In this document: in pieces, positions 1 to 24,353 of the stretch
Numbering within the stretch: position 1 is the stretch's first letter
How the letters are laid out: each line of letters starts with the position of its first letter
Source of the DNA: Candidatus Iainarchaeum sp.
GTDB lineage: Archaea > Iainarchaeota > Iainarchaeia > Iainarchaeales > DTGL01
Direction: 5' to 3'
Assembly: GCA_026413945.1 (NCBI GenBank)
Contig: JAOAJX010000008.1
Span: 1-24,353, forward strand
DNA length: 24,353 nucleotides
Notes under the pieces: model-generated
The model's database searches: none
Told to the model about the DNA's origin: nothing
Seen by the model: only the letters and a program-made list of their open reading frames with translations
Translations under genes and position numbers: made by a program

Positions 1-84
1 GGCGGTGATTTTAATCTCCCCGGTGGTCTGCCAGGCTTGCCAGGCGGTGATTTTAATCTCCCCGGTGGTCTGCCAGGAATTCCA
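1..84 (+). repeat. 42-bp in-frame tandem repeat (at least 2 copies) encoding GGDFNLPGGLPG[L/I]P
   Basis: Bases 1-35 and 43-77 are identical (ggcggtgattttaatctccccggtggtctgccagg). The array may continue upstream of the window. Confidence 0.95.
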
Positions 85-870
85 GGCGGAATTTCACTGC
101 CAAATATGAAAATTGATTTTGCTCTGCAAACTTTACTATCTGATTATAAAGCAGGAAAATCTCTTGTAGTTTCAGCAAGGAATCTGGGAATAAAAGTGAG
201 CAAGAACTCGGTATTGGTTTCTGTAATTGCTGATAGCCATTTTAATCCTCAAAAATGGGGCATGACTGACCTAAACAAAGAGGAAAGAGGCCAGATGTCT
301 TTTTATACTGGCTATGTTGCTGTTGACAATATAGAAAAAATGAGCGAAGAGAAAAGCGTGAATTATATTATGGCTGCAAGAAGTCCCGGTGAGGTAATAC
401 ATGATATAATCTCAATTAAATTGTCACCGGACCTTCTCGCAATAGTAGCTTGCATAAAGCAATTCAAGGGAAATTGTGATGTTGGTCACATTGCCAAAGA
501 AAATTCCCTTGAATATAAAAACGGATCAGTGCTTGCTTACATTTTGACAAAAAATAATGCGAGGCCATGTGTTGAAACAACTGTCGTCGAAGAGATTCCC
601 GATAAGGTTGACCCAACCATAAAAACCTTCAAGGCATATGTGCCAGTTGCCAAACTTGAAGAACTATCCAATTGTGCTGATGTTGATTTTGTGAGCGGAG
701 TAACTGTAACAGGCATACAGCTTGGAATTTGCTGCATCCTGCTGCTTATTGTTTCTGCAGTATTTGCAATTTATCTGATATTCTTTGTTTATCTGAGAAA
801 GAAGGAAAAAGACAAGGTTGATAAGCTTTGGAATTTATTGGCTTTAAAAAGGCAGAAGGGGGAGCAATGA
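1..870 (+). CDS. 5'-truncated membrane-anchored protein: Gly/Pro repeat, two tandem subtilisin-propeptide (I9-like) domains, C-terminal TM helix
   Basis: Frame 1 is open from base 1 to TGA 868-870. Two similar ~93-aa units end in YTGYVAVDNIEKMSEEKSVNYI and FKAYVPVAKLEELSNCADVDFV. A hydrophobic stretch (ICCILLLIVSAVFAIYLIFFVYL) is followed by RKKEK. The domain call is motif recall, not a search. Confidence 0.7.
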   Translation, partial: GGDFNLPGGLPGLPGGDFNLPGGLPGIPGGISLPNMKIDFALQTLLSDYKAGKSLVVSARNLGIKVSKNSVLVSVIADSHFNPQKWGMTDLNKEERGQMSFYTGYVAVDNIEKMSEEKSVNYIMAARSPGEVIHDIISIKLSPDLLAIVACIKQFKGNCDVGHIAKENSLEYKNGSVLAYILTKNNARPCVETTVVEEIPDKVDPTIKTFKAYVPVAKLEELSNCADVDFVSGVTVTGIQLGICCILLLIVSAVFAIYLIFFVYLRKKEKDKVDKLWNLLALKRQKGEQ

Positions 871-3800
871 AAAAAGCATTTATTCTTGCATTGCTTTTAA
901 TCTTTTTTGTTAGCTTTCCAAATGCTAAAGCAGTGCCAGTAAGTGCTGCAGATTGTAGAGGAAATACTCTTACTTTAAAGGACAACAATTATGAATTTCA
1001 GGGAAATATTTCGTGTGTGAATGTAGTTATTTATGCTCAAAACCAGGACACAACAATTGATTGTAAAGGTGCAAAATTAGAAGCTTATAGGGTTTGGTAT
1101 TACCCAAAAGACGGACGTAAAATTTCTATAAAAAACTGCAAGTTTGTACCTCTTCGCGGATATTCTAGTTATAACTACCACCAATTCCTGGTAGAAAAAA
1201 GTTTTGGCTTAGAGTATATGAATAACACATTTGAGAATACTTATTATAACATTGTAAGAAAGTACTGGTACTCGGGAAAGATTGATATCGACCTTAACTT
1301 GGTTGATAATAATCTGTCGAACTCATACTTCCAACTGTATTTGTATGACTATTATACACAACAGCAAGAATTTAAGCTAAATTTAACAAACAACAAATTG
1401 AACGGTTCCTTATTATACATAAGTTTTTATAACTATTACAATCAATCAACTGGACCAAGAATTTTTGCCAACATTAATAAGAACAATTTTGTAAGCTCTT
1501 ATTTGGGGGTGGTGACATATCACTATTATAGCTCATCGCAGAGTGATATTTACAACAACATCTCGATTGTTGACAACAATTTTGAGTTATCTCAAGTATA
1601 TTTAATATATTACAATTATGGTCAATCTCTTAAAGATGTCAATCTCTATCTTGAAGTTAAAAGGAATTTTTTCAATACTTCTTCTCTTTATGCTTATAAT
1701 TACAGCTACAGATATCCGGCATTCAGGAAAACAATCAGACAAATGCAATCATCCTTGTTGGAATTTTCAGAAAACGATTTTAATATGGCTAATGTACTGC
1801 TATACCTTTACCCAAATAGTTGGTTTAATGACTTAAACAAAATTTTGATTTTCACAAAAAACAAGCTTTATGGCACAAAAATAGATTTTGCAGATTACAG
1901 ATATATACAAAATGGCAAAATTGACTTCTCCTATAATGATGTAAATAGATCTAATATTAACCTTGGTTACTGGAATTACTGGTATTGGTATTATTGGAAT
2001 TGGTGGTATTACCAGTGGTATTATGCATGGTATTACTGGTATTATTATGGAATAACAATTGACCCAAGCATTGGTGAAATTAACTTTATCGGTAATAAAC
2101 TTGAGAAAAGTAAGCTAGATTTACTCGGTTACTGGCCTTCCTCATACTCAAACTTGACAATAAGTGATAACGTTTTCAAAGGATTTTATTGTCCACCAAA
2201 TTTGAACGAAAAAGAATGTAGCAGCTATTATAAAAACATGAGAGGAATATATTGGGTTGGCCTAAGCCAACTAACTATTCCGCCGAGAAACAACACAATT
2301 ATCTCAAATAATGAGTTTTTTGGAGATCTCAATTATGATGGATCAGCGATAACTCTTATGCTTGACCCATATGGAGGCCCATACTATGGGGGTCCTTATG
2401 ATTACTGGTGGATGTGTTATTATTGGGGCTATTGTGGTTGGTATTACTATTACTATTACTATTATTACTATCACTATTATTACTATTGGTATTACTACTA
2501 TTACTGGTATTGGTATTACTACTATTACTGGTATTACTACGCTCGATACTACCCATATAGCTATTGGTATTACTACTATTACTACTATATTTACTGGTAC
2601 TATTACCACTACTATTACTACTGGTACTACTATTACTACTGGTACTACTATGGCTATTACTACCGCTGGTATTACTGGTATTACTATCGATACTACTACT
2701 ATTACTACTGGTACTACTACCGCTATTACTACGGCTATTATCCATTCTTTGACATCTGGGCGAAAGGTGTTTTCGAGATTTCAAACAATTCTTTTAGGGG
2801 CTTTAACAGTGGGCTTGAGACATTGGCTGCGGCAGATGGGCAAACTGCCATAATAAAGAACAATACATTCGAAGACAACAAATATGGCATCAAATATATC
2901 AGTAGCTATGGAACAATGCTAGTTTATAGCAACATTTTTGCTAATAACGATGTTGGAATTGGCGCAATAAGTGGCACAGCTGGTGCTACGCCGTATTTCC
3001 CATATGCTTATCCGTCGGATGGCCCAATCTCTGTATATGACAACCGCTTTGAGAATAATCGCAAATGGGCGATAAAGTATGTGGGTGCTGATATATGGTA
3101 TGCGCCATATTATGGTGCATCAGAGGATGGCATCTACAACTATGATCCAACAAATAGGCGTTCTGGACCGATGTTTACGAGGCAAGAAGTGGATGATTAT
3201 CTGAAGAACTCAAAGACTATGCTTATCTGCATGGCAAATAATGACTTCACTGCAATGCCAAATACTGGCAAGAACGCAAAGGAAGGAGCAATAAGAAGAA
3301 TATCTGAGGCTGCAAACTATAATGGCCAATGCTTTGGCTTTTGTAGCGGCGCAATAAACAGTCCGCCAATCGCTGACTTTGATTCAACAACAGGAAAGGG
3401 TGTTTCAAACCTGACAGTTCATTTCTATGATCGATCTTACGATAAAGATGGCAATATTGTGTCATGGCAATGGGACTTTGGTGATGGCACTTATAGTACA
3501 GATCAGAACCCAGCGCATACCTACACGAGCAATGGCCCTTTTAACGTTACCCTAACAGTTAAAGATAATGGCGGAGCAAAGAATAGCACTCAGAAAAAAA
3601 TAACGCCTTACGATGTGGCTTCCATAAATGAGATTTTGGTGCAAGATATATCTGCAGGCGAAAGCGCTCAGATAAGTGTTACATGCACAAAAGACCTGGA
3701 AGGTACACTCAAAGTGTACTTTGATCCGCTTGGCTCGAAAACAAAGGTTTATGAGTCAAACTACAAATGTAACTCAGGTTCTGTTTCTGTTGGTCCGTTG

Positions 3801-3995
3801 ACAGAAATAGGTGTATACCTTGTAAGATATGACTTAAGCGTACCTGCAAACAAATGCACCAAATGCAACGCGGAGAAAGAGTTCATTGTAAAGAGAAGTG
3901 CTGTTACGACAGCATCAGAAGAGCCAATAGTTGCAGTTGCTGCTTTGCTTATGGTTTTTGTGGTTTTAACAATTAAAAAAAGTGTATGTAAATAA
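867..3995 (+). CDS. Secreted surface protein: right-handed parallel beta-helix repeats, Tyr/Trp-rich inserts, PKD domain, C-terminal membrane anchor
   Basis: ATG 867 overlaps the upstream stop (ATGA) and follows GGGGGAG. Signal peptide MKKAFILALLLIFFVSFPNAKA. Repeated I-x-N-N-x-F strands (ISNNEF, ISNNSF, IKNNTF, VYDNRF). PKD signature WQWDFGDG...NPAHTY...VTLTVKD at about 3357-3605. C-terminal hydrophobic helix followed by KK. Confidence 0.85.
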   Translation: MKKAFILALLLIFFVSFPNAKAVPVSAADCRGNTLTLKDNNYEFQGNISCVNVVIYAQNQDTTIDCKGAKLEAYRVWYYPKDGRKISIKNCKFVPLRGYSSYNYHQFLVEKSFGLEYMNNTFENTYYNIVRKYWYSGKIDIDLNLVDNNLSNSYFQLYLYDYYTQQQEFKLNLTNNKLNGSLLYISFYNYYNQSTGPRIFANINKNNFVSSYLGVVTYHYYSSSQSDIYNNISIVDNNFELSQVYLIYYNYGQSLKDVNLYLEVKRNFFNTSSLYAYNYSYRYPAFRKTIRQMQSSLLEFSENDFNMANVLLYLYPNSWFNDLNKILIFTKNKLYGTKIDFADYRYIQNGKIDFSYNDVNRSNINLGYWNYWYWYYWNWWYYQWYYAWYYWYYYGITIDPSIGEINFIGNKLEKSKLDLLGYWPSSYSNLTISDNVFKGFYCPPNLNEKECSSYYKNMRGIYWVGLSQLTIPPRNNTIISNNEFFGDLNYDGSAITLMLDPYGGPYYGGPYDYWWMCYYWGYCGWYYYYYYYYYYHYYYYWYYYYYWYWYYYYYWYYYARYYPYSYWYYYYYYYIYWYYYHYYYYWYYYYYWYYYGYYYRWYYWYYYRYYYYYYWYYYRYYYGYYPFFDIWAKGVFEISNNSFRGFNSGLETLAAADGQTAIIKNNTFEDNKYGIKYISSYGTMLVYSNIFANNDVGIGAISGTAGATPYFPYAYPSDGPISVYDNRFENNRKWAIKYVGADIWYAPYYGASEDGIYNYDPTNRRSGPMFTRQEVDDYLKNSKTMLICMANNDFTAMPNTGKNAKEGAIRRISEAANYNGQCFGFCSGAINSPPIADFDSTTGKGVSNLTVHFYDRSYDKDGNIVSWQWDFGDGTYSTDQNPAHTYTSNGPFNVTLTVKDNGGAKNSTQKKITPYDVASINEILVQDISAGESAQISVTCTKDLEGTLKVYFDPLGSKTKVYESNYKCNSGSVSVGPLTEIGVYLVRYDLSVPANKCTKCNAEKEFIVKRSAVTTASEEPIVAVAALLMVFVVLTIKKSVCK
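1968..2048 (+). repeat. 27-codon Tyr/Trp tract (14 Y, 9 W)
   Basis: YWNYWYWYYWNWWYYQWYYAWYYWYYY, built mostly from TAT/TAC/TGG codons. Confidence 0.95.
2403..2741 (+). repeat. 113-codon poly-Tyr/Trp low-complexity tract (81 Y, 15 W by hand count)
   Basis: Imperfect TAY/TGG trinucleotide array, in frame with 867..3995 and with no stop codon. Confidence 0.95.
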
Positions 3996-4057
3996 GCATA
4001 GCTTCTTTTTTATAGCCACAGCTAAGAAATAAAAAACTCTTTCAGCATATTGCTATT

Positions 4058-4936
4058 ATGCTTTTGGTTTACTCTGATGATTTTTTGAAGCATTCCTTCA
4101 TCAACCACCCTGAAAGTCCAGGAAGACTCTCCTCAATAAAAAGCTTACTCGATAAGAAAAAGGGAATTCGGTACATTGTTCCAAAACCAGCAACTGAAAA
4201 TGATCTTATTAAGGTTCACACTCAAGAGCTTATAGAGGATCTTAAAATGCGTTCCAAAAAACACCTCGGCGATTCCGACAATCCATTTGTTTCCAGCACT
4301 TTTGAAATAGCAAAGTTAAGCGCAGGTGCAGCTATTGAAGCAGCAAAACATTCTGAAAGCAAATGTTTTTCGCTTGCTAGACCACCAGGACATCATGCGG
4401 GCAGGAACTTCTTTAGTGGTTTTTGCTATCTGAATAACATTGCCATCGGAGTCTCAAGTGTTCTCAAGAAATATGGCAGAGCTATGATTGTTGATTTTGA
4501 TGTCCATCTAGGTCAAGGCACACTTGACATATTTGCAGGCAGCGATGCTGTTTTCTACCTTTCCTTTCACCAGAATGCAGAAACCATTTACCCGTGGCAC
4601 GAGCCGGTTGTTAGAGAAAAAAACATATGCCTTTTTGCACTGAACCCCGGCATTGGAGACTCAGATTATCTCAGAATATTTGAAAAATGCTTTAAGCAAG
4701 CCGTTTCTGATTTTAAGCCAGACCTCATTGCATGCTCGGCCGGCTTTGATGCTTATTATCAAGATTATTACTATGTTGGCAGTGCCCTCAGCATTAGGGA
4801 AGAAGAAACTTTTAAGCGAATAGGAGAGATAATTGCAAGCGCCGATAAACCGGGTTTTGCTGTCTTGGAAGGCGGCTACAACCTTGAAAGGCTCGGATTT
4901 CTTGTTTACAATTTCCTAAGAGGTTGGCAAAAATGA
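4058..4936 (+). CDS. Histone deacetylase family (AcuC/AphA-like) Zn-dependent deacetylase
   Basis: Motifs HPESPGRL, RPPGHHA, GFCYLNN, DFDVHLGQGT, SAGFDAY and LEGGY. Confidence 0.93.
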   Translation: MLLVYSDDFLKHSFINHPESPGRLSSIKSLLDKKKGIRYIVPKPATENDLIKVHTQELIEDLKMRSKKHLGDSDNPFVSSTFEIAKLSAGAAIEAAKHSESKCFSLARPPGHHAGRNFFSGFCYLNNIAIGVSSVLKKYGRAMIVDFDVHLGQGTLDIFAGSDAVFYLSFHQNAETIYPWHEPVVREKNICLFALNPGIGDSDYLRIFEKCFKQAVSDFKPDLIACSAGFDAYYQDYYYVGSALSIREEETFKRIGEIIASADKPGFAVLEGGYNLERLGFLVYNFLRGWQK

Positions 4937-5430
4937 AGATTCTAATAGCATACCAAGGAAACAACAAAACAAATGCCCAAGTTGCAGAGACTATTAAAAA
5001 AGTTTTTGAGGAGAATGGCGCTGAGGTGAAGATTGAAGGCATCGAGCCAACAATTGAAATGCGTCTGTACGATTATCTCAAAGAATTCAGAAAAAAGAAA
5101 AGAATTGAATTTAAGAAAGCAACAACAGATGTAAAGTCCTATGCGTTAGTTGTAATAGGCACTCCTGTGCTGAAGTTTTCACCCACGCCACTAATGGAAA
5201 CATATGTTAGATCTCTTAAGAACACCAAAGGAAAGAGTTTTGCTCTATACTGTACACCAGTAGGGTTTGCAGGTACAACGATAAAGCGCCTCGCAAGCAT
5301 ACTTGCCACAAAGGGTGCAAACATCGTAGGGACACTTACACTTTCGTCCATATTTGAGCTCAACGAGGAGAAATTAAACATTGCAAAAAATTTTGCGAGG
5401 CAAATTCTTTCAGAAATTAATACGAAATAG
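4933..5430 (+). CDS. Flavodoxin-like fold protein
   Basis: MKILIAY...AETI, YALVVIGTPV and KGKSFALYCT pattern. ATG 4933 overlaps the deacetylase stop (ATGA). Confidence 0.75.
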   Translation: MKILIAYQGNNKTNAQVAETIKKVFEENGAEVKIEGIEPTIEMRLYDYLKEFRKKKRIEFKKATTDVKSYALVVIGTPVLKFSPTPLMETYVRSLKNTKGKSFALYCTPVGFAGTTIKRLASILATKGANIVGTLTLSSIFELNEEKLNIAKNFARQILSEINTK

Positions 5431-5435
5431 AAACG

Positions 5436-6326
5436 CTAATTCTCCGTTTCAGGCATTCTTATAATCATGCGATAGTTTTCAACTATAACTGCTGTGCCAT
5501 TAGGTGCTTTTTTTGCAACAATGCTAAAGTCTTCCTTTGGTTTTTCAAGCCCAAAGCCGCGCCATTTTGGTGATGCCCAAAAAGCAACAGGCCATTTATA
5601 TTTATTGTTTGGCTCTATTAAAAAGCCGGTTTTTGGACTTACAAAGAACTTAATGTCTGATTTTCCGTCTTCATCGCTGTCAACCTCAAAAATAGCCACT
5701 GCATTTTCTTTTAGCTCAAAGTCCTTGTTTGCAGGAATGAGAGGGACATAATAAATTGTGTCAGCTTCACCATTTAGTGTAGTATCCAATCCCTTGAATT
5801 TTATCCTCTTTTGGAATTGAATTGTGAAATCTTGTGCATCAAGCAAAAGGTAAAACCTTTTTCTGTCATTAGAGACAAAATACCTATACTTGATACCAAA
5901 AGGGAAAACAATGGCTTCTTCACTCACCTTGCCAAGGTCAAACTTGTATGTTCCATACACTTCACCAAAAATGTCTGTCAGCGTAACCTTTTCTGAGGTC
6001 CAGTCGAAATCGCAATAATAATACATACTGCCAGCATAAACCTCACAGTATTCTGTTGGCGACTCAACAAAGAAATCAACAGCCACTATGTTTAGATCTT
6101 CTAACATAAAAACTAATTTGTTTTCATAGAGGTAGATTGACGTCATCTTCTCTGTGTTTGGGAAATAATTTGAGTCAACATCAAAAGAGTGGTCTGCTTC
6201 TATTATGCTAAGCTCTTTGTCTGGCTCTTTTGGTATGCTCTGAATGGTAACCACAATCAAAGAGATGACTATAATCATCACAATAAGCAACTTTCCTTTT
6301 TTAGAGCCCACAGTATATAAAAACAT
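5436..6326 (-). CDS. Hypothetical protein with N-terminal membrane anchor and a DxDxDG Ca-binding-like motif
   Basis: 296-aa ORF with KKGK followed by LLIVMIIVISLIVVTI, and DSDEDGKSD. No family recognised. Confidence 0.7.
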   Translation of the reverse strand: MFLYTVGSKKGKLLIVMIIVISLIVVTIQSIPKEPDKELSIIEADHSFDVDSNYFPNTEKMTSIYLYENKLVFMLEDLNIVAVDFFVESPTEYCEVYAGSMYYYCDFDWTSEKVTLTDIFGEVYGTYKFDLGKVSEEAIVFPFGIKYRYFVSNDRKRFYLLLDAQDFTIQFQKRIKFKGLDTTLNGEADTIYYVPLIPANKDFELKENAVAIFEVDSDEDGKSDIKFFVSPKTGFLIEPNNKYKWPVAFWASPKWRGFGLEKPKEDFSIVAKKAPNGTAVIVENYRMIIRMPETEN

Positions 6327-6370
6327 GTTTTTATTTAAATAGCTTTTGTTGTGCTGGGCTGCAATTCTAA

Positions 6371-6398
6371 GAAAAGGGTTTAAAATTATACACTTTTC
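6371..6398. promoter_or_regulatory. Imperfect 28-bp palindrome in the divergent gap upstream of grpE (back-to-back BRE/TATA-like elements or an operator)
   Basis: GAAAAGGGTTTAAA|ATTATACACTTTTC, with 11 of 14 positions symmetric. Confidence 0.4.
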
Positions 6399-6468
6399 AT
6401 AAATATATTGTATCGCAAATCTTTTCTTTGCCTTTGTTTTCCTTTATACATTCTTAAGAGTGAACTTT

Positions 6469-6966
6469 ATGGCTAAAGAAAAAAGCAAAAAAACTTGCAA
6501 AAAGGAGCTTATGGAGAAAATAAAAGCTCTTGAAAATGAGCTATCTCATGAAAAGGCTCTTGCCGAAGAGCGCCTAACACAGATTAAATACCTGAGAGCC
6601 GACTTTGACAATTACGTTAAAAAACTAGATGCAGAGAAGCAAGAATACGCAAAAATTGCAAATGAAAAGCTTATCCTTGACCTTTTGCCTTTACTGGATG
6701 ATTTTGAAAGTGCGATAAAAACAGGAGTGTGTGATTTACATGGGCTGTCGCTTTTATACAGCAAACTGTTGAAAGTGTGTGAGGCCCATGGCTTAAAAAA
6801 GATTGATGCTTTAAACAAAAAATTTGATCCAAACCTTCATGAAGTGATTCAAAAGGAAGTCTGTGATAAGGATGATGGCCTAATAATCAGCGAATTTCAA
6901 AGCGGATATATGCTTAACTCAAAGGTTATAAGACCTTCTAAGGTAAAAATAGCTGTAAAGAGTTGA
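6469..6966 (+). CDS. grpE: Nucleotide exchange factor GrpE
   Basis: [30 protein letters not shown] and [16 protein letters not shown]. It lies directly upstream of dnaK. ATG 6469 is preferred over GTG 6460. Confidence 0.96.
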
Positions 6967-6988
6967 TTTTAAAGCAGGAGGTGGTTTT

Positions 6989-8887
6989 TTGGCGAAGGAA
7001 AAAATAATTGGCATTGATCTTGGAACTTCGAATAGCCAAGCAGCTGTTGTTATAGCTGGAAGACCAACAATAATACCTTCTGCTGAAGGTCCAACTGTGG
7101 CAGGAAAAATGTTTCCTTCTTATGTAGCATTTACAAAGGAAGGCCAGCTTCTTGTAGGTGAGCCAGCAAGAAGACAAGCTGTCTCAAATCCAGAAGGCAC
7201 AGTTATAGGTGTAAAAAGAAAAATGGGTACGAACCATACCTATAAAATTTACGGCAAAACATATAAGCCGCAGGAAATCTCAGCTTTTATACTACAGAAG
7301 ATAAAAAAAGATGCGGAGGCATTTTTAGGTGAACCGGTTAAGAAGGCAGTTATAACAGTGCCTGCATATTTCAATGACAACCAACGTACTGCAACTAGAG
7401 ATGCTGGTAGAATTGCTGGGCTAGAAGTTGTAAGACTTGTTAACGAGCCAACAGCAGCAGCAATGGCCTATGGTCTTGACAAAAGCGGCGAACACAAGAT
7501 ACTTGTATTTGACCTTGGAGGTGGCACGCTCGATGTCACGATTATGGAATTTGCTGAGGGTACATACAATGTGATCTCAACATCAGGAGATACGCAGCTC
7601 GGTGGCACAGATATGGATAATGCAATAATAGATTGGGTTATCAAGGAGTTCAAGGAGAAGGAAGGCATAGATTTAAGGAATGATAGCGTTGCAATGCAAC
7701 GCATAAGAGAAGCATCTGAGAAAGCAAAAATCGAGCTTAGCACTGTTCTTGAGACTGAAATAAACCTCCCATATATAACATCTGATGACAAAGGCCCAAA
7801 GCACCTTAACCTTAAGCTTACAAGGGCAAGGCTTGAGAAGCTTATTGAGCCAATAGTAAACAGATGTCTTGCACCCATTGAACAAGCATTAAAAGATGCA
7901 AAACTCAAAAAAGACGATATAGATAAAATAGTTCTTGTTGGTGGGCCAACAAGGATGCCTATAATAAAAGAATTTCTTGAAAAACACGTTGGAAAGAAAC
8001 TCGAGCGAGGCGTTGATCCAATGGAATGCGTAGCTATTGGCGCAGCAATACAAGGCGCCATACTCGCAGGTGAGATAAAAGACCTTGTGCTATTGGACGT
8101 AACTCCACTAACTTTAGGCATAGAAACTTTAGGTAATATAATGACCCCCCTTATACCAAGAAACACAACAATTCCAACCAAAAAAAGCCAAATATTCACA
8201 ACAGCATCCGACTTCCAAAACGCTGTTACAATCCACATTCTTCAAGGCGAAAGGCCAATGGCAAAAGACAACATAAGTTTAGGGCAGTTCAACTTAGTTG
8301 GCATTCCACCAGCTCCTCGCGGAGTTCCGCAAATAGAAGTTACATTTGACATCGACGCTTCTGGCATACTGCATGTTTCTGCTAAAGATCTCGCAACAGG
8401 CAAAGAACAAAAAATGACAATAAGCGCTCCAACAAAGCTCTCGGAGAGAGAAGTTGAGGAAATGGTAAAAAAGGCAAAAGAGTTTGAGGAAGAAGACCGC
8501 AAAAAGAGGGAAGAAGCAGAGCTTAGAAACAATGCAGATGCATTAATTTATACAACTGAAAAAACACTCGCTGACCTTGGGGATAAGCTAACAGCAAAAC
8601 AAAAAGAAAAGATTGAGAAGGCACTTGGAGAAGCAAAAGATGCCCTTCAGGGTGGTGCTGTAGAGATTCTAAAAGAGAAGGTTGACGCCCTGCAAAAGGT
8701 TTTGCAGGAAGCTGGCAAGGCAATATATGAGGAAGCTGCAAAGAGATATTCTGAAGAAAAAGAAAGGCAAAAAAGCGAGTTTGGTGAAAGCAGCGATACT
8801 GAAAATGAAAAGAAGAGTAAAAGGCGTAAGTCAGATGACCAAGATGACGATACCATCGATGCTGAATTTAAAGTACAAGACGAATAA
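6989..8887 (+). CDS. dnaK: Chaperone DnaK (Hsp70)
   Basis: [38 protein letters not shown] and [15 protein letters not shown] start follows GGAGGTGG. It has the short N-terminal form typical of archaea and Gram-positives. Confidence 0.99.
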
Positions 8888-8889
8888 AC

Positions 8890-10044
8890 TTAGCTAAAGC
8901 TGTCCTTTAACTTCCCAAAAAAACCCTTTCTTTCTTTATTATCTTTCCCGTTACTTTTTCCACCTAGCGCTTCTCTTAGAAGATTCTTTTGATTAATTGA
9001 TAGATTTGTTGGTATCTTCACTATTATGTTTACAAAAAGATCCCCATATCTCTCTGAGTTTAGCTCAGGCATTCCCAAGCCTTTAAGGCGCATTTTTGTA
9101 TTGTTTTGTGTACCTGCAGGTATGTTTATAACTGCCTCCCCTTTTATGGTTTCTAATTTTACTTTGCCACCAAATATTGCAGTTAATAGGTCGATTTCAA
9201 GGTTGCAATGCAGATCATTGCCCTCTCTGCGAAAAACACTATGTTCAAGTATCTTAACTCTTACATAGAGATCTCCATTTGGGCCATTATTCAGGCCAGG
9301 TTCACCCTCACCAGCGATTCTCAAATGTTGTCCGCTTCTTATCCCTTTTGGTATTTTTACCTTTATTTTGCTAATCTTTTTCATAAATCCAGAACCATTG
9401 CATTTTTTACATTTTTTCTCGTAAATTTCTCCACTGCCTTGGCATTTCCTGCACGTGCTTATGCTTGTAAATTGCATAAAGCCCTGCCTTTTGTATTGCC
9501 TAATCTCTCCTGCCCCGTTGCATGCATCACATTTCCTCAAAAGACCTTTTTCAGCACCTGTACCATTGCAAGAATCACACCTGTGCATTTTTGGTATTTC
9601 TATTATCTTCTCTGTACCTTTAAAAGCATCTTCAAGAGTTATTTCAGTTTCATACAAAAGGTCGCTTCCGCGCTGTGGCCTTTTTTGTCTTGCCTTCCTT
9701 GCAAAGCTTCCAAAGCCAAAATCGGCAAAATCTGAAAATGAATCAAATATGTCTCCAAAACCAAAATCCTTAAAGAGGTCATCAAAGTCAGGCCATCTGT
9801 AGTTTGCAAAGTCTTCTGGCCTAAATGCAGCTTCGCCGAACTGATCATATTGTGCTCTTTTCTGGGGATCACTCAAAACTTGATACGCTTCGTTTATTTC
9901 TTTAAACTTTTCTTCAGCCTCCTTGTTCCCAGGATTTACATCAGGATGATATTTTCTTGCGAGCTGCCTGAAAGCTCTCTTTATTTCATCCTCAGTTGCG
10001 TTTTTGCTCACACCGAGAACTTCATAGTAATCCTTTTTTGGCAA
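8890..10044 (-). CDS. dnaJ: Chaperone DnaJ (class A)
   Basis: J-domain KDYYEVLGV...YHPD, a G/F region, four CxxCxGxG repeats and GDLYV/GDLFV. Probable TTG start at 10044 lies 5 nt after GGGTGA; the ORF track starts at GTG 10053. Confidence 0.98.
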
Positions 10045-10101
10045 GAAACTCACCCGCTAGTAAGCAAAGGTTTTTTGCTTTGATAATATTTTATAACAAA
10101 T

Positions 10102-10638
10102 TTATTTTACCTTTGCCATTGCATCTATGCAGCCGCGCTCGACACAATACGAGATCCTTTCCTCAATGAGTCTGCCTGTAGTTTCTTCACTGCCAAAGCC
10201 AACTATTGGGTTGAATTCACCTATGAAAGTAGTTGGAACGCCGCTTGCGTTAACTCCAAAGGCCTTTGCAAAATTGTAAAATAGGGCTTTATTTTCTTGG
10301 TTGTGCCATACTTCGTATGCTTTTACAACAAGCGTTGGGTATTTTTGTTCCATTTTCTCAAGGAATGGTTTTTGCTTTGCGCAATGCGGACAACCTTCAC
10401 CATAAAAGAAATAAAGAATAACTTCGTTTTCAACTTTATTTTCATCTTTAGTTTCTATGGCTTTTTCTTCAGGATTTTGGGTTTTTTGGGCTGGAGTTGG
10501 CTCATATGCCTGTCCTGTTTTTCCATTTTTTGCAAACCCAATGGTAGCATAACCTATCATCTGATTTCTCATAATGGCAAATATAAAAACAATTACAATG
10601 GCTAAAATAACGCCAAAAGCAATGGCTTTAATTTTCAT
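10102..10638 (-). CDS. Membrane-anchored thioredoxin/glutaredoxin-fold oxidoreductase (CPHC)
   Basis: N-terminal TM helix, linker, FFYGEGCPHC and cis-Pro loop GVPTTFIG. ATG 10638 follows GAGGGCGG. Confidence 0.88.
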   Translation of the reverse strand: MKIKAIAFGVILAIVIVFIFAIMRNQMIGYATIGFAKNGKTGQAYEPTPAQKTQNPEEKAIETKDENKVENEVILYFFYGEGCPHCAKQKPFLEKMEQKYPTLVVKAYEVWHNQENKALFYNFAKAFGVNASGVPTTFIGEFNPIVGFGSEETTGRLIEERISYCVERGCIDAMAKVK

Positions 10639-10752
10639 AAAACCGCCCTCTTCAAAATAAGCAAAAAATACTTCTTTATATAAAAAAGACCAATGCAAAA
10701 GTTTATTAAAGGGTAATGATAAAATATATAAGAAAAAAATTGTGGTGGTAAG

Positions 10753-11466
10753 ATGGAGCGTGTAAAAACAGGAATTGATGGTTTGGATGAGCTTTTGCAG
10801 GGTGGCATACCCGAAGGTTCTGCTGTCCTCATCTCAGGCGGCGCAGGAACAGGAAAAACAATTGCAAGCATGCAATTTGTTTATAATGGCGCATCTCTTT
10901 ACAATGAGCCAGGAATATATGTGAGCTTAGAGACAAATCTGAAAAACATTATTTGGAACATGGAGAGTTTTAACTGGGATATAAGAAGCTTGCAAGAGAG
11001 TAACTTGATGAAGATTTACCGCCTAAACATAAGCTATGCAAAAACCCGCGAAGAGGTAATTCAGCGTGTTGACGAGGAGCTAAACACAATTTCGCAGCTA
11101 GTGAAAGAGATAAATGCAAAGCGCCTTGTTGTTGACTCAATTGCCTCTTTTGGCGTTTGGTTTGACAGCCCAGGCCTTATAAGGGCAATTCTATTTGAAT
11201 TTGTTGACAAGCTCAAAAATATGGGCTGCACAACTATGCTTACAACAGAGACGCGAGGCGGAAGGCGCGAGTTTTCAGCATATGGTGTTGAAGAGTTCGT
11301 TACTGATGGCGTAATAGCACTTTATTTTACTCCACCACACAGAAGCATTTTTATAAAGAAAATGCGAGGCACAGACCACAGCAAGATTCCGCATCCTTTT
11401 GAAATTACGGAAAGAGGCATAGTTGTAAACCCACAAGACAGAGTGCTTTGGGAATCAATAAAGTAA
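10753..11466 (+). CDS. Single-domain KaiC/RAD55-family RecA-superfamily ATPase
   Basis: RVKTGIDGLDELLQGGIP, Walker A GGAGTGKT, Walker B RLVVDS and KKMRGTDHS. RBS GGTGG. Confidence 0.93.
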   Translation: MERVKTGIDGLDELLQGGIPEGSAVLISGGAGTGKTIASMQFVYNGASLYNEPGIYVSLETNLKNIIWNMESFNWDIRSLQESNLMKIYRLNISYAKTREEVIQRVDEELNTISQLVKEINAKRLVVDSIASFGVWFDSPGLIRAILFEFVDKLKNMGCTTMLTTETRGGRREFSAYGVEEFVTDGVIALYFTPPHRSIFIKKMRGTDHSKIPHPFEITERGIVVNPQDRVLWESIK

Positions 11467-11502
11467 AACCTTTTCTTTTTTATTCCCTTAATTCTATTCT
11501 TT

Positions 11503-11697
11503 TTAGAATAGGGATTTTATTCTCATTGCACTGAGCAAAAGCGATATTACGAAAATAATAAATATGAGCACAATTCCTTGCATAAGTGCCTCTTCCCATG
11601 AGACTTCCTTCTTGTATGCAAACTTTGCACTTACCTTCACAGCCCAAAGCATAAGGCCTAAGCTCAATGCCATGCCAAAAAACTCAGGAAAGTTCAT
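11503..11697 (-). CDS. Small two-TM hypothetical membrane protein
   Basis: 64-aa ORF with two hydrophobic segments, filling the intergenic gap. Confidence 0.6.
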   Translation of the reverse strand: MNFPEFFGMALSLGLMLWAVKVSAKFAYKKEVSWEEALMQGIVLIFIIFVISLLLSAMRIKSLF

Positions 11698-11783
11698 ATT
11701 TTAACTATTTAAAAGTAAAGAAAAAAAAGCTTTGCTTTTATCTGCTCTCCACAAAGAACTCAACTTTCAAATCTGCCCCTTGT

Positions 11784-13850
11784 TTAACCATGGTGTGCGT
11801 GATGCCTATTTTTGCTTCTTGGCATGCTTACAAAACCATGCGCTTTGAATTTTCTTGCTAACAATATTTGCCTTCTTTTGAGGGCAATAAGTTTTTTCTG
11901 GCGATCTCTTGCGCTAACAAATGCGCAGTACAATGGGACGAAAGCTAAGGTAATCAAAACTACCAGAAGTAAAATGAAATTTGTGCTTAAATCCACGCCT
12001 CTTTCGCTTTCGCTAAAGGACTCTATCTCTTCTTCTAAAAGACCTATCTTTAAAGACAATTGGACTAGTTTAGTGCTTGGAGATTCTAACTCGTTTCTTT
12101 GAATCTGAGCTTCAGCAGAAATAAGCTCATCTTCCAGTTTTTTGGCTTCATCTTCGATTTCAGAAACTTCAAATTCTTTAGCTTTTAAAGCCCTAATTTT
12201 GCTTTTTACTTTTTGTATTCTTTGCTTCAACTCAAAAATAGTTAGTGAATAATCTGTTTTTTCCTTTTGGGCAACATAAAAAGCGCACATTGCTTCCCTC
12301 TGCTGGAAATTTGAATCTGCGCTAATTGTTGAAAGCTTTGCCCTGAAAAAGTAATTGCCGCTCTTCATAGCCTCAGAAATAGTTTCTACTATGTGCTTGT
12401 CAGCTTTTCCACCCGGTTTTATTGCAATTGGTGTGGAGGATGAAACGTATACTTTGCCATTGCTGTCCTCTATCGACCATGAAAGCATGATGTCAGTATA
12501 ATAAGTACCAACATTATAAGCAGAAACATCAAAGTAAGCAGTAGTGCCCGCGGTTACAACAGGGGTTGTGCAAAGCGCTGATAAATCATACCTCAGCTCA
12601 CCACCGAGATCAATAAGCTTGGTCTCCGTAGCAAACTTAGTTGATTTGTCTATTGAGTAAACATTGACCGACATTACATGCAAGCCAGATGCTTCCGGTG
12701 TCCATGGCAAAAGCATTGAAAATCTTTGCTTTGAGAGCGGCTCAACACCCAAGTAAGTGCGCTCGTCTATATATTCTATCTCAGCCTCCTGCTTTATTAC
12801 TACAGAGATGACAATATCAATCTTTTTATCTGAAAGGTTTTCTATAATCCCGCTTATAAAGCTAGCCTCACCAACTTTCAATGGCTCAACCTTTAATTCT
12901 GAAATTTTTACTTCTGGCTTAACAAATGGCTCAGGCGTTTGTTGTGTAGGTGTTGGCGTTATAGTTATTTGGCCGCCACCGCCTCCGCCACCACCCCCAC
13001 TGCCGCCCCCGCCGCCCGGAATACATTCCCCACAGTCCTTTGGGCAGTTTTTGCAGTTTTCACCAGCTTCACAAATTCCATTGCCGCAAACCAAAATTGA
13101 TGTTACCCTGAATTTTCCATTATAATCAGCCGCATTCTTTCCCGAAGAAAAAGTTACATTGTAGCGGTATTCTCCCAAGATGTTTTGGGCTGTGAAAGTA
13201 TATGCATAGTAACCAGGTGTTGATAATTCTACAAGCGTTGCTTTATTTACAAAAACATTGCCTGATGGCTGCCAAATAGTTATCCTTCCTTCTGCATGTT
13301 TAAGTGGCTGCGAAGATACACTTGCAAAGAACATTAATGTTGCGTTTTCGCCAGGAGCAAATACATTGTTTCCAACTGTGGTAATACTTATTTCATAGGT
13401 TCCACAATAAAAGTATTCGCTTGCTATGGCAGTATTTTTATTTTCGTCGCTTGCAGTAACATATAAAGTGTATACCCCGTTTTGTTCAAATTTAAAACTT
13501 CTAATGTAATTGCCATCACCGACTTCGTAAAAGTCCAATGTTTGAGTGCTGCCATCCGGCTTAAGCATGTATCCCAAAACATCTAGGTCCTCAACGCCAT
13601 TGCCAGCAGCCAAGGCCTTGATTTTAATAATTTTTGTTTCACCGAGGTTTGGAGTAAAGTTGGCATCAATATATATTGAGTAATAGCTTACCGCTTCAGA
13701 ATACCATGTCAGAACAGTGCTTTCAGCTGTGCCCGAGATCCCAAAATCAAAAAGGAGTGATATTATGAGCAGCAGCGTCAGAACTGTAGCCACTTTTCTT
13801 AATTGCATGTCAATAATAAGGTCTTGCCATTTAAATTTTTTTTGTTTCAA
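11784..13850 (-). CDS. Secreted, C-terminally membrane-anchored multi-Ig-like surface protein (candidate fibre base/anchor)
   Basis: Signal-like N-terminus, beta-rich domains, CGNGICEAGENCKNCPKDC, a poly-Gly plus Pro/Thr linker, CARDB-like repeats, a coiled coil, TM FILLLVVLITLAFVPLY and a basic tail. The start is uncertain (TTG 13850 or ATG 13808). Confidence 0.8.
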   Translation of the reverse strand: MKQKKFKWQDLIIDMQLRKVATVLTLLLIISLLFDFGISGTAESTVLTWYSEAVSYYSIYIDANFTPNLGETKIIKIKALAAGNGVEDLDVLGYMLKPDGSTQTLDFYEVGDGNYIRSFKFEQNGVYTLYVTASDENKNTAIASEYFYCGTYEISITTVGNNVFAPGENATLMFFASVSSQPLKHAEGRITIWQPSGNVFVNKATLVELSTPGYYAYTFTAQNILGEYRYNVTFSSGKNAADYNGKFRVTSILVCGNGICEAGENCKNCPKDCGECIPGGGGGSGGGGGGGGGQITITPTPTQQTPEPFVKPEVKISELKVEPLKVGEASFISGIIENLSDKKIDIVISVVIKQEAEIEYIDERTYLGVEPLSKQRFSMLLPWTPEASGLHVMSVNVYSIDKSTKFATETKLIDLGGELRYDLSALCTTPVVTAGTTAYFDVSAYNVGTYYTDIMLSWSIEDSNGKVYVSSSTPIAIKPGGKADKHIVETISEAMKSGNYFFRAKLSTISADSNFQQREAMCAFYVAQKEKTDYSLTIFELKQRIQKVKSKIRALKAKEFEVSEIEDEAKKLEDELISAEAQIQRNELESPSTKLVQLSLKIGLLEEEIESFSESERGVDLSTNFILLLVVLITLAFVPLYCAFVSARDRQKKLIALKRRQILLARKFKAHGFVSMPRSKNRHHAHHG

Positions 13851-13878
13851 TAAAACAGCAAATTGCCAATAAAATAAA

Positions 13879-14826
13879 CTAGTTTACCTTTATGATCAGC
13901 CTAAAGTGTGGCCTGTTTATTGAAATGCCACTGCTCGCTGCATCAAAGTATAACATTTTGTATTTCAAAAGCCACTCTGTTCTTACCTCTTCAGGCGGCA
14001 TTACGGGGTCTACTCCTAAGACATATTCGCCTTTTGGTGTATTTTCTTTTACCTTAACCCTTACTTTAATCGCTCTTGCCCAATCTTTTCCGAATTTAGG
14101 ATATGTTGGTGAAAGCAGAAAGACAGGCTCATCGAATGTAACATCGAAATATTTGCTTACTTCTTCAGGGTTTTGGACATTGAAGATTCTGCCATTAGCG
14201 TCAGCTGATGTTGCAGGGTAAGTTGGTGCAAGCTTTACGCCTTGATAGGTTTGTATACCCCAGCCAGTGTGCCAGAATGTCTTCGCCTCAAATTCAGCCC
14301 CAGGATATGTATTAACCCATATATCTGCAGGGTATGCACCCCAGCCTATGACACCCCAGCTTGAAGGATTCGGCTCTTTCCACCAGCGCAGCCCCGCAGC
14401 CTCAAAGTTTGGGTAAAATTCAGGCTGCTTATAATATTCTTCAGTAAAATATGTTAGATCTTTCCATCGCCCTACTTCAAACATATATGTCATTGTTCCA
14501 AAATCATCAGGTATTGGCGGCAATTCAGCGAATACCTCCATTGGTATGCCATATTTTTCCCTGTGCGGTCTTCTCATCTCTTCAAAGGCCCTTTCTCTGC
14601 TAACTTCTTGCATGAGCTTCTCAAATTCAGAAATTTCACTCTTGTTTGGGGTTTCATTTTGTGTTGGCGTTTCAACTGGCTCAATTGTTTTTTCATACGG
14701 TGTTGGTGTAAGGTCCGAATTTAAAGTTGCAAAAGGAACATTGCGGAAATTTCCGCCATAATATAAAACTAAAAAAACACCAAATACAACTATAACAGCC
14801 AAAGCCAAAACATATGTTTTCTTCAT
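13879..14826 (-). CDS. Membrane-tethered protein of unknown family, paralogue A (candidate assembly chaperone)
   Basis: N-terminal TM helix, Pro/Thr linker, QPEFYP, TYQGVKL and PTYPKF motifs. Clearly homologous to 19262..20119. Confidence 0.8.
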   Translation of the reverse strand: MKKTYVLALAVIVVFGVFLVLYYGGNFRNVPFATLNSDLTPTPYEKTIEPVETPTQNETPNKSEISEFEKLMQEVSRERAFEEMRRPHREKYGIPMEVFAELPPIPDDFGTMTYMFEVGRWKDLTYFTEEYYKQPEFYPNFEAAGLRWWKEPNPSSWGVIGWGAYPADIWVNTYPGAEFEAKTFWHTGWGIQTYQGVKLAPTYPATSADANGRIFNVQNPEEVSKYFDVTFDEPVFLLSPTYPKFGKDWARAIKVRVKVKENTPKGEYVLGVDPVMPPEEVRTEWLLKYKMLYFDAASSGISINRPHFRLIIKVN

Positions 14827-14887
14827 AAGTAGGTTAAAAAAAGCGAACAATATAAAAAGCTAACTTATAAACCACTAAGATTAACTT

Positions 14888-14920
14888 AAAAATAAAAAAA
14901 TAAAGAAGGAGCCGAAGCCC
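14888..14920 (-). terminator. cUUCGg hairpin plus U-rich tract after the 212-aa gene
   Basis: The minus strand reads GGGC-TTCG-GCTC then CTTCTTTATTTTTTTATTTTT, starting 7 nt after the stop. Confidence 0.6.
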
Positions 14921-14927
14921 GAGAGAA

Positions 14928-15566
14928 TTAACTAAAGCTTTGTACTGCTTCGGTTTCCAGCGTGTCTTGTGTTGTGCCGTATGGCATTCCTGAAAAATCA
15001 GCTGCCAGGCAGATGCCAGCACTACTGCTTATAGCCAAATCAGCAATTATCTGTTTTGTGGTATTCCCTATTGTTACACAAGCTGTTGTAGTTGGTACCG
15101 TATCATCATCTGTGCCGCTTTTTGAACATGTCGCTTCCCAGCCACCCATGCCGTTTGTTCCACAATGTGTGCCGTTTGAAAGCCATGCCTTCAGTGTTAC
15201 TCCCGTTTCTAATGTAGTTGTTATTCTGGCATTTATGTCAAATGGAACGTTACCCTGATTATGTATAGTAATTGCTACTTTGTTTGTGCCATCTTGGCAT
15301 GAACTTCCGCCACTTGCAGCATTATATGGCGGTATTTTGCTTGCTGTGCCGTTTATTGGAGTAGCGCCTTCAAGAGCGTTTGACTCAACAAAATACATTG
15401 CTGATGTGCTACAGCTCCCACCGTAAGTTAATGCGTGCGTTACATTTGCTGGAATTACCCATGTCAATGTTGTCTGCTGCGTGTCAGCATAAACCATTGA
15501 AAGAGCAAGCAATAGAGCAACTGCAACAGATAGGTAACCTATCAGCTTAACTTTTATTTCCATCAT
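14928..15566 (-). CDS. Secreted Thr/Gly/Ala-rich beta protein with 6 Cys (candidate major fibre subunit)
   Basis: Signal peptide ending VYA|D, no membrane anchor, strong RBS AAGGAGGT and its own terminator. Homologous to the C-terminus of 15704..19252. Confidence 0.8.
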   Translation of the reverse strand: MMEIKVKLIGYLSVAVALLLALSMVYADTQQTTLTWVIPANVTHALTYGGSCSTSAMYFVESNALEGATPINGTASKIPPYNAASGGSSCQDGTNKVAITIHNQGNVPFDINARITTTLETGVTLKAWLSNGTHCGTNGMGGWEATCSKSGTDDDTVPTTTACVTIGNTTKQIIADLAISSSAGICLAADFSGMPYGTTQDTLETEAVQSFS

Positions 15567-15615
15567 GAGGAGACCTCCTTGGGTGGTATTTACCGCTATA
15601 GTATGTGTGAACTTA

Positions 15616-15631
15616 TTTATATATTTTACGC
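15616..15631 (-). promoter_or_regulatory. BRE/TATA-like promoter for the leftward arm
   Basis: The minus strand reads GCGTAAAA-TATATAAA about 50 nt upstream of ATG 15566, within the divergent gap. Confidence 0.5.
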
Positions 15632-15703
15632 TTATTATTCAATTTTGGTGCAAAAGCAATTTGCAAAGCAAAAAAAGCCCAGTGGTGTAGTGGTGTTTTT
15701 GAA

Positions 15704-18700
15704 ATGTGTTTAATGCATTTAGATGAAAGGGCAAGATCGAGCTTTTTTGCCGTATCTTTGTTTCTTCTGCTGTTTACCCCACTTTTAACTGTCTTTAGTG
15801 ATGTTGCAAATGATAATTTGGTTGTGCAAGCCCCATTAGAAGATCTTGCGGAAAAAGAGAAGAAGGTGCCTGAAATAGAGATTTCAATAGTTTCCCCACT
15901 CAATAGCGAATCAGTGAGTGGCTTGGCTGTTGTCATAGCTGTTATACAGCCAATAAGTGAGGTAACTTCAGCTTGGTTTGAGATAAACGGAAAAGAACTT
16001 GGCGAGCTTTACAAGGAGAAAAATTTTTCATCTGATTTTAATACTTTCGCATTTGTTAACGGTGCGTACACCTTTTCAGTTCATGCTTGTATTGGGGATT
16101 ATTGCTCATTTGAAGCCATAGAAATTGAGATTAATAACCAAGAACTCCAGCCAACTCCCGCAGAAAGTCCCACAGTTCATCAAGATAGTCAAACACCTGA
16201 GCCAACTCAGCAAGCAACAACTACGCCAACAGTTGATGAAAATCAAGCGCAGATACCTAGCCAGCCATCAGAACAAGAACCAGAAAAAAAATATTCGATC
16301 AGGCCATCAAACATATTTTCAGCAGCAGTCTTTTATGATGATAAAAACGAGCCTATTGCTTCGGGCACTGATACTGTTTATGTGCCAGCTGGCACATACA
16401 ATGTTTCGGTATCTTTTTTCGAGTTCACTGTTTCAGAGATAAAGATTGCTCAAGCCTTAATTGAATCTGATGCAATGCTGTTTGAAGTAGATGGCAACAT
16501 TGATGTAAATAGCATTACTTTTAATGACCAGAACTTTTACCTTAAAGAAGTAATAGCTTTTATGTCTGGGCTTACTTTTAATGAAGGCTCTGCAACCTTT
16601 AGGCTCCCGCCCTTTTCTGACGCAATTTTTGTCTGCGAAGATTGGGATTTCCAAAAGAAGGAATGCGGGGCTAACTTTACTCTTCTTGCAGAGGTAAGTG
16701 GTGCTGAAGCAACCATTCCCTTCAGCCAAGGCCAAAAGGCCTTTGTCTTTGCTGAGAAATATGAGGAAGAAATAGTTCCGCCGGACTTCAATGCTGATGA
16801 TTTCGAGAAAGATTTGCCAGAGTCAAAGATAAAAAAATCTGGGAAAAAACATTTTTTACTCTCAAAGCCACGCCAAAAATACTTGGCAAATGAAATGCCT
16901 GTTTTTGAATTCCAGGCACTTAATGATATAAATGAAGCTGCTGATGTTGAAATAGAAGCATACCTCATTTTTCCTGATGGCACAGAAACCCAGATTGAAA
17001 TGAAAAAGATACAAAAAAAAGCAAAAGGCCTTTTTAATATAATTGTTCCTGTTCCTAGAAGCTTCAAGGCTGGCAGGTATAACTTAAAGGTCAAGATCTT
17101 CGACGGTAATGAAGTCTCTGAGCATTCATCTTCTTTTGAGTGGGGCCTTGTTGCAGTTAATACAGAGAAGAGCATCTACGCACCAAACGAAACAGCAGTT
17201 TTTCACATCGTTGTTCTTGACCGCGAAAGTTACGGCGTAAGTGGTGCTGAAGTAAATCTTGGCGTTTTGTTTCCCGATGGTGAAACACAGACAATTTCTA
17301 CAATAGATGGCACAATAGCTGAAACAACATCAGCAGGCGTCTACATCGGCGAAATGAGAGTTGGTGGCGAAGGCATTTACAAAATTATGGTTCAGGCTAA
17401 AGCCCAGAATATCGATGCGGAAATACATAGCTCCTTTGAAGTAAGGCAGAATGTTCCCTTTGAAATAATCAGGCGCGCAGCAACAAAGATTGATCCTGCT
17501 GTGCAACCGAATAAGGTTGAAATATTTATAAAGGCTTCCGATGCTCAGAAAAAAATAACTGCCAGGGAATTCGTGCCAGCGGAATTTGAAATAGAGAAAA
17601 ACAAAAATTTTTCAATCAAAACCAAAGGCAAAGAAAAAATAATTGAGTGGAAAGACGTTGAATTCAATGCCGATGGGGAGGCCAAATTGACTTACTACTA
17701 TTCAGTGCCAGATAGAAAGCCATGGCTTTACAATATAGGGCCTATCGAAATCGATTACAAAGCTGGTGCTTTTACAGAAGCCAGAGCATGGATGATAGCA
17801 GTCGACGCCAATCCCACAACAATATTTTTCTATCGCCGCTCTGCAGATTGGGTGCCAAGAGAACCGATGCCCAATGCAGGTCAACTTCCTCATTATTTGT
17901 TGTCTTCATCATGGGCCGGCTTTGGTATGAATGACGTTGCTGGCACCACGGCTCAATGCCATAATAATCCATCTCCTGGGCCAACTGGCTCAGGTGCGGT
18001 TGCTTTAGCTGGCTTTACGTCACCGCCACTCGTAACACAATCAATAAGCGCCACAACATGGAGGATTACTTCAGATATGAATGAAAGCGCAGCTAATGAC
18101 AACGCTTATCCATATACAATTCTTATGAAATGGAACAGAAACGATACTCCAGGCACAATCATTGTTTCAGAGCGGCGAATCAGCGGTAGTGAGCTCACAA
18201 CGTCAATACGCAGAGACAGCGTATCAGTAACTGGTAGTGCTGTTACTTTTAACAGAGGTGACAAGCTTTACGTTGAACTCGATGTGAATGCTGTTGCTGG
18301 CAGCACTATTGTAGGTACTGTTTGCTTTGGCGGAAATAATGCTGGAACAAGAGATGGCAACATAATATCGCCAAGCATCCGTCTTGCCGGCAATCTCGAT
18401 ACAGCAATAGTCTCACCACAGAACAATTCTAAAAAGGTTATAAATACGGATTTTGATGTGAATGTCAGAGGCACATGCATAAATTATTCTTGTGGTGATA
18501 CTAATGTCACATTAAGGTACTGCATTAATCCTGACAGTGGCTGCTTACAATGGCTTGACATGAATACTGACCCAAACAGTCCGCTTTACATCTCTTCCGG
18601 CAGTTATTTTAGAAGAGATGATCTGCTCGATGTCTCAGATACAAACTATTTTGTATTTACTATAAAAGGAACCCAAACTGGCAAATACACTATAAGATCA

Positions 18701-19252
18701 AAAATAGATTCTATATGGAGCGAAGACATAAACTATTCAAATAATAGCAATGGTGACATAAATGTTACAATAAAATTGCCACCAAACTATGCTTTCTCAC
18801 TTTCTTATCCAGCTACCGGCTGTACTTATGGTAAAGGGAGCATTGATGAAGACAGCAGCTGCGATAGGGCTTACTTCGAGCCAACAGATCTTACAGGTCT
18901 TTCAGACCAAAACAAAGTGGATCCACAAGGCCAAAATTCATCAACCCCCTTTTTCGTTTATGATAACCAGAGCACAGGGGAAAATGACATGAATTTTACA
19001 CTGCATCTAAACTCTGCGCTGCCAAGCACACTTAAACTAAAGGTGTCGCAAAGCTATAATGGCTGGTACCTTACTTGCTCAGGCGATCCAGCTTCCAACT
19101 GTGTGGAAATAGATTCCACACCGAAGAATATTGGCAAGGCAATATATAGCACAGGCACCAAAGATCTCAATATTTTTATTTTTGCGGACTTTATTGGAGC
19201 TGGTGTTGGTACCACTGACAGAAATGCAATAAGCACAAGCATTGAGAGCTGA
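15704..19252 (+). CDS. Large secreted multidomain surface protein (Ig-like and MG2-like domains) ending in a subunit-like domain (candidate tip adhesin)
   Basis: Signal peptide, Ig-like domain, P/T/Q linker, WGLVAVNTEKSIYAPNETA (MG2-like) and no C-terminal TM helix. The last ~158 aa align with 14928..15566. Confidence 0.8.
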   Translation: MCLMHLDERARSSFFAVSLFLLLFTPLLTVFSDVANDNLVVQAPLEDLAEKEKKVPEIEISIVSPLNSESVSGLAVVIAVIQPISEVTSAWFEINGKELGELYKEKNFSSDFNTFAFVNGAYTFSVHACIGDYCSFEAIEIEINNQELQPTPAESPTVHQDSQTPEPTQQATTTPTVDENQAQIPSQPSEQEPEKKYSIRPSNIFSAAVFYDDKNEPIASGTDTVYVPAGTYNVSVSFFEFTVSEIKIAQALIESDAMLFEVDGNIDVNSITFNDQNFYLKEVIAFMSGLTFNEGSATFRLPPFSDAIFVCEDWDFQKKECGANFTLLAEVSGAEATIPFSQGQKAFVFAEKYEEEIVPPDFNADDFEKDLPESKIKKSGKKHFLLSKPRQKYLANEMPVFEFQALNDINEAADVEIEAYLIFPDGTETQIEMKKIQKKAKGLFNIIVPVPRSFKAGRYNLKVKIFDGNEVSEHSSSFEWGLVAVNTEKSIYAPNETAVFHIVVLDRESYGVSGAEVNLGVLFPDGETQTISTIDGTIAETTSAGVYIGEMRVGGEGIYKIMVQAKAQNIDAEIHSSFEVRQNVPFEIIRRAATKIDPAVQPNKVEIFIKASDAQKKITAREFVPAEFEIEKNKNFSIKTKGKEKIIEWKDVEFNADGEAKLTYYYSVPDRKPWLYNIGPIEIDYKAGAFTEARAWMIAVDANPTTIFFYRRSADWVPREPMPNAGQLPHYLLSSSWAGFGMNDVAGTTAQCHNNPSPGPTGSGAVALAGFTSPPLVTQSISATTWRITSDMNESAANDNAYPYTILMKWNRNDTPGTIIVSERRISGSELTTSIRRDSVSVTGSAVTFNRGDKLYVELDVNAVAGSTIVGTVCFGGNNAGTRDGNIISPSIRLAGNLDTAIVSPQNNSKKVINTDFDVNVRGTCINYSCGDTNVTLRYCINPDSGCLQWLDMNTDPNSPLYISSGSYFRRDDLLDVSDTNYFVFTIKGTQTGKYTIRSKIDSIWSEDINYSNNSNGDINVTIKLPPNYAFSLSYPATGCTYGKGSIDEDSSCDRAYFEPTDLTGLSDQNKVDPQGQNSSTPFFVYDNQSTGENDMNFTLHLNSALPSTLKLKVSQSYNGWYLTCSGDPASNCVEIDSTPKNIGKAIYSTGTKDLNIFIFADFIGAGVGTTDRNAISTSIES

Positions 19253-19261
19253 TGTGGTGAT

Positions 19262-20119
19262 ATGATAAAAAAATTTGCTTTCAGAGGCCATGAAAAAAAG
19301 CTTATTGTGGTTTTATTTGCATCTATGGCTGTTATATTCCTTTTTTTGTTTTTAGTTCCAGATAAAAAAATGACTGCAAATGTTATTGTTTCAAATCAAG
19401 TTGAAAGAGCAAATGACAAAACTTCCGCTGAGCAAACAGTTGATAAAGTCACCCCAGATACAGACCTTACAAGCCAAAATCCGATTTGGCAAATGCGCCT
19501 TAACTATGGAATTCCCTTAAGCGTTTTCGAGAACCTTCCTCAAGTGCCACATGACTTTAATGCTATAGTTTCACTTATGCACCGCAACGCTTATACCAAC
19601 TATGACTTTTTTTCAGAAAGATATTTTCTCCAACCTGAGTTTTACCCTTCTTTTACAGATACGGGCCTAATTTACTGGCAAAACCCAGATCCTAAACATT
19701 ATGCTGTGGCCGGCATTGGTTTCTTCCCTGGTACACAGCAAATAAAGGTTAAAAAAGGTAATTATTCTAAAACTAAAATTTTTTTGCACGCCGGCTTCGG
19801 AGTAAGAACGTATCAAGGCATAAAAATAAGTGCCTTTTTCGTTGATGATTGTAATGGAATTTCTTTTGAGCTGCCCAAAAAAGATTTTTTGATAGGCCCC
19901 AGCTATCCAAAATTTGATTCTCAATGGGCATTAGATATTCCAATAAAGATAAAAGCCAGTGAAAACACAGTAAAAAGCAATTGTGAGCTGAAGTTTAGGA
20001 TTGAAAAACCCTCTGAAGATAACAGCATAAAATGGCGCACAGCTTATGGAAAAAAATATTTTGAGACGGCAGAAGCCGGCGCAATAAATTCTACAAGCAT
20101 AACAATAAAAATAGAGTAA
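19262..20119 (+). CDS. Membrane-tethered protein of unknown family, paralogue B (candidate assembly chaperone)
   Basis: N-terminal TM helix. YGIPLSVF, QPEFYP, TYQGIKI and PSYPKF are shared with 13879..14826. Confidence 0.8.
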   Translation: MIKKFAFRGHEKKLIVVLFASMAVIFLFLFLVPDKKMTANVIVSNQVERANDKTSAEQTVDKVTPDTDLTSQNPIWQMRLNYGIPLSVFENLPQVPHDFNAIVSLMHRNAYTNYDFFSERYFLQPEFYPSFTDTGLIYWQNPDPKHYAVAGIGFFPGTQQIKVKKGNYSKTKIFLHAGFGVRTYQGIKISAFFVDDCNGISFELPKKDFLIGPSYPKFDSQWALDIPIKIKASENTVKSNCELKFRIEKPSEDNSIKWRTAYGKKYFETAEAGAINSTSITIKIE

Positions 20120-20128
20120 TACAAAACT

Positions 20129-21313
20129 TTATGAAATTACTTTCATCTCTTTTCCAATCTTCTCAAATTTCTCAAGGACTTCATCAAGATCTTCCTTTGA
20201 ATGCGCAGCCGAAACCATAGTTCTTATCCTAGCTTTGTCCCTTGCAACCATTGGGAAGACAATTGGCAATGCAAAAACACCTTCGTTGAAAAGGCGCTGG
20301 CTGAACTCAACAGCAACAGCACTATCGCCGAGTATTATTGGGGTTATGGGCGTTTCACTTTCACCAGTATTGAAGCCCAAAGAATTCATTTTTTTCTTGA
20401 AGTAATGCGTGTTTTTCCAGAGCTTTTTTACTAGAGAATCATCTTTTTCGAGAAGCTGGAGCGCGGCTGTGCAAGCAGCCACGGTTGCTGGTGGTGCAGA
20501 GCCGCTTAGCAGCCATGTCCTGCTTTTATTGTAAGCAAATTCACACATGTCTTTGCTTCCGCAGACGTAGCCACCAACAACACCAAAAGCCTTGCTAAAA
20601 GTACCCATCTCAAATTCTATTTTTCCATGAAGTTTGAAATGATCAACTATGCCCTTTCCTTTTCTGCCGAGAACCCCATCGCCATGAGCATCGTCAACAT
20701 AGACCATTGCGTTATGCTCATGCGCAATTTTCTCAATTTTGTCCAATGGTGCAATGTCACCATCCATGCTGAAGACACCATCAGTCAAAACCAACTTTTT
20801 TCCATAATTCTTTTTGTCGCTCTCTTCAAGAATTTGTTTTAGTGCCTCAACATTTTTGTGGGGATAAATCATTCTTTCCGCTTTGCTTAGCCTTGTTCCG
20901 TCAATTATGCTGCCATGGTTTAGTTCATCGCTTATTATAAGGTCGCCTTCAAGCATCATTGCAGGAATAAGGCCAGCGTTTACGGCGAAGCCGGTTTGGT
21001 AATATACTGCTGCTTCAGTTTCCTTAAAATTAGCGATTTCTTTTTCAAGTTCCAAATGCAATGACATTGTTCCTGCTATGGCTCTCACAGAGCCAGAGCC
21101 GACACCATACTTCTTTATAGCTTCAATGGCTGCTTTTTTTAGCTCAGGGTGGTTGCTGAGGCCAAGGTAATTATTTGAACAGAAAATAATGACTTCTTTG
21201 CCATCTACTTTACCTCTTGCTCCAGATGCCGTCTGAAGATTTCGCAGCACCCATTCAAGCTTTTTTTCCTTAAGCTCTTTCATTGAATTTCTAAAAAAAG
21301 CATTAGTGTCCAA
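20129..21313 (-). CDS. kbl: Glycine C-acetyltransferase (2-amino-3-ketobutyrate CoA ligase), class II PLP enzyme
   Basis: FCSNNYLGL, SDELNHGSIIDG, DGVFSMDGD, DDAHG, GTFSKAFG and KARIR. TTG start follows AAGGTGA. Adjacency to tdh favours kbl over bioF. Confidence 0.9.
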   Translation of the reverse strand: MDTNAFFRNSMKELKEKKLEWVLRNLQTASGARGKVDGKEVIIFCSNNYLGLSNHPELKKAAIEAIKKYGVGSGSVRAIAGTMSLHLELEKEIANFKETEAAVYYQTGFAVNAGLIPAMMLEGDLIISDELNHGSIIDGTRLSKAERMIYPHKNVEALKQILEESDKKNYGKKLVLTDGVFSMDGDIAPLDKIEKIAHEHNAMVYVDDAHGDGVLGRKGKGIVDHFKLHGKIEFEMGTFSKAFGVVGGYVCGSKDMCEFAYNKSRTWLLSGSAPPATVAACTAALQLLEKDDSLVKKLWKNTHYFKKKMNSLGFNTGESETPITPIILGDSAVAVEFSQRLFNEGVFALPIVFPMVARDKARIRTMVSAAHSKEDLDEVLEKFEKIGKEMKVIS

Positions 21314-21393
21314 AACATCACCTTAATACCTATACTTCAGATAAGGTTTTTATTGCTTTATAGCTTTAAAGTATAAGTCGTTTGGTGGTCTAG

Positions 21394-22428
21394 ATAAAGG
21401 CGATTATGAAAAGCAGGCCTGAAAAAGGCCTTAAACTTGTTGATGTTGACAAGCCAAGCCCGAAAAAAGATGAGCTTCTTGTTAAGGTGAGAGCCACATC
21501 TATTTGTGGCACAGATATTCACATATACGATTGGGGCCCCTGGGCACAATCAAGGATAAAACCACCTCTCATAGTTGGCCACGAAGTCGCTGGTGAGGTA
21601 ATTGAGTGCGGCAAAAATGTTCGCGGGTTTGAAAAAGGAGACTTGGTATCTGCTGAAACCCATATTTACTGCAATACCTGCTTCCAATGCAGAATTGGCA
21701 ATAGGCATGTCTGCGAAAAAATGAAGATTTTTGGGGTTGACATTGATGGGGTGTTTGCTGAATACGCTGTAGTGCCAGCACAGAACGCATGGAAAAATCC
21801 TAAAGGAATGAAGCCAGAAATTGCTTCAATACAAGAACCATTTGGAAATGCAGTCCATACTATTTTTGCTCCAAATACGAGAATTCAAGATGCAAGCATA
21901 CTTATTGCTGGGGCTGGGCCAATTGGTTGTTTTGCTGCGGGCATTGCAAAGGCAGAAGGGGCAAAGAAAATTATAATTTCGGATGTAAATGATTACAGGT
22001 TGGGCTTGGCTGAAAAAATGGGTGCAGATGTCCTTGTTAATGTGCGCAGCCAGAATGTTGTTGAAGTCGCAAAAAAGGAAACTGCTGGCAGAGGCATTGA
22101 TCTTTTTCTTGAAATGTCAGGTAGCCCACAAGCGCTTAATGATGGCCTCTCTGCGCTTAGGGTTGGCGGCACTGCTTCTATTTTGGGCGTTTTCGACAGC
22201 AAGGTTCAGATTGATGTTACTGATTCAATAGTTTTCAAGTATGTTCGAATCTTTGGCATAAATGGGCGCTTGATATTTGATACATGGAAAAAAACAAGCG
22301 AACTGATAAACAGCAAAAATGTTGATCCAAGGCCTGTGATCACGCATTCATTCAAGCTCAAGGACTTTGAAAAGGGCTTTGAGCTGTTGAAAGAAGGCAA
22401 AGCTGGAAAAGTAATCTTGGTTCCATAA
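21394..22428 (+). CDS. tdh: L-threonine 3-dehydrogenase
   Basis: SICGTDIHIYDW, GHEVAG, VSAETHIYCNTCFQCRIGNRHVC, GAGPIG and GKVIL. The first ATG is at 21406, but an in-frame ATA at 21394 restores the conserved KAIMK N-terminus (see findings). Confidence 0.95.
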   Translation: MKAIMKSRPEKGLKLVDVDKPSPKKDELLVKVRATSICGTDIHIYDWGPWAQSRIKPPLIVGHEVAGEVIECGKNVRGFEKGDLVSAETHIYCNTCFQCRIGNRHVCEKMKIFGVDIDGVFAEYAVVPAQNAWKNPKGMKPEIASIQEPFGNAVHTIFAPNTRIQDASILIAGAGPIGCFAAGIAKAEGAKKIIISDVNDYRLGLAEKMGADVLVNVRSQNVVEVAKKETAGRGIDLFLEMSGSPQALNDGLSALRVGGTASILGVFDSKVQIDVTDSIVFKYVRIFGINGRLIFDTWKKTSELINSKNVDPRPVITHSFKLKDFEKGFELLKEGKAGKVILVP

Positions 22429-22489
22429 ATTTGCAGCATTTTCTACAAAAAAATAAATACTTGAATGATGTTATTTTTGTGGTGATAAC

Positions 22490-22861
22490 ATGCCTAGAAG
22501 ACCAATAGTGCCAAAAAATAGGGTAAGTCCAAAAGACAAGAAGCAGGGTAATAAGCAAAATAGGGGCAACATGAAGCCAAGGCCAGTAGTTCTGCAGAGA
22601 ATAAAGGGCTTCGAGGCAAACCTTATGCTTATTCCTGAAGTGTTCAGAAAAGCAGGTATTGTGGGCTGTGTTGAAGTAGTACGTACTGCCATACCAGAGC
22701 TTGAGAGGAAAGTAAGAGAAGAAATAGCAAATGGTGCAGTATTCAATGGAAACCTTAGGGCAATTTTTATAGAAAAAGTCGCTGAAGCAATGAGAAGAGC
22801 AGGAGCCAAAGAAGCGCAAGTTGCTGAGTTCAGGCAAAAAGCATGGCAAGCAATATCATAA
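22490..22861 (+). CDS. Small basic hypothetical protein
   Basis: 123 aa with RBS GGTGA 4 nt before the ATG and an Arg/Lys/Pro-rich N-terminus. No family recognised. Confidence 0.7.
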   Translation: MPRRPIVPKNRVSPKDKKQGNKQNRGNMKPRPVVLQRIKGFEANLMLIPEVFRKAGIVGCVEVVRTAIPELERKVREEIANGAVFNGNLRAIFIEKVAEAMRRAGAKEAQVAEFRQKAWQAIS

Positions 22862-22878
22862 AAATCTCAAAGTTCTAA

Positions 22879-23478
22879 TTAATTCTTAATTATTATGTCA
22901 GCAATTCTCTTGCATGGCTCAACATATTTTTTGTGCATTGGCTCAACAGTTTCGGTAAATTGTTTTATTACCGATTCTCTGGTTCTGCCTCTTTCCTTAA
23001 CGTCTCTTTCAATTCTTCTTGCCAAGCGTTTTTTCTTTGGAGAGTCCACAAAAACCTTCAAATCCAGTTCACTGGCTAATTCTTTGGAAATTGCAAAAAG
23101 CCCGTCAACAATAATTATTTTGTCAGGCGTGAAATCCTCATAACCTGCTCTAGAATGGGTTTTAAAATCATAAACAGGCTTCTTAATAGTGTGCCCCTTT
23201 TTCAACTGACACAGGTGCTCTTTCAACAATTTTAAGTCCAAGGCATCAGGGCAGTCAAAATTTGGGCCGCTTATTGCAAGCCCTTTGTAATAATCGTCCA
23301 TTGGCAGGATTTTTCCACCAATCTTTTTTGACAAGTGCGTTTTGCCTGCGCCGCTGCCGCCGCTTATCCCTATTATTACGATGCTTTTTTTTCTTAAAAG
23401 GCCTTCAACAATTTTATTTAATTCGCAAAGGCCCGAATCGAAAGAAAAAGAGCGCAACCTAAAAATCTTTTTGTTCAT
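22879..23478 (-). CDS. udk: Uridine kinase family protein
   Basis: IIGISGGSGAGKT, MDDYY, NFDCPDALD, PVYDFKTHSR, RRIERDVKERGR and VEPMHKKYVEP. The start is uncertain (ATG 23478 chosen). Confidence 0.9.
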   Translation of the reverse strand: MNKKIFRLRSFSFDSGLCELNKIVEGLLRKKSIVIIGISGGSGAGKTHLSKKIGGKILPMDDYYKGLAISGPNFDCPDALDLKLLKEHLCQLKKGHTIKKPVYDFKTHSRAGYEDFTPDKIIIVDGLFAISKELASELDLKVFVDSPKKKRLARRIERDVKERGRTRESVIKQFTETVEPMHKKYVEPCKRIADIIIKN

Positions 23479-23614
23479 CGTGCGTTTAAGCCCGCGAACC
23501 AAGCAAAACACTTCTGGTTTATTTAAATACACACTAATTAATTATTTATGCTTAACTGTTGAAAAACAGGGAAAACTGAAATGCTTTATTTAAATAAGCC
23601 ATCATAAAAAGACT

Positions 23615-24064
23615 TTATCCTAAGCCCAGTAGTTTCCTCATTTCTTTGTATGGCGGCGGAGCCCTGAGTGCTGCAGCTATTCTCAATCTATTTTCATCAC
23701 CCTCGCTAATTTGGTATCGTTTAAGCATATCCCTGGTTCTTTTCTCCTGATGGTAGATTTTTTCCCTTACAGCATCCCACTCTTGTGGAGTCATGCTTTC
23801 AAAGACCTTTTTTTGTGCTGCTGTGAGCGCTCTTCTGTCCCTAAAAAACAATCCACTAAAAAGGGGCGCTATGGTTTGGTTGTTTGAAGCACCTGGTTTA
23901 ATATATTGTTCTTCGCCCAAACCAATTTTTAAGAATCTGTTCCACAAATTACAGCCCAAATTGACTTTAAACACGAATAAATGGCTTGGCTTGATTAGAT
24001 TGGGCGAACCGAAGAAGACTTGATTTTTTTTCTTTAAATTAGTACCAATGACGCAACAATGCAT
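23615..24064 (-). CDS. Basic hypothetical protein (true start probably downstream of 24064)
   Basis: The C-terminal ~100 aa look like a charged helical protein. The N-terminal part looks non-coding. Confidence 0.45.
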   Translation of the reverse strand: MHCCVIGTNLKKKNQVFFGSPNLIKPSHLFVFKVNLGCNLWNRFLKIGLGEEQYIKPGASNNQTIAPLFSGLFFRDRRALTAAQKKVFESMTPQEWDAVREKIYHQEKRTRDMLKRYQISEGDENRLRIAAALRAPPPYKEMRKLLGLG

Positions 24065-24115
24065 GTTCAGGCAAGCTTTAAAAACACAAGAAAATTAATA
24101 ATATTGGTGATTTTA

Positions 24116-24327
24116 ATGGAAACATGGAAAATATTTGAAATTGTCTGGCTACTTTTTTATTATGTGCGCTTTTGATGTCGATATTCCTTACCGGAAGACC
24201 TAACTGCTACTATCTTGTTCCGCTTCCATCTTATATAGCTGGTGCTGTTTTTTTGATTATCTCATATCAAATGAAAATACTCGACAAACTCGAGAAAATC
24301 TATCCTGAAGGCAAAAAGGCAAAGTAA
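24116..24327 (+). pseudogene. Small two-TM membrane protein gene split by a frameshift in a T6 run
   Basis: RBS GGTGA then ATG 24116 gives METWKIFEIVWLLF, stopping after 19 codons. One extra T at 24153-24158 continues it as LLCALLMSIFLTG...YIAGAVFLIISYQMKILDKLEKIYPEGKKAK to TAA 24325-24327 (70 aa). Confidence 0.55.
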
Positions 24328-24353
24328 AGAAGTGGTTTAATTGGCAGTTATAA

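Follow-up and report, generated by a model that had tools for sequence, protein, structure and literature searches.

Can a protein segment built almost entirely from two aromatic residues be genuine, and, if so, what does it do for the cell that carries it? The question is raised by one gene in the window, the whole 24,353-nucleotide stretch of DNA analyzed here, which comes from an archaeal genome of about 0.95 Mb (92% complete) whose relatives are labelled Candidatus Iainarchaeum (Iainarchaeota, DPANN). Extended runs of Tyr or Trp belong to the rarest features of proteins, and low-complexity tracts usually drift in length.

Gene and protein architecture

The tract lies in a gene of 1042 amino acids that runs on the forward strand from an ATG at 867 to a stop at 3995. 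The open frame spans 828–3995, and the listed open reading frame starts at TTG 828; we read the gene from ATG 867. Full-length orthologues were identified in 2 other species of the genus (G002 and G004), with open frames of 1067 and 1058 amino acids and no stops.

The protein begins with a putative signal peptide (MKKAFILALLLIFFVSFPNAKA, 867–932), assigned from its sequence pattern, followed by N-terminal right-handed beta-helix coils (957–1964) recognized from the coil layout, AlphaFold2 strands, and VIA-align. These coils are 25–31 residues long, each opening with h-x-N-N-x-F and continuing into a Tyr-rich strand (such as YFQLYLYDYY or LLYISFYNYY). A first aromatic tract, Trp-rich and 29 residues long (GYWNYWYWYYWNWWYYQWYYAWYYWYYYG, amino acids 380–408, 1965–2051), precedes middle coils laid out with the same N-N-x-F motif (2052–2402), which close with a Pro/Gly/Tyr lead-in (PYGGPYYGGPYD, 2367–2402). 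The 113-residue Tyr/Trp tract (2403–2741) comes next and is followed by a second coil run (2742–3347), in which amino acids 649–747 (2772–3068) match Pfam Beta_helix, PF13229, at 27.6 bits against a cut-off of 25.9. A PKD domain (3357–3596, amino acids 844–923) scored above cut-off with PF18911 and PF00801 (69.4 and 55.6 bits; PKD_4 E 2.7e-19), and a sequence search of the PDB returned PKD chains only, such as that of collagenase ColH (E 1.7e-23). An Ig/FN3-like beta-sandwich, predicted as a stalk domain from AlphaFold2 strands (block pLDDT 54–65) and weak Foldseek FN3 matches, occupies 3597–3893.

At the C-terminus, a membrane helix (IVAVAALLMVFVVLTI, 3927–3974), also modelled as a helix by AlphaFold2, is followed by the basic tail KKSVCK. 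An NCBIfam scan at E <= 0.01 for archaeosortase sorting signals (PGF-CTERM and others) gave a sub-threshold PKD-type match only, and we take the C-terminus to be an ordinary membrane helix followed by a basic tail. The stalk-and-anchor module recurs in 6 other open frames of the genome on different heads, which fits a display scaffold. The initial annotation had described a secreted surface protein whose frame stays open past the tract into beta-helix and PKD sequence; sequence, Pfam, and fold matches bear this out, and the C-terminal helix adds a membrane anchor.

Immediately upstream lies the 3' part of a second gene (1–870, forward strand), cut by the contig start, whose product (P0002) contains Pro/Gly repeats (GGDFNLPGGLPG) and a globular part, has a membrane helix at its C-terminus, and had no Pfam or NCBIfam match. 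The stop codon of this second gene and the ATG of the Tyr/Trp gene overlap as ATGA, and an orthologue 75% identical stands upstream with the same 4-base overlap in G002. A more distant congener (G001) has the downstream deacetylase/FMN-reductase pair and lacks the surface-protein gene, so these neighbors are not functionally tied to the surface protein.

Composition of the tract

Translation of 2403–2741 gives exactly 113 codons, with 81 Tyr, 15 Trp, 4 Gly, 4 Arg, 2 Cys, 2 His, and 1 each of Met, Ala, Pro, Ser, and Ile. The initial annotation had the 6 commoner residues and the overall length and share right and omitted the 5 single residues. Tyr alone makes up 72% of the tract, and Tyr plus Trp 96 of 113 residues (85%); about 5 would be expected by chance, since Tyr accounts for 3.7% and Trp for 0.9% of residues genome-wide. 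The longest Tyr run is 10. The block YYYHYYYYWYYYYYWY occurs twice (amino acids 546–561 and 591–606) with different synonymous codons, and WYYYRYYY is likewise present twice, all as first described. A repeated block of 16 residues was reached in only 8 of 1000 residue shuffles (shuffle mean 6.9) and thus exceeds chance. A C-x5-C pair near the start of the tract is conserved, along with Gly, Arg, Pro, and Ala positions. Autocorrelation of the Trp and non-aromatic positions gave no clear coil-like period; the only signals, both weak, fell at lags 6 and 45.

A single base change converts Tyr to Phe, Ser, Cys, Asp, Asn, or His, yet all of these are scarce in the tract. Phe is absent from its 113 residues, compared with 51 in the whole protein, which supports the earlier remark that plain hydrophobicity is an insufficient explanation and suggests that Tyr/Trp chemistry is what the tract requires.

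Possible assembly and reading-frame artefacts

We considered that the tract could be a misassembled or slipped TAY microsatellite, or the by-product of another reading frame. Repeats with periods of 3, 6, and 9 are detectable in its DNA, and 2 other frames are open across it, as its composition would bring about. However, the units reported by TRF match at 63–81%, which makes them imperfect, and the 46 TAC, 35 TAT, and 15 TGG codons are mixed as irregularly as had been noted: runs of identical codons reach at most 3–4 and are weakly shorter than in synonymous shuffles (P 0.11, 0.24, and 0.01 in the 3 species). The near-perfect units and length polymorphism typical of microsatellites were not found in the tract. 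In an assembly of a public sequencing run, a single contig of 8588 nucleotides matched both flanks at the same offset (70), with 2431–2650 skipped as a repeat. The shared offset implies the same tract length, although the window may itself stem from this run, so that the data are not independent. The tract was also present at the same length in 2 other assemblies from other species, so that the length agrees across assemblies of 3 species and a second assembly of the public run. The forward frame joins domain matches on either side of the tract, 1 alternative frame contains a stop, and the others would change the residue wherever TAT and TAC differ. An artefact therefore carries a negligible probability.

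Conservation of the tract across species

Tract length is identical in the 3 species, with 0 gap columns, and 9 of 113 columns are variable. Elsewhere, the N-terminal helix varies at 161 of 347 columns, the middle coils at 36 of 117, the part after the tract at 37 of 202, and the PKD domain and C-terminus at 37 of 200; the first aromatic tract, with 2 of 29 and no gaps, has the lowest variable share of the 6 regions and the 113-residue tract the second lowest. Between any 2 species, 7 of the 113 residues differ. Values of pN are 0.033–0.046 in the tract against 0.09–0.26 in the N-terminal part; with 3 sequences, site-wise constraint is coarse, and synonymous sites are saturated. Among shared Tyr columns, TAT and TAC differ at 32 of 80, 32 of 80, and 22 of 81, near the 34–39 expected under full randomization. 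Arg codons of the tract switch from CGA/CGC to AGA/AGG between species, a change that is silent in this frame only. Three lineage-specific Tyr/Trp swaps each involve 2 base changes, and the Trp, Gly, Arg, Pro, and Cys positions are fixed across the 3 species.

The fixed length, the few variable columns, and the near-random choice between TAT and TAC indicate that the tract is translated and subject to strong purifying selection. The fast evolution, variable length, and irrelevance of residue order that characterize disordered linkers and homorepeats were likewise not observed. The initial annotation had proposed that homologues be compared for tract length and constraint; both relatives retain the length, free of frameshifts and stops, at low pN, as expected of a tract kept by selection. 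Judged from these alignments, the tract is a genuine translated segment whose amino acid sequence is kept by purifying selection, rather than a microsatellite, a product of faulty assembly, or a floppy linker.

Searches for similar proteins

When all six frames of the entire 0.95-Mb genome were scanned, no other open frame of at least 100 amino acids contained 11 or more Tyr/Trp within any stretch of 20 residues, and a search of 215 genomes from the phylum found nothing comparable. Matches to (TAT)n in the phylum were rejected as short frames of 9–95 amino acids, and a mixed TAY run in one genome (G145) was rejected since we interpret it as poly-Asn/Ser encoded by the opposite strand. A search of the ESM Atlas with amino acids 505–650 for look-alikes gave no usable match. 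A word-indexed search of 5.8 billion proteins with amino acids 400–840 returned 4538 candidates, none of which scored; the exact protein is absent from that collection. Two metagenome scans, one using patterns of the first tract and one using patterns of the post-tract coils, gave 220 and 590 pattern matches, none of them a relative. A Bacteroidota locus returned by pattern scanning proved to be an ordinary multi-PKD protein. In the openly accessible full-text literature searched, we found no description of natural poly-Tyr or Tyr/Trp tracts or of aromatic-rich DPANN proteins.

Across 1.84 billion proteins, a single unrelated poly-Tyr family was matched (P0003, a cluster of 4 members with the source label 'merc'), as the best match (E 8.3e-8) and through the tract alone; a His/Trp/Tyr/Gly low-complexity protein (P0005) was set aside as a composition-only match. 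The P0003 proteins share with ours a natural Tyr-dominated tract of about 110 or more residues, which links modules in them, and would be the precedent for taking our tract as a passive low-complexity spacer with no sequence-specific role. Their flanks are unrelated (Dockerin_1, weak LDL-receptor-A), the proteins are acidic and contain dockerins, and their tract has almost no Trp and is interspersed with Gly, Asn, and Ala. It also varies widely in length and order within a cluster of 90% identity, as a repeat linker does, whereas here the length is invariant and Trp, Gly, Arg, Pro, and Cys positions are fixed even though silent sites are saturated. We regard a spacer as quite improbable.

The only sequence homologue of the head that we found is a cluster of 3 members (P0004, 899 amino acids) with the same architecture of signal peptide, NosD/Beta_helix coils (Beta_helix score 44.5 bits), PKD, Ig-like domain, and C-terminal membrane helix. 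Its C-terminal module is 34% identical to ours (E 3e-29), its coils align with our post-tract coils by hhalign (E 1.6e-5), and the C-terminal membrane helix is kept in it as well as in the orthologues. In contrast to our protein, it contains no Tyr/Trp tract anywhere.

Structure prediction and fold neighbors

AlphaFold2 with a full-length alignment of 3 sequences gave a mean pLDDT of 42.1. Strands recur every 25–31 residues over amino acids ~30–367 (block pLDDT 50–90), and confidence is low after residue 418. Both tracts were modelled as low-confidence, meaningless helices (pLDDT ~20–30 at full length; mean 34.8 for amino acids 364–698). With VIA-align, which covers model residues ~30–440 at 4–14% sequence identity, the best match had Z 24.3 over 306 aligned residues (rmsd 3.1), to the phage tailspike CBA120 TSP3, followed by RbmB lyase (22.3), the adhesin PfbA (21.4), AlgG (20.9), and NosD (19.9). 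Model strands and VIA-align agree in pointing to the three-stranded stacked coils of a parallel beta-helix. A Foldseek comparison of the full model with PDB structures yielded only weak FN3-like matches, to the C-terminal domain (E 4e-3), and none at E <= 0.001.

These pectate-lyase-like beta-helix proteins share with our protein the head fold, coils with Asn motifs, and an extracellular site. None has an aromatic tract in the alignments and sequences compared, whereas the helix here is broken by Tyr/Trp segments of 29 and 113 residues. The fold neighbors of the head (tailspikes, polysaccharide lyases, epimerases, and PfbA) are all glycan-binding or adhesive. The beta-helix may have an enzymatic function instead of an adhesive one; no enzyme-family profile matched in Pfam and NCBIfam scans.

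Many tailspike-like beta-helices are trimers, and the presence of trimeric tailspikes among the nearest folds is compatible with a purely structural role, in which a self-stacked aromatic zipper or core would stabilize the beta-helix head at high temperature, or form its oligomer interface, and bind no ligand. The fixed length and the position-specific Trp, Gly, Arg, Pro, and Cys residues fit such a packed structure. The stretch is listed in a single sequencing run, a DNA run labelled hot springs metagenome, which would suit stabilization against heat, and in no RNA run. However, the tract-free homologue and 6 paralogous surface proteins manage without a tract, stabilization leaves the exclusion of Phe unexplained, and no model or oligomer prediction speaks in its favor, so that we consider this role unlikely.

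Candidate functions of the tract

The reading that we favor, tentatively and a little short of an even chance, is that the tract is an aromatic adhesion or recognition pad, part of one large Tyr/Trp contact surface. The tract sits between 2 coil runs of the right-handed beta-helix, which would form the outward-facing head of a C-terminally anchored surface protein. The Trp-rich tract at amino acids 380–408, the Tyr-rich coil strands, and the 113-residue tract would together present a joint surface that, through ring stacking, CH-pi contacts with sugar rings, and hydrogen bonds, would stick the cell to another surface; candidate targets are a glycan-coated envelope, a polysaccharide, or a partner cell. 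Exposure of the tract, a defined fold, and a role in adhesion or recognition are what we infer, and the tract might instead be buried, for example in an oligomer interface.

Aromatic binding surfaces are familiar from the planar Trp/Tyr strips of carbohydrate-binding modules, Tyr-dominated antibody paratopes, the Trp/Tyr belts of membrane proteins, and tryptophan-zipper hairpins. Like the tract, they prefer Tyr and Trp over Phe and combine stacking with hydrogen bonds, but they place 3–10 aromatics on an ordinary scaffold, whereas here 96 form the segment itself. In FUS-type prion-like domains, Tyr is also the interacting residue, together with Arg, but these domains are intracellular and disordered, carry a Tyr every 6–8 residues among Gly, Ser, and Gln, and evolve in length, in contrast to an extracellular tract of 72% Tyr and fixed length.

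A bolder proposal, which we hold to be doubtful, is that the 113- and 29-residue tracts fold together into a defined domain composed almost wholly of stacked Tyr/Trp rings, an architecture absent from solved structures, with which a DPANN archaeon would grapple another cell by its envelope or membrane.

Tyr and Trp, unlike Phe, favor the lipid-water interface, and the tract, free of Phe and situated in the distal head of an anchored protein, could accordingly be embedded in, or hold on to, a partner or host cell's membrane and so aid contact, lipid uptake, or fusion. Its 4 Arg and its Gly residues are scattered, however, and it has no hydrophobic core segment. DPANN archaea are often episymbionts, but a host is not established for this lineage, and, according to a review, a member of the phylum may live independently (PMC6349945). 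The organism may thus be without a host, which makes the host contact first suggested uncertain, and a membrane-interface element is distinctly unlikely.

Tyr and Trp are redox-active residues, and the tract is extracellular. The initial annotation had proposed a hole-hopping chain or electron conduit and a substrate for dityrosine or DOPA cross-linking as well as an adhesive patch. The adhesive or contact patch stands as the best reading, putatively, whereas our searches of the genome turned up no partner for the redox and cross-linking roles. Profiles of Cu-oxidase_3 and DyP peroxidase had 0 matches in the 92%-complete genome, with controls matched in 6 and 5 of 14 genomes; a tyrosinase search, whose control gave no match, is given no weight. 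Among the 1584 open frames of 100 amino acids or longer, not one contained 2 or more CxxCH motifs, so that the genome shows no multihaem frame among the redox cofactor proteins that an extracellular electron conduit would call for, and no cofactor-binding motif stands beside the tract. Cross-linking could still be driven by enzymes of neighboring organisms or by abiotic oxidants. Overall, we see very little probability in these roles.

Implications

That a tract of 85% Tyr plus Trp is so conserved implies a position-specific structure or function drawn from 2 residue types. If the tract folds, it would widen the bounds for relations between protein sequence and structure and could attract attention as a naturally occurring adhesive or pi-stacked material; if the folded-domain reading is true, a stable, specific, and evolvable fold would arise from essentially 2 aromatic residues. 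The gene also carries a caution for annotation pipelines, since low-complexity filters hide it from searches, as the empty word-indexed search and tblastn matches that end at the tract indicate. To our knowledge, very few molecules are known for the step of archaeal attachment, and, if the tract is a contact pad, it would offer a specific candidate for the means by which an archaeon with a small genome fastens itself to a surface or partner.

Composition and codon usage of the tract

Translation of window positions 2403-2741 (+) gave 113 residues, comprising 81 Tyr, 15 Trp, 4 Gly, 4 Arg, 2 Cys, 2 His, and 1 each of Met, Ala, Pro, Ser, and Ile. Tyr and Trp account for 85% of the tract (46 TAC, 35 TAT, and 15 TGG codons), compared with a genome-wide background of 3.7% Tyr and 0.9% Trp, and the longest Tyr run spans 10 residues. 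The initial annotation had described the share correctly, along with the absence of Phe (0 residues) and the 2 repeated blocks with differing silent codons; its residue counts were exact as listed, with only the 5 single residues omitted. No second open frame with a comparable Tyr/Trp window was identified in a six-frame scan of the entire genome.

The tract carries an internal 16-residue repeat beyond chance, matched in 8 of 1000 shuffles. At the DNA level, the match between repeat units is 63-81% and no identical-codon run is longer than 3-4, so the sequence is no clean microsatellite, which also argues against an artefact. A second assembly of the only public run with this stretch, labeled a hot springs metagenome, has equal flank offsets and hence equal tract length, although the 2 assemblies may share the same data; we consider an artefact highly improbable.

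TAC makes up 57% of Tyr codons in the tract vs 30% elsewhere in the gene and 34% across the genome (Fisher, tract vs rest of gene, P = 4e-4 in the window's genome, G000, and 0.076 and 6e-7 in 2 congeneric species, G002 and G004), and translation of a run draining one tRNA may account for this shift. TAT and TAC are interspersed in the tract and its orthologues. Compared with synonymous shuffles, their identical-codon runs are shorter (P 0.11, 0.24, and 0.01), which hints only weakly that selection disfavors perfect repeats prone to slippage. The sole tRNA-Tyr call of G000 (ARAGORN; contig position 148290-148382) was 93 nt long with an odd anticodon, 'ata', and tRNA-Trp was missing from the 38 tRNAs called; the program probably misread both because archaeal tRNAs can contain introns.

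Gene and domain architecture

The open frame holding the tract spans 828-3995. Translation of its 1042-aa product likely starts at the ATG at 867; this codon shares bases with the upstream gene's stop (ATGA), and the segment that follows it resembles a signal peptide. Residues of both aromatic tracts are numbered here from the TTG at 828. N-terminal coils of 25-31 residues, each beginning h-x-N-N-x-F and continuing into a Tyr-rich strand, are followed by a first Trp/Tyr tract of 29 residues (aa 380-408), further coils, and the 113-residue tract (aa 526-638). The coils after this tract match Pfam Beta_helix (27.6 bits vs a cut-off of 25.9). Beyond them lie a PKD domain (E 2.7e-19), then a beta-sandwich domain, and, at the C-terminus, a membrane helix and its basic tail. 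This order of features bears out the earlier assignment to a surface protein. AlphaFold2 predicted a beta-helix for residues 30-367 with moderate confidence and returned no usable model for the 113-residue tract. Among 48,161 solved chains, the nearest folds to the N-terminal model were phage tailspikes (Z 24.3), RbmB (22.3), PfbA (21.4), AlgG (20.9), and NosD (19.9); RbmB is a polysaccharide lyase and PfbA a pneumococcal adhesin.

The PKD/sandwich/anchor module is common to 6 other open frames of the genome that carry different heads, so the architecture looks like a display scaffold, and a displayed surface-protein family is present in this 0.95-Mb genome (92% complete, 38-39% G+C). PKD domains were found in 11 other open frames on G000 contigs C14-C19 (loci L002-L008), the 6 with the whole module among them. 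The window, which is one entire contig, also encodes ordinary cellular genes, including GrpE, DnaK, DnaJ, and a KaiC-like ATPase. A 1182-aa open frame at 15704-19252 (+) and a 688-aa frame at 11784-13850 (-) had weak domain matches only (MG2, 1.3e-9; YtkA/Filamin, sub-threshold) and are likely more surface proteins.

The upstream gene (window 1-870 (+); locus L009, 161-1543) encodes a membrane-anchored protein with tandem Pro/Gly repeats (GGDFNLPGGLPG; 42-nt unit at 1-89, the contig beginning within the repeat) and had no family match. The Tyr/Trp gene is translationally coupled to it via the ATGA overlap, which is kept in G002, where the upstream gene has 75% identity. Pro-rich segments are often bound by aromatic surfaces, so the 2 proteins might interact.

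Orthologues and selection

We searched 61 genomes (G000 and 60 relatives) for orthologues; 21 matched, with matches outside the PKD/C-terminal module in only 2, both species of the same genus. Their full-length matches, of 77% (G002) and 75% (G004) identity, lie in stop-free open frames of 1067 aa (G002) and 1058 aa (G004). Two orthologous loci from named records carry the title Candidatus Iainarchaeum archaeon, a DPANN lineage. In the three-way alignment, the tract had no gap columns and 9 of 113 variable columns, and the first tract 2 of 29, compared with 161/347 in the N-terminal helix, 36/117 in the middle coils, 37/202 after the tract, and 37/200 in the PKD/C-terminal region.

Silent change in the tract is near saturation: TAT/TAC differences at shared Tyr columns numbered 32/80, 32/80, and 22/81 per pair, where full randomization would give 34-39, while only 7 of 113 residues differ per species pair. 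By Nei-Gojobori, each pair showed 27-41.5 silent vs 10-14 replacement differences (pN 0.033-0.046). The comparison of homologues for tract length and dN/dS that had been proposed returned equal lengths and a ratio of 0.016 for G002 vs G004, with dS close to saturation; the other 2 pairs yield no ratio because the silent-site proportion exceeds 1. Further, Arg codons alternate between CGA/CGC and AGA/AGG among orthologues, which is silent in this frame only, the one-step neighbors of Tyr (Phe, Ser, Cys, His, Asn, and Asp) are almost absent, and the 3 Y/W swaps each cost 2 base changes. The fixed length, few variable columns, saturated silent sites, and codon pattern of the 3 orthologues lead us to conclude that the tract is translated and under strong purifying selection for residue identity, order, and length. 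A passive linker is improbable given the fixed length and the invariant placement of W, G, R, P, and C, which together with the 16-residue repeat suggest a defined arrangement, not a floppy spacer.

Possible function

An anchored extracellular beta-helix head bears 2 all-aromatic segments, both conserved, along with a Tyr-rich strand that recurs; together these would form one large Tyr/Trp contact surface. Tyr and Trp, not Phe, are favored where proteins bind sugars or recognize other proteins and at the interface of lipid and water, and the head belongs to a fold class also found in tailspikes, adhesins, and enzymes that bind glycans. Both points are consistent with a contact surface, and our leading, still tentative, reading is a pad for adhesion or recognition. 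It is less likely that these segments have a purely structural role, as an aromatic staple or at an oligomer interface, and a membrane-interface element is somewhat less likely again. The adhesive patch suggested in the initial annotation holds as a possibility. Its redox ideas found no support: in the 92%-complete genome, searches with working controls gave no match to Cu-oxidase_3 or DyP, and a motif scan gave no open frame with 2 or more CxxCH motifs. With no such partner found, a redox or cross-linking element is very unlikely. Nor is the proposed host contact assured, as a review (PMC6349945) considers independent life possible for one member of the phylum.

Rarity of the tract

Eight consecutive TAY codons were matched in 9 of 215 genomes of the phylum, and inside a long open frame only in the 3 orthologues; the remaining matches were (TAT)n in 9-95-aa frames or runs read as Asn/Ser on the opposite strand. 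One locus at a contig edge (L047, G145:C19:1-1525) has a 16-codon mixed TAT/TAC run whose opposite strand encodes the poly-Asn/Ser tail of a protein of at least 468 aa, so one DNA motif can serve different compositions.

A HMMER search of 1.84 billion representative proteins with aa 14-840 returned 3 matches. P0004 is a true homologue of the architecture that lacks the tract, its alignment beginning only at the residues directly after it, and P0005 was rejected as a relative, being a compositional match. P0003 is an unrelated acidic dockerin protein with its own poly-Tyr tract of ~110 residues. In its cluster (P0003 and P0007-P0009, grouped at 90% identity), tracts of ~110 or more residues are interspersed with G, N, and A, have almost no Trp, and vary in length and order between members; in one member, the tract joins repeated modules in repeat-linker fashion. 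The rarity of the Tyr/Trp tract among proteins is probable, not proven, as HMMER composition correction may mask further cases. Among the papers listed by full-text literature searches, none describes a comparable natural tract. The gene product is a previously undescribed archaeal beta-helix/PKD surface protein, and its conserved Tyr/Trp tract, a compositionally biased protein region without a described counterpart, merits experimental follow-up.

Follow-up and report, generated by a model that had tools for sequence, protein, structure and literature searches.

A five-gene locus of DPANN archaea as a candidate strand-exchange surface fiber with membrane-tethered partner proteins

Chaperone-usher pili (Fim/Pap/Csu) follow donor-strand logic and combine a tip adhesin, which carries a C-terminal pilin domain, with a terminator subunit. 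For the Elr/WxL pilus of Enterococcus faecalis and other Bacillota, the part list is experimentally backed, and the system is reported as confined to Bacillota (bioRxiv 10.64898/2026.10.17.759780); the same part list has been proposed for the Pam pilus of CPR bacteria (PMC13278184). Both comprise a tip with a C-terminal module, a small polymerizing subunit, membrane-anchored chaperones, and a strand-donating membrane terminator (bioRxiv 10.64898/2026.10.17.759780; PMC13278184). A further group is formed by TasA-TapA and the archaeal TasA superfamily, with AbpA/AbpB, AbpX, CanX, and the thread subunit Saci_0406 (PMC9245690, PMC12518558, PMC9715654, PMC10151520). For the archaeal filaments built by strand donation (threads, bundling pili, and cannulae), assembly is described as chaperone-free or unknown (PMC9245690, PMC12518558, PMC9715654), and the Discussion of the Elr preprint says the same of Tat-dependent pili (bioRxiv 10.64898/2026.10.17.759780).

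We analyzed a window of 24,353 nucleotides from Candidatus Iainarchaeum sp., in which an ORF check returned all five genes called by the initial annotation, with unchanged coordinates. They form two arms on either side of a 137-bp, A+T-rich intergenic region with a TATA-like stretch (positions 15567 to 15703), read directly from the sequence, which presumably holds the promoters of both arms. The forward-strand arm encodes an 1182-aa secreted large protein (15704 to 19252), a candidate distal tip or adhesin, and the 285-aa paralog B (19262 to 20119), a candidate membrane-tethered partner or chaperone of the C-terminal domain of the large protein. The reverse-strand arm encodes a 212-aa small secreted protein (14928 to 15566), the candidate major fiber subunit; the 323-aa paralog A (13879 to 14850), the candidate tethered partner or chaperone of this subunit; and a 688-aa candidate terminator and membrane anchor (11784 to 13850), for which, judged from orthologs, an ATG 14 codons downstream (13808) is the more likely start. 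The subunit gene has a strong GGAGG 6 nt ahead of its ATG, and the intergenic region on its 3' side (14851 to 14927, reverse strand; also read directly) contains oligo-T runs followed by a TATA-like box 5' of the A gene, which suggests that the subunit gene may partly be its own transcription unit. The strong ribosome-binding site and the oligo-T runs fit a highly made major subunit.

All five proteins carry N-terminal signal or anchor sequences, by which they would cross the membrane through Sec export. We propose, giving the idea about half of our belief, that the locus encodes a Sec-dependent, ATP-independent strand-exchange surface fiber consisting of three structural parts and two tethered partners. 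Among the 15 window ORFs scanned, there was no gene for a type IV pilus ATPase and none of PapD-like, sortase, or SipW-like type; the same scan found neither an usher family nor a peptidase family, the latter being absent also from the conserved cassette. Seven T2SSE-family matches in the genome were confined to contigs C11, C15, and C18, and none was located on the contig of the window. The cassette differs from type IV filaments in having no class III signal peptide, no hydrophobic mature N terminus, and no ATPase or platform protein at the locus. With chaperone-usher pili it shares, in terms of candidate roles, a tip with a C-terminal subunit-type domain, donor-strand logic, and a terminator, but the archaeal side has no outer membrane, usher, or PapD-family chaperone.

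The small subunit consists of a signal peptide (residues 1 to 27) and a mature part (residues 28 to 212) with six conserved cysteines and four N-x-S/T sequons. Its signal peptide is ordinary rather than class III, and the mature N terminus is polar. The mature N terminus is also the best-conserved part of the family (residues 28 to 60, with a peak at 31 to 39; residues 32 to 39 correspond to nucleotides 15450 to 15473). In this respect, the protein resembles the small secreted Elr/WxL subunit, in which a conserved N-terminal strand spans the first ~15 mature residues and ends in an aromatic residue. The likeness to TasA lies in a Sec signal peptide cut by type I peptidase and in a ~200-aa β-rich subunit that donates its N-terminal strand, although for the 212-aa subunit donation is a proposal (PMC9245690, PMC12518558, PMC9715654). 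We found no match to Peptidase_M73 (PF12389) for the subunit or any of 46 family members at E ≤ 1, nor any above the cut-off in the 215 genomes of the phylum; the cassette as a whole differs from TasA systems in this point and in the six cysteines of its subunit. Similarly, WxL (PF13731) did not match the subunit family at E ≤ 1, and a Fimbrial-family match was limited to a single member (E 0.0075). An ESM Atlas model of P0004, a homolog of 59% identity, had low pLDDT (0.57) and was nearest to camelysin/TasA-family clusters (TM 0.49 to 0.55), which is a lead only; an Atlas feature score of 0.83 against a WxL cluster was under the level that counts. In the proposed fiber, the subunit would be the repeating unit of the shaft, and its mature N-terminal β-strand, with a conserved aromatic residue 7 to 10 positions past the cleavage site, would fill an open groove and complete the fold of its neighbor, as in TasA, Elr, and Pam. 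Six other long family members (P0086, P0091, P0097, P0071, P0080, and P0061), however, retain this strand and its aromatic residue in cis, immediately ahead of the domain. The strand may thus be no more than a regular element of a closed fold, which counts against a simple picture of an N-terminal extension.

The initial annotation had claimed a domain common to the 212-aa and 1182-aa proteins; in the latter, it takes up the last ~165 residues. Direct comparisons of the two were weak, both by BLASTP (E 0.018) and by hhalign (21.5% probability, E 0.001; in a second run, 57%, E 1e-4, over 71 columns). The homology was instead established through intermediate sequences. A hidden Markov model of 16 C termini of the large protein matched 17 stand-alone, ~190-aa members of the subunit family (E < 1e-4, Z = 1e5); its best match, P0062, was covered over nearly the whole mature length (1.8e-13) and also matched the subunit model (2.6e-22). 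In a joint alignment, the two sets of domains were colinear from the second strand to the C terminus.

The large protein is composed of a signal peptide, an Ig-like/MG2 region (MG2 at residues 485 to 564, E 1.3e-9), a variable middle part, and the subunit-type domain of ~165 aa (residues ~1020 to 1182, nucleotides ~18761 to 19249). Its orthologs range from 383 to 2775 aa with a conserved C terminus, a build that parallels the large Elr/WxL adhesin, where a variable payload precedes the same domain at the C terminus. In the lineage of the window, the equivalent first strand has no aromatic residue, as expected of a tip that does not donate. The large protein would join the fiber through its copy of the domain, and the polarity that we propose would put its variable payload at the far end of the fiber.

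The 688-aa protein contains a signal peptide, a short motif, Ig-like β-sandwich domains, a Cys-rich knob with a Gly-rich linker, a coiled coil, and a C-terminal TM helix (~residues 625 to 645, nucleotides 11916 to 11978) followed by a basic cytoplasmic tail; LPxTG is absent. The motif, a subunit-like T-x-L-T-W at the mature N terminus (nucleotides 13701 to 13718), bears out the earlier suggestion that this end mimics the first strand of the subunit, since the two proteins have x-T-W in common. By hhalign, the N termini of the subunit and the anchor matched at 93% (E 3.5e-7) over 46 columns, a span that includes the signal peptides. Of 55 subunits, 41 had a strict three-residue motif past the hydrophobic N terminus, as did 17 of 29 anchors; by eye, nine further anchors had the Trp preceded by a different residue. 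Among A/B proteins, the strict motif occurred in 2 of 86, and among large proteins, in 2 of 21. A looser form was found in 12 of the 726 ORFs with a hydrophobic N terminus in the genome of the window, and among these 12 only the subunit and anchor genes had it after a cleavage-like site. Directly after the motif, sub-threshold matches to MG2, Filamin, and YtkA recall TapA/AbpB, where an N-terminal complementing strand precedes a macroglobulin-like β-sandwich (PMC9245690, PMC12518558, PMC9715654), although the archaeal anchor, unlike the parts of TasA systems, is an integral membrane protein. The Elr base protein likewise offers a strand only and a membrane anchor, but it is a 13-kDa LPxTG protein, whereas the archaeal anchor is a stalk of ~650 aa that ends in a membrane helix and basic tail. 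In the proposed fiber, the anchor would contribute a strand only; its Ig-like stalk, coiled coil, and membrane helix come after this strand, and the protein may plug the last unit and tie the fiber to the cell.

The 323-aa and 285-aa proteins are paralogs, as first annotated (BLASTP E 3e-43, 32% identity over 225 residues). Each has a single N-terminal hydrophobic helix, which is followed in B by a short linker and a conserved ectodomain of ~230 aa, and in A by a Pro/Thr/Glu-rich linker and the conserved ectodomain. In the tree of the family, all 13 B sequences fell into one clade that also held three A sequences, so there is no clean split into two groups of orthologs. Pfam returned nothing under E 0.03 for 23 members; DUF916 and DUF3324 were without a match in these at E ≤ 1, and PapD_N appeared in one of the 23 (E 0.14) and not at all in the genome of the window (92% complete). 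ESM Atlas feature matches of the family were all below 0.85. Elr also encodes a membrane-anchored partner beside its subunits; it is tethered by a C-terminal helix, whereas the archaeal partner is tethered by the N-terminal one and exists as two paralogs. The Pam system has two membrane-anchored paralogous chaperones (PamC and PamD), which, compared by architecture from text only, are PapD/FimC-like by fold with C-terminal helices (PMC13278184). As putative chaperones, A would hold the subunit domain and B the domain of the large protein until these are handed on.

None of the families had been recognized in the initial annotation, and we likewise obtained no match to a characterized family in Pfam, NCBIfam, or PDB sequences; the three core families have no Pfam or NCBIfam name. 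Unnamed families allow little to be excluded when the locus is read as a secreted binding or enzymatic system, for instance for substrate capture, with the A/B ectodomain as enzyme or receptor and the shared domain binding carbohydrate or another ligand. A weak CBM13-like match in the large protein (E 0.008) is in line with this. Nevertheless, the reading appears improbable to us: the invariant A/B residues (Pro, Gly, aromatic, Gln, and one Glu, mostly aromatic/Pro/Gly) contain no recognizable catalytic set, and the cassette has no conserved gene for a transporter or an enzyme.

All five genes are also found together in other genomes, a point on which the original proposal had asked to be judged and which lends it strong support; they travel as a set within a single order of small-genome archaea. 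Among 215 genomes of the phylum, 40 had the subunit, 44 the A/B family, 49 the large protein, and 98 the anchor, although many of these 98 were weak matches. When the tables were compared side by side, all 40 genomes with the subunit had A/B, 38 had the large protein, and 39 had the anchor. Five more full cassettes were present in named DPANN records. In 20 loci fetched for gene order, which were picked for having matches, ten had the co-directional order large protein-B-subunit-A-anchor and three were divergent as in the window. The mirror-like layout described initially is therefore real in the window but not the norm of the family, and reflects a local inversion of the usual order.

The cassette was present in 18 of 58 near-complete genomes of the phylum and in none of six other genomes of the genus to which the window belongs, and it is decaying in close relatives, which carry broken copies. 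This distribution bears on a further possibility, an envelope lattice of the SlaA/SlaB kind with the anchor as stalk and the large protein and subunit as outer sheet. The Ig-like/β-sandwich domains, coiled coil, and C-terminal TM of the anchor form a build that we take to resemble the SlaB stalk, but an essential envelope layer would not be so easily lost, and we regard the lattice as highly improbable.

B lies directly 3' of the large-protein gene and A directly 3' of the subunit gene, both in the window and in orthologous loci. More generally, 71 of 93 A/B-family genes follow, on the same strand and within 400 nt, a gene ending in a subunit-type domain, and many of the 22 exceptions lie at contig ends. 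A tethered partner gene beside nearly every subunit-type gene sets the system apart from the archaeal TasA examples, for which assembly is reported as chaperone-free or unknown. Such one-to-one pairing would also suit a non-polymeric display, in which A and B are permanent membrane docks, the large protein and the subunit form 1:1 complexes with them, and the 688-aa protein is a separate stalk that binds the subunit by edge-strand pairing. This option, which we find somewhat unlikely, also accommodates the many loci with only the subunit and one A/B gene, in which HMMs detected no anchor or tip, as well as the first strand kept in cis by long family members and the lack of a chaperone-family signal in A and B. 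It leaves unexplained that conservation in the subunit is highest in the mature N-terminal strand, that of the other proteins only the anchors repeat the motif, equally far from the cleavage site, and that in one genus a single A/B gene serves tandem arrays of subunit-like genes.

Returning to the strand-exchange fiber, the cassette follows the operon logic of Elr/WxL, with a partner beside the subunit, a candidate tip with the same C-terminal domain, and a donor-like N terminus on a membrane-anchored base. Elr is also a system with no usher and no ATPase and with many loci without tip or anchor. On the other hand, the archaeal cassette has no sequence match to WxL, DUF916, or DUF3324, there is no sortase in its window, and its host is an archaeon rather than a member of Bacillota. 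Several of the observations above weigh against the fiber: the lack of similarity between A/B and known chaperones, the missing Peptidase_M73 and WxL matches, the loci reduced to the subunit and one A/B gene, the patchy distribution with decay in close relatives, and the A/B tree without a clean split. The Pam system is alike in its small-genome, episymbiont-type organism, its tip pilin, the paired cysteines of its pilins, and a terminator, PamR, that is anchored in the membrane and has one additional strand at its N terminus; it differs in that its pilins have two domains and donate the linker strand (PMC13278184). Bacterial TasA operons include a dedicated SipW-type signal peptidase, which the cassette does not have. 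Because the gene logic is also that of Elr/WxL and Pam, the prior for the model of the initial annotation, which is partly supported overall, is raised. Tentatively, and with less than even confidence, we suggest that the cassette may encode the first chaperone-assisted donor-strand-exchange pilus known from Archaea, with parts (subunit, tip module, two cognate tethered chaperones, and membrane-embedded terminator) unrelated in sequence to WxL/DUF916, PapD, and Pam, an independent origin in DPANN, and a function in cell-to-cell or host attachment.

If true, an usher-free route of strand exchange with tethered chaperones would have evolved at least three times, in single-membrane cells with small genomes or of Gram-positive type. 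A DPANN fiber in which every subunit-type gene has its own tethered partner, complete with tip and membrane terminator, would be the first candidate assisted pathway of archaea and the third, sequence-unrelated design of this usher-free, tethered-chaperone kind, after those of Enterococcus and of CPR bacteria (2026). Three unnamed protein families gain a context, and more loci can be found by a simple rule, namely a gene that ends in a subunit-type domain and has a member of the A/B family after it. DPANN archaea presumably spend their lives on other cells, by means about which little is established. A surface fiber with a highly variable tip protein, which we can only conjecture might be used on a host, would be a concrete candidate for this attachment.

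The five open reading frames that the initial annotation had read as a candidate donor-strand pilus were found at the coordinates it gave. The genes for the anchor (688 aa; 11784-13850), A (323 aa; 13879-14850) and the six-cysteine subunit (212 aa; 14928-15566) lie on the minus strand, and those for the big protein (1182 aa; 15704-19252) and B (285 aa; 19262-20119) lie on the plus strand. The 0.95-Mb, 92%-complete genome is archaeal, and the named relatives of the window's proteins carry labels such as Iainarchaeum, Micrarchaeota and Burarchaeum. The flanks of this five-gene cassette are housekeeping genes encoding GrpE-like/DnaK/DnaJ, a thioredoxin-like protein, a KaiC-type ATPase, an aminotransferase, and an alcohol dehydrogenase; the thioredoxin/TraF-like protein (10102-10698, minus strand) and the single-domain KaiC-type ATPase (10753-11466, plus strand) separate the cassette from the DnaJ gene. 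Viral contigs contained no relative of the subunit and, together with the housekeeping flanks, this ruled out a phage or mobile element. A type IV pilus was ruled out by the type of the subunit signal peptide and by the lack of an ATPase in the locus. Elsewhere in the window, a large surface-type protein of 1055 aa (828-3995, plus strand) combines a PKD domain with a region of right-handed beta-helix. Oligo-T runs immediately past the subunit stop codon and a TATA-like box ahead of the A gene (14851-14927), as well as a GGAGG 6 nt upstream of the subunit ATG (15567-15580), would fit a separate and strong expression of the subunit.

A and B, each with one N-terminal hydrophobic helix, are indeed paralogous (E 3e-43, 32% identity across 225 residues). 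In an unrooted FastTree analysis of 13 loci, one clade (support 1.0) united all 13 B sequences with 3 A sequences; we do not claim two clean groups of orthologues. The second proposed homology, a domain of ~160 aa common to the subunit and the big protein, was borne out through intermediate sequences and not by direct comparison. The window pair alone matched weakly (BLASTP E 0.018), and the domain reached 21.5% probability in profile-to-sequence and 57% in profile-to-profile comparison (E 1e-4, 71 columns). An exhaustive profile search of 1.84 billion proteins (E<=1e-3) returned only 86 cluster representatives, and stand-alone intermediates of ~190 aa matched both HMMs, which is why we accept the shared domain. 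Representative homologue P0062, for example, gave 2.6e-22 with the subunit HMM and 1.8e-13 with that of the big-protein C terminus over almost its entire mature length, and 17 such intermediates fell below 1e-4 (Z set to 1e5). When 17 subunits, 17 intermediates, and 14 big-protein C termini were aligned jointly, the sequences ran in parallel from strand 2 through to the C terminus and had Cys, Gln, Asn-x-Gly, and Trp/Phe-x-Ala-Asp-Phe columns in common. The same profile search yielded further long proteins with the domain at their end, namely, P0086 (1123 aa), P0071, P0080, P0091, and P0097. Among 30 long family members, there was no fusion of the subunit-type domain to the A/B or anchor families, and a scan of the genome contigs with P0062 gave no match.

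Pfam and NCBIfam provided no name for A, B, or the subunit, and scanning each member of the family alignments likewise revealed no named family. The big protein contains one MG2 domain (E 1.3e-9), while the Ig-like hits of the anchor and its orthologues were all below threshold. The subunit gave no match to the TasA or WxL models, the A/B proteins showed no sequence resemblance to any known chaperone family, and PDB sequences searched with profiles of both core families gave nothing below E 0.4. ESM Atlas lookups, made via homologues P0027 and P0004, are taken as leads only. The low-confidence model of a 59%-identical subunit homologue lay nearest to camelysin/TasA-family clusters (TM 0.49-0.55), an indirect hint and the sole one to its fold; its nearest feature clusters comprised unnamed archaeal proteins of ~190 aa. 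For the A/B family, only weak Ig-like leads were found.

The part list of the cassette is the same as that of two systems with a single-membrane strand-exchange design, Elr/WxL and Pam, both described in 2026 preprints. [quoted passage not shown] The tip protein ElrA joins a variable payload to a copy of the pilin domain at its C terminus, and ElrB consists of hardly more than a donor strand and a membrane anchor; the same paper describes the Elr-type system as confined to Bacillota. The Pam pili of a CPR bacterium have a tip pilin and two chaperones that are paralogous and anchored in the membrane; their terminator, also membrane-anchored, bears an additional strand at its N terminus (PMC13278184). 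In three further papers (PMC9245690, PMC12518558, PMC9715654), TapA of TasA fibers has a complementing N-terminal strand preceding a macroglobulin-like sandwich, and AbpA/AbpB, AbpX, CanX, and threads are archaeal strand-donation polymers with no chaperone known. By analogy, the window locus can be mapped part by part onto the Elr/Pam/TasA scheme. The groove, the strand swap, and the chaperone role would likewise be assigned by analogy.

Two features of the sequences fit such a fiber scheme specifically. The first is that conservation within the subunit family is highest at the mature N terminus. The second is the distribution of an aromatic-bearing motif, which occurs in exactly the two proteins expected to donate a strand, the subunit and the anchor. 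The proposed likeness of the mature anchor N terminus to that of the subunit proved to be general: in all anchor orthologues examined, the signal peptide is followed 6-13 residues on by a Trp within a subunit-like, Thr/Ser-rich alternating stretch. The strict three-residue motif was present in 41 of 55 subunits and 17 of 29 anchors (9 more have the Trp behind another residue) and in just 2/86 A/B proteins and 2/21 big proteins. In the window genome, a loose form occurred in 12 of 726 ORFs with hydrophobic N termini, and only in the subunit and anchor genes did it lie behind a cleavage-like site. Comparison of the two N termini by hhalign gave 93% (E 3.5e-7), a figure that overstates the likeness because signal peptides were included. 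In the big protein of the window's lineage, the aromatic residue is gone from the equivalent strand, the position being aliphatic. The five long proteins P0086, P0071, P0080, P0091, and P0097, as well as P0061, which also ends in a subunit-type domain, retain the first strand with Trp/Phe directly before the domain. Since these proteins keep the aromatic strand in cis, it could be no more than part of a closed fold; this argument is tempered by the fact that TasA and AbpA monomers also self-complement.

The five genes do travel together beyond the window. Among 215 genomes of the phylum (genome G000 included), the subunit family was detected in 40, A/B in 44, the big protein in 49, and the anchor in 98, where many of the hits were weak and fell on a short Cys-rich stretch. 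All matches except one were confined to one order. When the tables were read side by side, the 40 genomes with a subunit had A/B in 40, the big protein in 38, and the anchor in 39. Of 20 loci fetched for the presence of matches, 10 had the co-directional order big protein, B, subunit, A, anchor; 3 were divergent like the window, 1 was convergent, and the remainder were partial or variant. When the A/B alignment was used to scan named species genomes, 49 loci were obtained; eight of them were on contigs already in the set, and five further ones among the 49 carried all five genes. The most constant feature, seen in 71 of 93 cases, was an A/B gene at most 400 nt downstream of, and on the same strand as, a gene with a terminal subunit-type domain; many exceptions were at contig ends. 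Given this pairing and the co-directional order elsewhere, the mirror layout of the window stems from an operon with all genes in one direction that was rearranged locally.

In the same scan, some loci labeled Woesearchaeota had the big protein, A/B, and the subunit, and many labeled Micrarchaeota had only the subunit and one A/B gene. A permanent dock-and-cargo pair explains these minimal loci equally well, and a nonpolymeric display complex is thus a tentative alternative that we regard as rather improbable; an envelope lattice or other roles are less probable still. For the strand-exchange fiber assembled at a single membrane, the in-cis strand, the lack of a chaperone-family, TasA, or WxL match, the two-gene loci, and the reliance on analogy leave us evenly poised between accepting and doubting it.

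The cassette is accessory: of 58 near-complete genomes, 18 have it, and the six other genomes of the window's genus all lack it. In close relatives, it is broken or partial. An essential S-layer was ruled out by this overly patchy distribution. In the window's closest relatives (G052:C8, G053:C3 with locus L048, and G057:C36 with locus L047), the cassette is decaying, the forms across these contigs being an in-frame TGA in the big protein, a locus reduced to the anchor and a partial B, and a 102-aa subunit without A. In locus L051 (G179:C1:157500-164500) and its relatives in genus g73, three to four subunit-like genes stand in tandem ahead of one A/B-type gene; most genes of these arrays encode ~400 aa, with a ~200-aa insert mid-domain, and g73 genomes have 3-7 subunit-profile matches. 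A full cassette, at 60% identity when compared with the A protein of the window, was also found in a record titled "Chloroflexi bacterium" (L054). This title is probably a binning error, as the counterpart contig (G067:C82) is placed in the window's order.

Downstream of the anchor, 10 of 15 loci examined (L034-L052 set) have a sixth gene, which is absent from the window. Its product (~80-105 aa) has an N-terminal TM helix, a conserved Arg/Tyr-Ser-Asn motif, and a coiled coil. On the cytoplasmic side, most anchors terminate with a conserved motif, Leu-Leu-Gly-Leu-acidic. Both the gene and the motif are missing from the window, L047, and L048, a joint absence hinting that the two may interact inside the cell. 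A 64-aa ORF with two hydrophobic helices that follows the window's anchor gene (11503-11697, minus strand) is unrelated to the sixth gene and has a near-identical copy at the same-genus locus L048.

In the article texts searched for donor-strand and TasA-type systems in DPANN or for membrane-anchored archaeal chaperones, we did not find the cassette described. The kind of system has been known since 2026; new are the protein families, tethering via the N terminus, paralogues that come as a pair, a large stalk embedded in the membrane, and a host that is an archaeon.

Follow-up and report, generated by a model that had tools for sequence, protein, structure and literature searches.

The gene cluster at positions 11784-20119 of the analysed DNA stretch (24,353 nucleotides in total, referred to as the window) raises the question of how a surface fibre could be held to the cell of a DPANN archaeon: does a membrane protein of 688 amino acids begin with a copy of the strand that a neighbouring 212-aa protein would donate to the next fibre subunit, and does it thereby tie the fibre to the membrane? 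Cell-cell attachment is central to DPANN biology, and to our knowledge almost all DPANN surface genes are unannotated. The known archaeal strand-donation fibres, i.e., threads, bundling pili, cannulae and tafi, are described in the published accounts as chaperone-free, and their attachment to the cell is mostly unknown (PMC9715654, PMC11821415, PMC12337348). Judged from titles and the beginnings of abstracts, no such pilus was found described in the literature for DPANN or Diapherotrites. Our reading, to which we assign a probability of roughly 0.6, is that the cluster encodes a donor-strand-complemented surface fibre with a donor-only membrane anchor in a small and uncultured DPANN (Diapherotrites/Iainarchaeia-like) archaeon.

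The putative anchor and the putative fibre subunit

The anchor gene (P0001) was located on the minus strand at 11784..13850 as a 688-aa open reading frame. The likelier start is the ATG at 13808, which gives a protein of 674 aa as in the database copy P0012; the choice of start leaves the signal peptide unchanged. This signal peptide (ORF residues 15-40, 13731..13808, minus strand) has a hydrophobic segment and, by rule, a cleavage site after I-S-G. It is followed by the putative N-terminal donor strand, which carries an invariant Trp (ORF residues 41-54, equal to P0012 residues 27-40; 13689..13730, minus strand), and by two Ig-like (MG2/filamin/YtkA-like) stalk domains (residues 55-254; 13089..13688, minus strand). 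The stalk domains gave sub-threshold Pfam matches to YtkA, Filamin and MG2, and they resemble the MG2 region of a 1182-aa protein encoded in the same cluster (BLASTP E = 0.002). A Cys-rich knot (residues 255-276) and a poly-Gly stretch (residues 278-293; together 12972..13088, minus strand) come next; the knot is kept in four of the six anchor orthologues, the Gly run in all six. Residues 294-528 (12267..12971, minus strand), for which Pfam gave no match, comprise a Thr/Pro linker and two further beta-rich domains recognised as conserved alignment blocks. The charged, Pro/Gly-poor stretch after them (residues 529-618; 11997..12266, minus strand) is probably a coiled coil, judged from composition only: residues 520-620 contain 44% E/K/R/D/Q, one Pro and two Gly in 101 residues, and residues 539-614 gave a weak SMC-related match (E = 0.0048). 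The protein ends with a C-terminal TM helix (residues 625-645, Kyte-Doolittle peak 2.76) and a basic cytoplasmic tail (residues 646-688; together 11787..11978, minus strand), and a similar hydrophobic segment is found at the C-terminus of the orthologues P0014 and P0015. No LPxTG was noticed in the 688-aa sequence. Of the elements named in an initial annotation of this DNA, the stalk, the poly-Gly stretch, a charged, Pro/Gly-poor stretch of helix-like character and the single C-terminal hydrophobic helix are all present, and so is a basic tail.

The gene of the putative major subunit (P0003, 212 aa; 14928..15566, minus strand) encodes a signal peptide (15486-15566), an N-terminal extension (15438-15485) and a pilin domain (14931-15437), all on the minus strand. 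In the leader, a hydrophobic segment lies upstream of a conserved cleavage site (between A and D or between A and A), and the mature N-terminus is conserved, polar and Thr-rich. This disagrees with a type IV pilin or archaeal class III signal peptide, whose short charged leader is cut ahead of a hydrophobic helix that remains in the mature pilin; searches of the window with Pfam and NCBIfam gave no T4P ATPase or platform family either. The window also encodes a KaiC-domain protein, whose ArlH/FlaH matches lie far below the cut-offs of these families.

In the AF2 model of the subunit (pLDDT 94.8), the first strand assigned by DSSP comprises residues 44-48, and residues 23-43 have no strand partner; the first 16 residues of the mature protein are therefore unpaired. 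Among the nine best fold matches in the PDB, seven bear the names of pilus or fibre subunits (archaeal bundling pilus, Sulfolobus thread, Csu, CfaB, cannulae, TasA and SafA). The matches were weak throughout: E-values ran from 0.0036 to 0.064 and so never came down to 0.001, and no TM-score exceeded 0.35; 7ueg matched with E = 0.02, 8aur with E = 0.061 and the thread 7pnb with E = 0.032. A PDB sequence search with the subunit profile gave a chance-level match only (E = 0.16). The pilin family comprises 86 representative clusters at 50% identity. None of 52 members matched the Pfam families WxL, Peptidase_M73 (camelysin) or DUF1102, and one of the 52 matched Fimbrial (PF00419) below threshold (E = 0.0075), P0003 itself giving no match to it. 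Atlas searches returned DUF1102, Peptidase_M73 and WxL clusters at scores of 0.79-0.80, which are leads only, the DUF1102 cluster at 0.80 being below the level that counts. By its model and fold matches, the 212-aa protein resembles a donor-strand subunit.

The N-terminal strand of the putative anchor and its modelled fit to the subunit

The initial annotation had placed the shared strand in anchor residues 41-60 (13730-13671, minus strand), which begin T-A-E-S-T-V-L-T-W, and in residues 28-48 of the 212-aa ORF (15485-15423, minus strand), which begin D-T-Q-Q-T-T-L-T-W; coordinates and letters proved correct. Cleavage after I-S-G in the anchor and after V-Y-A in the subunit puts L-T-W at mature positions 7-9 and Ala at position 13 in both proteins, as had been stated. 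These cleavage sites were set by the -3/-1 rule and its conservation: the -1 residue in the five anchors with a hydrophobic leader is G, A, A, A or G, and G, and Ala27, on the -1 side of the subunit site, is nearly invariant among subunits. Outside the strand no similarity between the two proteins was detected (BLASTP best E = 14), in agreement with the annotation. The annotation also called the match short; as a single pair it is weak, with 5 identities in 20 positions.

The strand of the window's anchor was scored with a PSSM built from 52 subunit sequences, with 31,222 positions as background. It reached 3.4 bits, corresponding to a per-position frequency of 2e-3 in the background, and another site in the same protein scored higher (6.0 vs 3.4 bits); with the 20-column PSSM the window's anchor strand did not rise above background. 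Downstream of the Trp, the window's anchor departs from the subunit consensus, and the Pro three residues past the Trp is kept in only two of the six anchors (L001 and P0015). The orthologue P0015 carries a near-canonical subunit strand of 18.4 bits, above all 31,222 background positions. When the profile of the 52 subunits was compared with that of the six anchors over 20 columns, the annotated register ranked first among 655 offsets (z = 4.3); it ranked 1 of 667 with 8 columns and 2 of 663 with 12 columns, and in the converse scan along the subunit it ranked 1 of 193-205. The match between the two families thus does not look like chance, as far as sequence profiles can tell. Conservation among orthologues, whose absence would by the annotation's own terms refute its inference, was found for the Trp: it is in register in six of six anchors, which span 24-69% identity, and apart from Met1 nothing but this Trp (Trp35 in the 674-aa numbering) is invariant across their first 83 residues. 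The anchor set stayed at six sequences because a homologue search with residues 36-262, which avoid poly-Gly words, gave only two proteins among 1248 candidates.

Two further comparisons were not counted. Co-variation of the strand had been suggested as a check, and for the residue preceding the Trp subunit and anchor do agree in three of four clusters (T/T, S/S, T/T and S/K); this was left aside because such agreement is by rough estimate a 1-in-9 chance event. The anchor HMM matched two subunit N-termini (E = 2e-4 and 7e-4), which was likewise left aside because the matched region includes signal peptides.

The complex was modelled with residues 41-212 of the subunit, from which its own extension had been removed, and residues 27-142 of the anchor (674-aa numbering). 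Its median score was 0.86 vs 0.00 for the best of three controls, which were unrelated proteins rather than a strand-deleted or scrambled anchor. Of 80 solved complexes 58 attain the mark for such models, as do 2 of 110 mismatched pairs; these rates hold only roughly here because own alignments were used. The runs shared at least 86% of their contacts, and the pLDDT of the partner was at least 81. Residues 27-40 were the sole part of the anchor touching the subunit; the strand was flanked by subunit residues 57-62 on one side and 194-207 on the other. It ran antiparallel to the C-terminal strand (pairings 31/203, 33/201 and 35/199), and its residues 33-36 ran with 59-61. The 40 subunit residues at the interface were more conserved than the other 132 (2.12 vs 1.75 bits, one-sided Mann-Whitney p = 0.001). 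The insertion computed in this way supports, in silico, the claim that the 688-aa protein donates its strand to the subunit. In the model, the anchor strand can fill the vacancy made by the cut at residue 41; as the extension was cut off, the model is therefore silent on the subunit's own strand leaving in trans.

Since this vacancy was made by the cut, there might be no fibre at all: the extension would be the first strand of a complete monomer, the N-terminus of the anchor would be part of its own first Ig-like domain, and their likeness would reflect convergent Thr/aromatic beta strands. The weak pairwise match would fit this, as would the extension in cis, which is found internally, together with the domain, in some members of the subunit family and also in the 1182-aa protein. 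However, AF2 had the extension available in the monomer and left it unpaired, the first Ig-like domain of the anchor starts past the strand and is free of contacts in the model, the first rank among 655 offsets together with the invariant Trp speaks against chance, and the gene cluster is conserved. We consider a complete monomer without a fibre very improbable. The donor-strand interpretation of the 688-aa protein, in contrast, is supported, as every testable part of it passed, all tests being in silico.

Candidate tip, candidate chaperones and the spread of the cluster

The 1182-aa protein (P0016; 15704..19252, plus strand) is the candidate tip adhesin. It contains a signal peptide, MG2-like and other domains, and a C-terminal pilin module (18755-19249, plus strand) matched by HMM with E = 3e-15. 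An hhalign comparison of the subunit family with the C-terminal 200 aa of five 1182-like proteins gave a probability of 98.9% and E = 2.5e-17 over 153 columns; by this computation the pilin module of P0016 is homologous to the whole mature subunit. The protein also retains a recognisable cis copy of the extension and first strand (18.0 bits), and because of this copy it is not a clean acceptor-only tip.

Two paralogues would serve as membrane-tethered chaperones: P0002 (323 aa; 13879..14850, minus strand) and P0017 (285 aa; 19262..20119, plus strand; HMM E = 5e-112). They match each other with a BLASTP E of 6e-41, and both have an N-terminal TM helix. In P0002 the helix is followed by a disordered linker, a helical part and a PapD-like beta sandwich (AF2 pLDDT 75.9, at least 85 in the core). 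Foldseek matched P0002 to PapD-like/MSP domains, chaperone-usher chaperones and WxLIP, and also to GH123 and cohesins. Against the PapD-like/MSP domains, Caf1M, FaeE, SfaE and CsuC the sandwich gave E-values of 1e-4 to 5e-6; the sandwich is generically Ig-like, and GH123 domains and cohesins score as well against it as chaperones do. None of nine P0002-like members matched PapD_N/PapD_C, DUF916 or DUF3324 in Pfam; with the limit set at E <= 0.01 they matched no Pfam family at all, and the strongest stray hit stood at E = 0.05. The Atlas search with P0002 was uninformative, its best score of 0.79 falling on archaeal clusters without names. P0002 and P0017 are candidate assembly chaperones.

The cluster thus consists of the 1182-aa protein, the subunit, the anchor and the two membrane-tethered paralogues, and comparison of loci showed that its layout is conserved. 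In L001 and L003 the large protein, the 285-like protein, the subunit, the 323-like protein and the anchor follow each other on one strand; the window and L004 show a divergent split of this order instead. Anchor orthologues adjoin subunit genes in L001, L003 and L004, and a P0002-like gene is present in five of five loci. The anchor gene was not found in two of the five (L002 and L005), though subunit and chaperone-like genes are present there. Searches with Pfam and NCBIfam found no usher family among the window's proteins and no peptidase family in the cluster, including SipW-type or TafD. Close homologues bear names that mark the host as an archaeon. The cluster defines at least three unannotated protein families, among which the pilin and chaperone-like families have no Pfam match.

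The two P0002-like proteins, as conserved partners, also bear on another explanation of the shared motif. It could be a recognition tag for a common partner after secretion, i.e., the 323- and 285-aa proteins or a peptidase, and the 688-aa protein would then be an independent stalked surface protein; the position of the motif directly after the signal peptide in both families agrees with this. Yet the complex model (0.86 vs 0.00) puts the strand inside the subunit sheet, where the contacted groove residues are conserved, the tip module keeps these groove residues without an N-terminal tag, and the cluster lacks a recognised peptidase family. A tag is decidedly unlikely in our view, and we continue with the donor-strand fibre.

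The proposed fibre and its known counterparts

In the fibre that we propose, the 212-aa protein would be the repeating unit; its mature form would begin with an N-terminal extension of 16 residues, followed by a beta-sandwich with six Cys whose groove next to the C-terminal strand is open, and such subunits would polymerise. The 688-aa (probably 674-aa) protein would be a donor-only subunit that itself lacks a pilin domain. Its mature form would start with 14 residues that represent a diverged copy of the subunit extension and insert as a beta strand into the subunit groove, where conserved positions of the subunit (Y-F-x-E and A-D-F) would line a pocket for the Trp. The remainder would be made up of two Ig-like domains, the Cys knot, a Gly/Thr-Pro hinge, two beta domains, a probable coiled coil, one TM helix and a basic tail. 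Having a donor strand and a stalk that ends in a TM helix, but no pilin domain, the anchor would therefore cap the groove end of the fibre and root it in the membrane. The distal adhesin would likely be the 1182-aa protein with its pilin module and degenerate cis copy of the extension, and the assembly chaperones would likely be the two paralogues, which are tethered at the N-terminus and carry a PapD-like sandwich. We infer that the fibre serves in adhesion, possibly to a host cell. The cluster would then represent a fully specified and testable DPANN architecture, in which a tip and a fibre are combined with a membrane stalk that only donates and with two chaperone candidates.

The anchor may act last, as the terminator in the chaperone-usher, Elr and Pam models, or first, as a nucleator like TapA. 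If the 688-aa protein were such a membrane-bound, TapA-like nucleator, the same binding would play another role: subunits would add distally, and the 1182-aa protein would cap the free strand last. Donor-only proteins are so read for TasA/TapA, and for Saci_0405 this is one of two options in the published descriptions (PMC9715654, PMC11821415); moreover, the long stalk carries the anchor strand at its far end, distant from the short-tethered chaperone candidates. However, the chaperone-usher, Elr and Pam fibres grow at the base in their published models, where the donor-only protein ends growth, and the two chaperone-like genes in the cluster fit base growth by strand exchange. We regard nucleation as unlikely; the anchor would more probably act as terminator.

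Chaperone-usher pili (Fim, Pap, Csu and Caf1) resemble the proposed fibre in three respects: their donor strands are N-terminal, their tip adhesins end in a pilin domain, and they have PapD-like chaperones, for which there are candidates here. Members of this group appear as fold matches in both Foldseek lists. It differs in that there is no outer membrane and no usher, in that the candidate chaperone has one sandwich with a helical part and a TM tether, and in that the terminator has no pilin domain at all.

Donor-only caps or nucleators have been described for the Sulfolobus thread (Saci_0405; PMC9715654) and for the TasA fibre of Bacillus subtilis (TapA; PMC9715654, PMC11821415). As described, both resemble the anchor in having a donor strand without an acceptor site and in capping or nucleating a donor-strand fibre. 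Saci_0405, unlike the anchor, has a pilin-like fold and, according to its description, no Sec signal or TM anchor; TasA differs from the subunit family, none of whose 52 members matched Peptidase_M73. The Tat-fimbriae (tafi) of haloarchaea consist of the tip TafC, the adapter TafE, the fibre protein TafA and the membrane anchor TafF (PMC11821415, PMC12337348). They are likewise archaeal strand-donation fibres, for which a tip and a membrane-spanning anchor have been proposed. While the anchor of the present cluster would be a donor, TafF is an acceptor, because in the published tafi model a TafA strand enters the TafA-like domain of TafF. Tafi also use Tat signals and, as reported, a dedicated peptidase, TafD, whereas the leaders here lack a twin-arginine and the cluster lacks a peptidase.

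Closer counterparts are the Elr and Pam pili, both described in 2026 preprints. The Elr (WxL) pilus of Enterococcus faecalis has ElrD as the fibre, ElrE as membrane-anchored chaperone, ElrA as tip and ElrB as base, and is reported as confined to Bacillota (bioRxiv 10.64898/2026.10.17.759780). According to this description it shares with the proposed fibre a large adhesin tip ending in a pilin-type module, a fibre subunit that is both donor and acceptor, a donor-only base whose N-terminus carries the donor-strand motif and whose C-terminus holds it to the cell, and a membrane-tethered chaperone without an usher. The sequences are unrelated (WxL 0/52, DUF916/DUF3324 0/9), and ElrB is a 13 kDa protein with LPxTG and sortase attachment, in contrast to the stalk of about 70 kDa ending in a TM helix. 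The Pam pilus of the CPR bacterium Ca. [quoted passage not shown] In the published account it has two membrane-anchored PapD-like chaperones, as the two candidates here would be, and no usher, in an ultrasmall and probably symbiotic cell. A protein of Ig/FnIII type, whose N-terminus enters the last pilin in the published model, would end the fibre and tether it. The system is bacterial, the TM helix of its chaperones is C-terminal and not N-terminal as here, and each of its pilins comprises two domains and an internal linker strand; this comparison was made from the published description.

We therefore judge the cluster to be an archaeal (DPANN) variant of a known pilus design with a donor-only base, the variant itself being new. 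A design that was only recently described for Bacillota and for CPR bacteria would thereby be extended to the third domain, which would point to repeated invention in cells without an outer membrane. It is tempting, though on balance doubtful, to go further and see here the first archaeal pilus assembled by chaperone-guided, usher-less donor-strand exchange, with a giant tip adhesin, a six-Cys pilin, a TM-anchored donor-only stalk and two N-terminally tethered PapD-like chaperones, which would have arisen independently of the bacterial Elr and Pam systems and spread through DPANN lineages as the host-holding organelle of ultrasmall cells. If true, it would be the convergent counterpart of the CPR Pam pilus.

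Gene cluster and related loci

Three genes of the cluster form a run on the minus strand, encoding the 212-aa subunit (P0003, 14928-15566), a 323-aa protein (P0002, 13879-14850) and the 688-aa anchor (P0001, 11784-13850). This run is faced by a plus-strand pair encoding proteins of 1182 aa (P0016, 15704-19252) and 285 aa (P0017, 19262-20119). None of the five proteins reached Pfam or NCBIfam gathering thresholds, with the sole exception of an MG2 domain in P0016, and the nearest database copies of the 688-aa protein carry the name Candidatus Diapherotrites archaea, which places the host among the DPANN archaea. The cluster is flanked by housekeeping genes (GrpE/DnaK/DnaJ, a KaiC-like ATPase, a thioredoxin-like protein, an aminotransferase and an alcohol dehydrogenase).

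Several features of the surroundings were recorded. The gene of the single-domain KaiC-like ATPase (10753-11466, plus strand) is convergent to the anchor gene, and a fragment 34% identical to it lies about 7 kb from the subunit genes of a related locus (L005:5-574, plus strand); this proximity in both places may be a coincidence. A thioredoxin-fold protein (10102-10698, minus strand) and a ResA-like thiol-disulfide oxidoreductase (L003:11435-12568, plus strand) each lie a few kb from their respective cluster; a link to disulfide formation in the six-Cys pilin is possible. A second large surface-type protein of 1055 aa (828-3995, plus strand) carries PKD and beta-helix domains, and no HMM match to the pilin module was found in it. 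A 107-aa low-complexity ORF (15613-15936, minus strand) runs opposite to the 1182-aa gene and overlaps its beginning; it was not among the ORFs matched in any search and is probably not a gene.

Five related loci (L001-L005) were fetched, five of 56 pattern matches being confirmed, and all ORFs were searched by BLASTP and HMM. A single strand of L001 and L003 encodes, in this order, the large protein, the 285-like protein, the subunit, the 323-like protein and the anchor, and the window and L004 hold the same gene set divided into divergent halves. Subunit-type modules and P0002-like genes were present in all five loci, the large protein in four and the anchor in three; the DNA retrieved for L002 and L005 held no anchor. 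Of all copies of the five-gene cluster, the one in L001 was conserved best. It lies on a contig binned as Chloroflexi bacterium, which may reflect mis-binning or transfer, the neighbouring genes being compatible with either; the other loci carry archaeal titles. In L004, an Iainarchaeum locus, the subunit gene is cut to 102 aa (P0030, 7594-7902, plus strand): the first ~92 residues are subunit-like, and the last 26 match P0002 residues 298-323 with 77% identity. From the sequence, this looks like a deletion or an assembly join at a short D-A-A-S stretch common to both genes. Such an event would have taken out most of the subunit gene together with the chaperone-like gene next to it; the genes of the large protein, the 285-like protein and the anchor are still in place. 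L005 contains three tandem paralogues of 411-421 aa (7850-11638, plus strand) in which the subunit N-terminal strand and the first ~80 HMM positions are followed by a ~200-residue insert and the C-terminal half of the pilin; a P0002-like gene comes next (11643-12470), and an anchor-like gene is absent from the locus.

The subunit family and the shared strand

A word-indexed homologue search with the subunit returned 8 proteins from 125 candidates, and an exhaustive profile search returned 86 representative clusters at E ≤ 0.001 (55 at ≤ 1e-10, 10 at ≤ 1e-30). In nearly all family members the leader and a small residue precede a strand that is rich in Thr and in which Trp or Phe stands before [VI]-P; six Cys of the pilin are invariant in its eight closest relatives. 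The AF2 model of the subunit (52 sequences) reached a pLDDT of 94.8 and a pTM of 0.82, with no strand assigned in residues 23-43 and the first strand at 44-48. Foldseek against the PDB gave no match at E ≤ 0.001. The nine best matches, all at E > 0.001, were two 'TLP-1' cryo-EM entries and seven named fibre subunits (Pyrobaculum bundling pilus, Sulfolobus thread, Csu, CfaB, Pyrodictium cannulae, TasA and SafA), with FimG and Caf1 ranking after them. Strand donation is the published assembly mode of fibres among these fold matches (PMC9715654, PMC11821415, PMC12337348). The named Atlas clusters nearest the subunit were DUF1102, Peptidase_M73 and WxL (0.79-0.80, leads only), and by sequence the subunit did not fall into the WxL, DUF1102, Peptidase_M73 or Fimbrial families. 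In five longer family members (P0073, P0078, P0084, P0058 and P0067; 342-1123 aa) the pilin module is C-terminal; the first three retain a complete Trp-containing extension internally, ahead of the module, and donor strands of this family may also act from within a chain.

The initial annotation had proposed that the mature N-terminus of the anchor copies the donor strand of the subunit. Coordinates and letters were confirmed: P0001 residues 41-60 (13730-13671) and P0003 residues 28-48 (15485-15423) both have L-T-W as mature residues 7-9 and Ala as residue 13 if the leaders are cut off behind I-S-G and V-Y-A, respectively. As had been stated, the two proteins are not alike elsewhere (best BLASTP E = 14). 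Cleavage sites were predicted from hydrophobic segments, the -3/-1 rule and the conservation of -3/-1 in relatives. The long ORF more likely begins with the ATG at 13808, giving 674 aa (P0012, the database copy); the strand is numbered on this version, with Thr27 as the first mature residue and the Trp at position 35.

To judge the match against chance, a position matrix was built from the first 20 mature residues of 52 subunit-family sequences, aligned without gaps. The window's anchor strand scored 3.4 bits, a per-position frequency of 2e-3 over 31,222 background positions, and another site in the same anchor scored higher (6.0 bits); taken as a single pair, the two sequences would thus match barely more than by chance. 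The family was assessed with six anchor orthologues of 24-69% identity (the window's, P0013, P0014 from L004, P0015, and the L001 and L003 copies). Over their first 83 positions only Met1 and Trp35 are invariant, and the strand of P0015, the most distant orthologue, scored 18.4 bits, higher than all 31,222 background positions. In a profile-profile scan along the anchor the proposed register ranked first of 655 offsets (z = 4.3), with an 8-column core first of 667 and with 12 columns second of 663; along the subunit it was the best of 193-205 offsets. The motif is therefore kept in orthologues of the 688-aa protein, and at family level the shared strand is real and not due to chance. In P0013, 69% identical to the window's anchor, the annotated N-terminus has no hydrophobic leader, and the Trp and the residues after it are kept; probably a wrong start was annotated or the gene is disrupted further upstream.

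The anchor and its modelled complex with the subunit

The initial annotation had also described a stalk, hinge, coiled coil and transmembrane helix. The strand is followed by two Ig-like domains, which matched YtkA, Filamin and MG2 below threshold and are similar to the MG2 region of P0016 (E = 0.002). Then come a Cys-rich knot, a Gly run, a Thr/Pro linker, ~215 conserved, beta-rich residues, a charged stretch of ~90 residues almost free of Pro and Gly (529-618), and a single hydrophobic helix (625-645, 688-aa numbering) with a basic tail. Ig-like domains, Gly run and hydrophobic helix are thus present in the sequence, and the coiled coil is a reading of the charged stretch from its composition and a weak SMC-related match. 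The Cys knot (13023-13088, minus strand) comprises 22 residues with six Cys (C-G-N-G-x-C-E...C-P-x-D-C-G-x-C); it lies immediately before the Gly run in four of the six anchors and is missing from P0015 and the L003 copy.

As a direct test, a complex was modelled of subunit residues 41-212 (alignment A3) and anchor residues 27-142 (alignment A4). The cut at subunit residue 41 made the vacancy and stands for the case in which the subunit's extension is already bound at another site. The complex scored 0.82, 0.86 and 0.89 (median 0.86) versus 0.00 for the best of three controls, which were unrelated proteins and not a strand-less anchor. Solved complexes reached the score mark in 58 of 80 cases and mismatched pairs in 2 of 110; these counts apply only approximately, because own alignments were used. 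Runs had 86% or more of their contacts in common, and partner pLDDT was at least 81. On the anchor side the confident interface comprised residues 27-40 only; on the subunit side it comprised 42-48, 54-62, 194-207 and core residues 99, 116, 120, 123, 125, 187, 189 and 191. The lowest-error anchor/subunit pairs were 31/203, 33/201 and 35/199, and 33-36 with 59-61, which places the anchor strand antiparallel to the C-terminal strand of the subunit and parallel to 57-62. In the model the anchor Trp packs against subunit Phe59, Val123, Ala189 and Phe191. The 40 contact residues were more conserved than the other 132 (2.12 versus 1.75 bits, 52 sequences, one-sided p = 0.001). This family has no solved complex, and strand complementation in general had already been seen by the model. 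The modelling supports binding of the anchor strand in the subunit groove, and the donor-strand anchor interpretation is supported by a strong, purely computational test.

Candidate tip, candidate chaperones and the proposed pilus

The last ~165 residues of P0016 are homologous to the entire mature subunit (hhalign probability 98.9%, E = 2.5e-17, 153 columns). The Y-F-E, A-D-F and T-D positions, part of the groove lining in the subunit model, are invariant in five 1182-like proteins; in these the segment that aligns to the donor strand is gapped and the Trp is lost. The donor-strand-equivalent segment and the next strand of the 1182-aa protein still scored 18.0 bits. We infer that P0016 is the distal adhesin, accepting the strand of the first subunit.

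The paralogous proteins P0002 and P0017 (E = 6e-41) each have an N-terminal hydrophobic helix. The AF2 model of P0002 (9 sequences, pLDDT 75.9) consists of a helix (residues 2-31), a disordered linker (32-70), a helical part (75-165) and a beta sandwich (170-322, most blocks 88-96). Foldseek returned 148 matches at E ≤ 0.001, among the best PapD-like/MSP domains (6fvi, E = 4.8e-6, TMt 0.51; 2e6j) and the enterococcal WxLIP entry 9i1y; the chaperones Caf1M, FaeE, SfaE and CsuC followed at about 1e-4, and GH123 N-terminal domains, cohesins and protease-associated domains were also matched. None of 9 P0002-like members matched the PapD families of Pfam; P0002 and P0017 are read as candidate membrane-tethered chaperones, a role that would fit the cluster.

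In the proposed mechanism, subunits, tip and anchor would leave the cell through Sec and lose their leaders to signal peptidase, and the subunit grooves would be held open, a task that may fall to the tethered P0002 and P0017. The N-terminal strand of each subunit would occupy the groove of the preceding one, with the 1182-aa adhesin at the end of the fibre where no strand from it is needed. The anchor strand would fill the groove of the cell-proximal subunit; as the anchor has no groove, the chain would end there, tied to the membrane via a stalk long enough to span the cell envelope. The anchor might act last, as terminator, or first, as nucleator, and the sequence is compatible with either.

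In titles and abstract openings of the searched literature on DPANN/Diapherotrites no such pilus was found; supplements of the Elr and Pam papers may list non-bacterial homologues. Among archaeal systems, Saci_0405 is described as a proposed donor-only cap without membrane anchor (PMC9715654), and Tat-dependent pili assemble without chaperone or usher, according to the Elr preprint (10.64898/2026.10.17.759780). In the published model of tafi the fibre strand enters the proposed membrane anchor TafF (PMC11821415), whereas in our model the anchor strand enters the subunit. The cluster would encode a new archaeal version of a recently recognised pilus design: as described, the bacterial Elr pilus of Enterococcus (10.64898/2026.10.17.759780) and the Pam pilus of a CPR bacterium (PMC13278184) combine tip, fibre, donor-only base and tethered chaperone in the same way as proposed here.
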